A stretch of DNA of 64,000 nt. Source: Candidatus Pacearchaeota archaeon. GTDB lineage: Archaea > Nanobdellota > Nanobdellia > Pacearchaeales > GW2011-AR1. Of this stretch, positions 1 to 64,000 are shown in pieces. The stretch is from contig VGKQ01000001.1 of assembly GCA_016866995.1 (NCBI GenBank), forward strand, positions 16,194 to 80,193, read 5' to 3'. The translations under genes were made by a program, and so were the position numbers. Position 1 is the stretch's first letter, and the number at the start of each line of letters is the position of its first letter. The notes beneath the pieces were generated by a model. It ran no database searches. It had not been told where the DNA came from and worked only from the letters and a program-made list of their open reading frames with translations.

Positions 1-194
1 CAGGAAAGAGAATAGTTGAGTTAAAGCAGGAAATTCTTGAGAAGCTAAATGGAAAAATTCAGGGCACAGAAGTTGCTCTTAGCATTGCAAGCGGAGAAGG
101 CAAGGAGCATATGGCTTTAATCTCTGCATTATTAAGCTTGCCTGTTGGTGTAAGATTTACTGCTCTGACTCAGGAAGGAATTATCTACTTGTAA
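1..194 (+). CDS. Partial (3' end) conserved hypothetical protein, possibly CARF/Rossmann-like
   Basis: Open frame from nt 3 to TAA 192-194: GKRIVELKQEILEKLNGKIQGTEVALSIASGEGKEHMALISALLSLPVGVRFTALTQEGIIYL. Confidence 0.7.
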   Translation, partial: GKRIVELKQEILEKLNGKIQGTEVALSIASGEGKEHMALISALLSLPVGVRFTALTQEGIIYL

Positions 195-215
195 ATAAAT
201 AGGAGAAAAAACAAA

Positions 216-362
216 ATGACAGAATGTACTGACGGAGAATTTAATTCTGGAGAACCACAAAGATACACTACTTATTGTGTGATAAAAAATGGCAAGAGAG
301 AGTTAATAGAATTGGATACAGAATCAGGAATAGAAACAAAAATTAGTGTGCCTTTGGTATAA
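216..362 (+). CDS. Small hypothetical protein (48 aa)
   Basis: Hand-translated MTECTDGEFNSGEPQRYTTYCVIKNGKRELIELDTESGIETKISVPLV; AGGAG at 201-205. Confidence 0.5.
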   Translation: MTECTDGEFNSGEPQRYTTYCVIKNGKRELIELDTESGIETKISVPLV

Positions 363-392
363 TTTTATATATTTCTTAATCTTAACAAAAAC

Positions 393-1082
393 ATGAAAGC
401 ATTTATTATAAATGGCTCAGGAACTTTAATAGATTCAAGTTTATCTGGATTTGCCATGCTGGCAGATTCAATAGGAAAGAAGCAGGAAATGTTAGAACAC
501 CAAGCTCATTATTTTAAAGTCAGGCAGAAACACCCATGGGGCTCAGAAGAATTTGCAAAAATGTTTAAGGGAGCAAGCCAGGAATTATTAATGAAAAATG
601 CCCGCGAGATTGTAAGGAAAAATCTAAGAAACGGCTCAAGAGAATTAATAAATGAATTAAAAAATAAAAATTATCTGATTGCTTTTTATTCCACAGATCC
701 TTTGGAAATAGCTATTGCTATTCAGGAAGAACTTAATTTAGATAATGCATTTGGAACAGAATTTGAATATAAAAATGGAATTTGTACAGGAAATTTAAAA
801 ACAAAATTTGACAGATTTGACAGGGCAATAAAAATTAAAAAATTTATAGAAGAAAATAAGTTAAGGAAAGAGGATGTTTTTATTATTGGAGATTCCATTA
901 CAGTAGTTCCGTCAGCAGAACTTGGCAGAATTATAGCATTTAATCCAAAAAATCCAGAGCTTGAAAAAGTGGCAAAATTTAAAGTGAATAACCTCTCAGA
1001 AATTTTTAAAATTTTAGAGATAATGCTTATTTCAAATATCTTTTTTTTGTATCTTCATCTCCTTCCTGTCTTTCCCAAGTAA
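393..1082 (+). CDS. HAD-superfamily SerB/phosphoserine-phosphatase-like protein with degenerate motif I
   Basis: NGSGTLIDS in place of DxDGTL; IIGDSIT motif IV; K motif III; SerB-like layout. Confidence 0.7.
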   Translation: MKAFIINGSGTLIDSSLSGFAMLADSIGKKQEMLEHQAHYFKVRQKHPWGSEEFAKMFKGASQELLMKNAREIVRKNLRNGSRELINELKNKNYLIAFYSTDPLEIAIAIQEELNLDNAFGTEFEYKNGICTGNLKTKFDRFDRAIKIKKFIEENKLRKEDVFIIGDSITVVPSAELGRIIAFNPKNPELEKVAKFKVNNLSEIFKILEIMLISNIFFLYLHLLPVFPK

Positions 1083-1982
1083 AACAACTCTTGATTCAAT
1101 TTTCTCGTCGAGAAAATTGTATTTTGGCAGAAATTTCAGCAGCTCAGATGCAAAATTTTTTATTTCTTCATGAGTTGGCATTCTGTCATATCCTAATCTC
1201 TTTCTTGCAAATCCAACAGAAACAAAACCTTTCATCTCCACGAATTGCGGAGAAGCTTTCTCAATCAACTTGGCATACTCTTCAATAAAATTATCAGACA
1301 TATTCAAATTTCTCACAAGATTAATTCTTATCACAGTTCTTGTTTTCAAATTTTTCATCAAGTTTAAAGTTTTCATCAGCTTTTTCCACGAGTTTTTTTC
1401 TTTATTTCTTGTAAATTCTCTAAATAATTTTTCTTGAGAGTAATTCAATGAAACATAAAGCTGAGTAGGCAAAGCATTTTTTTTCGCAAGTTCTTTAATT
1501 TTCTCAGGCAGCAGCCCATTAGTCACAAGAAAACTTGTAATTTTTCTTTTTCTCAATTCGAGAATTAATTCAGCAAGTTTTGGATAAATTGTAGGCTCTC
1601 CTGACAAAGAGATAGCAAACTGGCTCGGATTCTGAGCTTCTTTCCACTTTTTCAGATTTGTTTTTCTGCTTCCCTTGAAACCAGAAAGCATTTTTCTCTG
1701 CTGAAAAATGCTTTCATCAACTATTTTTTCTGGCTCATCAAATTTTTTTATCTTTCCATAATTCAATTCAATAGCTCTCCAGCAATGTACGCATTTGTTC
1801 TGGCACAAAAAACATAGAGACATCTGGCAGCATTTATGTGATTTTATTCCATAAAATTTTTCTTTGTAACAGCATCCTTCATCTCTCAATGATTTTTTTG
1901 TCCACCTGCATATCTGAATTCCAGAATGTCCAAATAAAGCATAATGCTGTTTCTTTAATATATTTTTGACTTTGGTATTCAT
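1032..1982 (-). CDS. taw1: 4-demethylwyosine synthase Tyw1/Taw1 (radical SAM)
   Basis: ICRWTKKSL, CYKEKFYGIKSHKC, CQNKCVHCWR (CxxxCxxC), AISLSGEPT, FLVTNG. Confidence 0.93.
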   Translation of the reverse strand: MNTKVKNILKKQHYALFGHSGIQICRWTKKSLRDEGCCYKEKFYGIKSHKCCQMSLCFLCQNKCVHCWRAIELNYGKIKKFDEPEKIVDESIFQQRKMLSGFKGSRKTNLKKWKEAQNPSQFAISLSGEPTIYPKLAELILELRKRKITSFLVTNGLLPEKIKELAKKNALPTQLYVSLNYSQEKLFREFTRNKEKNSWKKLMKTLNLMKNLKTRTVIRINLVRNLNMSDNFIEEYAKLIEKASPQFVEMKGFVSVGFARKRLGYDRMPTHEEIKNFASELLKFLPKYNFLDEKIESRVVLLGKDRKEMKIQKKDI

Positions 1983-2020
1983 CTTAAATTTTTTGTTTGT
2001 TTAGTTTAAAATTTAATGAG

Positions 2021-2043
2021 CCTGAAAATCTCTGATTTTCAGG
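2021..2043. repeat. Perfect 10-bp inverted repeat (hairpin)
   Basis: CCTGAAAATC-TCT-GATTTTCAGG upstream of taw1. Confidence 0.7.
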
Positions 2044-2327
2044 ATAAAAAAATTAGAAAAAGTTAAAATTTAAAACTATCGAATTTAAAAATAAAAAATT
2101 AATAAGAACTATCTTCTTTTTTTCTTTTTCTTTTTTGCCATTTTCCCCTCTTTTTATTGTTAATTTTGTTGCTAATTTAAATATTTTTTTATTTAAATAT
2201 CTTTCTATAATTTCAAGAAAAATTTTAATGCGAAGTTTTTTATCTGTATTTATACAGACATATTTTGGTTCTTTTCTAACTTTCTTTTTATTCTTTGGTC
2301 TTCTGCTTCTCTTCGAAAGAGAAGAAA

Positions 2328-2398
2328 TGGACCTGCTGAGAATTGAACTCAGGTTTATTCGTTGCGAACGAATTATTCTGCCGTTGAATTACAGGCCC
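2328..2398 (-). tRNA. tRNA-Ala(CGC)
   Basis: Reverse complement GGGCCTGTAATTCAACGGCAGAATAATTCGTTCGCAACGAATAAACCTGAGTTCAATTCTCAGCAGGTCCA; acceptor stem with G3:U70, anticodon arm ATTCG-TTCGCAA-CGAAT, T-loop TTCAATT, no encoded CCA. Confidence 0.93.
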
Positions 2399-2442
2399 TT
2401 TCTCTGAAAGCCATCAGCTTTTCTTGCAAGTTTTTATTTTAA

Positions 2443-4023
2443 TTAAAAAATTGTATACACAAGCCACAATAATGTTAGAGCGAGAAATATTCCCACAATT
2501 ATATAAGTTAAAATCTTGTAGATTTTCTTGGCAGTTTCTTCCCTTTTTACAAAAAATAAAGCAGTCAAATAAAAAACTCTCCCCCCGTCAAATATTCCCA
2601 AAGGAAGCATGTTAAATATTGCAACACTTATGTTTATTATCATTATCCACCAGATAAGATTATAAATAAAAATTACGAGCTCCTCATTCCATCTTGCCTG
2701 ATAATATGTTTGTGAATCCTGGAAAAAAGAAAGCGCATCTCTTATTTTTCCCATTATGCCGCTGCTTGATGATGCAGATGTTGCTATCCCAAGATATGCT
2801 GCAGAACTGTTATCTGGCCTTTTTCCAAGAATTACATTATGCTCTTTTATTGAATTATTAAATAATGTTTTAATTTCAACACTGTCGCCCGGCTTCATTT
2901 TTAGAATCTGGCTTCTTAACTCTGCATTATTTTTTATTTTTATTCCATTAAATTCAGTTATTACTCCTGATAATCCCGCCCGTAATGCAGGAGAGTCTTC
3001 AAAAACAGCAATTAATGATGAATTCTGGGCAAGCATTCCAGATGTTGCAAAATAAGTTTTGTTTTCTGCTTCAATTTCAGTCAAATTTAATCCGCCATTA
3101 AACTTAACAAAAAAACCATCTTGAACTATTGTTATGTCTGAGACATTTATAGCAGCCATTGTATATGAACCAAAAATAACTCCCGATGGAACAAATGCAA
3201 ATGAAAAGAAAATCCAGAAAATAAAAAAGAAAATTATTGCAATAATCAGGTTGGAAAAAGTTCCGGCTATTAAAAATGGAAGCTGCTTTCTTATCTTCAT
3301 TTTCTTCACTTGGTTTTCATCTGGCTCGACAAAAGCCCCTATAAAAGGTAAAGTGATAAGAACTAAAATAATTCCAATTTCTTTCATATACGGAACCCCT
3401 AATAGAGATAAATACCATAAACTTCCAGTTATAATCCCCCCAAGTATTATAATTATTATTACTGAAAGAATCACTGCATAAACTGGTTTAACCCTTTTTT
3501 TAAATTTATTATAAAAAAATAGAAAAATTCCTCCTAAACCCCATAGAAACGCAAATCCGGTTGTTTTTATTTTCACACCTTCTTTTTTTGCAAATATGCC
3601 ATGGGAGAATTCATGAATAATAGCAGTTATTGCAATGGCAACAATCCAGTACGTAAAATAAAAAGGAGGAAGCCATGTTGCATTAAATATCTGCGGAAGA
3701 TACGGAATAAGAGGAGCAATAGGAGGAATTTTAATCATTCTTACAAAATCAGGCAGCTTTATAAAAATATAAAGAAGCTGGATAAACATCCAAACCCCTA
3801 TAGCCATCATTAAATATCCTGCAATAATAACAACATAATCCATAAATCCAAGAAATTTGTTGTATTTTTTTCCGATATAATTTATTAATTTTATTCCTAC
3901 TTGTGTCCTATAAAGATACATCAACCCCTCTCTCTTCAAATTTTTTCTTCTCCTGTACAGAAATATAAAAACAATTAGAGAAAAAATTACAAGAAAGGTT
4001 AAATCATATATCACAAAGCTCAT
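2443..4023 (-). CDS. Site-2 protease (M50) intramembrane metalloprotease with PDZ domain
   Basis: HEFSH zinc motif, AGTFSN, NMLPLGIFDGG, PDZ-like SPALRAGL segment, multiple TM helices. Confidence 0.9.
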   Translation of the reverse strand: MSFVIYDLTFLVIFSLIVFIFLYRRRKNLKREGLMYLYRTQVGIKLINYIGKKYNKFLGFMDYVVIIAGYLMMAIGVWMFIQLLYIFIKLPDFVRMIKIPPIAPLIPYLPQIFNATWLPPFYFTYWIVAIAITAIIHEFSHGIFAKKEGVKIKTTGFAFLWGLGGIFLFFYNKFKKRVKPVYAVILSVIIIIILGGIITGSLWYLSLLGVPYMKEIGIILVLITLPFIGAFVEPDENQVKKMKIRKQLPFLIAGTFSNLIIAIIFFFIFWIFFSFAFVPSGVIFGSYTMAAINVSDITIVQDGFFVKFNGGLNLTEIEAENKTYFATSGMLAQNSSLIAVFEDSPALRAGLSGVITEFNGIKIKNNAELRSQILKMKPGDSVEIKTLFNNSIKEHNVILGKRPDNSSAAYLGIATSASSSSGIMGKIRDALSFFQDSQTYYQARWNEELVIFIYNLIWWIMIINISVAIFNMLPLGIFDGGRVFYLTALFFVKREETAKKIYKILTYIIVGIFLALTLLWLVYTIF

Positions 4024-4125
4024 TTTTTTCTCCTTATCTTATTTAGTTAAAATGATTTTTTAAAGCTATGTTTCAGTAACAAAAAACCAAAAAATATTTA
4101 ATTAGTTTAAAATCTATAATAAATA

Positions 4126-4392
4126 ATGAGCAATGATTATATTCTTCCAAACGGAAAAGGAACCCGCAGTTTCAGAAAATATGTTAATGCATGGAGGGCT
4201 AATGGTGCAAGATTAGCAGAACTTTTTGGAGGAGGGCATACTTCTGCTTTTGACCCAGGATATGCAATTGATATTTCAACAGGAGGCAGAATTGAAATAA
4301 CAAGAGAAATTGGCAATAAACTACTTGGTTTGCTTGATGAAATTGAGAAACTTAGGCGAGAAAACTCAAGATTAAAAAGAAGATTGAAATAA
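4126..4392 (+). CDS. Hypothetical protein (88 aa) with coiled-coil C-terminus
   Basis: ORF with TATA-like element upstream; no recognisable motif. Confidence 0.6.
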   Translation: MSNDYILPNGKGTRSFRKYVNAWRANGARLAELFGGGHTSAFDPGYAIDISTGGRIEITREIGNKLLGLLDEIEKLRRENSRLKRRLK

Positions 4393-4396
4393 TAAT

Positions 4397-4561
4397 TTAC
4401 TTCTTGCTAATCGGCCTGAATTTTTTCCCGCCGCACTTTCTGCATTTAGCAGTTCCTTCTGCTATCTTTCTTGCGTCTGCCCTCATCTTGCTTGAGCAGT
4501 TTTTGCATACAAAAACATTTTTATACAATCTTGCCATCGCCGCGGGAATTTTTGTTGCCAT
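4397..4561 (-). CDS. rpl40e: 50S ribosomal protein L40e
   Basis: Hand-translated MATKIPAAMARLYKNVFVCKNCSSKMRADARKIAEGTAKCRKCGGKKFRPISKK (two CxxC). Confidence 0.88.
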   Translation of the reverse strand: MATKIPAAMARLYKNVFVCKNCSSKMRADARKIAEGTAKCRKCGGKKFRPISKK

Positions 4562-4696
4562 CTTAAAAATTTTTAAGATTTTTTGTTATTTTAATTTTAT
4601 TATTTTTTAATTTTGTTAATTAGCTGTAACTTATTTTTTACTTGTTTTGATTATTAATTTTTTATCTTTACTGTTTTTTGATTAATCTTTTTATTT

Positions 4697-5095
4697 TCAC
4701 CCGGAAACTCTCTTCAAAACTTTTACACTATCAATTATCCAGTATTCAGCCCGCTTTCCTTCTTGAACTTGAGATTTTGCTTCCTCATCTATTGTTATAT
4801 CAAATGTTTCAAAGCTTTCAGAGTCCATTACGCTTGCCTTCTCTCCAGAAACAGACAAAATTTGGCATCTTTTTTTCTCGATTAACGGAACTTCAAATCT
4901 CTCTCCTCCAGGAACAGCCACAATTCTCTTTTTTCCGTCAAGAATTCCAATGCACTCTATTCTGCACTTGCTTGCTCCGTGCTTTCCTGTCTTGCTTATG
5001 TCATTGCTCCTTACAGTGCAAGGCGCCCCGTCTACAATAATAGTTGTGCCCTCTTTTGCATCATGAGCATTTATTAATTTGTATGACATAATCAT
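4697..5095 (-). CDS. eif5a: Translation factor aIF5A (eIF5A)
   Basis: Hypusination loop SKTGKHGASK. Confidence 0.95.
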   Translation of the reverse strand: MIMSYKLINAHDAKEGTTIIVDGAPCTVRSNDISKTGKHGASKCRIECIGILDGKKRIVAVPGGERFEVPLIEKKRCQILSVSGEKASVMDSESFETFDITIDEEAKSQVQEGKRAEYWIIDSVKVLKRVSG

Positions 5096-5216
5096 TAAAT
5101 CAAAATTGCCTTTATAAACCTTTTTTATTCTTTAATAATCCCATTAATAATATTTATTAATAATAATTGTTTTATATTTTAGAAGAGTTTTTAAACCATA
5201 TTTATCTCGCTAATTA

Positions 5217-5867
5217 ATGTTGCAAAAAAACGATTTTATTGAGCTGGAATTTACAGGCAAAGTAAAGAATGGCGAGATTTTTGACACAAACATAAAAGAA
5301 GAAGCAAAGAAAATTAATCTTGAAATTGATACAAGACCATTAATAATTTGCCTCGGACAAAACATGATTCTTCCTGCAATTGACGAGTTTCTAATTGGAA
5401 AAGAAGTAGGAAAATACACTCTTGAACTTGAGCCAGAAAAAGCATTCGGCTCAAGAAACAGGGAAATGATAAAGACAATGCCTCTTAAGATTTTTCTTGA
5501 AAAAGAAACCTATCCTCATCCCGGAATGGTATTCAATTTTGACAATATTATGGGGAGAATTTCAGCAGTTTCAGGAGGCAGAGTTATTGTAGATTTTAAT
5601 CATCCTCTTGCTAATAAAACAGTTGTCTACGAGTTGAATGTAAAAAGAAAATCTGAAGATAACAAGGAAAAAGTAGAATGCCTGCAAATTTTCTTCTTCA
5701 GAAGAAAATTTGATTTCGAGATTAAAGAAAACAAGCTGATAATAAAGGCAGAAGAAAAAATCAAGCCCTTATTTGAAATATTCAAATCCAAGTTCAAAGA
5801 AATTTTAAATTTAGAGCTTGAAGTTGAAATTCTGCCTGAGAAAGCTGAAGAAAATCCTGAAAAATAA
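5217..5867 (+). CDS. FKBP-type peptidyl-prolyl isomerase (SlyD-like, long archaeal form)
   Basis: GEIFDTN, PEKAFG, VDFNHPLA. Confidence 0.92.
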   Translation: MLQKNDFIELEFTGKVKNGEIFDTNIKEEAKKINLEIDTRPLIICLGQNMILPAIDEFLIGKEVGKYTLELEPEKAFGSRNREMIKTMPLKIFLEKETYPHPGMVFNFDNIMGRISAVSGGRVIVDFNHPLANKTVVYELNVKRKSEDNKEKVECLQIFFFRRKFDFEIKENKLIIKAEEKIKPLFEIFKSKFKEILNLELEVEILPEKAEENPEK

Positions 5868-5998
5868 CATATATACGTTTTTATATAAAAACTTAAAAAC
5901 CTTCATTCTTTTAGTAAAACCATAAAGAGCACGCTCTTTAGGGCCCCGAAAATCTTATGATTTTCGTGGGAAACAAAACTCGCCTATAAGGATGAAAC

Positions 5999-7087
5999 AT
6001 GGCTGACATAATAAAAGTGGGTGAAAAAAGCCAGGAAATTATTGAAATTGACAGGGAGCTGGAAGAATTCTTGAAGAAACAAACAGCAAAGATAAAAGTA
6101 GTTGGAATAGGCGGAGGCGGAGGAAACACTCTTTCTAGAATGAGAGAAGTTGGAATTAAAGGAGGAGAAATGATTGCATTAAATACAGATGCACAGGACT
6201 TGCTTTATACAAATGCTGACCAGAAAATTCTCATTGGAAGAGAGCTTGCGCAGGGATTAGGAGCAGGAAGCAACCCAAAAGTCGGAGAGGAAAGCGCGCG
6301 AGAGGCAGAACACGAGATAAAGCAAAAGCTTTCAGGAGCAGACATGATTTTTATAACATGTGGATTAGGCGGAGGCACAGGAACAGGAGCTGCCCCTATT
6401 GTCGCAGAAATTGGCAAGAAGCTTGGAGCATTAATTATTGGAGTTGTTACCCTGCCGTTTACAATCGAAGGAAAAAAGAGAATTGAAAATGCAATGTACG
6501 GCTTGGAAAGGCTTGAGAGCATTGTTGATACATTAATCGTAATTCCAAATGACAAGCTTCTTGAGCTTGCTCCCGAGTTGCCTTTGCATACAGCTTTCAA
6601 AATAGCAGATGAAATTCTTACAAACGCAGTCAAGGGAATTACAGAACTTGTAACAAAAGTTGGCTTGGTTAACAGAGATTTTGCAGATGTAAAAGCAATC
6701 ATGAAAGACGGCGGAGTCTCGTTAATAGGAATGGGCGAGTCTGATTCACAGCAGAGAGCAATAGAAGCAGTCGAGAAAGCACTTGAAAATCCTCTTCTTG
6801 ACGTTGATGTCAGCAATGCAACAGGCGCACTAGTTAATATTATAGGCGGCCCTGATTTAAGTCTAGATGAGTCAAGAGTAATAATTGATTATGTTGGCAA
6901 GAAACTGAATGAAGATGCAAAACTCATCTGGGGGGCGCAGATTTCAGAGGATATGGAAAAATCAATTAGAGTTATGCTTATTATCACAGGAGTTCAGTCA
7001 GGGCAGATTCTCGGGCACGAGCATACAACAGTTGAAAAAGCCAAGAAAGATATGTCAGATGAGCTTGGTATTGAGTTCTTAGATTAA
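5999..7087 (+). CDS. ftsZ: Cell division protein FtsZ
   Basis: VVGIGGGGGN, GLGGGTGTG tubulin signature, NRDFADV. Confidence 0.98.
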   Translation: MADIIKVGEKSQEIIEIDRELEEFLKKQTAKIKVVGIGGGGGNTLSRMREVGIKGGEMIALNTDAQDLLYTNADQKILIGRELAQGLGAGSNPKVGEESAREAEHEIKQKLSGADMIFITCGLGGGTGTGAAPIVAEIGKKLGALIIGVVTLPFTIEGKKRIENAMYGLERLESIVDTLIVIPNDKLLELAPELPLHTAFKIADEILTNAVKGITELVTKVGLVNRDFADVKAIMKDGGVSLIGMGESDSQQRAIEAVEKALENPLLDVDVSNATGALVNIIGGPDLSLDESRVIIDYVGKKLNEDAKLIWGAQISEDMEKSIRVMLIITGVQSGQILGHEHTTVEKAKKDMSDELGIEFLD

Positions 7088-7209
7088 TGCTAAATAAGAC
7101 ACAAATTAATTAAAGCAATAAATTTGCAAATTAATTCTATAATTAGAGCTGCTAATAAAAGATTTAATCAGATAAATAACTTTAAAAATAACATTTAATT
7201 TAGTATTTT

Positions 7210-7377
7210 ATGAAGGAAAAATTAAAATCATTTTTTGAAAAATGTGTGAGAGTCTGGCTCTTGCTGAGAAAACCAAGCATGACAGAATACAAGACAATCG
7301 CAAAAGTTTCAGCTGTCGGAATACTTATAATAGGCTTGATAGGATTTATAATTTCAGTAATTATACACTTATTCTAA
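7210..7377 (+). CDS. secE: Protein translocase subunit SecE (Sec61 gamma)
   Basis: Hand-translated MKEKLKSFFEKCVRVWLLLRKPSMTEYKTIAKVSAVGILIIGLIGFIISVIIHLF; conserved ftsZ-secE-spt5 order. Confidence 0.93.
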   Translation: MKEKLKSFFEKCVRVWLLLRKPSMTEYKTIAKVSAVGILIIGLIGFIISVIIHLF

Positions 7378-7645
7378 AAATTAATTATTATGTTTAGGTG
7401 TTCAAAATAGGACAATTAATTAAAACAATAAATTTTGGATTAATAAGCTAATAATAGAATAATTAAATCCAAAATCGACAGATTTATAAATGCCACATTT
7501 TAAATAATATAAACTTGTTCTTAAGAGATTAAGAGCTAGTGAGAACTTGCACGAGGCAAAATAAATAAGATAATAAAAAAATGAAATCAGCCATGAGCAG
7601 TAAATCAGCGGGAAAACTCGCCAAGAAAACCGGAGGTTGTCTGGC

Positions 7646-8146
7646 ATGATATTTGTAATAAAAGTAACAACAAACAAAGAAGATAAGGCAATGGATATGA
7701 TTATTGAGAAGATTGAGAAAAAAAATCTTCCTGTCCTAAGCATCTTCCGCCCGCATGGTTTGCGGGGATATATTTTTCTCGAAGCCAGTGAAAGAGATTT
7801 AGCAGAAGAAGCAGTATTTAATCTTCGATATATCAAAGGTATAATAGGAAAGACAATCGGCTACGAAGACGTGAAAAACATGCTCGAGCCAAGTGTTGCA
7901 GAAATGAAAATAGAGAAAAATGATATTGTGGAAATGATATCAGAGCCGTTCAAGAAAGAAAAAGCAAAAGTTATAAGAGTTGACAAGCAGAAGGGAGAGG
8001 CAGTAGTTACATTACTTGAGGCAGCAATCCCAATCCCAGTTACTGTAAAGCTTGATAATATAAAAGTTATAAGAAGAGAATCTGAAGAAGAAAAACAAGA
8101 GAAAGAGGAGGCAGAAGACACAGAGGAGGATTTCTTTAACCAATAA
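7646..8146 (+). CDS. spt5: Transcription elongation factor Spt5 (NusG)
   Basis: LRGYIFLEA NGN motif, KOW domain; ATG 7646 follows GGAGGT SD at 7632-7637. Confidence 0.95.
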   Translation: MIFVIKVTTNKEDKAMDMIIEKIEKKNLPVLSIFRPHGLRGYIFLEASERDLAEEAVFNLRYIKGIIGKTIGYEDVKNMLEPSVAEMKIEKNDIVEMISEPFKKEKAKVIRVDKQKGEAVVTLLEAAIPIPVTVKLDNIKVIRRESEEEKQEKEEAEDTEEDFFNQ

Positions 8147-8176
8147 ATTTAAATATTAAACTTCAAGGAAATTAAA

Positions 8177-8887
8177 ATGATAATAAAATTATTAATTGAT
8201 GGTGGAGACATGAAGCCGAATGCGGCAATAAGCCAGAAGCTCGGCCCTCTTGGAATCAATATTGGAAAAGTTATTTCTGATGTAAATAAAGCAACTTCTG
8301 GATTTAAAGGAATGAAAGTTCCTGTCGAGCTTGATGTTAATCCAAAGACAAAAAGTTTTTCTGTCTCTGTTTTTTCACCTCCCACTGCTGAATTATTAAA
8401 AAAAGAATTGGGAATAGAACTTGCTTCTGGAATGGCAAAAAAACTGAAAGTTGGAAATTTATCAATTGAGCAGATAATAAAAATTGCAAAAATCAAGCAG
8501 GAAAACATGACATCATCAAGTTTAAAGGCAGCAGTAAGAAGTGTTGTTGGAAGCTGTGTTTCTCTTGGAATATTAATTGAGAATAAGGAAGCAAAAGAAA
8601 TTGAAAAAGAAATTCTGCAAGGAGTTTATGATTCTGAAATCAATTCTGAAAAATCAGAGGCAAGCGAGGATAAAAAGAAAAATCTTTCCGAGTTCTTTTC
8701 AAAACTGAAATCAAAACAGGATGAAATGCTCAAGAAAGAGGAAGAGGCAAAGAAGGCAGAGGAAGAGGCAAAAGCCGCGAAAACAGCAGCTCCAGGAGCT
8801 CTGGCAGCTGCAGCACCAGCAGCAGGAGCCAAGCCAGACGCAGGAAAGCCAGCAGAAGCAAAGAAGGAAGAAGTCAAGAAAAAATAA
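8177..8887 (+). CDS. rpl11: 50S ribosomal protein L11 with long charged/Ala-rich C-terminal extension
   Basis: LGPLGINIG, GMKVPV, PPTAELLKKE, VGSCVSLG; follows spt5. Confidence 0.93.
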   Translation: MIIKLLIDGGDMKPNAAISQKLGPLGINIGKVISDVNKATSGFKGMKVPVELDVNPKTKSFSVSVFSPPTAELLKKELGIELASGMAKKLKVGNLSIEQIIKIAKIKQENMTSSSLKAAVRSVVGSCVSLGILIENKEAKEIEKEILQGVYDSEINSEKSEASEDKKKNLSEFFSKLKSKQDEMLKKEEEAKKAEEEAKAAKTAAPGALAAAAPAAGAKPDAGKPAEAKKEEVKKK

Positions 8888-9184
8888 TTATCTCATTTTT
8901 GGTAATTCTAAGAAGATTATTGGATATTCTATGTCTAAACTAGAAAAACATCCATAAGGCTTGAAACCTCCTTCTTTACCCTTTCCAAGCAAATAAGCAT
9001 CTGCTCCCTTAGGAGCAATCTCTATTATCTTTTGTTCAAGTTCTTGTTTATGTCTCTCATGCAATCCTTTCACATCATTTGCACTATCTGTCATTATCTC
9101 CTTTGCACTTACATTTGTTCTTGCTAATTCTCTTACTCCATCTATCATTGCTAATTGTTCTTCTGTTATTCTTACAAGTGTCAT
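8888..9184 (-). CDS. Hypothetical protein (98 aa)
   Basis: ORF with AGGAG upstream; co-oriented with 9196-9702. Confidence 0.6.
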   Translation of the reverse strand: MTLVRITEEQLAMIDGVRELARTNVSAKEIMTDSANDVKGLHERHKQELEQKIIEIAPKGADAYLLGKGKEGGFKPYGCFSSLDIEYPIIFLELPKMR

Positions 9185-9195
9185 TTTATTCTCTC

Positions 9196-9702
9196 CTATT
9201 TTTTAGTTTTCCAGCAGTTAAGCCATTCTATAAACCTGTCAAAGTTCCTTTTATCAAAAGATGCCTCCTCTTTATCCTTTAAAATTTCACATAACTCATC
9301 TGGACTACAGTTAACTCCTGAGAGAGAATAAGCTATACCCAAATTAAGATATCTAAAACAACAGTAGATAGATAATATATCTATTCCAGAACGTTCAATT
9401 TCTGCTTCCATAGAACCTAGAGGAAAAAAAGCAGATCTCCCGCTAGTTTCAGCTAGTATTCTTAGTACTTTGACAATTCTCGTATGACTTTTAGGTTTAA
9501 TTCCTAGTGAAAAAGGATCTGTTACAACTACAATCTCGTGCTTAAGAGGAGGAGCATGGAGGGTGGCATAAAAAATTTCACCTCTCTTGCACTCTCTAGG
9601 CAGATTTCTTAGCCCATTTTCCTCGCATTTTTCTGCATCTTCTCTTCTTGTATAAGTTTGCTTGCAAATCTTACAAGCATACTCATAAATTGTGTCTACC
9701 AT
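9196..9702 (-). CDS. Hypothetical protein with N-terminal CxxC...C motif
   Basis: Likely start MVDTIYEYACKICKQTY...AEKCE. Confidence 0.6.
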   Translation of the reverse strand: MVDTIYEYACKICKQTYTRREDAEKCEENGLRNLPRECKRGEIFYATLHAPPLKHEIVVVTDPFSLGIKPKSHTRIVKVLRILAETSGRSAFFPLGSMEAEIERSGIDILSIYCCFRYLNLGIAYSLSGVNCSPDELCEILKDKEEASFDKRNFDRFIEWLNCWKTKK

Positions 9703-9829
9703 CTTATTTTTTCTTAATTTGTTGTTATTTATTATAACCAAGTAGCAACACCCGCCTATTTAGATATTTATCCTCCCAAATGATACTATAAAAAGAAAGA
9801 ATTAAAAAGCTCAATTTCCTTGGTTTTTT

Positions 9830-10561
9830 ATGGACACGGCAATACTTGAAGATTTAGGATTAACACAAGCAGAAATAAAAGTTTATCTTGCCTTATTGCA
9901 GTTAGGAAGTTCCTCTGCTGGAAAAATTCTGGAAAAATCTAGTCTCCAGAATTCGGTTGTTCATAGGGCTTTAAACAGCTTGATTGAAAAAGGATTAATA
10001 AGCTTTATTCTGAAGGGAAAGAAAAAAATCTATCAGGCAACTAATCCAGAGCATTTTTATGAGTTTATTGAGGATAAAAAGATAAATTTTGAAAAAATCC
10101 TGCCTGAATTAAAGGAAAAGCAAAAACAAGCCAAAGAGAAAGAGCAGGCAGCAGTCTATAAGGGAAAAAAAGGAATAAATGAAATCTATAATCTTTTATT
10201 AAATTCTAGAGGAAAAGAGTATAACACTTTCGGAGGTGGCAAGAGAGTAACTTATGATGTTATGGGGGAAGATTGGTGGTATTCTCTGCACACCAAAAGA
10301 ATTGCCAAAAAAATTAAATCCAGACAGGTATTTGATGAGACAATTAGAAAGTTTGGAAAGCAGCTAAACAAGCGCCCTTTGTCAAAAGTAAAATTCTTGT
10401 CTCAGGAATTTGAGCAATTAACAGAAACAATAATCTGCGGAAATTTTGTTGCAATTGTTATGTTTACAGAAAATCCCTATGGTTTATTAATCGAAGATAA
10501 AACTGTCGCAGAAAGTTACAGAAAATATTTTGAGCAGTTATGGAAAATAGCAAAGAGATAG
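9830..10561 (+). CDS. TrmB-family transcriptional regulator
   Basis: LEDLGLTQAEIKVYLALL wHTH, YKGKKGI linker, C-terminal YFEQLWK. Confidence 0.9.
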   Translation: MDTAILEDLGLTQAEIKVYLALLQLGSSSAGKILEKSSLQNSVVHRALNSLIEKGLISFILKGKKKIYQATNPEHFYEFIEDKKINFEKILPELKEKQKQAKEKEQAAVYKGKKGINEIYNLLLNSRGKEYNTFGGGKRVTYDVMGEDWWYSLHTKRIAKKIKSRQVFDETIRKFGKQLNKRPLSKVKFLSQEFEQLTETIICGNFVAIVMFTENPYGLLIEDKTVAESYRKYFEQLWKIAKR

Positions 10562-10616
10562 AAAAGCAGAAGTAGCAAAATTTATTAAGGATGTTAAGCC
10601 ATTTAAAACTATCAAA

Positions 10617-10702
10617 GGGGCCGTGGGGTAGTCTGGTAGCCTTCCAGCCTTGGGAAAATCTCAAGAGAGTTGGCGACCCCGGTTCAAATCTGGGCGGCCC
10701 CA
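10617..10702 (+). tRNA. tRNA-Pro(TGG) with 13-nt intron at 37/38 (10655-10667)
   Basis: GGGGCCG...CGGCCCCA acceptor; anticodon stem CCAGC/GTTGG; TGG at 10651-10653; GGTTCAAATC T-arm; 20-nt anticodon loop implies an intron. Confidence 0.92.
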
Positions 10703-10744
10703 TATAAAACAAAGATTTAAAAGCCAAATTCAGCAGATATAAAC

Positions 10745-10957
10745 ATGAGAACAAAAAAAGTAAAAGCAGCAGGAAGATTAAGAGCAGGATATGGAAAATA
10801 TGTCCGGGGAAGAATAACAGAAATAGAAGGCAAGCAGAGAAAAAAACAAGCATGCCCTTACTGCAAAAAAACAGCAAGAAGAATATCAAAAGGAATATGG
10901 AAATGCAACAAATGCGGAAAAAAATTTGCATCTCATGCTTACTATATCAATAAATAA
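10745..10957 (+). CDS. rpl37ae: 50S ribosomal protein L37Ae
   Basis: AGRLRAGYG, CPYC...GIWKCNKC. Confidence 0.93.
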   Translation: MRTKKVKAAGRLRAGYGKYVRGRITEIEGKQRKKQACPYCKKTARRISKGIWKCNKCGKKFASHAYYINK

Positions 10958-11112
10958 TCCTGAATTAATATTACAAAAACAAATTAAGAGTTAAAATATT
11001 ATAATATTAAAAAACCAATAAAAAATTCCTTAAATTAAAACAATTGATAAATTTAAGTTACAGCTAATTAAGGAAAGTTTAAAAATAAACAAAACTAACA
11101 AAATAATATAAG

Positions 11113-11250
11113 ATGGCGCAATACAAATGTTTCAAGTGCGGAAAGCAGATTTCTCACAAAGCTCTCGAGAAAAGATTTTCCTGCCCAGGCTGCGGCAGCA
11201 AAATATTTTTTAAGCCAAGAAAAGATACATTTAGGATAAAAGCCGAATAA
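11113..11250 (+). CDS. rpoP: DNA-directed RNA polymerase subunit P (Rpo12)
   Basis: Hand-translated MAQYKCFKCGKQISHKALEKRFSCPGCGSKIFFKPRKDTFRIKAE; follows L37Ae. Confidence 0.92.
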   Translation: MAQYKCFKCGKQISHKALEKRFSCPGCGSKIFFKPRKDTFRIKAE

Positions 11251-11254
11251 AATA

Positions 11255-11539
11255 ATGTCATTAGATAAAAATTTAAGTGAAGAAGACAAAAAACGAATTA
11301 AGGACGCAGTTAAAGAATTGTCAAGAAGATATCAGCAACGAGATTATAAATTTGACACCCCCTTTCCAGAACATCATCTTGGAGATGTATATTATATAAT
11401 AATTTGTTCTGATGGGCATGCCATTTGGGGCAAAGATATAAAAAGCATGATAAATAGGTTGAAAAGTAAAGGGTATGAAGAATACCAAATGTTAATAACC
11501 ACAAGGGGAGATGAACACCATATTTTATTAGTGGCATAA
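11255..11539 (+). CDS. Hypothetical protein, weakly DUF5678-like
   Basis: Tightly coupled between rpoP and prefoldin; YYIIICSDGHAIWGKDIKSMINRLKSKG. Confidence 0.55.
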   Translation: MSLDKNLSEEDKKRIKDAVKELSRRYQQRDYKFDTPFPEHHLGDVYYIIICSDGHAIWGKDIKSMINRLKSKGYEEYQMLITTRGDEHHILLVA

Positions 11540-11546
11540 AAATAAA

Positions 11547-11882
11547 ATGAACATTAAAAAAGAAATCCAGGAAAAAATTCAGGTTTTGCAGTCTCTTGAG
11601 CAGAATCTTCAAGCCTTGATGCTCCAAAAACAGGCATTTCAAGTCGAGCTTAATGAGGCAGAATCCGCTCTTTCTGAAATAGGAAAAACAAAAGATGATA
11701 TTTACAGAATAACCGGGCAGATAATGCTAAAAACAGATAAAAATCAAGTTGAGAAAGAATTGACAGAAAGAAAAGATATTATTTCTCTGAGATTAAAGTC
11801 AATTGACAAGCAGGAAAAATTATTGAAAGAAAAGCTTGAAAAATTGAAGGAAGAAGTCACTAACGAGATAAAAAAAGAGTGA
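11547..11882 (+). CDS. pfdB: Prefoldin beta subunit
   Basis: Coiled coils flanking IYRITGQIMLK hairpin. Confidence 0.92.
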   Translation: MNIKKEIQEKIQVLQSLEQNLQALMLQKQAFQVELNEAESALSEIGKTKDDIYRITGQIMLKTDKNQVEKELTERKDIISLRLKSIDKQEKLLKEKLEKLKEEVTNEIKKE

Positions 11883-12127
11883 TATTGTCTTTTGTTGATT
11901 GTCAAATAAAAATTCTATAACAAATATTAACAAAAATAATTAAACATAACACCTTAATTTAATTTCTAATAACTTAATCTCAGAATTAGTTTATATTAAC
12001 TTATATTTTTTAGTATAATTTGCTTTAGTTTATAGTTAAAAACAAATTTTTCAATTTTTTTTAACTACTCTATTGCAATTAATGGATTATAGAAATATTT
12101 ATAAACTATCTAGATATACTTTTGACT

Positions 12128-12523
12128 ATGGTGCTTAAAAAATTAAAAGAGATGTTTACAGGAGTTTCAACAGAGGCAGATTATGTTGAAATTGACTTGG
12201 GGCAGGAAGCAAGAAAAAGCAAGGTTCTTGTCCGCCCATTCATTCTAAGACAGTTTGATGACATAAACGAAATCTTAAATACATTAAGAGAAGGATACAC
12301 AATTGCTGTTATAGACATCCGCCCGCTGAAAACCAAAGATGTCATTGAGTTAAAAAGAGCGATAAGCAAAGTCAAAAAGACTGCAGAAGCTCTTGAAGGA
12401 AGCATTGCCGGATTTGGAGAGAATATAATAATAGTAACTCCAAGCTTTGCAGAAATCCACAAAGCAGTGCCAAAACCAGTAGCAAAAGGAATTGAGCTTT
12501 TTGATGAAGGCAAGTTTGAATAA
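12128..12523 (+). CDS. sepF: Archaeal SepF (DUF552) cell division protein
   Basis: LREGYTIAVIDI, ELKRAI, GSIAGFGENIIIVTP. Confidence 0.85.
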   Translation: MVLKKLKEMFTGVSTEADYVEIDLGQEARKSKVLVRPFILRQFDDINEILNTLREGYTIAVIDIRPLKTKDVIELKRAISKVKKTAEALEGSIAGFGENIIIVTPSFAEIHKAVPKPVAKGIELFDEGKFE

Positions 12524-12696
12524 TTCTTTGATTAGAATCACAGATGATTAAACTATTAATATAATACATAATTAACTTTCAATAGATTCCCAATTTTAAT
12601 AATATTTATTAATTTTAATTAAATTATTAATTTTAAGTTATGTCCAAACTAATTATATTCAGTTAATTTAATATACTTCTATTTTCTTGCAAATTT

Positions 12697-13296
12697 ATGA
12701 AAATCATGCACATAGAAGCAGTAAAAAAAGAAAAAATAAATTTTCAGGCTCTGGAAGAGCTTGAAAAAATTCTTCCTCCTATAATATATATAGCATACAG
12801 CATACAATACAAAAATCTGGCTCTTGAGTTAAAAAGCAAAATAAAGAAAAAAATAGCGGGCTTTTCACAAGTTCTTGGCTGTTCAAAACTCAAAACAAAT
12901 TTTCCTATACTATTACTGAGCTCAGGAAGATTTCACGCATTAAATCTCGCGCTTCAGGGAAACAAGGTTTATATTTTTGACAATTTCTCGCTAAAAGAAA
13001 TTGACAACAAGGAAATTGAATCAATAAAAAAGAGAGAAAAAGCAAAATATCTCAGGCTTCTTTCTTCAGACAATATAGGTATTATAGTATCAGCAAAATA
13101 CGGGCAGGAAAATCTCAGTAAAGCAGAAAAAATAAAAAAACAGCTCGAGAAAAAAAACAAAAAAGTTTTTTTATTTCTTTCAGATAATATAAATCCAAGC
13201 GAACTTGAAAATTTTTCATGTGATATTTTTGTCAATACTGCCTGCCCCGGATTAATGCTGGATTCTAACAAAATTATAAATCAAAATATTTTCTGA
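12697..13296 (+). CDS. dph2: Diphthamide synthesis protein Dph2-like (short form)
   Basis: SIQY, QVLGC, GRFHA, GIIVSAKYGQ, VNTACP. Confidence 0.8.
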   Translation: MKIMHIEAVKKEKINFQALEELEKILPPIIYIAYSIQYKNLALELKSKIKKKIAGFSQVLGCSKLKTNFPILLLSSGRFHALNLALQGNKVYIFDNFSLKEIDNKEIESIKKREKAKYLRLLSSDNIGIIVSAKYGQENLSKAEKIKKQLEKKNKKVFLFLSDNINPSELENFSCDIFVNTACPGLMLDSNKIINQNIF

Positions 13297-13358
13297 GTTA
13301 TATATTTTACAACACAATAAAGTTTAAATACCTTTACAACTGCACAATTACAACAAAG

Positions 13359-14957
13359 ATGAAAAAAGAATTACTCACGCTGGTTTTAATGACGGTAATG
13401 CTTACAAGTTTGGCAAGCGCACTGAATTTTAATCCTCAGGTAAATACCCTTACAAAATCAGCAAATGTTTCAGCATTTACACTAACTAATAATGAACCCG
13501 GCCCATTTAATTTCAGTGTAACAATTCCTCAGAAAATTGCAGATTCAAATAATCATTTTGTCACAATAGCTTCTCCATATACATATAATTTTTATAATTT
13601 AAATACAAGCAACTCTAGCTCTGTAAATATCTCAATCTCAAAAATTGATGATAATTTTGATATTGGGACATTCAATGCTCCTATTAGTATATTAGCATAC
13701 AATGAAACAACTTTAGAGCAGAGAAACGTTTCTCTTCAATTTACTTATGATTTCTGCGACATGGGGCAGGTTGGAAAAATAAAAGTTCTTGATATTGATG
13801 ATGTTTCTTCAGAGACTAATTTCAAATGGAAGCCACTTGACAAAGTTGAGATTGATATTGATGTCCAAAATAACAGGATAGGAAGAGATATTGATGCAGT
13901 AGTTGAAATTGACTTGTATGACACTGTTGACAAGCAGTTTATAGGAGTAGATGGGGATGGAGGAGACTTGACAGAAGATGTCAGCATTGATGACGGCAAA
14001 AAAGAGCAGGTTACATTTACAATAAGTGTGCCTGCAGAAGTTGCAGAAGGCTCTGGAAGATATGTTCTTTATGTAAAAGCTTATGAAGATGGGGAAGAAG
14101 AAACAGAGTGCAATGAAAAGCTCCAGAATATACAGATTGAAAGAGATTCAAGAGAAGTTAAGGTTATGGAAATTATTGCTCCCAACTCTTCAATTTGCGG
14201 AGCTGATGAAGATATTAAGTTTAAAGTGGCAAATATAGGCAGAAATTCTGAGAAGAAAATCCTTGTTGAAATGGTTAACAAAGAGCTTGGGATACAAGAA
14301 TCAAGGGAAATATCTGATCTAGGGCAGGATGACAATCCAAAAGAAATAACATTTGCAATACATATTCCAGAAAATGCAACACAAAAAACATACACATTGT
14401 CATTTAATCTTCGCTATAAATATGACACCAACGACAAGACATATGATATAAGCGAAGACGGGGTTGCAAGCCATACAATAAAATTAGAAGGAAACTGCAT
14501 CCAGGTTTCCAATACAGATGCTCTAATCACAGCAACTCTTGAGTCTGGAGCAAACGCAGGGCAGGAAATGACTGTAAATGCAAACATAAAAAATACAGGC
14601 TCTCAGACAACTTCTTATACACTATTAGTAACAGGAATTGACAGCTTTGCAACACTTGAAAGCATTAATCCGCAGACATTTACACTAAATCCAAACCAAG
14701 CCAAAGATGTTACAATAAAACTTTTAGCCAAGCCAGACGCAGGCGGGGATTATACATTCACAATAACTGCTTTATTTGACGGAAAAACAAAGCAGCAGTC
14801 TGCAACACTTACAATAACAGGCAAGCAGTCAGTTTCAGGCTCAGCAATAATTGACAGCCTCAAATCAAACTGGCTAATCTGGCTTATAGTTGTAATTAAT
14901 ATTGTTCTGATAATACTAATAATTGCCGTTGCAGTTAGAATATCAAAAAGAGAGTAA
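13359..14957 (+). CDS. Putative S-layer/cell-surface protein with Ig/CARDB-like domains and C-terminal TM anchor
   Basis: Signal peptide, beta-rich repeats (FKVANIG, IKNTG), many NxS/T, C-terminal TM plus basic tail; adjacent to archaeosortase. Confidence 0.75.
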   Translation: MKKELLTLVLMTVMLTSLASALNFNPQVNTLTKSANVSAFTLTNNEPGPFNFSVTIPQKIADSNNHFVTIASPYTYNFYNLNTSNSSSVNISISKIDDNFDIGTFNAPISILAYNETTLEQRNVSLQFTYDFCDMGQVGKIKVLDIDDVSSETNFKWKPLDKVEIDIDVQNNRIGRDIDAVVEIDLYDTVDKQFIGVDGDGGDLTEDVSIDDGKKEQVTFTISVPAEVAEGSGRYVLYVKAYEDGEEETECNEKLQNIQIERDSREVKVMEIIAPNSSICGADEDIKFKVANIGRNSEKKILVEMVNKELGIQESREISDLGQDDNPKEITFAIHIPENATQKTYTLSFNLRYKYDTNDKTYDISEDGVASHTIKLEGNCIQVSNTDALITATLESGANAGQEMTVNANIKNTGSQTTSYTLLVTGIDSFATLESINPQTFTLNPNQAKDVTIKLLAKPDAGGDYTFTITALFDGKTKQQSATLTITGKQSVSGSAIIDSLKSNWLIWLIVVINIVLIILIIAVAVRISKRE

Positions 14958-15011
14958 ATTTTCTCTTTCTAAGAGAAGAAGATATTTAAATAGCTTTTCT
15001 TTATTTTTTCT

Positions 15012-15533
15012 ATGAAAAAAGAAAACAAGAAACTGCTGCTTATTTTCTCAAGATACATATTTCTTGTATTAATTGCGCTGCCAAATCTTTTCTTGTTTTA
15101 TCTTGTCTTCACTCCGCTGACAGTCAATTCTGTGAATTTTTTTCTCAACTTTTTCTATTCTTCCATTATTTATGGCAGCAAGATACTTGTAAATAATACT
15201 TCAATAGAAATCATACAGGCATGCGTTGCGGGCTCTGCTTACTATCTTCTTTTGCTTCTTAATCTTTCCACTCCAATGAAAGCAAGAACAAGAATTTATT
15301 CAATTATTTTCTCACTTCTAGTTTTTCTCCTTATTAATATAGCAAGAATTTTTATTTTCTCAATGCTCTACTTGAATTCTTTCGCCTATTTTGATATAAC
15401 TCACAAGATTTTTTGGTATGTTGTTTCTGGAGTTATTGTTTTCTTTGTCTGGTTTGCTACAATTAAAATTTATAAGATAAAAAATATTCCTTTTTATACA
15501 GATATCAAATATATCTACAAACTGACAAAATAA
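15012..15533 (+). CDS. Short exosortase/archaeosortase-family protein (pacearchaeosortase-like)
   Basis: IEIIQACVAGSAY (Cys), NIARI (Arg), THK (His) in a multi-TM protein. Confidence 0.8.
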   Translation: MKKENKKLLLIFSRYIFLVLIALPNLFLFYLVFTPLTVNSVNFFLNFFYSSIIYGSKILVNNTSIEIIQACVAGSAYYLLLLLNLSTPMKARTRIYSIIFSLLVFLLINIARIFIFSMLYLNSFAYFDITHKIFWYVVSGVIVFFVWFATIKIYKIKNIPFYTDIKYIYKLTK

Positions 15534-15534
15534 A

Positions 15535-16158
15535 TTATTTTTTCTTTTTTTTAACACAGACATAGATAACTACTGCAATTATTGAAAAAATTACTGCAAA
15601 TACTGTTATCTTGTCAAGATTCTGTTTTATTAGCTCCTGATTCTGCCCGAAAGCATATCCAAGATAAATCAAAATTGCGCTCCAAATCCCAGCACCAAGC
15701 GCCGTGTAAAAAATGAATTTTCCAATATTCATTTTTGCAAATCCTGCCGGAAGCGAGATAAGCTGGCGTATTACAGGAATCAGTCTTCCTATAAAAGTTG
15801 TGATTTCCCCGTGATTTTCAAAAAATTTCTCTGATTTTTTTATGCTGTTTTTGTCAATAAAAAATATCTTCCCGTATTTTTTAGCAAGGGAATTCACGGC
15901 TCTTCTTCCTAGAAAATTCGCAAGATAATAATTTACAAAAGCTCCAAGCAGGCTTCCAAGAATGCTGGCTGTAAATATAAGAAATACTGACATTTTTCCC
16001 TGATACACAAGATATCCTGCAGGAATTAGTACAATCTCGCTTGGAAACGGGATAAAAGAGCTTTCTATTGCCATTAGAATGAATATCCCAAGATACCCAA
16101 GAGAGCCTATAGAAATTACAAGAAAATTCGCAAAATCCGACAATATCTCTGAAATCAT
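15535..16158 (-). CDS. DedA family membrane protein
   Basis: ESSFIPFPSE, GRLIPVIRQLISLPAG. Confidence 0.93.
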   Translation of the reverse strand: MISEILSDFANFLVISIGSLGYLGIFILMAIESSFIPFPSEIVLIPAGYLVYQGKMSVFLIFTASILGSLLGAFVNYYLANFLGRRAVNSLAKKYGKIFFIDKNSIKKSEKFFENHGEITTFIGRLIPVIRQLISLPAGFAKMNIGKFIFYTALGAGIWSAILIYLGYAFGQNQELIKQNLDKITVFAVIFSIIAVVIYVCVKKKKK

Positions 16159-16180
16159 AAATTATTTAGAATCCCTGCCT

Positions 16181-16828
16181 TTAAATGTCTATTCCTCTGT
16201 TGGATGCATAAACCCCCATCATAAATCTTTCTGTAACATTCATAAAATTGCAGTTGGCTATCTGCAGTCTGTAGCAATTTTCGTCTTTTATTATTTTATC
16301 ATTGCTTCCTTTTTCAAATAAAATCACAGAATATTTTTCATCTAAATTTCCACAATCTGAATATGTAAGATTTCTTTCAACTGCTTCTGTTTCATTTACC
16401 ACAACAGTATACTCCTTCAGGTTTAATCCTGCGCTTACAAGAAACGAATTAAGGCGGGAAGGGGCAAGAATGCTGTCATCGCATTTCTCCATAATAACTT
16501 CTTTAGTGGCTGAAAATGCAACATTTTTCTTTAGTTTTATTGTTCCATTAATTTTAATGTTTCTTAATTTTCTCGGATCTTCTGAAAATGTAAATGGCAT
16601 GTAAGCTGTAACTTTTCCAGAAGCATCAGCAAGAGGAAACAAAGCATTATATTCTATTCTGCTTCCTTGTTGTATTTTCTCAAACTTTACTCCAAGATAT
16701 TCAAACTTGCTGCTTCCCATTTCAACAAGAAAAATAGCCGCCATAATTGCTATAATTATTCCTAATATTGCCAAAACCCATTTTAACTGGCTTTCATGCT
16801 TGTCTTCTTTTATTTTTCTCTTTTTCAT
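16181..16828 (-). CDS. Single-pass membrane hypothetical protein
   Basis: Basic N-terminus plus TM, Cys-containing ectodomain; similar architecture to 17041-17604. Confidence 0.7.
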   Translation of the reverse strand: MKKRKIKEDKHESQLKWVLAILGIIIAIMAAIFLVEMGSSKFEYLGVKFEKIQQGSRIEYNALFPLADASGKVTAYMPFTFSEDPRKLRNIKINGTIKLKKNVAFSATKEVIMEKCDDSILAPSRLNSFLVSAGLNLKEYTVVVNETEAVERNLTYSDCGNLDEKYSVILFEKGSNDKIIKDENCYRLQIANCNFMNVTERFMMGVYASNRGIDI

Positions 16829-17040
16829 GTTATCTTTCAATTGAAACCCGCACTTATAAATCTTATGGAATTAAATTATTATTATCTTTAATTATTGTTC
16901 TGTTAATTTTATTGTGCATTCTTAATCTAAATTTATTAATCTATAACTCATTATTATTTATCTAGAGTTAATTTTAACATTTAATAATATTATTTATCAT
17001 TAACTTTTTTATTGTAAGTATATTTCTTCTTGCATTATTG

Positions 17041-17604
17041 TTAGCTTTGTAAAATCCTGTAAATAAAAGAATCAGCCGCCTTTATTGTGTTATTGGAGAA
17101 AATAAAAACACAATTATCTTCTTCAGTATACACTGATTTCTTAAAATCTGGCTTTTCTTTTATTATTATCATGTTGCTTGAGCAATTTTTTTCAGGCAGG
17201 TTTTCAGTGCAGTTTTCCATATAGCACGCAAGATTAATTCTCTCTGCAAACTGGGCAAGATTTCTCGCAATTTCTTCATCCGCAGCACTGCTTCCTGTAA
17301 GATACAGCGGATTTTTTATATAATCCTGCAATCTCTTGTTAATTTTCACTTCTTCTGTCTCATTTGGAAGATAGCGAAAATAAAATTTATAGCTGGAAAT
17401 TTCAGTTGTCCAGACATCTCCCTGCCTCGTAAAAGTCAAGCCATTCATGCTTACTTTCCCTTCTGCTGTTGTTTTCTCCCACCCAAAAAAAGCATATCCT
17501 GCTGAACTTAAAAGAAGAATAATTCCAAAAATAATCACAATTATCTTGTTTCTTCTTTCTCTCTTTTTTTCTGTTTCTTCTTTATTCTCAATTTTTCTTA
17601 TCAT
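17041..17604 (-). CDS. Single-pass membrane hypothetical protein
   Basis: TM ending SSAGYAF, FRYLPNE, C-terminal Cys cluster. Confidence 0.7.
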   Translation of the reverse strand: MIRKIENKEETEKKRERRNKIIVIIFGIILLLSSAGYAFFGWEKTTAEGKVSMNGLTFTRQGDVWTTEISSYKFYFRYLPNETEEVKINKRLQDYIKNPLYLTGSSAADEEIARNLAQFAERINLACYMENCTENLPEKNCSSNMIIIKEKPDFKKSVYTEEDNCVFIFSNNTIKAADSFIYRILQS

Positions 17605-17848
17605 AATCTAATTAGTTAATATTGATTTAAAAATATATTTATTATGTTTGAAATAAAAACCATTATTAATTGTTTTATCTAATTTATCAAAGATATTTAA
17701 TCTTTTTATAATCATTAATTTTATAATTTATTATAATTGAATTAACCCTTATGAATTTTTCTGATTTTTGTAAAGTGCAGATAATTCAGAGAGCTCTAGC
17801 TTGAAATTAAAAAAAAGAAAAAGAAAAGAAAAAAAATAAAGCCTATTT

Positions 17849-20449
17849 TTAAGCAGTTACTACTGGATACACATTGCTTGTACCTAATGTAGTTGCGTGG
17901 TTCTCTTTCAACTTTGCTACAGCGTTCTTTGTATCAGCTGCCTCATATCCAGCAACTAACACAGCCACTTTGGCAGAATTGTAAGGAGATGCCACTGCCT
18001 TGATTAAGTACTGTCCTACTCCAACATTTGTTTTTGCTGTCCAAGCAGCGCCACAAACCGGAGCAGTTGCATTTGCATCCACTATCTTCCTTGCAACAGT
18101 ATTTACACAGCTTCCACCAACAACAAGAAGGTTCTTGTCTTTGACAGAGTCAACATCTGCGTCTTTGACAACTTTTATAGTGCCTCCGCCAGCAGATGCG
18201 CTTCCAGCAACAGTTACTGCGCTTGGTGACTTGAAAAGCACATCTACATACATCTGCTCATCCGGATAACTTACACTTACAGCATAGTTTGTTCCTGTTG
18301 AAACATCTCTTTCAACAAGAGTTCCGTAAGTTGTAACTCCCTTGCTTTTGTAGGTATTAGTCTGCATTGTCTGCAAGCTTAATACTGTATCAGCTGAAAC
18401 AGGAGTTCCTACTCCCGGCATGTTTGTTGAGCCACTTGTGTAAATTGTCAATGGAATGCATACATAGTTTCCATTTGTGTCTGAAAGAGTTTTTTCCTCT
18501 TGTATTAACACAGCAGGCCCATATGTTGCATTAACAATACACTCTGCCCACAAAGCATTGTCTGTATTAATTCCTTCTATAGTTGCAGTGCTGTTTGTGC
18601 TTAGCACATTAAGTGTGTAATTTACATTTCCAAACTTTGTGCTGCTTTCTCCAATCGCCTCTGTATCATTTCTTATTAACACAGTCTGTCCTGCCTTGTA
18701 TGTAGTTAAGTCATACAATCCAGGCAGCGAGTAAACAGTCCCGTTTGTAAGAGTGACTGGTGAGATAAACGAGAGCCACTCTCCATTTTTCAGCTTTATT
18801 CTTGGGAATACAGTAATCTGTGTTCCTGTAACAGCTGTAGAAGAGACTGCGCCCCAAGTCAAATTAACAACCCATTTTGATGAGTCTGTATTGCTTGGAT
18901 CAGTTGCAGCATTGTATTCAGCTCCACCGATTGTTCGTGCGCTTAAAGTTGCATTTCTTGTTCCTGTTGCAAAGTCATAATCTGTTCCAGTTATGACATC
19001 TCTCAATCTTGTATAGTCATTGGTGCTTGTGCCTGCTCCTATGCTAATGACTTGGAATATTCTTCCTTCATCATTGTCATTTGCAATTATCCAATCTCCA
19101 ACTTTGGCATTTGCTCCTTCAATGTTCCAGATTGTATAATTTGCATCTGTTGCGAGCTGTGCAAGCAAAGCCCCGTTTGCTATCAAGTCCCTGTCTCTTG
19201 CAAAAGCAAGCTGTTTTTCACCAGCAGTTCCAGCCAAGTATGATGTAAACTTGACTCTTGCTGCGACTGAATTATCAGTGTCAACAAGGATAGTGTCTCT
19301 GGCTGTTGAATTCATGTCAGGTGTTGCTGCTGCAAACTCTACTTGCACTCCACCAAGCACTCTATCTGTAAAGCTTTGTCCAACTGTAAGATAGTCGCCT
19401 GTTGCTGACTCTGCAGCCTGTGCAATTGTAACAGAGTTTATTCCAGAGCCGCTTGTTCCGCTAACTAATGCAGCTGTTCCAAGGATTGTTGTGTCATCTG
19501 CTCCATACTTAACAGCCTGATTATTCTCTAAATGCAGTGTCTTTGCTCCTAAAAGCAAATCAGCACTTGATAATGTTCCTGTTTTTGTTGCATGGAACAA
19601 ATCTTTCACATAAACCTGGAAATCTCCTGCAAATTTGTAGCTTGAACCTTTTGAAACAGTTTTTCTTACTCCATCAACTTCAATTGTTGCTGAAGTTGTT
19701 GAAGAAGTTCCAACAAGCAAGACAGTATGGTCTTTATCAGCCACTTTGACTGTCTTTGTCTCGCCTTCATTCACTGATGCTCCGGCTCCAGACCCATATA
19801 GATATAATGTGTCTGCGTCAGAATTTGCTCCAATTGTAAACTCTGAGCCAAGCATCTTTATTGTTGCAGTTCCAACTACACTTGAATCAGAGACATTTAA
19901 TGTCTTTGAAAATGTCAAGGTGTAATTGTACAAAGGTGTTGTTCCCTGGTAGCCTGTATCAACCAACAATCCAGGATCCATGCTCTCCCCGCTCTTTGAA
20001 AAGGTAACTTTTCTGTTGCCTCCAATCACAGTGATAGTCTGAGTATATTTATACTCTGTTCCTGAATTATCATATGCAGAACCATCTGCAAGGATGTTTG
20101 GCATATGATCTTTTGTAAGAATAGTTCTTGCTGCATTCAAAGCGCTGTTCATATACAGCTTTTGACTTGATGTAGCAAGATTTACACTATCTCCGCCAGT
20201 TGTAGTTGTTGTTGTAGTTGATGTTCCTACACTAACAAGAGCTTGCAGGGCTGTTTGAGTTGAAACAGCTGCATCCCAGTCACTTACAGCGCCAACCTGG
20301 CTTCCAGAAGTCACAACAACTGCGCCATCAGCAGCTCCTCCAACAACGAATGGTGCCGGATAGTTTGCTGCAGCTGCAATTCCTAAGGTGCTTCCTAGCA
20401 TTACAACACTAGCTAACACTGATGCAATTTTTCTGAAATTAAATTTCAT
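17849..20449 (-). CDS. Major S-layer protein
   Basis: MKFNFRKIASVLAS signal, AANYPAPFV N-terminus, C-terminal NLLVVGGSCVN...VAGYEAADT; Thr/Ala/Gly-rich; strong SD. Confidence 0.88.
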   Translation of the reverse strand: MKFNFRKIASVLASVVMLGSTLGIAAAANYPAPFVVGGAADGAVVVTSGSQVGAVSDWDAAVSTQTALQALVSVGTSTTTTTTTGGDSVNLATSSQKLYMNSALNAARTILTKDHMPNILADGSAYDNSGTEYKYTQTITVIGGNRKVTFSKSGESMDPGLLVDTGYQGTTPLYNYTLTFSKTLNVSDSSVVGTATIKMLGSEFTIGANSDADTLYLYGSGAGASVNEGETKTVKVADKDHTVLLVGTSSTTSATIEVDGVRKTVSKGSSYKFAGDFQVYVKDLFHATKTGTLSSADLLLGAKTLHLENNQAVKYGADDTTILGTAALVSGTSGSGINSVTIAQAAESATGDYLTVGQSFTDRVLGGVQVEFAAATPDMNSTARDTILVDTDNSVAARVKFTSYLAGTAGEKQLAFARDRDLIANGALLAQLATDANYTIWNIEGANAKVGDWIIANDNDEGRIFQVISIGAGTSTNDYTRLRDVITGTDYDFATGTRNATLSARTIGGAEYNAATDPSNTDSSKWVVNLTWGAVSSTAVTGTQITVFPRIKLKNGEWLSFISPVTLTNGTVYSLPGLYDLTTYKAGQTVLIRNDTEAIGESSTKFGNVNYTLNVLSTNSTATIEGINTDNALWAECIVNATYGPAVLIQEEKTLSDTNGNYVCIPLTIYTSGSTNMPGVGTPVSADTVLSLQTMQTNTYKSKGVTTYGTLVERDVSTGTNYAVSVSYPDEQMYVDVLFKSPSAVTVAGSASAGGGTIKVVKDADVDSVKDKNLLVVGGSCVNTVARKIVDANATAPVCGAAWTAKTNVGVGQYLIKAVASPYNSAKVAVLVAGYEAADTKNAVAKLKENHATTLGTSNVYPVVTA

Positions 20450-20626
20450 TTTTTTAACCTCCTTTCACTTGTTAAAATTTTTGGCTTTGTCTCGCATGAT
20501 GGCTTAATAGGGAATTGCCACCTGTTAGACAGTTCTCTCTGTAGTCCCTATTAGAATCTCTGTCATCGGCCGGCTTAAGCATAGCTTAAGCAAATACCTT
20601 AATTCTTTAGTATTTAAAAAGCTTTC
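20450..20626 (-). promoter_or_regulatory. S-layer promoter and structured ~140-nt 5' leader
   Basis: BRE/TATA GAAAGCTTTTTAAATA (rc 20611-20626); hairpin GCTTAAGC-N3-GCTTAAGC 20573-20591; TAATAGGGA/TCCCTATTA stem; SD AGGAGG at 20458-20463. Confidence 0.65.
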
Positions 20627-20747
20627 TGTCACAACTTCGCTTTAAATATATATTATCGAGGGGAAGTTGGTTATTCCTTTATAAAGCTTTCGGTGTTACT
20701 AATATGTTAATACACTCTTATTTTAATTAAAATAGAAAGTTTTTTAA

Positions 20748-20776
20748 ACATATATGGTATAATATATCATATATGT
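20748..20776. promoter_or_regulatory. Palindromic operator next to TATA box of HTH gene
   Basis: ACATATATG-GTATAATATAT-CATATATGT directly after GAAAGTTTTTTAAA. Confidence 0.55.
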
Positions 20777-20820
20777 ATTATTTAGCCATATATGCTAAAA
20801 AACATTAAAAATCAGATAAA

Positions 20821-21177
20821 ATGGCAAAAACCAAAAGAAAAAAGACTATAAAAGTTGGGATAACTCCAAATACTTTTTCATATTTATTTAAAAGATTAAG
20901 GAGGCAGGAGGAAGAGTATGAATTTTCAGAGCTTTCTGAATTAAGGCGGGTTTTAAGCAATGAAAAAGCAAAAATTCTTTACACAATAAAATATGAAAAG
21001 CCAGAATCAATCTATAAGCTTGCAAAACTGCTTAATCGAGACTTTAAATCAGTAAGCCAGGATTTAAAAATACTTGAAAAATTCGGATTTATTGAGTTCA
21101 GAAAAATTCAGAAAGGCAGGCATAAATTAAAGCCTGTTTTGCTTATTGATTCTTTAAACATAATATTTGAAGTTTGA
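20821..21177 (+). CDS. wHTH regulator (ArsR-like/HVO_A0114-like)
   Basis: KPESIYKLAKLLNRDFKSVSQDLKILEKFGFIEF. Confidence 0.85.
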   Translation: MAKTKRKKTIKVGITPNTFSYLFKRLRRQEEEYEFSELSELRRVLSNEKAKILYTIKYEKPESIYKLAKLLNRDFKSVSQDLKILEKFGFIEFRKIQKGRHKLKPVLLIDSLNIIFEV

Positions 21178-21363
21178 ATTAGCCTGATATTAGTTTAATT
21201 AATAGCTATATTTAATATTAATTTATAGTTATTTCTACACCAAATAAAACCAATTAAACACATTTTACAATTAACCTTATATATCAGCTAGTAATTGAAA
21301 GTCAGTAAAGCAGGGTATTTGCCAGTTTCAGTATGATTTTAGTTTAAATTGAGAAGTGTTATT

Positions 21364-21831
21364 TCACTTGCATACTTCAATCTCTTCCCTTATTCCTCCA
21401 AGAATCATTACACTTGCTCCTGTTTTTGTGCCAGAGCAATTTCCATATCTTGCCTGAACAAGCGTCCTGTTCGACTCAGAATAAATCTTCAAGTTATATG
21501 AATTAATGCTTCCAATACTCCAGCTTTTTTTCATCATATCTGAGATTGTCTCATTCAAAATAGAACAAGCTGTCTTATTGTTCAGGCATTTTCTTCCTGA
21601 ATTGCAAGAAACAATCAAATCTTTCAAATTGTTTCTTTTTTCAGGGCTTTCATAGCAGTTTGTTGTATATTTCAGGCTTGATTGTATAAAAGTTTCAAGT
21701 TCTGTATTTATGAGCTTTTTCTGCGGCTGTTTCAGGCTTATTGCAAGGAAAATAAGAGATATAACTACAACAAGGACTATGATAAGCACAAATCCCACAA
21801 TTTCCTCCTGCCCTTTATTTTTTATTTTCAT
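21364..21831 (-). CDS. Type IV pilin-like protein (class III signal peptide)
   Basis: KNKG/QEEIVGFVLIIVLVVVISLIFL. Confidence 0.75.
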   Translation of the reverse strand: MKIKNKGQEEIVGFVLIIVLVVVISLIFLAISLKQPQKKLINTELETFIQSSLKYTTNCYESPEKRNNLKDLIVSCNSGRKCLNNKTACSILNETISDMMKKSWSIGSINSYNLKIYSESNRTLVQARYGNCSGTKTGASVMILGGIREEIEVCK

Positions 21832-21884
21832 CTTATTTTTTATTTTATCTTGCAAACTTATTTGCCAATATATTTATTTTCATC

Positions 21885-22376
21885 TTATGCTTGTGTCTTA
21901 TATCCTATTATTAATTTAGCTACTTCACACTGGAAATAAATATAATCATTCTCATTCACCCTGTGACAAAGAGAAACAAAGCTTGAAGCAGTGCTCTCCC
22001 CGCCTTTTTTATTGCTGTAAATCTTTATTAAATTGCAGTACGGATAATTTGATATAGTGCATAAAATTTCTGTATTATTGCTGGGATAAACTGTTCTTAT
22101 TTCTATGCTTGAGACTTGCCATAATTTCTGAAATACTGTTCTGTTTCCAAGTATCATTGCCCTGTCCCCATCAATGCAATAATCTCCGCACGAGAATTCA
22201 GCGCTTGAAGCAAGAAAACCAGCCATTTCAGTAGCCCTGTTCTTTTCTTCAATATTAACTTCCTTTTTCAAGTCCTGCATATAAATTACAAGATAAAACA
22301 ATCCAGCCAATATAAAAAATATGAAAACAGCCATTATCATAAATGCCATCTGATGAATTTTCAACTGGGCTTTCAT
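21885..22376 (-). CDS. Type IV pilin-like protein (class III signal peptide)
   Basis: Likely start MKA/QLKIHQMAFMIMAVFIFFILAGLFY. Confidence 0.75.
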   Translation of the reverse strand: MKAQLKIHQMAFMIMAVFIFFILAGLFYLVIYMQDLKKEVNIEEKNRATEMAGFLASSAEFSCGDYCIDGDRAMILGNRTVFQKLWQVSSIEIRTVYPSNNTEILCTISNYPYCNLIKIYSNKKGGESTASSFVSLCHRVNENDYIYFQCEVAKLIIGYKTQA

Positions 22377-22410
22377 TTTAAAACACCAAATCTCCCTGCA
22401 AAAATATAAT

Positions 22411-23391
22411 TTACCATATTTTGCACCCCTCTTTTGCAGCATCATTTGCTTGTTTAACAGTTTTTGCAGCTTGTCTCAAATTTTCAAAGCCAACAGAATT
22501 TGTTGTGCTTCCAGCAGCATTAGCAAGATTTATCAGGCTTGTTGACATGACATTCCCGCATCCCCTTGTTGACATAAATCTTAATTCATCAGAATAAACA
22601 TAGCATATCTGCTGTATTCTTAGCATCAGTCTTTTCAAGTTGCACTCATATATTTCCGCATCTGAAAATATTGCTCCATATATCAAGCTCCCTGTAAATT
22701 TTAGTGTCTTGCTGTTTTTTGTCACATATCCTGTTTCATACTCATTCCCGCATCCAAAACCAGTGCAGGAAGGATGAACATTTATCTCACAATTTCCAGA
22801 ATTAAAGCAGACTTTTGTGTCAGGTGTTGAGCAGTTTTCAAGCTTTATGTCAAGATTCAAGGCTCTTATTTCTTCTTTTATAAAATCAGGAGAATTAACA
22901 AAGCAATATTTTTTTGTTGTCAGGAAAATTATTTCTGAAACTTTAAACGGCATCTCAAACGGCTTTGAGAAAAAGCTTATTCTCTTTCCTTGCTCTATTT
23001 CTCCTGAAAAAACATACTTATTGCTTAGAGTAATATCAAACCCGGGCTTTGGCCATTCTTTCATAAATCCTGATTTCTGAGAAATTGAAAAGTCCTGGCT
23101 TCCAAATGCTCCTGAACTCGAGCACTTGTTATAAATTCTTGTTTCAGTGTTCAAGTCAACATGAGTTGATTTTCCAGATGCCAAGCCAGTCTCAAGCGGA
23201 TTGAACAAAATTGTAAGCTGCTTGGCTATCTGAGTATTTGACTTGTATTCTCCCTGATTAATAAGTTGTGTTGCTCCATATATTGCAAGAAACAAGACGC
23301 ATGCCCCAACTAAAATTGCAAACAGCCATGTAAAACTGAATTCAAATCCTCTTTTATTTTGCAAGATAATTTTTTGAATTTTTCTTGCCAT
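22411..23391 (-). CDS. Pilin-like protein (class III signal peptide), Cys-containing ectodomain
   Basis: NKRG/FEFSFTWLFAILVGACVLFLAIY. Confidence 0.75.
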   Translation of the reverse strand: MARKIQKIILQNKRGFEFSFTWLFAILVGACVLFLAIYGATQLINQGEYKSNTQIAKQLTILFNPLETGLASGKSTHVDLNTETRIYNKCSSSGAFGSQDFSISQKSGFMKEWPKPGFDITLSNKYVFSGEIEQGKRISFFSKPFEMPFKVSEIIFLTTKKYCFVNSPDFIKEEIRALNLDIKLENCSTPDTKVCFNSGNCEINVHPSCTGFGCGNEYETGYVTKNSKTLKFTGSLIYGAIFSDAEIYECNLKRLMLRIQQICYVYSDELRFMSTRGCGNVMSTSLINLANAAGSTTNSVGFENLRQAAKTVKQANDAAKEGCKIW

Positions 23392-23575
23392 TATTTTACC
23401 TCTTTTTTGTTAGTATATATTCTAAAGTATATTATGTTATTTAAATATAATCTTGTTTTAAATTAAGCGCATTTATGGAAATTAGCTGTTAAATTAATTA
23501 TTTATTGGCTGTTAGAATAATTAAACCATAAGCCCTCCATAATAAATATAAATATCCTAATAAAATAATTTTAAA

Positions 23576-24100
23576 TTATTTTATCCTGACAAGCCCCTCA
23601 TAAAATCCTTTTTCTATTGTCAAGCTTGCTTTCTTGTTTGGAATGCAGTATGGGTTGTCTCGAGATGTAATTGCAGTTATATTTATATGCTGTATCTCAA
23701 TTCCCCGAAAATCCTCGCACGCGCTTTTTACAGGATAAAAGAAAAGATTTCCATTTTCATCTCTCTTGTATACTGTCAAGTTTTCATAGAAATTCCTGTA
23801 TTTCCCTGATTCTCTTCTTGATGTGTCAAGAAAGCAGACATAATCAATTTTTCCAGGAAGGCTTATTGAAAAATTTCTCTCGCTCCTGTCCGAGTCCCAA
23901 GCATCATTTACAGCATCCTGTAAATCTTGTTTAAATATTCCTTCCTGTATCTCATCAGAAATTGTGCATTTATCCTTGCTAGGATTCCAAAATATAAAAA
24001 TTGCAACTATCGCTATAATTATGAAAAATACAATAAGAATTATAGAAAATATCATTGAAAATGGCAATCCTAAAATCTGCGCTTTCTTCTCTTTTTTCAT
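23576..24100 (-). CDS. Type IV pilin-like protein (class III signal peptide)
   Basis: KKA/QILGLPFSMIFSIILIVFFIIIA. Confidence 0.75.
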   Translation of the reverse strand: MKKEKKAQILGLPFSMIFSIILIVFFIIIAIVAIFIFWNPSKDKCTISDEIQEGIFKQDLQDAVNDAWDSDRSERNFSISLPGKIDYVCFLDTSRRESGKYRNFYENLTVYKRDENGNLFFYPVKSACEDFRGIEIQHINITAITSRDNPYCIPNKKASLTIEKGFYEGLVRIK

Positions 24101-24236
24101 TTTTTATTCCTTGGAAATATTACAAATATTTTTTTATTCTTTAGTTCTTATTAACATATAAACTTTTACTTTAACATGTTTTCAAGTTAATATAAATATC
24201 ATAATTAATATAACAATTAGAGTTATTTAAATATTA

Positions 24237-24569
24237 TTAGGCAATCCTCAAACCATTCTCAATTTTTCTTTCTGGCTGCAATAAGACAACATCATTATCT
24301 TTGACAACTCCTAAAATCAAGCACTCAGAAATAAAATTAGCAATCTGCTTTGGAGAAAAATTTACAACAGCTATAATCTGTTTTCCAACAAGCTCTTCTT
24401 TTTTGTAAAGTTTTGTGATTTGCGCAGATGATTTTTTTATTCCCAACTCCCCAAAATCAATCTTAAGCTTGTAAGAAGAGTTCTTGGCTTCAGGAAAATC
24501 AAGAACTTCAAGGATAGTTCCAACTCTAATATCAATTTTCTCAAAATCTTTCCATGATATTTGTTCCAT
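24237..24569 (-). CDS. csaA: CsaA/Trbp111 tRNA-binding/export chaperone
   Basis: DFEKIDIRVGTI, KKSSAQIT, VVNFSPKQIANFISECLILG. Confidence 0.92.
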   Translation of the reverse strand: MEQISWKDFEKIDIRVGTILEVLDFPEAKNSSYKLKIDFGELGIKKSSAQITKLYKKEELVGKQIIAVVNFSPKQIANFISECLILGVVKDNDVVLLQPERKIENGLRIA

Positions 24570-24600
24570 AATTTCTTACATTTTTCAGATATTTAATTTT

Positions 24601-25221
24601 TTACATCCCATTTATTTCTTGTTCAATCATTGAAACATATTCTTTGTTGTCTTCCTTGTTTGTGCTGAGATATCCGATATTTTCATCTGAGTTAAACATG
24701 CTTACAAACTCAAATGCAAGCTTCCTGTCAATAATTCCAATTTTTCTCCTGTCTTTTCTCCTCATTATCTTAATTTTCTCTTTTTTCTTTCCAAGAAAAT
24801 CCAGCCTGAGTTCATCTATTGCAATCTCTGCCTTTTCTTCCATAAAATATTTTAACAAAAAAATAAGAAGTATTTTCTCATCTTTTAAAATAATCTGGGA
24901 AAATCTCTTGTTTAATATTCCAAAATGATTTTCAAGATATAATTTTTCAAGAAATGAGATAATTTCCAGGTCTGTGCTTGAATATAAAAATGATGGAGGC
25001 AGGAGAATATACGAAAAAAAATCCTGCTCCTCTGGCTTTGCTTTTCCTACTGCTCCCAATTCAAACAAGCTTTTCAAGAGCCTGTATCTCTTGCTGTAAC
25101 TAAATTCTTTCTCAAGTTCATTCTCTTTTTTCTTCAGAATTAAATAGTAAACCCTAGCCTCATCAAATCCGAGCACCTCTGAAAGCGCCTGTTGTGCAGC
25201 CCTATCCAGGAGATTGTTCAT
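24601..25221 (-). CDS. Divergent TrmB-like wHTH protein
   Basis: LGFDEARVYYLIL...LKSLFELGAV...YILLPP resembles a TrmB N-domain. Confidence 0.5.
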   Translation of the reverse strand: MNNLLDRAAQQALSEVLGFDEARVYYLILKKKENELEKEFSYSKRYRLLKSLFELGAVGKAKPEEQDFFSYILLPPSFLYSSTDLEIISFLEKLYLENHFGILNKRFSQIILKDEKILLIFLLKYFMEEKAEIAIDELRLDFLGKKKEKIKIMRRKDRRKIGIIDRKLAFEFVSMFNSDENIGYLSTNKEDNKEYVSMIEQEINGM

Positions 25222-25393
25222 GTTTATCTATCAGCATTTCTTTCATTTTTTCAACTCTTTCTCTGATTTCAGAAGCAAGATTTGCAGTTTCAGCATCTTC
25301 TATTTTTATTTTATCAATTGCTTCTAAGTCAGAGCTGATAAAATATAATCTTGATAATACTCTCTTTATTTTTGTTTTTTCAATTTCATTCAT
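25202..25393 (-). CDS. Small helical hypothetical protein (63 aa)
   Basis: Overlaps both neighbours (translational coupling). Confidence 0.6.
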   Translation of the reverse strand: MNEIEKTKIKRVLSRLYFISSDLEAIDKIKIEDAETANLASEIRERVEKMKEMLIDKHEQSPG

Positions 25394-25511
25394 TCTCTTT
25401 ATTGCTCCATTCTATTCTATTTTCACATTCAGGGCATACATAAGCTTGTTCTTCAACCAGCACACTCATATTCACCCTTTTCCCGTTTTTTATACACTCT
25501 CTACAATACAT
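25386..25511 (-). CDS. Small zinc-ribbon protein (41 aa)
   Basis: Hand-translated MYCRECIKNGKRVNMSVLVEEQAYVCPECENRIEWSNKENE, two CxxC; first gene of minus-strand operon. Confidence 0.72.
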   Translation of the reverse strand: MYCRECIKNGKRVNMSVLVEEQAYVCPECENRIEWSNKENE

Positions 25512-25685
25512 AATATACTTAATTAAATTAAGTATATATGCTCTTTTTTTCATGGCTTTATGAATGTTTCAGCATTTTACTGAAGCTAACCCCATTCTTT
25601 CTTATAGAATACCTGCTGAAACTGCTGAACCAAAAGTTTAAATATCTGAACGTATTTAATAAATCAGGCAAAAAGAATAAAAAAT

Positions 25686-27260
25686 ATGCACCAAACAGAA
25701 CAAAAGATAATTGCCTTATTCAGAAAAGAGAATAATGAGTTGTCTACTTCTAATATTCTTGAACAGATTGATGAAAATTATTCTAAATTAAAAAATCAGC
25801 TTGGCTCATGCTCTCCTGATTATTTAAAAAAATTAAAATACGAACTTGCTCAATCGCACAGGAGAACCCTTCATCATATAAACAAGCTTGTCGAGCTTGG
25901 AGTTTTAAGATTAACAAGGCACGGAGAAAGAGGGGAAAAATTTTTCTCATTAAATCTCTCTGACAATGAAGAAATTATTGTTTCTGGCTTGAAAAAAAGA
26001 GTTCTTGTCTCCAAGCCAATTATTCCAACAATGCCTATTGAAGGCTATGAGCAAAAAGCAATCCTGTCAAAATATGAAACAGCAACCTGGATTGACAGGC
26101 TTAATTCAGTTATAATTAGATGTGAACTTGTAAATTCTGCAGGCGATTTATATAATATCTTAAGTGAGGATATTTTTCCTTTAATTAATGATTCTATCTG
26201 CTTAGATTGTTTTGAAAATATTATAAACAAGGAAAATGTCTCAAATTTTATTGAAAAAATAAATTCAGAATCAGAAGAATACGGCAAAAAAATAAGTTTT
26301 ATAATCAATCTTTCAAATATAAAGCACAAGGAAAATTTCTCAAGCTTTCTGAGTTTAATAGACAAAAAGCCGAAAAATATTGTTTTTATCTTCAATTTAA
26401 ATTCAAATGAACTGCAGGAATTTTTTGAATTGTTCAAAAAAATAGTTGAGATTTATTCCAAGAATAAAATGCCTCTTTTTATAAAAAACAAGAATATTTT
26501 TCCAGCGCCATATTTTCTTGGAAGAGCAGGGCCTTACTGCATAGATATTAAAGAATGGCTTTCAGATGATATCAAGAATAAAATTTGCATTGCCTGCTCC
26601 CAGTCATCAATAATAATTGATGTAAATAAATTTTATCTCGAATACGGCTTGGATGTAAGAAAATTTTCAGAAATGCTGCTTAATATTTCAAAGTCTATTT
26701 TGTCTGCAAATTCTCTTCAAAGGAGAAAATCAGAAGAATATTTCAAGAATATAATACTGTTAAATTCAAAAAGAGATTTTCTTGAAATATCAAGAAATTA
26801 CATACGTTTTTGGAATTTTGGGCTGAGCCAGCCGGATATAGAACAGGATTTTGTTTTGAATATGATAAGCGAGGCAAAAAAGAAAATTGACAATTTTTCT
26901 ATAGCAGAAGAAATTATTTACAACAGCTGCGGAATGCCTACAAGATTTCGTCTTGCATTTTCCTGCGCATTCAGGCAGGCAGATGAAAAATTATCCCCTG
27001 CAAAATTTGAAAAGCTTGAAATCAAGAATCTTGAGGAATTATACAAATCAAAGCTGAAAAAAGAGATGATAGCAAGGGAGATTGTCTCGAGCATTTTTGA
27101 CGGGGGAAATGATGTAAATTTTTTCAGAACAGGCACTTTTAATGCAGATGATGTGATAAGGGAGATAAACGTAATTCTCAACACATACAAAATTCCATTA
27201 TTCAGCTATGATTTTGAAAAAATTAAAACTGACTTGAAATTGTCAGATTTTTTAAAATAA
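25686..27260 (+). CDS. Large wHTH-containing hypothetical protein (524 aa)
   Basis: N-terminal LSTSNIL...HRRTLHHINKLVELGVLRLTRHGERGEKFF wHTH; remainder unassigned. Confidence 0.75.
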   Translation: MHQTEQKIIALFRKENNELSTSNILEQIDENYSKLKNQLGSCSPDYLKKLKYELAQSHRRTLHHINKLVELGVLRLTRHGERGEKFFSLNLSDNEEIIVSGLKKRVLVSKPIIPTMPIEGYEQKAILSKYETATWIDRLNSVIIRCELVNSAGDLYNILSEDIFPLINDSICLDCFENIINKENVSNFIEKINSESEEYGKKISFIINLSNIKHKENFSSFLSLIDKKPKNIVFIFNLNSNELQEFFELFKKIVEIYSKNKMPLFIKNKNIFPAPYFLGRAGPYCIDIKEWLSDDIKNKICIACSQSSIIIDVNKFYLEYGLDVRKFSEMLLNISKSILSANSLQRRKSEEYFKNIILLNSKRDFLEISRNYIRFWNFGLSQPDIEQDFVLNMISEAKKKIDNFSIAEEIIYNSCGMPTRFRLAFSCAFRQADEKLSPAKFEKLEIKNLEELYKSKLKKEMIAREIVSSIFDGGNDVNFFRTGTFNADDVIREINVILNTYKIPLFSYDFEKIKTDLKLSDFLK

Positions 27261-27414
27261 TATTTTAAAAAATAATAATAGAAAATATTAAGATGACTGA
27301 AATAAAACTGCAAGAATATAAAATAGCTAAAGATAATAAAACTGATAATAGCATAAATATAAAATATAATAACTTCTTGTTTTATTTAATTAAATTCTCT
27401 TTGCCAATATTAAG

Positions 27415-28071
27415 ATGACAGAAATAAATGGCGAGACAGCCCTTGAAGTCTGGAAAAAAGCTCTTAAACTTTTAATAGAGCAGGGAACAGATTATGAAGA
27501 CAGAAGAAACAGGATATGCCGCGAGTATCTTAACTTGATTCTTACAATTGAAGACACAAAAAATGTTGACAAGCCAGTAGAAGTTTTAAACAGCTTTGGA
27601 AAATGGGTTTATCCTCCAATTGAAGAGCTTAAAGCATTTTTCCTAGGAAAAAAAGAAGCGCCTGGATATTATTATCATTACGGAGACAGAGCATTCAATC
27701 CCGCATGGAGAAACCAGGTTGATGATTATATTATTCCTCTTCTCAAGTCAAATCCCACAACAAAAAGGGCAATAATTATATTTTACAATCCAAAAATTGA
27801 TTCATATGTCAACAGAAAAGAAATTCCTGGCCTGATTATGGTTAATTTTAATCTGAGAAAAAATAAGCTTCATGTTACATCAATAATAAGGAGCAATGAC
27901 ATGTTTCACGGCTGGCCCGGAAATGTCTGCCAGATAAACATGCTGCAGGAATACATTGCAAAACAAGTCGGATGCCAGGCTGGGAAGATAGTCACAATTT
28001 CCGTCGCTGCCCACATATTTGACGACCAGTTTGAAGACATAGAAAAAGTTATAGCAATGAAAGAAAAATAA
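27415..28071 (+). CDS. Thymidylate synthase (ThyA)-like protein lacking catalytic Cys
   Basis: YGDRAF, TKRAI, IRSNDMFHGWPGN, SVAAHIF; IPGL at the canonical PC site. Confidence 0.82.
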   Translation: MTEINGETALEVWKKALKLLIEQGTDYEDRRNRICREYLNLILTIEDTKNVDKPVEVLNSFGKWVYPPIEELKAFFLGKKEAPGYYYHYGDRAFNPAWRNQVDDYIIPLLKSNPTTKRAIIIFYNPKIDSYVNRKEIPGLIMVNFNLRKNKLHVTSIIRSNDMFHGWPGNVCQINMLQEYIAKQVGCQAGKIVTISVAAHIFDDQFEDIEKVIAMKEK

Positions 28072-28072
28072 T

Positions 28073-28099
28073 TTTTATAAATGAAACTCTTTTAATACT
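28073..28099 (+). repeat. 27-bp perfect direct repeat, left copy
   Basis: TTTTATAAATGAAACTCTTTTAATACT, identical at 30582-30608. Confidence 0.9.
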
Positions 28100-29132
28100 T
28101 TCTACATATATCAAGCAAAATATCTCTTGGCTCTCTTTTATTTGTATATTTTATAAAATCCATAAGTGAAAAAACATCATCTATGCTGAATGCCTCATCT
28201 TCTTCAACAAAAAATACCTTAACTCTATTTTGTGAATAAAAATAATCTGAATTATTATTGCCTCTAATAAATCTTCTTGCAAATTCCATACCCCATATAC
28301 TACCACACTTTATTCCAAAATATCCTGCCCTTCCAAAATTAGGGTTTCCAAATTTATATATTTCCGCGACTCTGTCATCATCTATATTAAAATTTTGAAT
28401 ACTTAATCCAAGATTTTCTATACTTCCTGGTTTTACTATTATTGTAGCACTATTTTCAGGTTCATCTTGATAATGAAAATTTATTGCTCTTTCTAATATT
28501 CCTGGCTTTCTATAAACATCTGCAGTTAATCTTAATATTATATCAACTTCTCTTTTTTCTAAAGCCTCACTCATTCTTAGAAAAGCTTCTTGCTTGGGCG
28601 TCTGTCTTCCTCGCAAATAAACTATTTCTGGCATATTCCAAAATCTGCTAATTCTATTAACATTTTTCCCTGCAGAAACAAAATTTATATCACATTCCTG
28701 ATAAATTTCTTTTAAAACCAATCCTATAATATGTTCTAATTTTCCAAATACAGGAACTTCAATCAAAGGTTTACACTGATCTGCTCCAATTAATGACAAT
28801 CTTGTTCCATCTCCTCCTGCGAGAATAAAAGAAGCAATTCCTCGATTTTTTGAATTTCTACTAAAACTAAAATCATGACTTAAACCCGGCATAATATTAT
28901 TATAATGCAAAAAATTATACAAAACAATTACTTCAATAGCTTGGCTGATTTTTCTTTCTTGTCCTCTTACACTTGCAGTATATTGGAATTTTTTAATTCT
29001 TTCTAAATTACTGGAAATTAATTTATGAGCATAATCAATAAATAAAGCAGTAGCAATCCCATCATTTCTAAGTTGATTAACATAAGATAAATAAATTTCT
29101 TTAAAGACTTCTTCAAATTTCATTTTAGACAT
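28092..29132 (-). CDS. Sugar-phosphate nucleotidyltransferase-like protein with N-terminal extension
   Basis: ILAGGDGTRL...CKPL (GT-A NTP transferase signature) starting near aa 100. Confidence 0.75.
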   Translation of the reverse strand: MSKMKFEEVFKEIYLSYVNQLRNDGIATALFIDYAHKLISSNLERIKKFQYTASVRGQERKISQAIEVIVLYNFLHYNNIMPGLSHDFSFSRNSKNRGIASFILAGGDGTRLSLIGADQCKPLIEVPVFGKLEHIIGLVLKEIYQECDINFVSAGKNVNRISRFWNMPEIVYLRGRQTPKQEAFLRMSEALEKREVDIILRLTADVYRKPGILERAINFHYQDEPENSATIIVKPGSIENLGLSIQNFNIDDDRVAEIYKFGNPNFGRAGYFGIKCGSIWGMEFARRFIRGNNNSDYFYSQNRVKVFFVEEDEAFSIDDVFSLMDFIKYTNKREPRDILLDICRKY

Positions 29133-29607
29133 CTATTTTTGAAACTGTTCCATCTTTTGTATCATAAATTATATAGCATGCGGGAATTTTTCTTCCCATA
29201 ATCTCCCCACAACACACCAACAAAGTGCCATCACTATCTCTTTCTATTTTAAAATCATGCAGATGTCCATAAAAAACAGCATCAAAACCTTTCAATCTTT
29301 TGGCTACTCTTTCTTCATGCGTGAATCCAATCTTTTTTTTATCAACTTTAAGTTCTCCAAAATCTTTGAAAAATTCTATATTAGCTTCTCTACACCCATC
29401 TACTAATCTATAATTTTTTATGTCAGAATCGCTGAAAACCAGATACTGCTTTTTTACAAGATTTTTTAATTCATTAATTATAAACGGAGAACATATATCC
29501 CCACAATTTATTACTGCTATTATTTCTGTATTAGAATTAATACTTTCTATAGCTTTTTTAAGATTCCATATATTGTCATGAATATCTGAGATAATTGCTA
29601 TTTTCAT
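29125..29607 (-). CDS. Calcineurin-like metallophosphoesterase (YfcE/MJ0936 family)
   Basis: SDIHDN, CGDI, FTH, GHLH. Confidence 0.85.
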   Translation of the reverse strand: MKIAIISDIHDNIWNLKKAIESINSNTEIIAVINCGDICSPFIINELKNLVKKQYLVFSDSDIKNYRLVDGCREANIEFFKDFGELKVDKKKIGFTHEERVAKRLKGFDAVFYGHLHDFKIERDSDGTLLVCCGEIMGRKIPACYIIYDTKDGTVSKIDV

Positions 29608-30545
29608 ATTATTTTGTCAATTATTTTTTGAGCGTCTCCTCTTACATAAATTATTGTTTCAGCAGAGTCTATTAAATTTTTTACGAATTCAGCCCTTTTA
29701 TTCATTTGCTCTTCATTATCCAAAGAAGGAATGGGGAGGCTATAATAAAGCAATGAAGTATTTCTTATCCTATTTGTTATTTGTTCATATATTTCTGAAG
29801 CCGCTTTTCTTTTATTTTTACAAGGAAGTATAGTAACTTTAGAATCTTCTATAATATGAGGGAATATTATAGTCAATTTTGGATTTAATATTTTGCTTCT
29901 GTATTTAAAAATATTTAGATTTATAGGGGTTTTTTCATAAAATTTGTTCACATTTTCAGTAATATTTTTTATTTTTTTAAATTTAGATAAAGTTTTATTA
30001 TTTATTGGAGAAAAAGCACTTGTTGGAAATATAATATATTTTTTATTTTCTTCCTTAATTGATGAAAGATCATTTCCTAATATCATTAGTCCTTTTTCTA
30101 CTGCTGCCAACAAACATGTTGTTTTACCACTCCCAGCATGCCCAACAAACATAAAAACTTTGTTTGTTTTTTTATCAATTACGCTACTTGCATGAATATT
30201 ATATATTTTTAATTTTTTTTCCAAACACAGAAGAACATAATTATATATAAAATATCTTAAAATACTATGTACTTCCCCAAACTTTTTTTCTAATTCTGAA
30301 AAAGGTCCTCTTAAAAAAAGAGTATTGTCTTTAATCATAAATTTAAGAGGATTATTATCATCTATAATATAACAATAAAAATCAATATTTTGCTGTTTGT
30401 CTTTTAAAACAATAAAATTTTCTTCAAATTTCTCTTTTAGTTTTATTTCTAACTTTCCATTTACAAAATCAAGGATATTTGAAACTAATTCAAAATTTAT
30501 ACCAAATACAGAAATTTTCTTACGATACATATTTAATTCTTTCAT
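29604..30545 (-). CDS. HPr-kinase-related P-loop protein
   Basis: IHASSV, GHAGSGKTT Walker A, LGND. Confidence 0.75.
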   Translation of the reverse strand: MKELNMYRKKISVFGINFELVSNILDFVNGKLEIKLKEKFEENFIVLKDKQQNIDFYCYIIDDNNPLKFMIKDNTLFLRGPFSELEKKFGEVHSILRYFIYNYVLLCLEKKLKIYNIHASSVIDKKTNKVFMFVGHAGSGKTTCLLAAVEKGLMILGNDLSSIKEENKKYIIFPTSAFSPINNKTLSKFKKIKNITENVNKFYEKTPINLNIFKYRSKILNPKLTIIFPHIIEDSKVTILPCKNKRKAASEIYEQITNRIRNTSLLYYSLPIPSLDNEEQMNKRAEFVKNLIDSAETIIYVRGDAQKIIDKII

Positions 30546-30581
30546 TAAAAATAATCACTAAAAAGCATACTTTAATCAGCC

Positions 30582-30608
30582 TTTTATAAATGAAACTCTT
30601 TTAATACT
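30582..30608 (+). repeat. 27-bp perfect direct repeat, right copy
   Basis: Identical to 28073-28099. Confidence 0.9.
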
Positions 30609-30646
30609 GAAAGTCTTATTAAAATTCCTTGTTTTCCTGATATTTT

Positions 30647-30982
30647 ATGCCAAATATTATTGAATTATATTTTTTTCAGAACAAGTATAATCAATCTGAA
30701 TCAAAAGAAGCGAAATTTATTTCAAGGATTAAAGAAATTTTTCCAGAAATTCAAGTAAAAGAGATTGATATTGTAAAGGCAGCAACGCCTGAATTTTCAG
30801 AAATTGCTCTTGACTTGATAAAAAATCAAGGAATTATTTCTCTGCCAATTGTAATAATAAATGACAAATTAATAAGCAAGGGGAAATTGCCAGATATTCA
30901 AGAAATAATTGAGGAATTAAGGAGCAAGCAGGATATCAGCGAGAAAATAAGAGACATGTTTAACAAATTTCAGGATTTTTAA
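30647..30982 (+). CDS. Thioredoxin-fold/ArsD-like small protein without Cys
   Basis: GIISLPIVIINDKLISKGKLP resembles the ArsD/glutaredoxin C-terminal motif. Confidence 0.55.
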   Translation: MPNIIELYFFQNKYNQSESKEAKFISRIKEIFPEIQVKEIDIVKAATPEFSEIALDLIKNQGIISLPIVIINDKLISKGKLPDIQEIIEELRSKQDISEKIRDMFNKFQDF

Positions 30983-31197
30983 TAAAAAACCAAAATATTA
31001 GCTTCTGTTATTAATGTTGATTAAATGTAATCCAATTTACTAAACTTTAACAAATCAATATTAATATCTTTAATAATTACAATAAATTAGCTTACAAGTT
31101 AATTATAGTTCAAAGATTTTTTATTTGGAAAATATACTAATAACAGAAAATTAATTTTCCCCACCCAGCAATATTAACTTAATTCAATAATGTATAA

Positions 31198-33573
31198 TTA
31201 TGAAGCAGAGTTGTACATTCTTGCTATAATTGTGCAGTCAGCAGGATTTGGCTGATTTCCACTTGAGTCTACGCATTTGATATAATAGTTTGTGCTTGTC
31301 TTCCAGTCAGTATAATGATATGTTGTGTTTGCATATAATAATTGTGTTCCGGTGTTTAATGCAAAATTGCACTTCTGATTTACAGCTTCTGAATAATAGC
31401 AAGTTGATTTCTCATTTGTCTCAATTCTTAATTTTCCTCCTTCATTATACAGCCTTGTAACAAACGGAGCCTGCCTGTCTACTTGCACTGTAAATTTTGT
31501 GGAATTGTAGTCTGCATTATTTCCCAAATCAACGCACTTGAAATAATATGTGTATGTTCCAGGAGGCAGCTGCTGATTTTGCTTGTGTTTGCTTGAACCA
31601 GTTTCAAACATTTTTATGTAGCTTGAATCAGTATTTTGCTGGGAATAATAGCACATTGCATCTCCATTATTAAAACCGTTTCCTGTTTCAACTTCCAAAT
31701 CAACAGAAACAACATTTGCATATCCCTGAACTGTTCCGTTCGGTCCTGTTTTCAAAATATTCACAGGCTGTGTTCCTTTCAATATAAATGGATAGCTTTC
31801 TGCATTTGTATTTCTGTCATTTTGATTTTCCAGTGTTGGCTGGTCTCTGCATCTGAAGAAAAACTGATTGTCTTTTCTGTTTTCCAAGCCATTTAAAGTT
31901 GTATAGCACTTGTAAAGCATATTATTATTTATATTCCAGACATTCTGCGCACAAGTCATTGTATTTTCCATCAAATCATAATCTTTATCCTGCTTGCTCC
32001 ATCTGCAGTCAGCAGGCTCGTTTGTATAAACTTCTATATCTGTCTCATTCAAGCCAAACTGGAAAGGCATTCCAGACGGAATGCTTGTCCCAACAATTTC
32101 AGGAGGAGTTGTGTCAGGCCCTTTTTCAACGCAGAATCTTATTGCAAATTCATCCTCATTTATATTTCCATTCCCGTCCTGGCATCTTACATATAAAGTG
32201 TATATTCCGTCATGCTTGAGTTCAGGAGATGCATTCTGCATTGCACTTGGGCTTGGAAGTCTTAATGTCTGGCTGTGATTGTAGTCATACAAATTACTCT
32301 CTCCAAAATAAAACTGCATGTTTGAGTATGCGTTCTTGACATCTCTTACGTTTACAGTGTGATTATAATCTATTTTGCATTGTGTAGGCTCATTAGTTGA
32401 AATTCCAAATGTTATTGGAGTAAAAGCTTTAATACAGCCATCTGAAGCAGCATCTCTTGTAACTCTCATTCCTGTTCTAGGCGGACGTATGTTTACATCT
32501 TTATACGAGTGTCCTTTGCTTAAAACTTCCAGCCACGGAGCTATTGTCGGAGATGTTACATCATGAGGATTTTTCCAGTAGCACAACAATCCTTCTTTGC
32601 TTGGAACAACATCACATCCCTGCCCGAGTGATTTGCATCTGTATTCAGAACACGGACGCATTAAATCTTTATTGCATAACTCACAATATTTTCCTCCTGT
32701 TGGAGCTTCATATGGCTTGCATTCAAATACAACTTGTTTCTTGCTTTCTTTTTTCCATAACATATTCAAGACAAGCAATCCAACTCCAACTGCAATTCCC
32801 AAGCTTAAAAGCTGAGCCTGTCCTGCATTTGCCAAGCCAAGAGGCAATCCTTCAGTAGCTTTCGCACCCCAGACAGCTTTTCCTCCTCCCCACATCTCAA
32901 GATTTAATCCTTTTCCTGTTAAAATAGGTGATAATATCTGATATGTCATTGCTCCTGCAAATGCAGCCACTCCAAGAGCTTTCTGATTATTCTTGCTCAA
33001 TCCAAACATTCCTCCTCCAAGATATCCCACAAGCCCTATAACTCCTGCATAAAATAATGAACTGATAATAGAATCAGCTGCCAATGCTCCGAGAATATTC
33101 GAGCTTGCAGCAGCTCCTCCTGTCCCAGATGTTCCTACTTCTACAAGTTTGTTGCCTGCTCCCATTTCATATATTTTGTTTTTATACATAAGCTGACTTA
33201 AATCAGCATTAAATCTTACTTCTGACAGAGGAACTGCTCCTATGCCAGGTATATTAACACTATTTCCAAGAAGAAATCCTGAAAAAGGGTCTCCGGGCTT
33301 CATAATTCTTGTAAAAGCTTCTGCAACCTTCACAGGAGGGGCAACAGGGGGCGCAGGCGGAGGATTTGTAGCAGTAAGAATAATATTTGTTGTTGGTGTA
33401 GAATGATAGCTTAATCTTAAATCCATTGGTTTCAAAGATTCTTCTATGCTCGGCAAGCCAGGTACTTGAGCATCAGCAAGAGAAATCAAAAATGAAAAAG
33501 CAGCAACAGCTATAATTAAATCTGCAATTATAAAAATTGCTTTACCCCTTTTTCCCTCTTTTTTATTTCTCAT
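31198..33573 (-). CDS. Cys-rich surface protein: Gly/Ala-rich hydrophobic region plus Ig-like C-module (paralog of 36989-41053 C-half)
   Basis: Signal peptide; CKPYEAPTGGKYCELC...CSEYRCKSLG; repeated DxTxP...YxxCxDxxGN modules. Confidence 0.8.
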   Translation of the reverse strand: MRNKKEGKRGKAIFIIADLIIAVAAFSFLISLADAQVPGLPSIEESLKPMDLRLSYHSTPTTNIILTATNPPPAPPVAPPVKVAEAFTRIMKPGDPFSGFLLGNSVNIPGIGAVPLSEVRFNADLSQLMYKNKIYEMGAGNKLVEVGTSGTGGAAASSNILGALAADSIISSLFYAGVIGLVGYLGGGMFGLSKNNQKALGVAAFAGAMTYQILSPILTGKGLNLEMWGGGKAVWGAKATEGLPLGLANAGQAQLLSLGIAVGVGLLVLNMLWKKESKKQVVFECKPYEAPTGGKYCELCNKDLMRPCSEYRCKSLGQGCDVVPSKEGLLCYWKNPHDVTSPTIAPWLEVLSKGHSYKDVNIRPPRTGMRVTRDAASDGCIKAFTPITFGISTNEPTQCKIDYNHTVNVRDVKNAYSNMQFYFGESNLYDYNHSQTLRLPSPSAMQNASPELKHDGIYTLYVRCQDGNGNINEDEFAIRFCVEKGPDTTPPEIVGTSIPSGMPFQFGLNETDIEVYTNEPADCRWSKQDKDYDLMENTMTCAQNVWNINNNMLYKCYTTLNGLENRKDNQFFFRCRDQPTLENQNDRNTNAESYPFILKGTQPVNILKTGPNGTVQGYANVVSVDLEVETGNGFNNGDAMCYYSQQNTDSSYIKMFETGSSKHKQNQQLPPGTYTYYFKCVDLGNNADYNSTKFTVQVDRQAPFVTRLYNEGGKLRIETNEKSTCYYSEAVNQKCNFALNTGTQLLYANTTYHYTDWKTSTNYYIKCVDSSGNQPNPADCTIIARMYNSAS

Positions 33574-33578
33574 CTTTT

Positions 33579-34268
33579 TTATTTTGTAACTAACATAAAT
33601 TCCTGCCTTCCGGCAGTGACACCATCAATTTCCAATTCAACAGCGCATGAAAGTCTTAATCCTCTTGCACCGCTTTTATTGTCAAAAAATTGCCTTGAAT
33701 AAATCATTCCTCCCGGGCTTACTTCATTTTCTGGCTCTCTTTCTATATCCTTTCCGTCGTCATACCAGACAAGCCTCATTTTTGCGGTTCTGCCTGTCTG
33801 ATTTAATCCTATTACAGTAATATTCTCTCCTTGGTTATATTGCCTTTTTTCAAAGCCAGACAACTCGCTTTTTCTGAGAAATTTATCTCCATTGTCAATC
33901 CAGTCATTGCACAAAATTAAAACAGGCAATCCATTTTCAAAATGAGTTTGCTGTACTTGCATAAATCTTCCAACATAAATATCCATTTTATTTGTCCATG
34001 AATTATACCTGTAAACATTATCTCCTAATCTTGCAAACTTCCAGTCAGGACTTACTAAGCAATTTGCAGTTCTTACATTCCCAACATATATTTCTCTTCC
34101 AGCAGGCACCCAGTTAATAGAATTAATATCAACAGCTACTGGCTGGCATTCCTCTCTTGGTGGCATATACGAGCCAAAATATCCCCCACCCCAGCATCCT
34201 GCAATACTTGCAGCTGCAGCACTTGCAAGTGCTGCCAATCCTCCCTTCATAAAATTTCTTCTGTCCAT
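33579..34268 (-). CDS. Putative Tat-signal lipoprotein
   Basis: MDRRNFMK twin-arginine motif, IAGC lipobox. Confidence 0.7.
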   Translation of the reverse strand: MDRRNFMKGGLAALASAAAASIAGCWGGGYFGSYMPPREECQPVAVDINSINWVPAGREIYVGNVRTANCLVSPDWKFARLGDNVYRYNSWTNKMDIYVGRFMQVQQTHFENGLPVLILCNDWIDNGDKFLRKSELSGFEKRQYNQGENITVIGLNQTGRTAKMRLVWYDDGKDIEREPENEVSPGGMIYSRQFFDNKSGARGLRLSCAVELEIDGVTAGRQEFMLVTK

Positions 34269-34330
34269 TTTCCTTGTTTTTCCTTATATAAACTTATATT
34301 TAAATCTTTTGTTTTGTTATTATTTAAAAG

Positions 34331-36157
34331 TTACATCACTTTTAAGCTTTCTAATAATCCCTGATTTATTGATTTATTTTGAATTTCAGCACTGGCTGTA
34401 GACAATCCTAAAAGCCAGTCTCCCCCCTTAAGCAAAGGCAAAAATAATTTTGTTCCAGAAACTCCAAAGCCACTTGAAAGATATTTGTAAACTCCTTCTG
34501 AGCCAGTGCAGTCTCCCAAAGCCCTGCAGATTTCTTCATTTTTCTTCTGCCAAGTATCACCCCCGCACTCGCAATTCTCAACACAATCCTCACTCCCTCC
34601 AAACAATCCTTTTTTCTCATACTCAATTGTGCACGCAGCATTTCCAAGGCTGCATTGTGATTGCGCCTCTCCTGCCTGCCAGAATTTCAAGCCAGGAGGA
34701 TAATTAGGCACACAAACCGCTCCTTTCAAAGTTTTTGGTTCATTTTCATCTTCTTCATCTCCTCCAAGAATTCCTGAAGAAGTTGTTTTCTCGGGCTCTG
34801 GAAAGCTTCCTGAACTTGAGCTTGTGCTTGCCTGAACTCCTGCAAGAATGCTTGTTCCAATTGCCCCTTCAATCCACTGGCAGTCTCCTTTGTCAACATT
34901 CTCACAGTCTTCTTTTGTCTTGAATGTCACGCAATTCTGCCACCTGTTTGCAATACACCCTGCCTGCTGAAAATCTCCTTTATCAGTTGTAATTTTATCT
35001 TGTAAACAAATCTCTGCTCTTAAATCAGCGCACGGCTCTACAAGCTCCTCGCCAGCAACGCAAATATGCTTCCAGTATCTTGAGCCAGCAGGATCTTTTC
35101 CTTTCCCTGTTCCATCATCATATATGCACCAGCTTTCACCATGTCGATAATCTTTTCCATCTTTTGTGTTCTTGCAGTTCAAATCCCTGCATATAAAATC
35201 TCCATATGTCGGCCTTCTTGCATCCTTGCTTGCATCATACTTCCTGCAAAAACTTCCGCCAAAATAATCACAATTTCCACAAGATACAGAATTTGCATTC
35301 GAGTTTGTATTTCCAGCCCCGCACGAATCTTTCTTTTCAATAATTTTTCTCCAGTATGCAGGCTCATCAATTTTTGCAGCATCATAAATATTCGCAGGAT
35401 TCCCGCACGTGTCCTTGAAATAAACTTCATCTCTTCCATCCACACATCCTGTTTTAACTTCTCCTTTGCTGTTTCTTCTTGCGCAGTTTGTTCCAAGCTC
35501 TTCAGCAGTGCACAAATAATCTTTGTGAAAGCTCGAGTTGCCTGTATAATTTCCTGTTTTCTTTTTCATTGCCTCGCACTCTCCTTTTGTTGTGAACTTG
35601 CATGTTTTTGTAAAATCCTGCTCATACACGCACGCTCCTTTGTCCTGGGCATGCGCAAGTGCAATGCATGCTGTTTCTGACTGAACATCTGTTCTGAAAT
35701 TAATCTGAACTCCAAAAAATGAAGAAAGCTTTTTGCATCTTACAAGAGTTACAAATGCTGCCTGGTCGCTGAATACACAGCATCCTAAATTGCATTGCGG
35801 AATTTCACATTTTGCAGAATCTGCCCATGTCCCATTGCTCGCCTGGCACACTAATTGCGGAGTGTTTTCCATGCATATTCCTTCCTTGCTGTCATAACAG
35901 CATCCCTGCCTGCAGTAAGATGTTGCATCGCATGATGTTGGAGTTATTCTAAAGCCAGAATCACAAGATTGTGTCAATGCATTCTGGCACCAAGCTCCAT
36001 AAATTGTTTTTTCACAGCAGACATTTGTCTGCTGTGCTGATGTTTGTGTTAATACAATAATAGACAATAAAAAAGCCATTCCAATAATTACAAAAGAAAA
36101 TATCATTCTCTTGATTAATTCTCTTTTTCTTTTTTCTTTAATCTTTTTTTGTTTCAT
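34331..36157 (-). CDS. Cys-rich secreted protein (paralog of 36989-41053 N-half)
   Basis: CCEKT, GCCYDSKEG, CVDGRDEVYFKDTCGNPANIY, GESWC, CRALGDC. Confidence 0.8.
   Translation of the reverse strand: MKQKKIKEKRKRELIKRMIFSFVIIGMAFLLSIIVLTQTSAQQTNVCCEKTIYGAWCQNALTQSCDSGFRITPTSCDATSYCRQGCCYDSKEGICMENTPQLVCQASNGTWADSAKCEIPQCNLGCCVFSDQAAFVTLVRCKKLSSFFGVQINFRTDVQSETACIALAHAQDKGACVYEQDFTKTCKFTTKGECEAMKKKTGNYTGNSSFHKDYLCTAEELGTNCARRNSKGEVKTGCVDGRDEVYFKDTCGNPANIYDAAKIDEPAYWRKIIEKKDSCGAGNTNSNANSVSCGNCDYFGGSFCRKYDASKDARRPTYGDFICRDLNCKNTKDGKDYRHGESWCIYDDGTGKGKDPAGSRYWKHICVAGEELVEPCADLRAEICLQDKITTDKGDFQQAGCIANRWQNCVTFKTKEDCENVDKGDCQWIEGAIGTSILAGVQASTSSSSGSFPEPEKTTSSGILGGDEEDENEPKTLKGAVCVPNYPPGLKFWQAGEAQSQCSLGNAACTIEYEKKGLFGGSEDCVENCECGGDTWQKKNEEICRALGDCTGSEGVYKYLSSGFGVSGTKLFLPLLKGGDWLLGLSTASAEIQNKSINQGLLESLKVM
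35384..35443 (+). repeat. 60-bp perfect repeat, copy 1 (copy 2 at 40292-40351)
   Basis: ATAAATATTCGCAGGATTCCCGCACGTGTCCTTGAAATAAACTTCATCTCTTCCATCCAC. Confidence 0.9.
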
Positions 36158-36172
36158 TTTTTATAGATTATT

Positions 36173-36940
36173 TTATTTATTCACATATTTGTCAACACCA
36201 TAACCAGGAGGCCAGCTCAAGCTTCTTGTGGCAAACACAAGTTTTTCTCCTGTAATTCTGTGAGTTAAAGTATAAATCTTGCTTCCATCCTCAAGCTTCA
36301 TTTTCTCAATTTTAATATCAGGATAATACATCATAAATGTTTCTGGAGCAGAATCTCCTTCCCTTGCCTCCCAGTTTAAGATACTTGAGGCAATCATAAT
36401 CAAATCATACATCTCACTGTTCCTGGCAATGCTAAATTTTTCATAATTCTCGCTTGCTCCTTTTGTCAGAGTTACTTTCGAGTTAATTGTTATTTTTATG
36501 CTTCCAGATTCAATTTCTGTTGAAACTTCGGGCTTGCTTGAACTTGTTTGATATCCTTTGCTCTTGTAATCATTTATAAGCTCATTTAAACAAGTTTCTG
36601 CCTTATCTTTCATATAACTTGAGATTTCTTTTTCAACATGCTCCAATAATAATGGCTGCTGCATTGTGCATGTTTTATAATACTCATTTGTATAGCACAA
36701 ATATTCAATTTTATTTTCTTTATACATAATAGAATGCTCTGGCTCAAGGCTTCCCCCCCTTTCTGTAATATTTTCTATTATTCCCATATGCTGATTCATG
36801 CACTCTTCAATATAGCCAGAAGGAGTTTTTGGAGCTGCCCCTAAACTTGATAATCTTGGATAAAAAATAATTATTAACAAGCCGATAAGAACAATTGCTA
36901 TAATTATAAATATTGTCACCTGCGATTTTTTATTTATCAT
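36173..36940 (-). CDS. Pilin-like protein (class III signal peptide)
   Basis: NKKS/QVTIFIIIAIVLIG; paralog of 41202-41969 (YIExC, GG, YLCY, CxMQxPL). Confidence 0.8.
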   Translation of the reverse strand: MINKKSQVTIFIIIAIVLIGLLIIIFYPRLSSLGAAPKTPSGYIEECMNQHMGIIENITERGGSLEPEHSIMYKENKIEYLCYTNEYYKTCTMQQPLLLEHVEKEISSYMKDKAETCLNELINDYKSKGYQTSSSKPEVSTEIESGSIKITINSKVTLTKGASENYEKFSIARNSEMYDLIMIASSILNWEAREGDSAPETFMMYYPDIKIEKMKLEDGSKIYTLTHRITGEKLVFATRSLSWPPGYGVDKYVNK

Positions 36941-36988
36941 TTTCCCTCTTTTTTCATAATCATTTTAATATTCTGCCTATTATAAATA

Positions 36989-39900
36989 TTATGCTGCTCT
37001 ATTATATGTCCTCACTTTAATTGAACATCCATAAGGCTCATTTCTCCACGCATCTCTGCACTTGATATAATAATTCTGCTGGCTATTCCATTCAGCAAAA
37101 TGCTCCTGAGTAAATCCTCCCTGCATTAATGTTCCATTTTCAAATATAAACCCGCAGTTCTTGTCTGTTCTCGAGTAGGCACATTCTGAATTTTCATTTG
37201 TGAAAATATACAGGTCTCCTTGTGAATTGTAAACTCGGGTTACATATGGCGCAGAAGTGTCAACACTCAATTTGAAATTTGAGCTTGCAGTTGCATAATT
37301 AAATCCAGCATCAACACATATAACATCAAGATTATATTCGCCTGCCGGCATTGATGTCAGTGTTGCTCTATGCACATTTGAGCCAGTGTTTCTAAATATA
37401 TCATACCAGTTTCCAATTACCCACGAGCATATTGCCTTTCCATTTTCTGCTCCTCCTGAAGTTTCTGCTCTCAAGTTAATAGAAATTGGCTCAGAGCCAA
37501 AAGAAAATGTCCCATTTGGCTCAATTTTAGTTATAGTCAGCTGGGTTTGTGGCACTTTTAATTTATAGACATAACTTTCTACATTTACATTCCTGTTTGA
37601 TTGATTTGCAGTTCCTTCCCATTCTGGATGATCCTTGCATTTAAAATAAAATGTATTCTCGCCTTTTGCCAAATTTGTTAAAGTTGTATTGCACTGCCAT
37701 AATAAACTATTTGAGTTGCATACAAATGAATTTTCCATTGCTGTATAATTCTTATCCTGTTTGCTCCATCTGCAGTCAGCTTTTTCATTTACAAAAATAT
37801 TTATTTCCTTGTCAGTTTGATTGAAAGCAACAAAAGCATTATTTAATGGATTGGTTGATACTATCATCGGCGCTGTTTTGTCAGGCCCCTCTCTTGTGCA
37901 TATATCAATTACATATTCCTGGCTGGATTTTCCAAAAGCATCCTGGCATCTTGTATAAAGCCTCATACTTCCAAGTTTATCAAGTACAAATTGTATTTCT
38001 GCATCTGACTGGTTTAAACCAAGCAGTTCTGCAGCAGCTTCTCTGCTTGGCATTGAAAACCCCATGGAATGATTTTCAAGATATAAATTTGAGTCTCCAA
38101 AATATTCAGCCATGTCTTCGTATTTTGCCTTGCTTGCAACATCAATCTTGCACTGGGAAATTTTATCTGTTTTTATTCCAAACAAGAAAGGAGTAAATAC
38201 AGGAATGCAGCTTCCATCTTTCTCTCTGATTTTAAATCCAGTATTGCTCACATTCATATATGAAAAATTTCCATTTAAAATTTCATACCATGGAGAAATT
38301 ACAGGAGCCTGCCCATTATCTGCAACAGCTGAGCATTTTTCCTGAGATGTTCCCTCGTTAAAAAACCGGCACGCTGTTCCAAGTGACTGGCATCTATATT
38401 TTGAGCACGGCTTTAATGCATCTTGTGAACATTTGTCACAATCACTTCCGCCAACAGGAGGCTGCCACGGCTTGCATGTATATGTTACTTTAACTGTCTT
38501 GCATACTTTTCCAACCCCCATGATTTCGAAAAATGACATGATAATAATTGCCACAATTACTCCAAAAACTATATTGCCTATACTTAATCCTCCAATTCCA
38601 ATTCCTGAAGCAGAAATACCTCCTTCGAGAGCTCCAGTTAAAGCATAAGTTAAGGCTTGGCCAAAACTCCAGCCATATACATTCATTCCATAAATAGTAG
38701 CAGCAGTATATGCTGCAGTCACTCCTGCAGCAGTTCCTGCAAACATTCCTGTTTGGCTTGTCTGAATTCCAAGCATTCTTAAAATAAGAGGAGCAATTGT
38801 CATGATTATTGCTGTAACCACTAATAAATTTGAAAACGCTGTTATAACTGCGCCAGGAGTTACTCCTGAAGTTATCGGCGCTGGAGGAGTTGTTATTCCT
38901 TCTGCAGCTGCAATTTCTCCAACACTTCCAACACTATTGCCAGCACTATCTAACAAAATTGTATCTGCAGCCAAATTTATTGACTCTCCCCCCATTGCCG
39001 TAGGAGCAACACTTATTTCAGGGCTATATGGAACATAAAATAAACTAGGCCCACTTTGTCCAGTAAGTTCAATAATAGCCATTTTTGTTCCTCCTTCACT
39101 AAGATAAGCAAATCCTTGAAATGTTGCAGGCACGCTTGTAGCACCAGATGCAGCCCCTCCTGCCCCTCCACCCCCACTAAAAATTCCTGCAAACATAGAA
39201 CTTTCTCTTGCTCCAACCACCCCCTTAGTCAGGCTGGAAAGAGCAGTTCCTCCATTCATATAATCAATAATCAACCCAGCTCCTGCAATTCCCAACCCAT
39301 ACATTAAATTTGCTTCTTTCTCTTTTTCTCCTCCAGGCATTCCAAGCTCCTGCAATGAAGTTAAGTTTCCTACAAGTTGTTGAATTGTTCCTGATTCTAC
39401 TTTCTGTCCAGCAACAGGAGTTGCATATTTTTTATACTGCTCTAATAAAATTTTGGGAGCTCCAGAAACAGTGTATCCTGCATCTGTAACTTTTCCAAGA
39501 ATATTTACATAAGCACCGCAATCTCCAAGTGAAATGCACAAGTCATTCATCTGCTGTGTGAATCCAATTTTCTCGCAGTTGCAGTTCTGCTCGCACTTGC
39601 ATTTCCCCTTCATATCTTTAATATAAATGACAGTGCATGTCTGAGTAGCCATTCCGCAAATCTGCTCAGCAGCTTTTCCTCCTGCTTCTGTTGACAAGTC
39701 AAATCCTTCTGGATATTTTGGAGCGCAAATGTCAAACTTAAATCCCTTGTCAACATTTACATTTTTTACAAAACAATCAAATCCAGTGCATCCATCTTTA
39801 TTTGCATTTGAGTTTATGCACTTCTGCCACTGATTCACTCGGCAAGAAGCACTTGAAAATTCCCCTAATGCAGTAGAAGTATCACTCTGAACACAAATTT

Positions 39901-41053
39901 CATTCCTGAAATCAGCGCACGGCTCTGATTTCACCTCGCCTTCAATGCAGGAATATTTAAAATGCCGAGAGCCAACAACATCACTTGAAAATTTATTACC
40001 TTCAACAACACCAATGCTTCCGTCATAAACACACCAAGATTCCCCGTTTCTTCTATCCTGCTTTCCGACATTGGCAGGAGCATTTTTACAAGATAAATCA
40101 GAGCAGATATAATTTCCTTTGTCTGGCTTTATTCCTGTCTCTTTATAATCCTTGCACTTGCTACCAAGATAATAATTGCAGTTTCCGCAAGTCTTGCTTC
40201 CTGCGTTTCCGTTTGCAGATTCAAGAAAACACGAATTTTCTTTTGGAATTATTCTCTCCCAGTAGCTCTGGTTGTTTATTTGGGAGACATAATAAATATT
40301 CGCAGGATTCCCGCACGTGTCCTTGAAATAAACTTCATCTCTTCCATCCACGCATGTTGTTTCTTCTGTTTTAGTGCACGAAGAATTCAGCAAACTTGAT
40401 GTGCATAAAATATCCTGGTAGAAATTATTATTTCTTCCTGTTAGTGATGAACACTCCTGTCCTGTCAGAATTTTGCATCCGCCATTATTAAGCATACAAG
40501 CTCCCTTTTTCTGCGCCATGCCAAGTGCCAGGCAGCTGAATTCTGTATTTACTGCTGCCCTGAAATCTGTTCTTAATCCTGATTCTGCAGACAATTTCTC
40601 GCACCTTCTGCTCGTAACAAACATTGTGTTTCCTCCAAGAATACAGCATCCAAGCCTGCATTCAGGAACAGAATTTATATTGCAGTTTTCGCTTTCATCC
40701 CAGCTCCCATGCTGTCTTATACAGGTTGCTTTTGGAGAATTTACAGAACAGGTTCCTTCTTCAGCATCATAACAGCACCCTGTCTGATAGTCAGAAAGTT
40801 CAGAGCATTTTGTAGGCAGGCATGTTTTTGTGCATTCTTGTGCGCAAGTGCTTGAAGGATAATCTTGTCCAAGTCTTCCATATTTGTCTTCAGGACAGCA
40901 TTGTTCATTTTCAGCGCTTGCTTCATCAATGCTTGCAATCATCCATGCAAAAGCAAAAGTTGAAAGAACAAGAATAAATATCTGCAGATAGCTTACTCCT
41001 GCTTTTCCTTTTATCAATTTATTTCTGTTTATTTTTACAATTTCCTTTTTCAT
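36989..41053 (-). CDS. Giant modular Cys-rich surface protein (1354 aa) with central Gly/Ala-rich hydrophobic region
   Basis: Signal peptide, Cys-rich N-module, hydrophobic core about aa 580-850, Cys-rich plus Ig-like C-module. Confidence 0.82.
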   Translation of the reverse strand: MKKEIVKINRNKLIKGKAGVSYLQIFILVLSTFAFAWMIASIDEASAENEQCCPEDKYGRLGQDYPSSTCAQECTKTCLPTKCSELSDYQTGCCYDAEEGTCSVNSPKATCIRQHGSWDESENCNINSVPECRLGCCILGGNTMFVTSRRCEKLSAESGLRTDFRAAVNTEFSCLALGMAQKKGACMLNNGGCKILTGQECSSLTGRNNNFYQDILCTSSLLNSSCTKTEETTCVDGRDEVYFKDTCGNPANIYYVSQINNQSYWERIIPKENSCFLESANGNAGSKTCGNCNYYLGSKCKDYKETGIKPDKGNYICSDLSCKNAPANVGKQDRRNGESWCVYDGSIGVVEGNKFSSDVVGSRHFKYSCIEGEVKSEPCADFRNEICVQSDTSTALGEFSSASCRVNQWQKCINSNANKDGCTGFDCFVKNVNVDKGFKFDICAPKYPEGFDLSTEAGGKAAEQICGMATQTCTVIYIKDMKGKCKCEQNCNCEKIGFTQQMNDLCISLGDCGAYVNILGKVTDAGYTVSGAPKILLEQYKKYATPVAGQKVESGTIQQLVGNLTSLQELGMPGGEKEKEANLMYGLGIAGAGLIIDYMNGGTALSSLTKGVVGARESSMFAGIFSGGGGAGGAASGATSVPATFQGFAYLSEGGTKMAIIELTGQSGPSLFYVPYSPEISVAPTAMGGESINLAADTILLDSAGNSVGSVGEIAAAEGITTPPAPITSGVTPGAVITAFSNLLVVTAIIMTIAPLILRMLGIQTSQTGMFAGTAAGVTAAYTAATIYGMNVYGWSFGQALTYALTGALEGGISASGIGIGGLSIGNIVFGVIVAIIIMSFFEIMGVGKVCKTVKVTYTCKPWQPPVGGSDCDKCSQDALKPCSKYRCQSLGTACRFFNEGTSQEKCSAVADNGQAPVISPWYEILNGNFSYMNVSNTGFKIREKDGSCIPVFTPFLFGIKTDKISQCKIDVASKAKYEDMAEYFGDSNLYLENHSMGFSMPSREAAAELLGLNQSDAEIQFVLDKLGSMRLYTRCQDAFGKSSQEYVIDICTREGPDKTAPMIVSTNPLNNAFVAFNQTDKEINIFVNEKADCRWSKQDKNYTAMENSFVCNSNSLLWQCNTTLTNLAKGENTFYFKCKDHPEWEGTANQSNRNVNVESYVYKLKVPQTQLTITKIEPNGTFSFGSEPISINLRAETSGGAENGKAICSWVIGNWYDIFRNTGSNVHRATLTSMPAGEYNLDVICVDAGFNYATASSNFKLSVDTSAPYVTRVYNSQGDLYIFTNENSECAYSRTDKNCGFIFENGTLMQGGFTQEHFAEWNSQQNYYIKCRDAWRNEPYGCSIKVRTYNRAA
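40292..40351 (+). repeat. 60-bp perfect repeat, copy 2
   Basis: Identical to 35384-35443. Confidence 0.9.
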
Positions 41054-41201
41054 TTTTTATATTTATATAACCTATTCTGCTTCTCTTCTAAAGAGAAGAT
41101 TTATACAAGATAAATCGCGCCTTTCTTCTTTACGAAAAGCACCCTGTTCTTTTCATTTTTTCTCTTTTTTTTCATTGTTCCTTTTTACAAATTTATATTT
41201 A

Positions 41202-41969
41202 TTAAAATCCTGCAGGAATTGCGCAGCTTCTTATTGCAATATTTAGTTTTTTGTTTGTGTATCTGTCATTAATAATATAAATTTTTGATGAATTTTCTCC
41301 AGAGCCGACTGGTTTTTTATCTATGCTGAAGTCTTTATGCATAATCATATAACCAAGATATTCAAAGTTGCAGTATTTTGCCTCTTCATTTGCAATATCC
41401 ATAGCAACAATTCCAAGATTATAAAGAGGAGAGTTGAATGCTGTTTTAAATGAATCAAATCTTCTTGTTTCCTGGTTTTTTTCAGTATTAAAAATCCTGT
41501 TTATTTTTATCTGAACATTGCCTGTTCCAAGAATTGTGCTTACATTCATTCCTTCCATTTTTACATTATGACTTTTGGCTTCTAATTCTGTTTTTAGTTG
41601 ATTAAAGCACAAATCAATTTTTCCTGTAATATAATTTGTAATCTCGTTTTCAAAATGCTCTATAAAAAGAGGAGTCTGCATAATGCACGGTTGATAATTT
41701 GCTTTAATATAGCAGAGATATGCAACTTTTGTATCATTATATAGCTTATAGTTTACAGGATTCAAGTAGCCCCCCTGAGGAAGCATTATATCTATTGCTT
41801 CAGATGCAGCATCTCGCGCGCATTTTTCAATATATGCCTGCGGATTGTCCATGCTCGGCCTCTGCATTTCTGGTTTTGTCTTTGATATTATAATAAAAAA
41901 TATTGCAATTCCCGCCACAATTATTACTGCAATAATTATGAATATTGTGATTTGCGCTTTATTTTTCAT
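41202..41969 (-). CDS. Pilin-like protein (class III signal peptide)
   Basis: MKNKA/QITIFIIIAVIIVAG; ATG overlaps upstream HTH stop (ATGA). Confidence 0.8.
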   Translation of the reverse strand: MKNKAQITIFIIIAVIIVAGIAIFFIIISKTKPEMQRPSMDNPQAYIEKCARDAASEAIDIMLPQGGYLNPVNYKLYNDTKVAYLCYIKANYQPCIMQTPLFIEHFENEITNYITGKIDLCFNQLKTELEAKSHNVKMEGMNVSTILGTGNVQIKINRIFNTEKNQETRRFDSFKTAFNSPLYNLGIVAMDIANEEAKYCNFEYLGYMIMHKDFSIDKKPVGSGENSSKIYIINDRYTNKKLNIAIRSCAIPAGF

Positions 41970-42151
41970 TTTGCCAGCCACAAGTTCACCCCCTCTTTTT
42001 TTATTCTCTCAACCTTTCCTTCAATAACAAGCTCGAGAAATATTTTCTCAGCAGTATTCCAAGAAATTCCAAGCTCTTTTGCAAGCTCAGAAGTAGTCAT
42101 CACCTTTTCTTCCTTTAACAGTTTAATCACCTTTTCTTTATGAATATTCAT
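41966..42151 (-). CDS. Small winged-HTH protein (61 aa)
   Basis: TTSELAKELGISWNTAEKIFLELVIEGKVERIK. Confidence 0.82.
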   Translation of the reverse strand: MNIHKEKVIKLLKEEKVMTTSELAKELGISWNTAEKIFLELVIEGKVERIKKEGVNLWLAK

Positions 42152-42226
42152 AATAATATTAATAATATTAAACCTCTTTTTATTATTATGTTAAATATGT
42201 TGTATATAGTTATGAATATACATATT

Positions 42227-42409
42227 TAAATCTTCCGAAATAGGAAGATTTACGTCTGGAAATCTTAAACTTGTAAAAGTTTAATGAGTTAGAAAATCAA
42301 TTTCTAAACCTCTTCTAGAGGTTTATTTACATCAACTGTTTTGGTTGATGTGTTGTGCTGATAAGCACGACATTTGGAAACCTTTTTTAAAGGTTTATTT
42401 TAAACCTTT
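42227..42409. repeat. Tandem array of about eight short inverted repeats
   Basis: TAAATCTTCC/GGAAGATTTA, TTAAACTT/AAGTTTAA, TTAGAAA/TTTCTAA, TAAACCTCT/AGAGGTTTA, ACATCAAC/GTTGATGT, TGTTGTGCT/AGCACGACA, AAACCTTT/AAAGGTTT, AAAGGTTTA/TAAACCTTT. Confidence 0.8.
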
Positions 42410-42498
42410 CTCATCGAAGAAATCAGAAATAGATTATTAATCTTCTATGAAACCTGGCATTTATTATACTATTAATATACTATTAATTTTGCCTCATG

Positions 42499-43224
42499 TC
42501 AGTCTTCGTTCTCAACTCTAGGAGCGAGAACAAAAACAAGCTCGGCTTTCTCAGCCTTAAATTCAATTTTTAAAGGATAATCATCAGAAAAATTTATCTT
42601 TATCTTGTCAGTAAGCTTTCCTGCCTTTGAGAATTTCTGCAGGTATTCAAGCGAGTATTTTGATTTTGCATTTATCCCATCTATCTTCACCTCATCGCCT
42701 GAAAACTCATTTCTCGCAGAATTTAATCCTTTTGCTTCAATTATAAACTTGCTGTCCTTGACTGCAAAAGAGCACGAATCAGCGACAATAGAACAGTCTT
42801 CAATTGAATCTGAAAAATCCTGAGAAGACATTTCAATCTTGCTTGAAAAATCCAGATTTGGCACTTGCTTGTCCTCTGCTTCTATATCTATTAACGCAAG
42901 AGTAAAAACTCTTTTTATCTTGTCTTGTATTTCTATTTTCAGAGTATTATCTTCTGTCTGCATTATCAAGCTCGAGCCAGCCCCCGCTCTTCTTAATATT
43001 GATTTCAAACTGTCCAAGCCCACCCCCAGTGTCTCATCTGTAACTTCAAAACTTGAGAATGCGTGGTTTGGAAGAATAAATGATACAAGAGCAACATTTG
43101 CGGGGTCTATTGCAACAATCCTCAATCCATCCCTGTCCACTTTTATCTTCACCTCTGTTACAAGTTCAGATATTATTCCAATAACATCTGACAGTATTTT
43201 TGGGCTGTCTAATTTTACTAGCAT
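42499..43224 (-). CDS. pcn: DNA polymerase sliding clamp PCNA
   Basis: AIDPANVALV, SKYSLEYL, DYPLKIEF, LAPRVE. Confidence 0.96.
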   Translation of the reverse strand: MLVKLDSPKILSDVIGIISELVTEVKIKVDRDGLRIVAIDPANVALVSFILPNHAFSSFEVTDETLGVGLDSLKSILRRAGAGSSLIMQTEDNTLKIEIQDKIKRVFTLALIDIEAEDKQVPNLDFSSKIEMSSQDFSDSIEDCSIVADSCSFAVKDSKFIIEAKGLNSARNEFSGDEVKIDGINAKSKYSLEYLQKFSKAGKLTDKIKINFSDDYPLKIEFKAEKAELVFVLAPRVENED

Positions 43225-43351
43225 GCTTATTAAAATCTAGAACCATATTTAAAGATTATTATAATGAATTAACATATAATTATATAAATCTTCTTCTCTT
43301 ATAGAGAAGCAGAAGACATTTATAAAAAATACAAAAAGAGGAAAATTATAT

Positions 43352-44842
43352 TTGGAGGCTAATTTGGAAAAGAAAAAAATTCAGCAACTGGCAGTATTTT
43401 ATTATTCAAGAAAAGATGTTCAACAAGCAATTTTTAAATTCTGCCATAATAGAGAGGCAATTCCAAGATATTATGAAGGATTTGGAAAGCGCCCGGATTC
43501 TTTTGAGTATCCAGGAGATATTATTTCTCAAGTTCAGAAAGGAGCAACAAGCTTTCATTGTTCAGAGGAATTATGGAATAATCCCATGGAAATATCAACA
43601 GAATTAAGCAAAGAACAGTTAAATCAGCTTAGAAAAGGCTGGGATTTGCTTATAGATATAGACTGCAAGTGGTTTGATTACAGCAAAAAAGCAGCCCTTG
43701 CTGTAATTCATGCTTTAAAAAGGCATGGAATTAAAAATATCTCAGTTAAATTTTCAGGAAGCAAGGGTTTTCATATTATTATTCCATGGAAAGCGTTTCC
43801 AGAAGAGATTAATGGAATAAAAACCAGCGAGATGTTCCCAGAATGGGCAAGAATAATCTGCGAGTATCTTAAATTTTCATCCCGCGATTTTCTGGAGAAA
43901 GAAATTCTCGAGTCTGGAGAAGAATACAAAAAGCTAGGAAATGCAGGAATTAAGTGCAACAATTGCGGCAATCTGGCTGAAAAATTCAAGGAAATAAGCT
44001 ATTTCTGCGATAGCTGCAAAATTCAGGAAACTTCAAAAGTCAAAGAAGAAAAGCCAAGAAAATGCTCTCACTGCAGAAAAGAGATGATAAAAAAAGCCGA
44101 GCGCGAGTTTTTTTTCTGCCAGAAATGCAAAATCAACTCGAATGATGACGAGAAAAATTTTTCTCCATCAATAGATATTTTTGGAATTTTGGGACTTGAT
44201 CTTGTTCTGGTATCTCCCCGCCATCTTTTCCGATGCCCATATTCTCTTCATGAAAAAACAGGATTTTCTTCTGTAGTTTTAGATGAGGCAGAAATAAAAA
44301 ATTTCCAGCCAAGCGACGCAGATGTTATGAAAATAAAAATCCGCGAGTTTTATCCAAGAGCAGAAAAGGAAGAGGCAAAAACTCTTTTTTCAAATGCTCT
44401 TGAGTGGCACGGAGAGAATATTAGAAGAAAAGAAAGCACAGAAAAAAAAGAAATTAAAACAACAGGAAAGAAGTTAGAGGAAATTAATGTTGACAAATCA
44501 AATATTGTTTATCCTCCATCAATCAAAAAGATTTTAGAAGGCATGGAAGACGGAAAAAAGAGAGCCTTATTTATCTTGCTGAATTTTTTCAGAAGCTTGA
44601 ATTTCTCCAGAGAAGAAACAGAAAAGAAAATTGAGGAATGGAACAAGAATAACAAGAAACAATTAAAAGAAGGATATATAATCTCTCAGTTAGATTGGAC
44701 ATTCAGGCAGAAAAAAATGCTTCCTCCAAACTATGACAAGCCTTTTTACAAGGATATAGGAATTTTTCCAGATGATGAAGAAATTAGGCTGAAAAATCCT
44801 GTCTCATATGTTGTAAGAAAGTCGAGATGGGTGAAAAAATAA
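43352..44842 (+). CDS. priS: Archaeo-eukaryotic DNA primase, single-gene PriS plus C-terminal helical (PriL/PriX-like) domain, with Zn-ribbon insertion
   Basis: WDLLIDID, KFSGSKGFH, RHLFRCPYSLHEKTG; four CxxC; C-terminal PPSIKKILEG.EDGKKRALF. Confidence 0.88.
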   Translation: MEANLEKKKIQQLAVFYYSRKDVQQAIFKFCHNREAIPRYYEGFGKRPDSFEYPGDIISQVQKGATSFHCSEELWNNPMEISTELSKEQLNQLRKGWDLLIDIDCKWFDYSKKAALAVIHALKRHGIKNISVKFSGSKGFHIIIPWKAFPEEINGIKTSEMFPEWARIICEYLKFSSRDFLEKEILESGEEYKKLGNAGIKCNNCGNLAEKFKEISYFCDSCKIQETSKVKEEKPRKCSHCRKEMIKKAEREFFFCQKCKINSNDDEKNFSPSIDIFGILGLDLVLVSPRHLFRCPYSLHEKTGFSSVVLDEAEIKNFQPSDADVMKIKIREFYPRAEKEEAKTLFSNALEWHGENIRRKESTEKKEIKTTGKKLEEINVDKSNIVYPPSIKKILEGMEDGKKRALFILLNFFRSLNFSREETEKKIEEWNKNNKKQLKEGYIISQLDWTFRQKKMLPPNYDKPFYKDIGIFPDDEEIRLKNPVSYVVRKSRWVKK

Positions 44843-45754
44843 TTAATCATCTCTATAAGGAGTTGCTCCAATATTTGTTAAGATGTCTTTTTTGTGCTGA
44901 GAATAATCTCTCTCTACAACTTTTTTTTGTCTTTTAATTTTTGCCAAATCAACATAATGGGCTGCTTCTAAAATAAGGGCTTGTTCAGCTGCTTCAATCA
45001 ATGTTCTATCTTTAACACCATATCTCTCTATTGCTATTAAAGCCCTCGTTGCAGGAAGTTGTTCTTCTTTAACTTCAAAACCAAATCTTCTCATTAATCC
45101 ATTTAATCCATATTTCCAAAAATCAGTTTTCCTGCTTAATAATTCTCTTGCTAGGGCTTCTCCAAATTCAACCCTTCTTCCAAGTTCATCAAGAAAGCTG
45201 ACATGCATATTATTAAGAATTTTTTCAAGATTTCTGCATGTCCAATGAGCACAACCTTCACATGCATGCCCGATTTCATCAATCCTATTTTGATGAAAAA
45301 GCATTTCTCCAATTCCATGTTGATATTCAAATGGAATCTCATCACTAATCTTGCTAATTTCAGCAATCTTGCTATAAATTTCTCTAAAATCATAAGTCTC
45401 ACATGAATCCTTTTGTGTCATTCTTTCAATCTTCGCTTCCACACTGCCAGCTTTATTCTGCATATCCTCCATGCACCCTTTGACTAAAGGGCTACCCCCT
45501 TCTTGAGCCTTGGATAATCCTTTCCATATTTCTCTAAATTTTGGGGCATGCAAAACAAAAGCTTTGAGAATAATTTTCTTTCCTTTTTCTCTTAACTCTG
45601 CCCCGCCATTTTCATAACATATCCCGTCTTTCTTATTAGGTTCCCAATCCCAATGAAAGTATCTTCCTTTATTTCTTGAATCATAAGTTCCAACTACTTG
45701 TTTTCTAAATCTTTCCATCAAATCTTTAAATTGTCTTAATTGATTATCTTCCAT
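44843..45754 (-). CDS. Hypothetical protein (303 aa)
   Basis: Long ORF, GGAGG upstream, coupled to 45756 gene. Confidence 0.7.
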   Translation of the reverse strand: MEDNQLRQFKDLMERFRKQVVGTYDSRNKGRYFHWDWEPNKKDGICYENGGAELREKGKKIILKAFVLHAPKFREIWKGLSKAQEGGSPLVKGCMEDMQNKAGSVEAKIERMTQKDSCETYDFREIYSKIAEISKISDEIPFEYQHGIGEMLFHQNRIDEIGHACEGCAHWTCRNLEKILNNMHVSFLDELGRRVEFGEALARELLSRKTDFWKYGLNGLMRRFGFEVKEEQLPATRALIAIERYGVKDRTLIEAAEQALILEAAHYVDLAKIKRQKKVVERDYSQHKKDILTNIGATPYRDD

Positions 45755-45755
45755 T

Positions 45756-46376
45756 TTACCTTTTGCCTCCTTCCACTTCTTCTATTAATTCTGATATAGC
45801 TTTTTCAAGCCCCATCAGAATATCTTGTTTTATTATTCTTTGAAATAATGGTGCCTGGCTTACTGAAAATCTTTTTCCGTCAAATTTTGTATTATCTCCA
45901 CATCCACCAAAATAAGTGTAGCATTCTATTTTCCAAGTCTTATCTTTAATAATTTCTCCTGCAACTATTCCAGTAGTTTGATATGGAATTATCTCCCCTA
46001 AATGAGTGTAAGTCATCAAAGCTGCATCTCCATCTTGTCTCGGCCCAATATAAATCCCGGCTTTTCTTGCCCCAAAACACTTATCAAAATCAGTAGCATG
46101 CATTTTGTCATCAATTAAAAGAATATGCCTGTCTTCTCCTGCTTGTGAAAATCTAGGGATTGGAGGATATCTATAACCCTTTTCTTTAGATTCAACAATG
46201 TCTTCTTTTTTAGCATAAGCTCTAAGAAAATCCTGTAACTGCCTGTCAGCATAAAACATTTCAAATGCTTCTTCTGCTCCCCTATATCTTGAAGAACCTT
46301 GCAATCTTTCTTGCATTGCTAAATATACTTCTGGCTTAAACAATCCGGTGCTTCTATTTTGATTCTTTGTTTCCAT
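45756..46376 (-). CDS. Hypothetical protein
   Basis: Likely ATG start METKNQ with GGAG upstream. Confidence 0.65.
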   Translation of the reverse strand: METKNQNRSTGLFKPEVYLAMQERLQGSSRYRGAEEAFEMFYADRQLQDFLRAYAKKEDIVESKEKGYRYPPIPRFSQAGEDRHILLIDDKMHATDFDKCFGARKAGIYIGPRQDGDAALMTYTHLGEIIPYQTTGIVAGEIIKDKTWKIECYTYFGGCGDNTKFDGKRFSVSQAPLFQRIIKQDILMGLEKAISELIEEVEGGKR

Positions 46377-46500
46377 TTTCTTATTCTCCGTCGTGCTTTT
46401 TAGCACGATAGAGTAACAACTACCCCTATTTTATAATTTATCTCCCACCCAGTGAGGTGTAAATAGCAAGATTTTTATAGCCAAAAATCTTGAAGATAAT

Positions 46501-47244
46501 ATGAACGAAAAACTGCTTGAAGAAATCGGGCTGACAAAAGGAGAAATTAGGGTTTATCTTACTCTGCTTAAGACAGGAGAAACAACTACCGGAAAGATAA
46601 TTGAAAATTCCGGATTGTCATCAGGAAAAATATATGAGATACTTGAAAAGCTGATTAAAAAAGGGCTTGTAAGTTTTATGATAAAAGAAAAAACAAAATA
46701 TTTTTCAGCAGCAAACCCCATAAGAATTCTTGACTATATGAATGAAAAAGAAAAAACAATAGAGCAGAAAAAAAGAGAGCTTAAAAAAGAACTTCCTTCT
46801 TTAATTGAACTGCAAAAAGCAGGAAAAGAAAAGCATGAAACAACTTTATTTAAGGGATTTAAAGGAATTCAAACAGCAATTTTTGAAGCACTTTCATATT
46901 TAAATAAAAATAATGAAATTTTGGCAATGGGAATAAGAAGCAGAAAAGAAGAGCAGTATAATCTATTGTGGCAAAGATGGCATAAAGAAAGAATAAGAAA
47001 AAAAATAATATGCAAAATGATGTTCTCAGAAAAAGGAGAGTATTATTCTTACTTCAGAAAAATGAAACTCACACAAATAAAAATAATTCAGGGATTAACT
47101 CCTTCTGCAATTGATATCATGGGAAACAGAATTTTGATTTTCACTTACGGAAAAGAGCCTTCCTGCCTTTTGATTTCAAACCCAGAAATAGCAGAATCTT
47201 TTAAAACTCTGTTCTATAGCTTATGGAAGATAGGAAAAAAATAA
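46501..47244 (+). CDS. TrmB-family transcriptional regulator
   Basis: LEEIGLTKGEIRVYLTLL, FKGFKGI, FYSLWK; paralog of 9830-10561. Confidence 0.9.
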   Translation: MNEKLLEEIGLTKGEIRVYLTLLKTGETTTGKIIENSGLSSGKIYEILEKLIKKGLVSFMIKEKTKYFSAANPIRILDYMNEKEKTIEQKKRELKKELPSLIELQKAGKEKHETTLFKGFKGIQTAIFEALSYLNKNNEILAMGIRSRKEEQYNLLWQRWHKERIRKKIICKMMFSEKGEYYSYFRKMKLTQIKIIQGLTPSAIDIMGNRILIFTYGKEPSCLLISNPEIAESFKTLFYSLWKIGKK

Positions 47245-47287
47245 AAAATAAACCTCAAAACTAAAATAAAAATAAAATTATAGCAAA

Positions 47288-48070
47288 ATGAAAATCATAA
47301 ATATAACAGACATAACTGAATATTTATATTGTCCGAGAAAAGTTTATCTCAAGCTTGTCAAGGGAATAAAAGCCCCCCCAAGCCAGAGAATGATTAATGG
47401 CATGCTCAGGCATAAAGTTTTTGACATTTTCAATAAAAATGAAAAAGCTCTTGTTTCTTCAATTAAAGAAAAAATGTCAAGTTCAGAAATAAAAAAATTA
47501 TATGACAATCTAATCAGCAATATAACTCAGGAAACAATCTTGTTAAATAAAAATCTTATTACCAAGTTTAATATAGACAATAAGGAATTTTCAATCTCAA
47601 TAAAGAAAACAACAGAGCCGGAAATTAATCTCAGAATTTCTGCAATAACAAATACAATTAATTCAGGATTTTTCGGGGCAGAATTATGGAGAAATCTGAA
47701 GCCAAAATATCTTACAGAATACAAAATTGAATCTTTTGAGCTTGGATTAAGGGGAAGAATAGACAGAATCAAATTTGAAGATGGAATTTTGCCAATAGAA
47801 CGAAAATCAAGAGAAAAAATTTTTGAATCAGACAAGATACAATTGGCAGGATATGCGTTATTGCTTGAAAAAGAGTTTTCAAGAAAAGTTGAGAAGGGAA
47901 TAATAGAAATTATGGGAAAAGAAGAGCAAGTTGAAATTACAGAAGAGCTGAAATCTCGAGTTTTAGAAATAGCAGAAAAAATAAGAAACTTAGTTGAACA
48001 AAATGCCTTTACTCCTTCAAGTTTTCAAAAATGCGAGAATTGCGAGTTTAAGCAAGATTGTGATGAATAA
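47288..48070 (+). CDS. cas4: Stand-alone Cas4-like RecB nuclease
   Basis: YLYCPR, GRID, IERK, QLAGY, CENCEFKQDC Fe-S cysteines. Confidence 0.85.
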   Translation: MKIINITDITEYLYCPRKVYLKLVKGIKAPPSQRMINGMLRHKVFDIFNKNEKALVSSIKEKMSSSEIKKLYDNLISNITQETILLNKNLITKFNIDNKEFSISIKKTTEPEINLRISAITNTINSGFFGAELWRNLKPKYLTEYKIESFELGLRGRIDRIKFEDGILPIERKSREKIFESDKIQLAGYALLLEKEFSRKVEKGIIEIMGKEEQVEITEELKSRVLEIAEKIRNLVEQNAFTPSSFQKCENCEFKQDCDE

Positions 48071-48163
48071 TCATAATATAATTCAGCGATTTAATATAAT
48101 TTATAACAGAAACCTTAATAAATACATCTTCTTTTAATAAAGAAGCAAAACAAGTAAATTAAA

Positions 48164-49930
48164 ATGAAAAAAATAGGTGTAATTTTATTTTTAATCTTGC
48201 TAGTTCTAATTCCGGTTGTTCTGGCAGACGAAAAAGTTGACAAGGCTTATTCATGCTTGGAAGGAAAAGTAAAAACAAAATGCTCATCTCTGAGTTCAGA
48301 AGAACAGGCATTCTCTCTTCTTGCTCTTTCTTATAATTCAGATATACAAAAAGAATGCAAGTCAGCCTTATTATCTTCAAGCAAGGACAATGTCTGCTGG
48401 CCTAAGTCAGGATGCAAATTGCGAGAAACATCTCTTGCCTTTCTTGCCCTTGAAAATATAAAAGCAGACACTTCTAAAATACAGGACTGGCTTCTAAACC
48501 AAACACAGGTTGCTTCTGATTTGCAATGGTTTTTGGAAATAGACAGCAAAGAAGCTTCAACATGCAAAATCAGCTATGATGACAGGAATTATACAGTCAC
48601 AATTCAGTCAGACAAAAAACTCTCATCAGGCGCAGGCTCATGCTTGACTCTAGCTTACAGTAATTACTGGCTTCAAATCAACCCAAGCTGTGTGAATAAA
48701 AAATTTTCAGTAACATGCGACAAGGATTTTGCAACAGCACTATTATACAAGAAAACAAATTCAGATGTCTGGTTTGTCTCATCCCAGACAGAATCAGAAT
48801 CAGCAGGAGGAATGGCAGAAGCAAAAGTTGAATCTTTATGCTTCAAGCAAAATAATGTCTGCGATTATGAAGGTAGTTTGTGGGCTACTCTTGCCATTTC
48901 AAAAAAACAGGACATAAATAAATTCCTTCCTTATATAATAGCTCTTGCTCCTGATAATGCAAAATACAACCCTTCTGCATTTTTCTATCTTCTCACTTCA
49001 AATGACGAATATCTTTCAAATGTTCGGGACTTGCAGACTCAAACAGGCTTCTGGGATTTAGGAGGTTATAATAAATTTTATGATACAGCCCTCTCTCTTC
49101 TTGCCCTTCAGCAGCTAAATGATGAACAGGCAGGCAAGGCAAAAGACTGGCTTCTTAATTCTCAGGATTCAGCAGGATGCTGGAGCAGTTTAAGAGATAC
49201 TGCTTTCTTGCTTTATGCAGCCTGGCCAAAAACACCCGCTTCTGTAACAACAACAGAAACAAACTGCGAGGATTTTGGAAAATTTTGCTGCTCAAATGAA
49301 GACTGCTCAGATGCAGGAGGAGAAATACTAAGCCAGTATTTTTGTGCAGGAATGAAAGTCTGTTGTTCAAAACAGCCTGTGCAAAAAACATGTGCACAGA
49401 AGCTTGGAATAATATGCAAAAGTGATGAGACATGCACAGGAAGTCTTGGCTCGTCTTCAGATTCCTCAAAATGTTGCATAAATGGGGATTGCGAGAAAAT
49501 AGCAGAAGAGCCCGAATGCGAGAAGCAGGGAAATAACTGCAGAAACAAGTGCCTTGATACAGAAGAAATAGATAATAGTCTGGATTGCAATTCAGGATTT
49601 TGCTGCAAGGTAAAACAAGAACAATCAAGTTCAGCATGGATATGGATTCTTATCATATTTATAATTCTCATAATTCTTGTGGTTCTGGCAATAATATTCA
49701 GAGACAAGCTAAGATTATGGCTTTTCAAGATGAAAAACAGAACTCAAAAAGGTTCTCAAGTAACTCAGACTCGTCCGCCTTTCCCTCCCCAGCCTCCGAG
49801 AATGATGCCTCGCCCGATGATGAGGCCAATGCCACGCCCAATGCCAATGCAGAAGCCAATAGAAAAAAAATCAAGAACAGATTCTGAATTGGACGAAACT
49901 CTCAAGAAGCTGAGAGAAATGAGCAAGTAA
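48164..49930 (+). CDS. Secreted/membrane-anchored protein with alpha/alpha-toroid (QW-like) repeats, Cys-rich repeats, TM and Pro-rich tail
   Basis: YDTALSLLAL, AKDWLLNSQDSAGCW, CC-rich repeats, TM, PRPMM tail. Confidence 0.75.
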   Translation: MKKIGVILFLILLVLIPVVLADEKVDKAYSCLEGKVKTKCSSLSSEEQAFSLLALSYNSDIQKECKSALLSSSKDNVCWPKSGCKLRETSLAFLALENIKADTSKIQDWLLNQTQVASDLQWFLEIDSKEASTCKISYDDRNYTVTIQSDKKLSSGAGSCLTLAYSNYWLQINPSCVNKKFSVTCDKDFATALLYKKTNSDVWFVSSQTESESAGGMAEAKVESLCFKQNNVCDYEGSLWATLAISKKQDINKFLPYIIALAPDNAKYNPSAFFYLLTSNDEYLSNVRDLQTQTGFWDLGGYNKFYDTALSLLALQQLNDEQAGKAKDWLLNSQDSAGCWSSLRDTAFLLYAAWPKTPASVTTTETNCEDFGKFCCSNEDCSDAGGEILSQYFCAGMKVCCSKQPVQKTCAQKLGIICKSDETCTGSLGSSSDSSKCCINGDCEKIAEEPECEKQGNNCRNKCLDTEEIDNSLDCNSGFCCKVKQEQSSSAWIWILIIFIILIILVVLAIIFRDKLRLWLFKMKNRTQKGSQVTQTRPPFPPQPPRMMPRPMMRPMPRPMPMQKPIEKKSRTDSELDETLKKLREMSK

Positions 49931-50135
49931 ATATACAAGTGCATAACATACTCTATTAATGTTCTATAATCTCAATTTCTTTTGAACAGATAACCTTCTT
50001 TTAATCTGCTAATAATTTATTAATGTCAGAAAAATAAACTTAAGTTAATTTTGCGATAATTTAGAAAGTTTGTATGTTCACTAATTTATAAGAGTGTATA
50101 AAAAACTTTATTAATCTCCATTTTCTATAAATTTA

Positions 50136-51389
50136 ATGAAAAGAGTATTATTAATCTTCTTGTTGCTTCTTCCAATAGCATCTGCAGTAAATCTTGACAT
50201 CAAGGAAAATTACAAGCCAGGAGAAACAATGATTTTCAGCATGGAAGCAAACTTCTTATCTCCAGTAACTCAGGAAAATATTTATTTCTATTCGAATAAT
50301 GTTCAGATTCCGCTTGTTTCAGATATAACTCAGATTAATGATAAATATTATATCTATGCCCTTCTTCCTGCCCTCGAGAGAAACTACACATTTACAGCAA
50401 AAAACCTGCATTATTTCGAGAACGGGTTTGAGAAAACAGGGAGCATTGAGAAAAATTTTTCTGTATCAGGAAATATAACTGACTTCTCTGTCAAGCCGGG
50501 GTTTATAGTTGCAAAAAACAATTTTTCCATGTCAGTTGAATCAAAAAGCCAGTCTCTTGTTGTTGTTGCAAAATTTCTAAATTCCACGCAGAGCATAAAT
50601 GTTCCTGCAGGACAGGAGAGAACAATATATTTTACAAAAACAGCCAACAATTTAATGTTTACAGAAATCTCACTTTCTGCCCTTAATACACAATATAAAA
50701 TTCCTGCAGCAATTTTATCTTCTTTTAATGATTCAGCTCCAGTAAATATTTCTCTGCAAGAATCATTTGAATTTTCAAAATATGAGTATAATTTCTCAGT
50801 AAACAAGAACAAAGAAGACATTTTCTCAATATACCTGAAAAATACAGGAAAAAATACAAGCATTACTATAAACTTCTCAGATGAACTTGAGGATGTTATG
50901 AAAATTTCTCCTGTTGAATTTGATGTTAAATCAGGAGAAAGAAAAAGGATTGAAATCACAATAAAATCCAGTCAAGAAGGAAGATTAAGAGGGATAATAA
51001 ATGCTTATTCTGAAGATTACTCGGCTTTATCATATATAATAATAAATTCTCTTGAAGAAAATGCCGCTCTTCCTGCAAGAGAAAATGAAACTTTTGAAGA
51101 AACCTGTGCATTTAAGGGAGGGGAGAAATGCGGCTCTGGAGAAAAATGCAGCGAGAAAACAGTAAATGCAAGCGACGGAGATTGCTGTCTCGCAACTTGC
51201 AAAGAAAAACAAAATTATACAAGCATAATAATAGGAATTATTTTAATACTTGCAGTCGGGGCTGGAATTTTTTTCATGTATAAAAGAGCAAAGGCAAAAC
51301 AAAATCCTGCTGATATTTTAAAAAAACAAGAAGAAAAATTTGAGGAAAGAATGTCAGGAGAGGTTCGGGATAGTTTGTCTAAATCTTAA
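50136..51389 (+). CDS. Cell-surface protein with Ig-like region, Cys-rich repeat and C-terminal TM
   Basis: Signal peptide, TCAFKGGEKC...CCLATC, TM plus basic tail. Confidence 0.72.
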   Translation: MKRVLLIFLLLLPIASAVNLDIKENYKPGETMIFSMEANFLSPVTQENIYFYSNNVQIPLVSDITQINDKYYIYALLPALERNYTFTAKNLHYFENGFEKTGSIEKNFSVSGNITDFSVKPGFIVAKNNFSMSVESKSQSLVVVAKFLNSTQSINVPAGQERTIYFTKTANNLMFTEISLSALNTQYKIPAAILSSFNDSAPVNISLQESFEFSKYEYNFSVNKNKEDIFSIYLKNTGKNTSITINFSDELEDVMKISPVEFDVKSGERKRIEITIKSSQEGRLRGIINAYSEDYSALSYIIINSLEENAALPARENETFEETCAFKGGEKCGSGEKCSEKTVNASDGDCCLATCKEKQNYTSIIIGIILILAVGAGIFFMYKRAKAKQNPADILKKQEEKFEERMSGEVRDSLSKS

Positions 51390-51572
51390 TTTAATTTAGA
51401 TAATTTTAATTAATTATCAAAACTATAAATGATAAAAATAATAATTATCTTTAATATTGTTTATTGTTGCATTTTGTAAAATCTTGTCACATAGCTTTAA
51501 TTCATTTTTAATTAATTCTTAATTAAACAAATAATATTTTAATTGTCATTAGAAAACTAATAAGAGATAAAA

Positions 51573-52016
51573 TTATTTCTTTTCTTCTTTATTTTCAGGC
51601 AGATTAATCTTAATTCCTTTTTCTTCAAGCTGATTTAAAATAATATTTTTCTCAAATATCATTGCTTTTGCAACAGCATCATACTCATGAAGCTTTCTTA
51701 TTATCTCATTAAATACTGAATTCAAATCATAATTGCTTATTCCCAGTTCTTGCGGCTTTATTATATCTATATGCGAGGGCATATATAAGAAAATTATTCT
51801 TGCAAGACTTGCAATATTTTCCGCCTCAATTTCAATTTCTGCAAAGCTCAGAAATAACGAATTCTCAATTTTTCTCGGTGAATTTATTTTTTTCTTGGTT
51901 ATTTTTATTCCCTTTTCTTTCCCTATTTTTCCCACAATTTCAGAGAGAGATTTCTTTACATAATTTGCAGGCCTTCCCATAACTTCCAGCATTATTATTG
52001 CATTTATTTTTTCCAT
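51573..52016 (-). CDS. Conserved archaeal hypothetical protein
   Basis: LEVMGRP, FAEIEIE, YMPSHIDIIKP, KLHEYD. Confidence 0.75.
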   Translation of the reverse strand: MEKINAIIMLEVMGRPANYVKKSLSEIVGKIGKEKGIKITKKKINSPRKIENSLFLSFAEIEIEAENIASLARIIFLYMPSHIDIIKPQELGISNYDLNSVFNEIIRKLHEYDAVAKAMIFEKNIILNQLEEKGIKINLPENKEEKK

Positions 52017-52074
52017 CTTATTCCGCAGACAGATTTATTCTTATTTTCTGCCAATTTATTTTTTCCATCTTATT
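52002..52074. repeat. 21-bp direct repeat (52002-52022, 52054-52074) enclosing 16-aa mini-ORF
   Basis: ATTTATTTTTTCCATCTTATT twice. Confidence 0.8.
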
Positions 52075-52789
52075 TTTTTATTATTTTTATTATTAGCATT
52101 ATAAAGAGCATTATGCAAAAACAAACAAAACAGTAGATTGCATACTCTTTTATATATTGTGTTTTTGACTTATAGCTTTTTATATCTTTTGGAATAAGCT
52201 TTATTATGCTTGTTTCTGTTATTATTGGAGTTGTATTTATATTGCTCTTTATATTTTCAGCACTAGTTTTTTTGCTTCTTGTCTCAATTTTCTCTGTTTT
52301 TTTAGTTTCAGAATTATTCTCAATTATAACTTCATTGTTTTCTTCACTAGTTTTATTTTCTTCTTTTTCGCAATTATTATCTTTTTCCTTGCTTGATTCT
52401 GCAAATATCCATTCTTCACATAACTGCCAGCTCCTGTTGTCATCTGCCTTGTCAGTTATTTCTGGAGTTTCGTCAATTTTCTCATTATCATTAAATAAAA
52501 CTAATTTTTGCTTTTCATTGGCAAGAAAAGAATAAGGAGTATTAACAATAAAAAATCCAGAAAAACTCCCGTTCAGGCTGATATTTTTTCCTCTAACATT
52601 CATTATTATCAAATTATTTAAGTTAAAATGACTTTCTGAATATAATTCAAGCCACTCATTTCCAGAATCAGTTCCAGCAGGATTTAACTCAACTTCGTTT
52701 ATTCTTATTGCAGATATCAAAGTAATATTAATAATTATAAATAAAAACAATAAAACAATTAAGAACAATAATATATTTGCTCTTTTCAT
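52070..52789 (-). CDS. Lamin-tail-domain (LTD) membrane protein
   Basis: IRINEVELNPAGTDSGNEWLELY; N- and C-terminal TM. Confidence 0.82.
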   Translation of the reverse strand: MKRANILLFLIVLLFLFIIINITLISAIRINEVELNPAGTDSGNEWLELYSESHFNLNNLIIMNVRGKNISLNGSFSGFFIVNTPYSFLANEKQKLVLFNDNEKIDETPEITDKADDNRSWQLCEEWIFAESSKEKDNNCEKEENKTSEENNEVIIENNSETKKTEKIETRSKKTSAENIKSNINTTPIITETSIIKLIPKDIKSYKSKTQYIKEYAIYCFVCFCIMLFIMLIIKIIKK

Positions 52790-52833
52790 TAATTAACAAG
52801 TCTTGCAATAAATAAATAGTTTTTGTTTATGCT

Positions 52834-53691
52834 TCAAATATTGCCTGTATGCACGTTTTTCATTCCAAGCTTTCTTGCAACTTCAGCAGCATGAATTACT
52901 GTCTCTGCAGGTGTTTCTTTCACATTTACAAGCTTATAGTGAGGAAAGAATGCTGAAAAATGCAGAGGAACATCATCAGAAAGATTAACTTTAATCCAAA
53001 AAACAATTTTTTTGATTTCAGAATCAGAATCATTTAATCCGGGAATAAGCAGATTTGTAATTTCAAGATGCTTTCCTGCTTTATGTATTATTTTAATTGT
53101 TTTTAGAACAGGCTGAATTCTTCCGCCACAAATTTTCTCGTAAAACTTATCATTTCCCTTTAAGTCTATATTAAAAGCATCAATAAAAGGAAGAAGCTGT
53201 TTTAATGGCTCTGGATTTATGTATCCGTTGCTTACCATTGCTGTTTTCATTCCCTCTTTTTTCGCAAGTTTTGCAATATCAAGCATGTACTCGTAAAAAA
53301 TTGTAGGCTCTGTGTAGGTAAATGATATTATCTTGCTGTTCACATTTTTTGCCATTTCAATTATTTCTTGTGGAGAAGCTTCTCTTATTTTCTCAATAAA
53401 CTTCTGTGAAATCTGCCAGTTCTGGCAGTGCTGGCATGATAAATTGCAGCCAAAAGTTGCAAGAGACAATGTTTTTGAACCAGGATAAAAATGATATAAT
53501 GGCTTTTTTTCAATAGGGTCAAGGGCAATTGAACACGGCTTTTCATAAACAAGAGAAAACAATTTTCCTGTTCTATTCTCTCTCACCTTGCATTTTCCCT
53601 TTTCCCCGTTTTTCAGTGTGCAGAAATGCGGGCATAACTCGCATTGAACAATCCCACTTCCAAGCTTTTTGTAGAATAAAGCTTCTTTCAT
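52834..53691 (-). CDS. amrS: AmmeMemoRadiSam-system radical SAM enzyme
   Basis: CELCPHFC, DPIEKKPLYHF, GCNLSCQHCQNWQISQ, TYTEP. Confidence 0.9.
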   Translation of the reverse strand: MKEALFYKKLGSGIVQCELCPHFCTLKNGEKGKCKVRENRTGKLFSLVYEKPCSIALDPIEKKPLYHFYPGSKTLSLATFGCNLSCQHCQNWQISQKFIEKIREASPQEIIEMAKNVNSKIISFTYTEPTIFYEYMLDIAKLAKKEGMKTAMVSNGYINPEPLKQLLPFIDAFNIDLKGNDKFYEKICGGRIQPVLKTIKIIHKAGKHLEITNLLIPGLNDSDSEIKKIVFWIKVNLSDDVPLHFSAFFPHYKLVNVKETPAETVIHAAEVARKLGMKNVHTGNI

Positions 53692-53740
53692 AAAAGAAGC
53701 AATTCAGCTTATCTTAAAAATTTAACTATAATACAGAATA

Positions 53741-54127
53741 CTATTCAAAAAACTGGGAAAATCTCTTTCCTTTTTCTTTCGCAAGCTCGAGAGAAACAAG
53801 AAAATTTTTCCCACTATTAATTAATTCAGAAGGAGAAAGAAAAAACCACCCTTCTCTGTTAAATCTCACAGCTATAACAGGCTCAAGCCCGAATATCTCA
53901 GAGAATATCATAAATTCTTCTATCTGTTTTTTTGTTATATACTTGCTTCTTTTCTTGCTTGCCTTGCACTCAACACAATATTTTTTCCCAATTTTCCCAG
54001 CAATCAAGTCGCATGATGTATTATCCATAACTCCAGAGCCAGCTACTCGAACAGCCCTGAAAGAGTTATCTATAAACATAGCATAAAGCTCGCGTTCAGC
54101 ATTCGCCCCTTTTTCCTTGTTACTCAT
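53741..54127 (-). CDS. hjc: Holliday junction resolvase Hjc
   Basis: KGANAEREL, RVAGSG, DLIAG, VECK. Confidence 0.92.
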   Translation of the reverse strand: MSNKEKGANAERELYAMFIDNSFRAVRVAGSGVMDNTSCDLIAGKIGKKYCVECKASKKRSKYITKKQIEEFMIFSEIFGLEPVIAVRFNREGWFFLSPSELINSGKNFLVSLELAKEKGKRFSQFFE

Positions 54128-54180
54128 AAATAAGTTTAGAATTAATAGTTTTTAATACTTTTTAATAAAGAAAAGTTAAA

Positions 54181-54558
54181 TTAGCCTCTTGTATCGGTTG
54201 TTTCTTCTTTTCTTCCTATTTGGCTGCAAGAATTCTCCAGAAAAAATATTACCTTCCTTTTTTTATCGTGTATTCTAAGACATGTATAATAACCTGTATA
54301 AAAATTTAACTCATACTTATCCGGAGATAAATTCTCCAATCCAAGATATTCGGCGCTTTGTACGGGCCTTAATCTAACTGCTACTGGCGGGTCTTTTCTC
54401 GTGAGAGAAATTGTAACATCCATTAAGAAGGGGTCTTCAACACTCCCACCACCCCTCAATCTAATCGGTAGTTCATCCAGAGCCTCCCTAGCAATTTTTT
54501 CCAAATTTTCATCAAAGACTCTTATATCTTCACGTAATTTTAAACTTTCAATTTGCAT
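54181..54558 (-). CDS. Hypothetical protein (125 aa)
   Basis: ORF with own TATA-like element. Confidence 0.55.
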   Translation of the reverse strand: MQIESLKLREDIRVFDENLEKIAREALDELPIRLRGGGSVEDPFLMDVTISLTRKDPPVAVRLRPVQSAEYLGLENLSPDKYELNFYTGYYTCLRIHDKKRKVIFFLENSCSQIGRKEETTDTRG

Positions 54559-54674
54559 TTCATTCCTATCAGAACTCTCTTTGCCTATCCCCCCTCAGTA
54601 TTTTCACTTTTATAAACCTTTCTTTTACCCCTCATAAAAAGTAGCTTAATCTCCTTTCTCTTTATTTCCCATTT

Positions 54675-55049
54675 TCAGCTTTTATATCCAAAAACTTTAT
54701 CATAATCTTTATGACTAAAGATATCCATAATAAATGTAATTATTTCTACTTGATTTCCATTTATTGTATAAACTAATCTCCATCTATCAGCAAGTTCAAT
54801 TCTCCAGACATTTTCAGCTTCATATTTTTTATCATATTTTTGTGGAATTCTAAATTTTGAAACTTGGTCTCCTGCAAAAGGATTTATTTTCAATAATTCT
54901 TTGATTCTGTTTATGCTCCTTAACAATGTTTGGTGAAAAGAGCTTTCAACTCCTTTTGATTTTTCCTCTCCAACAATTTTATTCAGTTCATCATAAACCT
55001 TTTCAGCTTCTTCTGATAATTTTACAACTACCTCTTTTCCATGATACAT
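54675..55049 (-). CDS. RelE/ParE-like toxin
   Basis: LKINPFAG, NVWRIEL, WRLVYTI, HKDYDKVFGY. Confidence 0.75.
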   Translation of the reverse strand: MYHGKEVVVKLSEEAEKVYDELNKIVGEEKSKGVESSFHQTLLRSINRIKELLKINPFAGDQVSKFRIPQKYDKKYEAENVWRIELADRWRLVYTINGNQVEIITFIMDIFSHKDYDKVFGYKS

Positions 55050-55050
55050 A

Positions 55051-55323
55051 TTATATCTCTCTTGCCTTTTCAATAGCCCTTTTTAATTTTTTTGAGGGAT
55101 TGTAAATCCATAATACGCCCTTATGCCCATCTATAATCATGCCTTTTTCTTCCAAATAAACGAGAACTAAATTAAGAGTTTGGTGCATAATTTTTACAGG
55201 TAATCTTCTCTTAATCTCTTCTCTATCAATAGCCAAGTCTGCTTCTTTCAAAACTTTTTCAATCATCAACACAGTCTTCAAACTTGGATAGTGAATTATC
55301 TTCATATGTTTATATATTTCCAT
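55051..55323 (-). CDS. wHTH putative antitoxin
   Basis: YPSLKTVLMIE...LVYLEEKGMI...WIYNP; directly upstream of toxin. Confidence 0.7.
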   Translation of the reverse strand: MEIYKHMKIIHYPSLKTVLMIEKVLKEADLAIDREEIKRRLPVKIMHQTLNLVLVYLEEKGMIIDGHKGVLWIYNPSKKLKRAIEKAREI

Positions 55324-55494
55324 ATTAATCTATATATAAACTTATATATAAATCTTTCTATTTTCATATTTTACTCCTGACAAAAAGTAGCTTAGTTTTT
55401 TATATTCAAGCTACTTTTTGTTATTATAAATAAAGAAAACCCCAATTAACCCCAATAAATTATTTATTTAATATAATCATAAAATTTTTGAAAA

Positions 55495-56247
55495 ATGACA
55501 GAAGAAATCAAAAAAGGAATGAAAGTTGAAATTTTAACAAGAGAAAAGAAAAATATTACAGGAATAGTTGAAGAAATAGGAACAAAAGAAAGCGAGAAGG
55601 GAAAAATGGTTCTTCTAAAAACAGGAGAAGTTGGAAGAGTCCAGAAAATTATAGATGATAAAAAGAAAGCAGAAAGCGAGGCAGAAAAACTGATAAAAAA
55701 AGGTGAAAATTATCAGAGAGAATTCAAATCAGAAGCATTATGGAGCTTAAATTATACAAACCAGCAGATTGCAGAAAGCAAGTCAAATGACTTGCACACA
55801 CACAAGCACAAGGCATCTAAGGTTATAATTGCTCGTTCAATTGTAGCTTTATTAAACTCACAGGGAGGAAATCTAATAATCGGAGTTAAGGAAAAAAAGA
55901 ACGAGAAAGGAGAGTTTGAGATAGTTGGAATAGAAAAAGATTTGGAGAAATTAAAAGCACAAGGCAAGGACAACTCGCAGGATGGATACAAGAGAATGAT
56001 TATAGATGACATTATCAGGGCATATTTCCCGTTTAAAATTTACAATAATCTTAATGATTATATTAAGTTCACCTTCGAGGAAATCAATAACAAACTTGTC
56101 TGCAACATAAAAGTCCAGCCAAGCAGAAGCAGGATTTTTCTGAACTTAGAGGGCAGAAAAATCTTCATGATTAGGACAGAAACAGAAACCCGCCAGATAC
56201 AAGATGAAGAGCTTGTAGATTACTGCATGAGAAGATTTTTGAGCTAG
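55495..56247 (+). CDS. YwbE(DUF2196)-like plus Schlafen/AlbA_2 domain fusion
   Basis: N-terminal KKGMKVEI...GEVGRVQKI; GENYQREFKS, ALLNSQGGNLIIGV, IVGI. Confidence 0.78.
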   Translation: MTEEIKKGMKVEILTREKKNITGIVEEIGTKESEKGKMVLLKTGEVGRVQKIIDDKKKAESEAEKLIKKGENYQREFKSEALWSLNYTNQQIAESKSNDLHTHKHKASKVIIARSIVALLNSQGGNLIIGVKEKKNEKGEFEIVGIEKDLEKLKAQGKDNSQDGYKRMIIDDIIRAYFPFKIYNNLNDYIKFTFEEINNKLVCNIKVQPSRSRIFLNLEGRKIFMIRTETETRQIQDEELVDYCMRRFLS

Positions 56248-56368
56248 TTCAAAAATCTTAATTATTTCCCATAACCCAAATATAAAATTAAAATAACTAA
56301 AACTAAATTTTGCAAAATAATTCCCTTAATGTTATATGACATTAATTACAGATAAGAACTAATACAAT

Positions 56369-56536
56369 TTACAAGTCTCTTGCCTGCAGTGTTCTTCTTC
56401 CATTTGCCTTTGCCCTCTCGCTCGCCTCTTTAAGCAAGTTTTCAACTTTCTTATTCAGAGCATCCACAACTTCAGCAGCTACATTCAACTCAGGAACAGC
56501 CTCTTTTATCTTGCTTTTTATGATTAAATCTGTCAT
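56369..56536 (-). CDS. Short archaeal histone-fold protein (55 aa, DUF1931/face-to-face type)
   Basis: Hand-translated MTDLIIKSKIKEAVPELNVAAEVVDALNKKVENLLKEASERAKANGRRTLQARDL. Confidence 0.88.
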   Translation of the reverse strand: MTDLIIKSKIKEAVPELNVAAEVVDALNKKVENLLKEASERAKANGRRTLQARDL

Positions 56537-56537
56537 T

Positions 56538-57113
56538 TTATTCTAAGCCAATCTCGCTTTTTATATCTTTCATAGCCTCAATGGACAGCAAGAAAAACTC
56601 ATCCAAGCTTATTCCCACAAGTTCTATCTCTTTCACAATATTTCTGTCGCAATTAGCAGCAAACCTCTTATCTTTAAATTTCTTTCCAAGTCCCTTGGCT
56701 TCCATATCAGAAATATTTTTTCCTCTCATCAAAGCATATGCATAAATTATTCCTGTAAGTGTTTCAGCAGCAGCAAGGCAGTGTTCTATCCTGCTTGTTC
56801 TTTTTTTATCTTTAAAACAAGGAATAGCATCATACCCGTACCCATGAGATTGGATAATTTCAATAAAATTGTCATCAAAACCTTCTTTCTCAAGTATCTC
56901 GCGAGCTTTTGTGCAATGCTCCTGCCAATTATCTCGGGTTAAAGCCCAGTCAACATCATGCAGCAAGCCAAGCATGCCCCAATATTCAACATCTTCATTC
57001 AACTTGGAAGCTAATTTTCTCATAATTGCCTCTGATTCAAGATAATGATTCATGTCAGCTTCTGTCTGCGGCATTGACTTAAGAAGCTCAAGAGCTTTTT
57101 CACGTGAAATCAT
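56538..57113 (-). CDS. HD/HDIG-domain hydrolase
   Basis: HYLESE, GLLHDVD, IQSH, KKFKDKRFAA. Confidence 0.88.
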   Translation of the reverse strand: MISREKALELLKSMPQTEADMNHYLESEAIMRKLASKLNEDVEYWGMLGLLHDVDWALTRDNWQEHCTKAREILEKEGFDDNFIEIIQSHGYGYDAIPCFKDKKRTSRIEHCLAAAETLTGIIYAYALMRGKNISDMEAKGLGKKFKDKRFAANCDRNIVKEIELVGISLDEFFLLSIEAMKDIKSEIGLE

Positions 57114-57246
57114 TTTTTTGCTAATTTTTAGTAGTTTATAAATCTGTCTTTCAAAAATAAATATATAATTTCAAATTAATTATAGATAAATATTTCTTTA
57201 ATTATTAATTAACATAATCAATTCATAAACATTAATAAAATAATAT

Positions 57247-58719
57247 TTATTTTCCCTCAGGCTTCATCAAGGGAAAAATAACACATTCTCTTATTGGCTT
57301 GTCAACAAGATACGAGAACAATCTTTCTGAAACTCCAAACCCGCAGGTTGGAGGCATCCCATATTTCAAAGCTTCTACAAATTCCTTGTCATGTTCCATA
57401 GCATCTTTATCTCCTTTTGCCTTCTCTTTAGCCTGTTCAATAAATCTCTTTTCCTGCTCAAGAGCATCATTTAGTTCAGAATACCCATTTCCAAGCTCTG
57501 TTCCCGCAATTATAACCTGAAACTGTTCTACTGCTTTCTCATCATCTCGGCTTGTTTTTGCCAGAGGAGCAAGTTCAACAGGCTGGTTCACAAGAAATCC
57601 AGGACCTAAAAGTTTTTTTCTGCAGAATTTCCATAAATTATCAACTAATCTCCATTTTCCAAGATTTTTATCACACTCTATTCCAAGCTCTTCAATTTTT
57701 TTTATTATTTTTTTCTCATCATCCTTGTAAATATCAATTCCAGTATATTTTTTTATCACGCTCTTGTAATCATATAATTCCCATTTTTTCCCCAAGTCAA
57801 CTTTATAGCCATGAGTTTCAAACTTCAAAGTGCCAAGAACTTCTTTTGCAGCTTTTTTGTACATCTCTTCAACAAGCTTCATCCCATCTTTAAAATCAGC
57901 ATATGCCCAATAAAATTCCATCTGAGTATAATCCTGTAAATGCTCCATATCCATGCCCTCATTCCTGAACTGCCTTCCAATCTCAAATGTCTTCTCATAT
58001 CCCGCTATCATTAATTTCTTCTGCCATAATTCTCCCATAGAAATTCTCAGAAAAACATCAACATCAAGAGAATTATGATGTGTCTTGAATGGATTAGCAG
58101 CCGCTCCTCCTGCTGATGTTTCGAGCACAGGAGTTTCAACTTCTAAAAATCCTCTTTCAAGCAGAAAATTTCTTATTGTCTGCCAAAATTTCTGCTTCTT
58201 GATAAAAAGTTCTTTTGTTTCAGGATTTGAGATAATATCAAGATATCTTTTTCTTAATCTTTCTTCATCATCCTGCAACCCGTGCCACTTTTCAGGAAGA
58301 GGCAGAATTGCCTTAGTTAAAACTTCAATTTTCTTAGCAAGAACTGTCAACTCTCCTCTCTTTGTTCTCAGAATTGTTCCTTCTATTCCAATAATATCTC
58401 CTGAATCAACATATTTTTTGAATAATTCCAAATCTTTTTTAGGAGTTTCTCCTTCCTGAAGCTGAATTTGTATTTTTCCGCTTCCATCCTGAATACTGGA
58501 AAAAATTAATTTTCCAATATCTCGTATAATCATAACTCTCCCTGCAACTCTCGCTTTATTCTTAGTTCTTGAGCCGGATTTTAACTTCTTGTACTTCTCC
58601 TGCAAATCTGAACTTGCTTGTTTATTTTCAAACTTGTAAGTATATGGATTAATTCCAAGCTTTCTCAGCTCTTCAATTTTTTTCAATCTCTCTTTTACAA
58701 TTAACTCTTCTCTTCCCAT
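57247..58719 (-). CDS. lysS: Lysine--tRNA ligase, class II
   Basis: OB-fold N-domain, RKRYLD, EVETP, FRNEG, ELGNGYSELND, YGMPPTCGFG. Confidence 0.95.
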   Translation of the reverse strand: MGREELIVKERLKKIEELRKLGINPYTYKFENKQASSDLQEKYKKLKSGSRTKNKARVAGRVMIIRDIGKLIFSSIQDGSGKIQIQLQEGETPKKDLELFKKYVDSGDIIGIEGTILRTKRGELTVLAKKIEVLTKAILPLPEKWHGLQDDEERLRKRYLDIISNPETKELFIKKQKFWQTIRNFLLERGFLEVETPVLETSAGGAAANPFKTHHNSLDVDVFLRISMGELWQKKLMIAGYEKTFEIGRQFRNEGMDMEHLQDYTQMEFYWAYADFKDGMKLVEEMYKKAAKEVLGTLKFETHGYKVDLGKKWELYDYKSVIKKYTGIDIYKDDEKKIIKKIEELGIECDKNLGKWRLVDNLWKFCRKKLLGPGFLVNQPVELAPLAKTSRDDEKAVEQFQVIIAGTELGNGYSELNDALEQEKRFIEQAKEKAKGDKDAMEHDKEFVEALKYGMPPTCGFGVSERLFSYLVDKPIRECVIFPLMKPEGK

Positions 58720-58762
58720 AATATAAACAGAAAAAGATAATATAAAAATCTATCTTAAAATA

Positions 58763-59041
58763 TCAAAAACTCAAAACCTTAAATTCAGTGAAATCATCCT
58801 GCCACTTTTCTTCCTTGACATCAACGCTTTTTGTCTGGCTGTGTCTCGGTCCTATTCTGCAAACTTCAATCATCTCATCAACCATTTCTTTCTCACCCTG
58901 CAAAAAAGCTTCAACTCTTCCATCCTCGAGATTTCTTACAAAACCCTTTAAATTTCTTTTGTCAGCATTTTCCTTGAAAAACTGCCTCAAAAAAATCCCG
59001 TGCACAATTCCCTTATAATAAACTCGAACAGCTTTTTTCAT
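58763..59041 (-). CDS. acyP: Acylphosphatase
   Basis: GIVHGIFLR, GFVRNLEDGRVEA, GP. Confidence 0.88.
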   Translation of the reverse strand: MKKAVRVYYKGIVHGIFLRQFFKENADKRNLKGFVRNLEDGRVEAFLQGEKEMVDEMIEVCRIGPRHSQTKSVDVKEEKWQDDFTEFKVLSF

Positions 59042-59144
59042 TTTCTTATGAAAAAAGCAGTTAATTAGGATTTTTATAATTATCTATACTAAAAAATATA
59101 AATAAATTAATCTAACATTAATTAATAAAAATCAAGACTTTTGC

Positions 59145-59420
59145 CTATAATCCAAAAGTCTTCTCAAACTCTTTCATCTGGGCATACTTGTGGAAAAATT
59201 CTCTGCCTTTCTTTGTTATTGTAATTTTCTGCTTTCCATCAACTTCAATTTTCTCAATCAACTGATTTTTCTCAAGCTCAGCAAGATATAGTTTCATCTG
59301 GTTATGAGATAAGTTAGCTTTATACATTAAATGAGTAGGCTTAATTTTACCGCCCTTTTCTTGAATTATTGCCAGCATATCTGATATTATCTCTATTCTG
59401 CTTCTTTTTCTGTTTATCAT
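59145..59420 (-). CDS. Winged-helix regulator (HTH_45-like)
   Basis: [26 protein letters not shown]. Confidence 0.88.
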
Positions 59421-60108
59421 TTTTAGCCCCTATAATCCTTATCATAAGGAAAAGAAGGATTAAATAGCTTACTAATTGTATAACCTGTGCAATAACAGCA
59501 TAAAACTCAATCTTGGAGAAGAGGAATATTATCTGGCTCAATGCAAGCATTCCAAACAAAGCAATCAAGACAATAGTGTTCTTGGATTTATTTTTCTCAT
59601 AAATTGCAGTGTAATTCTGCATTATAAATATAAGCAGCAGGAGAAGTGTTAAATGAAATAAATAATAATGAAATATACAGCCGAATAATGCTATTATAAT
59701 AAGAAAATATGCAGCAAGAATAATATCTTTTTTTGCCTGTTTTTTCATATTAATTCTATAAATAATATAAAAACCCGCAAGTGTCAGAAGCTTATTGAAG
59801 AAAAACCCGGCATAATAAATAAAATCAACAGAACTTAGAACATTGCTGCTTACAATCATTTTTCCGACGTTCTGGGTGAAATCAGCAGCATAAAAATCAT
59901 AATACAATAGAAGTTTTGTAAACACTGTTGCAACCTCAGCAAGGGCAACAAGCAAAAACCCGCTTCCAAGATACAAAAAATTCTTGTTCCTGCTCAGTTT
60001 GTAATTTTTATAGGCAAAAATAAAAAACAAAGCCAGTATTGCAAAACTGAAAAATTCAATTAAAACATCGCCTTCAAGAAACCAGTCAGGAGTAAAAACG
60101 ATTTTCAT
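59347..60108 (-). CDS. Multi-pass (about 7 TM) membrane protein, possible sensor
   Basis: Seven hydrophobic segments, YLGSGFLL; overlaps downstream wHTH gene. Confidence 0.72.
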
Positions 60109-60371
60109 ATTTTCCTTTCCTCTTCGATAAACTCTAATTTTATTTAAAAAGCTTATGAAACTTCATTTCATACTTTCTATTCAGAATAACTGTTCACAAT
60201 TGCTTTAAAAGGCATTTTCCTGTATATTTTAAGCTTAAAAGAAGTTAAATTTCATTTCCTCACCCGAGGAAATCATAATCAAACCATAGTCACCTCTTTT
60301 CGCCCAGGAGAAGCCCGACAATCTCTTTGAAAAGGGCTTCTCTCAGGGTTTATATCCGGCCTGGATGAAAA

Positions 60372-60503
60372 ATGCAAAAAAACAAAGAGATAAGCCTGAA
60401 AAAGGAGATGAGAATTCTTAGAGAAATGGGATTAGATGATTCTGAATTAGATTATATTGCTCACTTGCATGAAAAAGATGAATTAAGCAGAAAATGGGAT
60501 TAA
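60372..60503 (+). CDS. Small hypothetical protein (43 aa) behind structured leader
   Basis: Hand-translated MQKNKEISLKKEMRILREMGLDDSELDYIAHLHEKDELSRKWD. Confidence 0.55.
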   Translation: MQKNKEISLKKEMRILREMGLDDSELDYIAHLHEKDELSRKWD

Positions 60504-60775
60504 TCTTGTTCTTGCTTTAATTCAGCATCAACAAGTTTTTCTATCTCAGCAAAATTTCTCTTAAATTCTTCATATGAAAATCTTCTGTCCCCTATTTCAA
60601 GCATTGTTCTTTCATCTTTTACAGGGCATAATTCAAATCTCACAAGCTTAGAAGCAAGATAGCAGACAATTTCTAGATAATCGCCTTTATTCTTTCTGCA
60701 GTCATAATCATATACAAGCTTAAAATGATTTTGGGACACTAATAATATGGAAACAAGATTTATAAAAATTATCAA
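60500..60775 (-). CDS. Hypothetical protein (start may be GTG at 60739)
   Basis: ORF converging on the 43-aa ORF with overlapping stop codons. Confidence 0.55.
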   Translation of the reverse strand: MIIFINLVSILLVSQNHFKLVYDYDCRKNKGDYLEIVCYLASKLVRFELCPVKDERTMLEIGDRRFSYEEFKRNFAEIEKLVDAELKQEQD

Positions 60776-61001
60776 TGCAGAAAATATATTATGATATATG
60801 CTATATTTTCTGCCAAAAAAACTTTATAATTTTTTTGATATTCTAAATAAATTTTCAATCTTGATATTCTAAATAAAAATTACAATTATCAAATTAATAA
60901 TTAAAATTAGTTTCTTTATTAACTATATAAATATCATAATTACATTAATTAATTTTACAATTATCATTGATGTTTTATTGTATTATTAAAGTTATATTTA
61001 T

Positions 61002-61613
61002 TCAGCTTTCTCTTTCATCTAATTCATGATTTACAATAGTTACTACCTGAGATGCAAAATAAATTTTCTTTCCAACAGAAACAGGAATGCAGATTTTTTT
61101 CAATCTCTTTAATTCCTTGTTTGGAAAACCCTCGTTGTCTCCAAGCACAAAAACAGGATTTTTCTCAATTTTCATATTTCTAATATTCTCGCCTTTCTCA
61201 TCAAGCAGATAAATATTTTTTCCTTCTTGCTTTAATTCTTCTATGAGCTTAAATAACGGCTTTTTTTCTATATAAAACCCATTCCAAACTCTTGTTTTCT
61301 GCCCATCTTTAAATTTGAACAACATTTTTTTTATCAAGCCAGCAACATCCTTCTTGCTTATATCTGGCTTGTCATCTTTAACTTGTGCTCCTGTCTCAGG
61401 GATACTTGAGCCGGGAAACATTTCAAGATGCATTGGAGGATTTGGAGGCCCATAAAATACAAGATGCAATTTAGTATCATCTCTTAATTTATGAGACAAG
61501 AAGAAAGCATTTATTACAACATGAAGCGCAATATCCATTCTTCCTGCTTTCATCAAATCATCAAAATTCCCACTAGTTCTTGCCTTGCTTGAAAAATAAA
61601 TAAATTCTCTCAT
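61002..61613 (-). CDS. trmY: tRNA (pseudouridine54-N1)-methyltransferase TrmY (SPOUT)
   Basis: AGRMDI, FFLSHKLR, FVLGDNEG, HELD. Confidence 0.88.
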   Translation of the reverse strand: MREFIYFSSKARTSGNFDDLMKAGRMDIALHVVINAFFLSHKLRDDTKLHLVFYGPPNPPMHLEMFPGSSIPETGAQVKDDKPDISKKDVAGLIKKMLFKFKDGQKTRVWNGFYIEKKPLFKLIEELKQEGKNIYLLDEKGENIRNMKIEKNPVFVLGDNEGFPNKELKRLKKICIPVSVGKKIYFASQVVTIVNHELDERES

Positions 61614-61654
61614 CTTTAGAATAAGTTAAGTTAGTTTTTAAGATTTTTGTTAAA

Positions 61655-62050
61655 TCATTGCTTTCGCATTCTAGCTTTTCTAGCGTCCTCTTCTCTAAGT
61701 TGTGTAGTTAAACGAGCCAAGCCATCACCTAAATCTTCTTCTTTTCTACACTGAACTCTATAAACCTTTGCATCTCCTGAAGGATTATAAGCGAGCGCAG
61801 CAAATATTGCAGTGTTTGGCGCTTTGCCTTTTTCATAAACTCTATACTCTCTTCCATTAACAGTTACAAATCTTAAGGTTCTTCCCAAATCTCTTCTTGC
61901 TTGCCTATTTAACTCTCTTGCGATAGGACTTTCAGAACTAACCTGAATTTCTGTAGGAGGATCTCTATAAACTCTACCATGGAATACTTCTGCTATACTT
62001 AATTGGCTTCCATAACTTACTATAGACACATCGGCTGGAACTTTACTCAT
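61655..62050 (-). CDS. Hypothetical protein (131 aa)
   Basis: ORF with own TATA-like element; no motif. Confidence 0.6.
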   Translation of the reverse strand: MSKVPADVSIVSYGSQLSIAEVFHGRVYRDPPTEIQVSSESPIARELNRQARRDLGRTLRFVTVNGREYRVYEKGKAPNTAIFAALAYNPSGDAKVYRVQCRKEEDLGDGLARLTTQLREEDARKARMRKQ

Positions 62051-62210
62051 AAAAAATTCACTTTTTCAAACTTTTTAAACCTTTTTCTCTGAAAAATCAA
62101 ATATATACTTTAATATTAATGTCACAAAATGCCCCTTTACTGTTTTATTAAATAAATTAATTTATAATATAATAAACATAAAAAATATAAGTTGTATTAA
62201 TAACAGAATA

Positions 62211-63035
62211 CTAATTAAAAACAAATTCAGCTCTTGCTATAATATCTTTCTCATTAACTTTCCTATAAATTCCTATAAATTTATCCTGGGAAAAAACAGC
62301 AAATTTTTCTTCTCCAAGTAGTTTTATTTCTCCCTTATGAATTGGTTTTCCGGTTAATAATTGTTTAATCATATTTTGTTTAATTTGAACACAAGTAAGA
62401 ACTTTTTCCAGTGCCTTTTCAGCCGGAATTAAAATTTTTCTTAACTTCTCATCATTCCCATTTTTCCAATCAGAAACAGCTTTTTCAAACTCATACATAT
62501 TTATAATTTTTTCTTCAGAAAAAATTCCAGCTTGAGTTCTTCTTAATTCAAGCATATGGGCTCCTCCAATATTATTGCCCAAATCTGAAATCAGCTTACG
62601 AATATAAGTTCCTGCCTGGACTTCTGTCTCAAAAAGAAAATCTTTTCCATCATTCTCAAGAATTTTAAATGAAAATATCTCTCTCTCGCGAATTTCTCTT
62701 TTAACTCTTGATTTTACAGGCGGAAGTTGCATTATTTTTCCTATAAACTTTGAAATTTCTTCCTCAAGTTTTTCCCTTGAAATTTCCTGATGAACTCGCA
62801 TAATTCCAACATACTTCTTGTTTTTATGCATAAAATAATCGCTTAATCTGCAGGCTCTTCCCAGAGCTATAGGCAGAACTCCTGTTACTTGCGGGTCAAG
62901 AGTGCCAAAATGCGATGTTTTGTTCAAGCCGAGCATTTTTTTCACAATAACATCAACTCCAAAACTAGTAGGCCCGCTCGGCTTGTCAATGTTAATTATG
63001 CTGAAATTCAATAATTCCTGGATTGTTTTCTCCAT
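62211..63035 (-). CDS. cbf5: RNA-guided pseudouridine synthase Cbf5/TruB (compact)
   Basis: IDKPSGPTS, HFGTLDP, QLPPVKS, GTYIRKL, ELRRT. Confidence 0.92.
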   Translation of the reverse strand: MEKTIQELLNFSIINIDKPSGPTSFGVDVIVKKMLGLNKTSHFGTLDPQVTGVLPIALGRACRLSDYFMHKNKKYVGIMRVHQEISREKLEEEISKFIGKIMQLPPVKSRVKREIREREIFSFKILENDGKDFLFETEVQAGTYIRKLISDLGNNIGGAHMLELRRTQAGIFSEEKIINMYEFEKAVSDWKNGNDEKLRKILIPAEKALEKVLTCVQIKQNMIKQLLTGKPIHKGEIKLLGEEKFAVFSQDKFIGIYRKVNEKDIIARAEFVFN

Positions 63036-63095
63036 ATTTTTAATTATATTCCTGCTTATATAAAGATTTTTAAACCCAATTTTGTCAGTATTTTT

Positions 63096-63557
63096 ATGCC
63101 AAATACAGATACTAGAATAAGCAGAAGAAATCTCCTTCAGTATGGGGGAATGATACTGGCAGGTCTTGCAGTTATGGGAATTCCGATTGCTGGAGAATTA
63201 TACATAGATTCTCATACTCCTGAAAGAGAAAAGAAAATAACAAAAATTCAAGATGCTGTTGATAAATTAAACAGACATGGCAAGATTAATTATGTTCCTA
63301 ATTTTGGATATGGTTTTGATTTGTCTTTAGACGGAAGGCTTGTCAGAGCAAACATAAGCAGGCAGGAATTTAACAGAGGGCATAAATTAAGCTATCAGCC
63401 AGAAGGAACTGATTTTATTGTCAGAGTGTATGGAAAGCAAATAGAAGTATCAAAATTTGGAGAAAGAGTTTATGATTCCAAGATTGAGCAGGATATGCAG
63501 GCAATGACAGACAGGGTTCTTGATGCTCTTGTTGCTCAGACTTCTCCAGAGAGATAA
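63096..63557 (+). CDS. Membrane-anchored protein with twin-arginine-like signal
   Basis: ISRRNLLQYGG followed by hydrophobic helix. Confidence 0.6.
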   Translation: MPNTDTRISRRNLLQYGGMILAGLAVMGIPIAGELYIDSHTPEREKKITKIQDAVDKLNRHGKINYVPNFGYGFDLSLDGRLVRANISRQEFNRGHKLSYQPEGTDFIVRVYGKQIEVSKFGERVYDSKIEQDMQAMTDRVLDALVAQTSPER

Positions 63558-64000
63558 GCTTTTCTCTCTTTATCAGAAAATTTTTCAATAGAGTATCTCA
63601 GCATTGTTCTTGGCATAATTTTATAATTTTTCTTTAAAAATTTTTCAAGTTCCTGCTTGTCTCTTTTTCCTATTTCTCTCAGCATCCAGCCAACAGCCTT
63701 ATGCATCAAATCGTGCTTATCTTTCAATAAAATTTCAGAGATTTTCAGGGCATCAGAAAAATCTTTTTCTTTAATAAATGCAAAACATGCAAGTGCAGAA
63801 ATTCTTCTTTCCCATAAATTTCCTTTGACAAGCCCATATAAAATTTTTCTGTCTTTATCAAGCAAAAACCCTCCTACAATTCTTGGCGCACTCAAGTCTA
63901 CCAAATCCCAGTTATTTATTCTGTTATTCTTGGCATTTTTCAAGTATAAATTAAATATTTTTTCTTTTTCATCTGACTTTTTCATCTTTTCAATTAAAAC
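63536..64000 (-). CDS. DNA alkylation repair enzyme AlkD-like (5' part beyond window)
   Basis: INNWDLVD, LWERR, HDLMHKAVGWMLRE, MPRTMLRYSIE; frame open to the window edge. Confidence 0.9.
   Translation of the reverse strand, partial: VLIEKMKKSDEKEKIFNLYLKNAKNNRINNWDLVDLSAPRIVGGFLLDKDRKILYGLVKGNLWERRISALACFAFIKEKDFSDALKISEILLKDKHDLMHKAVGWMLREIGKRDKQELEKFLKKNYKIMPRTMLRYSIEKFSDKERKAYLSGEV

What the first reader, a model, noticed from the sequence alone, without database searches (positions are those of the whole stretch)
31198..42151. 11-kb operon of pilin-like and modular Cys-rich giant proteins: candidate host-contact or membrane-insertion apparatus
Seen: the gene order is wHTH, pilin-like A, 1354-aa protein, pilin-like B, 608-aa, Tat lipoprotein, 791-aa. 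The 1354-aa protein has three parts: a Cys-rich N-module, a Gly/Ala-rich hydrophobic core (about 38510-39315), and a Cys-rich segment plus about four Ig-like repeats. The 608-aa protein is the N-module alone and ends at the shared C.xLGDC motif. The 791-aa protein is a signal peptide, a different hydrophobic core and the C-module. The locus therefore encodes one full and one split copy of the same architecture. Known: DPANN archaea are host-attached symbionts, and class III signal peptides mark type IV pilin-like proteins. Inference: disulfide-rich scaffolds around a swappable glycine-zipper-like core resemble translocons or fusogens, so this may be a pilus-associated host-binding or pore-forming machine.
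Basis: partly seen in the sequence, partly recalled or inferred. Interest (0 to 1): 0.78.

Follow-up and report, generated by a model that had tools for sequence, protein, structure and literature searches.

The report
Pilin-tethered scaffold with clamped greasy hairpin
Many tiny symbiotic-type archaea (Pacearchaeota and Woesearchaeota) share a gene set in which pilin-like membrane proteins sit beside, or are fused to, giant cysteine-rich proteins with no database match, whose fast-changing greasy loop is predicted to be locked at its base by a disulfide and likely helps grip a partner cell, though no function has been shown.

Summary
It is half of a conserved locus (PCNA, pilin-like + giant, pilin-like + giant or split giant, four more class III genes, S-layer-like gene), found in 36 of 36 family genomes and 88 of 301 phylum genomes. 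Corrections: the 608-aa protein runs 58 residues past its motif, and the 'Tat lipoprotein' is a passenger.

Three results tested here:
(1) Cys506 and Cys860, flanking the core, are lost together, also across the two genes of split pairs, so the core is likely a disulfide-clamped loop and the halves a linked heterodimer.
(2) In 23 distant proteins the pilin-like domain is fused to the scaffold and no hydrophobic core is present.
(3) The core is hypervariable, Gly/Ala-rich, lacks positive-inside charges and often has a paired-Cys turn, so it is not an ordinary anchor.

No toxin, translocon, fusogen-core, TraN or pilin fold matched. Best reading: a pilin-tethered cell-contact complex whose hairpin likely inserts into a membrane after export, probably the partner's (0.38); an own-membrane anchor is nearly as likely (0.32). 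The scan noted this locus before in at least five other genomes.

The parts
41202..41981 (-). Pilin-like A (259 aa from GTG; 255 aa from ATG at 41969): K-A|Q class III motif, one hydrophobic helix, alpha/beta head
   Evidence: AF2 pLDDT 94.5; no clear fold match
36989..41053 (-). Giant protein, 1354 aa, 68 Cys: N-terminal helix, N-module, core, Cys segment, about four Ig-like repeats
39509..40924 (-). N-module (residues 44-515); holds Cys485 (39599-39601) and Cys506 (39536-39538)
   Evidence: pLDDT mostly over 90; invariant Cys and the NGESWC..GSRH motif; weak CBM14/FnI-like subdomain, Z up to 4.7
38510..39316 (-). Hypervariable Gly/Ala-rich hydrophobic core (residues 580-848)
   Evidence: pLDDT under 50 over residues 570-825
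38309..38503 (-). Cys segment after the core; Cys851 (38501-38503) and Cys860 (38474-38476) are the predicted partners of Cys485 and Cys506
   Evidence: co-variation; pLDDT 93-98 over residues 854-903
36992..38308 (-). Ig-like repeats, rich in N-glycosylation sequons
   Evidence: Cys pattern; 1.98 sequons per 100 aa in the C-module vs 0.49 in 496 proteins without a hydrophobic helix; not folded
36173..36940 (-). Pilin-like B (255 aa), paralogue of A
34331..36157 (-). N-module-only half (608 aa, 45 Cys); Cys544 (34526-34528) is the Cys506 equivalent
33579..34268 (-). 229-aa lipoprotein-like gene with an RR motif; passenger, not a conserved part
31198..33573 (-). Core plus C-module half (791 aa, 21 Cys); three hydrophobic stretches over residues 160-274; Cys285 (32719-32721) is the Cys860 equivalent
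41966..42151 (-). 61-aa winged-helix protein, sporadic in relatives
   Evidence: 5 of 52 loci
42499..43224 (-). PCNA, conserved upstream neighbour
   Evidence: 31 of 52 loci, 30 on the same strand
23576..24100 (-). Class III signal protein C (174 aa)
   Evidence: motif in 24 of 29; 28 of 52 loci
22411..23391 (-). Class III signal protein D (326 aa)
   Evidence: motif in 17 of 29; 28 of 52 loci
21885..22445 (-). Class III signal protein E (186 aa)
   Evidence: motif in 27 of 27; 26 of 52 loci
21364..21855 (-). Class III signal protein F (163 aa)
   Evidence: motif in 20 of 26; 25 of 52 loci
17849..20449 (-). 866-aa S-layer-like secreted protein closing the conserved locus (label weak)
   Evidence: Pfam S_layer_C E 0.017, under cut-off; 20 of 52 loci; likeness to Methanococcus S-layer ends is recalled

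Best explanation
This is likely a pilin-tethered cell-contact complex: pilin-like membrane proteins likely hold giant disulfide-locked scaffolds on the cell surface, and a hypervariable greasy helical hairpin, predicted to loop out between two bonded cysteines, likely inserts into a partner cell's membrane to grip it. Shown: gene order, class III motifs, fusion of the pilin-like domain to the scaffold in distant relatives, co-loss of the flanking cysteines, hypervariability and charge pattern of the core. Inferred: processing by the genome's prepilin peptidase; pilin-scaffold binding in the unfused form; the Cys506-Cys860 bond, which would join the 608-aa and 791-aa halves into one unit; insertion after export and not through ordinary Sec topogenesis; that the target is a host membrane. 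Whether the six class III proteins build a pilus tip or stay as membrane anchors is open.
For: Tether: 76 of 78 pilin-like A/B genes are followed within three genes by an N-module gene, 66 directly; 23 pilin-scaffold fusions, none with a second segment of Kyte-Doolittle 1.6 or more. Clamp: Cys506/Cys860 both present in 93 of 94 giants and both absent in the other; both absent in 2 of 34 split pairs and both present in 32; Cys485/Cys851 29 both, 4 and 0 alone, 87 neither, with 6 and 8 changes on the tree and 8 for the joint state; odd Cys counts in 62 of 66 N-only and 15 of 17 C-only modules. Not an ordinary anchor: K+R in loops between core helices 3.1% vs 14.7% in 83 multi-helix proteins of this genome, G+A in helices 36% vs 15%; Cys at the turn before the last helix paired in 33, single in 1, absent in 159 of 193, with 18 changes for 22 carriers. 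Partner-facing variation: core identity 42% vs 72% and 64% in the flanks, lowest in 55 of 60 close pairs; a LysM domain in one core loop (E 2.6e-7). Assembly genes: three PF00437 hits, four PF00482 hits and one A24 peptidase in G000.
Against: The last core helix is very hydrophobic (median 2.7) and should stop Sec transfer in the cell's own membrane. Giants with such a helix have a pilin-like gene upstream in only 29 of 48, against 32 of 35 for those without, which fits self-anchoring. AF2 gave no folded soluble bundle for the core. 21 of 70 giants have no core segment of 1.6 or more, and pilin-fused forms lack the core. This window's giant has no paired-Cys turn; the LysM sits in the weakly hydrophobic paralogue type. 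No ATPase or confirmed platform gene lies in the 61 stretches checked. No host, expression or binding data exist, and kin are not independent in any count.
Confidence: 0.38

Rival explanations
1. Same pilin-linked adhesin complex, but the clamped helices are a second anchor in the cell's own membrane (hairpin or re-entrant), as proposed for the amphipathic helix of TraN; partner recognition would be done by the Cys-rich and Ig-like parts.
For: Strong last helix; giants with it often lack their own pilin-like gene, 12 of 31 having one outside this family vs 27 of 29 for the rest; the clamp helix of pilin-fused forms is amphipathic in 11 of 21 at p<0.1; four helices is the commonest number, 100 of 195, and an even number fits both modules outside; TraN precedent in passages of PMC9246713.
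Against: Loops that would face the cytoplasm lack K+R while the outside flank has 19%; the paired-Cys turn suggests an oxidising side; split C-halves show three hydrophobic stretches after a signal peptide, read by eye in the 14 printed; an anchor need not be the fastest-changing part.
Confidence: 0.32
2. An envelope-building or S-layer-associated structure (stalk, portal or priming complex for pilus passage) with no direct role at a partner membrane.
For: Fixed place between PCNA and an S-layer-like gene (31 and 20 of 52 loci); presence tends to go by family; no hit in viral contigs or plasmids; PMC13705601 proposes envelope-priming roles for S-layer-like T4F components (passages).
Against: Hypervariable core with inserted binding-type domains; pilin-fused copies stand alone, away from the S-layer-like gene; not found in several large families searched (0 of 36, 0 of 24).
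Confidence: 0.13
3. A true two-component pore, translocon or fusion machine in which a strongly and a weakly hydrophobic paralogue oligomerise in the host membrane to open a conduit.
For: One strong plus one weak paralogue in 27 of 39 multi-copy loci; glycine-rich, charge-poor helices; two-component alpha pore toxins and type III translocators pair such subunits (recalled).
Against: No fold match; the weak helix is not measurably amphipathic, 3 of 49 at p<0.1; both copies in this window score 2.0 or more; the family exists without a core.
Confidence: 0.1
4. A DNA-uptake or mating-pair module of a type IV filament.
For: PCNA and primase genes adjoin the locus; TraN-like anatomy.
Against: No TraN hit in Pfam or plasmids at E<=1; no secretion ATPase in the stretches checked. 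Relaxase, VirB4 and ComEC were not searched.
Confidence: 0.05

Closest known systems
Archaeal type 4 filament system 1 (Epd-like) pilins with adhesin-like proteins; PMC13705601 and PMC4858521, passages seen
   Same: Several class III signal proteins plus large secreted and S-layer-like proteins; ATPase with two platform genes, found twice elsewhere in G000; scattered organisation is reported as usual for Nanobdellati.
   Different: No Pfam, NCBIfam or PDB match for the six class III proteins tested or the giants; no ATPase in the locus; a clamped hydrophobic loop is not described in the passages read. arCOG assignment could not be tested.
Bacterial minor-pilin plus PilY1/PilC priming and tip complex (mostly recalled)
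   Same: Cluster of minor pilin-like genes with a giant non-pilin surface protein.
   Different: No beta-propeller or vWA hit; one pilin-like gene per giant in most copies; fusion forms; hydrophobic core.
TraN mating-pair stabilisation protein; PMC9246713, passages seen
   Same: Disulfide-rich surface protein whose C-terminal part folds back on the N-terminal part, with a membrane-binding helix and a variable partner-specific region.
   Different: No sequence hit; in TraN the variable part is a beta-sandwich tip, here it is the hydrophobic loop; TraN belongs to a type IV secretion system.
Archaeal fusexin Fsx1; PMC9259645, passages seen
   Same: Best VIA row: Z 4.7, rmsd 5.2, 57 residues on Fsx1 455-542, the range of its chitin-binding-like domain IV.
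   Different: Domains I-III and the fusion loop were not aligned; Z is within background; neighbouring rows are CBM14 and fibronectin type I modules.
Alpha pore-forming toxins and type III translocators with hydrophobic hairpins (recalled)
   Same: Gly/Ala-rich, charge-poor hairpin inside a soluble protein; paired paralogues.
   Different: No sequence or fold match; scaffold is disulfide-rich and beta-rich; tethered to pilin-like proteins.

Membership tests
Type IV pilin-like (class III) proteins | K/R-G/A cleavage motif followed by a hydrophobic helix | tested here: met
   Relaxed FlaFind-like rule of my own: A/B 67 of 78 (Gln at +1 in 66), C 24/29, D 17/29, E 27/27, F 20/26, fused 6/8; controls S-layer-like 0/21, PCNA 0/31, primase 0/15. 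Pilin-like B of this window (K-S|Q) was not among the rule's genome-wide hits.
Type IV pilin-like (class III) proteins | Prepilin peptidase, ATPase and platform protein in the genome | tested here: met
   on other contigs (C9, C27, C36, C46)
Type IV pilin-like (class III) proteins | Pilin-type globular fold | tested here: inconclusive
   Confident model; Foldseek 0 at E<=0.001; VIA best Z 6.5, rmsd 3.6, 95 aligned
Type IV pilin-like (class III) proteins | Cleavage by the peptidase and assembly into a filament | not testable with these tools
   needs experiment
Giant protein as a class III protein | Conserved class III motif | tested here: not met
   30 of 92 giants pass the loose rule with no fixed +1 residue; a conserved SA near residue 46 suggests an ordinary signal peptide
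TraN (PF06986) | Sequence match to TraN | tested here: not met
   no Pfam TraN row for the giants scanned; no tblastn match of residues 421-915 in plasmids at E<=1
TraN (PF06986) | Structural likeness to TraN | tested here: inconclusive
   not listed; no library of predicted cellular structures was on hand
Fusexins (HAP2/Fsx1) | Domain I-II-III class II fusogen fold | tested here: inconclusive
   only a 57-residue domain IV-range row, Z 4.7; the 872-residue model is above the advised search size
Alpha pore-forming toxins / translocators | Helical-bundle fold carrying the hairpin | tested here: inconclusive
   core unmodelled, pLDDT under 50; flanks are small disulfide beta domains
Alpha pore-forming toxins / translocators | Pore or lytic activity | not testable with these tools
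   needs experiment
Ordinary Sec-inserted polytopic anchor | Positive-inside bias and a conserved helix number | tested here: not met
   loop K+R 3.1% vs 14.7% control, 80% of cores under the control's 5th percentile, 1-7 helices; 0-4 segments at the 1.6 threshold. Kyte-Doolittle windows only; no TM predictor was available.
Tat-exported lipoprotein (229-aa gene) | Tat signal and TatC in the genome | tested here: inconclusive
   borderline signal scores; TatC not found in an 85.6%-complete genome

The most novel reading that the evidence does not exclude
This is the host-penetration apparatus of Pacearchaeota and many Woesearchaeota: a type IV filament delivers two paralogous disulfide-clamped scaffolds whose hypervariable hairpins insert and oligomerise in the host membrane, forming a new class of two-component contact-dependent pore that starts the cytoplasmic bridge, with the split form an interchain-disulfide heterodimer.
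Probability: 0.12. Interest if true: 0.92.

Novelty: new variant of a known kind. Interest (0 to 1): 0.64.

Why it matters
How DPANN archaea attach to hosts is open: passages of PMC11420986 say the proteins of the Nanobdellota YN1 attachment organelle are unknown, and PMC13705601 says it is unclear whether the scattered type 4 filament genes of Nanobdellati build structures. This locus is ordered, widespread (1,806 clusters at 50% identity match the N-module profile) and has no database match. It now has residue-level predictions that can be tested without a culture: a Cys506-Cys860 clamp, an interchain bond between the split halves, pilin-scaffold binding, and membrane binding by the loop. 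Whether YN1 or any cultured Nanobdellota carries it was not tested.

Tried and rejected
Database identity: Pfam, NCBIfam, PDB sequence profiles and the ESM Atlas (only unnamed Nanobdellota clusters at high score, Big_13 in 10% of one cluster) gave no family.

Folds: Foldseek on PDB and viral models gave 0 at E<=0.001. No pilin was among the 50 VIA rows for pilin-like A; no toxin, translocator or TraN row appeared for the giant. These absences do not show a new fold. The Ig part and proteins C-F were not folded.

Broken gene or assembly error as the cause of the split: rejected, since intact N-only plus C-only pairs recur in many genomes, each with its own N-terminal helix.

Tat lipoprotein as a component: rejected; other loci hold unrelated genes or nothing between the halves.

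C-module in the cytoplasm: rejected on the clamp and the sequons.

Amphipathic character of the weak paralogue helix: not supported (3 of 49).

Two BLAST hints of platform genes beside loci were not confirmed by Pfam.

Inter-protein mutual information over 203 pilin/N-module pairs reached z 6.8 vs 4.5-4.8 in two shuffles; shuffling removes kinship, so this is inconclusive.

The sigma-70 promoter scan does not apply to an archaeon.
Full report
Observation. The 608-aa and 791-aa proteins cover the N- and C-terminal parts of the 1354-aa protein at 35% and 34% identity, and the two pilin-like proteins are 32% identical paralogues. The 608-aa protein continues 58 residues beyond C..LGDC. A pacearchaeosortase and a PACE-CTERM protein in the window and source names of homologues place the genome in Pacearchaeota.

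Extent. The giant has a match in 57 of 61 genomes, own included, and 36 of 36 others of the family. In a phylum sample the N-module matched 74 of 301 genomes as a single protein and 88 of 301 as a profile at E<=1e-6, largely family by family, with several large families at zero. None was confirmed among 11 viral candidates. In 52 loci picked from good hits, many cut by contig ends, a pilin-like A/B gene was present in 51, PCNA in 31, proteins C, D, E, F in 28, 28, 26, 25 (all four in 23) and the S-layer-like gene in 20. In this window C-F and the S-layer-like gene lie at 17849-24100, set off by about 7 kb of other genes. The 229-aa gene is not conserved (0 of 60).

Pilin-like proteins. A K/R-G/A|Q motif before a hydrophobic helix is kept in all five families and absent from three controls (rule of my own). 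The genome has ATPase, platform and prepilin-peptidase genes on other contigs; two ATPases are each followed by two platform genes. Pilin-like A folds confidently but matches nothing clearly. Of 78 A/B genes, 76 precede an N-module gene. In 23 proteins from more distant genomes the A/B domain is fused to the scaffold; four are cut or in pieces (L096, L197, L198, L199), and none has a second hydrophobic segment. Fusion is indirect evidence that the unfused proteins bind; it also shows that the scaffold is extracellular on both sides of the core position and can exist without the core.

The clamp. Among 120 giants the Cys parity of N- and C-modules agrees in 113, and an optional pair Cys485/Cys851 co-occurs (29 both, 4 and 0 alone, 87 neither), like intramodule pairs 52/83, 93/124 and 487/491. 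On a FastTree tree without those columns the two change 8 and 6 times and their joint state 8 times. Cys506 and Cys860 are both present in 93 of 94 giants; the one lacking Cys860 lacks Cys506 and keeps Cys466 and Cys512. Of 35 split-pair rows I dropped one non-cognate pairing (second L047 row); of the other 34, two (L047, L049) lack both residues on separate genes and 32 keep both (read by eye). L047 and L049 may share one loss. AF2 models the N-module and the Cys segment at pLDDT mostly over 90, with strands at 471-479, 485-489 and 850-860; I had no coordinates, so the bonds are inferred, not seen.

The core. It is 102-509 residues long in the 103 of 120 giants that my motifs could delimit, and 42% identical in 60 close pairs whose flanks are 72% and 64% identical; four of five exceptions involve one short protein. 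In 195 cores with a strong helix, loops between helices hold 3.1% K+R against 14.7% in 83 multi-helix proteins of this genome, while the stretch after the last helix holds 19%; helices are 36% Gly+Ala against 15%. Cysteines at the turn before the last helix come in pairs (33 vs 1 single, of 193) scattered over the tree. One core loop holds a LysM domain and several hold Cys-rich inserts. So the signals of an ordinary anchor point the wrong way: they would put the C-module inside, but the clamp and sequons put it outside. A hairpin that enters a membrane after export reconciles this (inference).

Against the partner-membrane reading. The last helix is strong enough to stop transfer in the cell's own membrane (median 2.7). 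Giants bearing it have a pilin-like gene upstream less often (29 of 48) than those without (32 of 35), of 83 not cut by a locus edge. 21 of 70 giants have no segment of 1.6 or more. No soluble bundle was modelled. These facts keep the own-membrane anchor at nearly equal odds.

Against a fusogen or translocon. Foldseek found nothing at E<=0.001. VIA's best row is Fsx1 455-542 (Z 4.7, rmsd 5.2, 57 residues), followed by CBM14 and fibronectin type I modules on residues 320-408; passages of PMC9259645 describe Fsx1 domain IV as chitin-binding-like. This is at most a lead that the family's invariant NGESWC..GSRH region binds glycans.

Literature. Ten full-text searches listed no paper describing this locus; subscription papers are not covered. 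I saw passages only of PMC13705601, PMC11420986, PMC9259645, PMC9246713, PMC6142677, PMC8204110, PMC4858521 and bioRxiv 10.64898/2026.05.13.725050 (no 'pilin' or 'S-layer' in its text). I opened no supplements; tables of PMC8204110 and PMC13705601 may list these families as unannotated entries. Statements on PilY1, pore toxins and translocators are recalled. The scan's own notes report this locus in at least five other genomes and a similar clamped hairpin in a different 2,366-aa DPANN protein; these are unchecked notes, not support.

Verdict. A real, conserved, uncharacterised type 4 filament-associated surface module. The tether and clamp are well supported by comparative evidence; which membrane the loop enters is undecided. 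New variant of a known kind, interest 0.64.

Noticed in passing
window 13359-15533: PACE-CTERM putative S-layer protein (NF033506) next to pacearchaeosortase (NF033505), both over cut-off; so the 866-aa protein is a second S-layer candidate.
   Followed up: partly
G000:C4:53992-55839 and 55987-61104: A third pilin-like A/B domain extended to 615 aa, followed by a 1705-aa secreted protein with 28 Cys that does not match the giant.
   Followed up: partly
L064:13027-17244: LysM domain inserted in the core loop of a giant, residues 776-820.
   Followed up: partly
P0002, P0003 (close homologues of the window giant): The core loop is expanded by about 150 residues of acidic Ala-rich sequence while the neighbouring hydrophobic helices stay similar.
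   Followed up: no
L047:9430-12648, L048:9349-12330, L049:10089-13370, L073:3527-7549, L088:3421-7215: Extra giant copies with no hydrophobic core at all.
   Followed up: partly
L042:10876-12137, L049:6211-7413, L046:6589-7570: Small genes that look like HEPN/nucleotidyltransferase and MazF-type toxin-antitoxin pairs (by eye, labels recalled) sit between the split halves.
   Followed up: no
window 48164-49930: 588-aa secreted protein with 31 Cys, a late hydrophobic helix and a Pro/Met/Arg-rich tail; homologues near the primase gene in 8 fetched loci.
   Followed up: no
window 24237-30982: About 7 kb of unrelated, partly low-GC genes (down to 23.5%) separate the 791-aa gene from class III genes C-F.
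   Followed up: no
window 34334-34507: The 608-aa protein's tail is longer than in most N-only relatives and lacks the usual G..N after the motif; no better frame was seen.
   Followed up: partly
L070: An 8-kb block with two giants and a pilin-like gene occurs twice with identical scores; tandem duplication or assembly artefact.
   Followed up: no
G000 whole genome: 43 of 1283 ORFs pass the loose class III rule, with clusters on C9, C22, C27, C36, C43 and C53 that may hold the major pilins.
   Followed up: no
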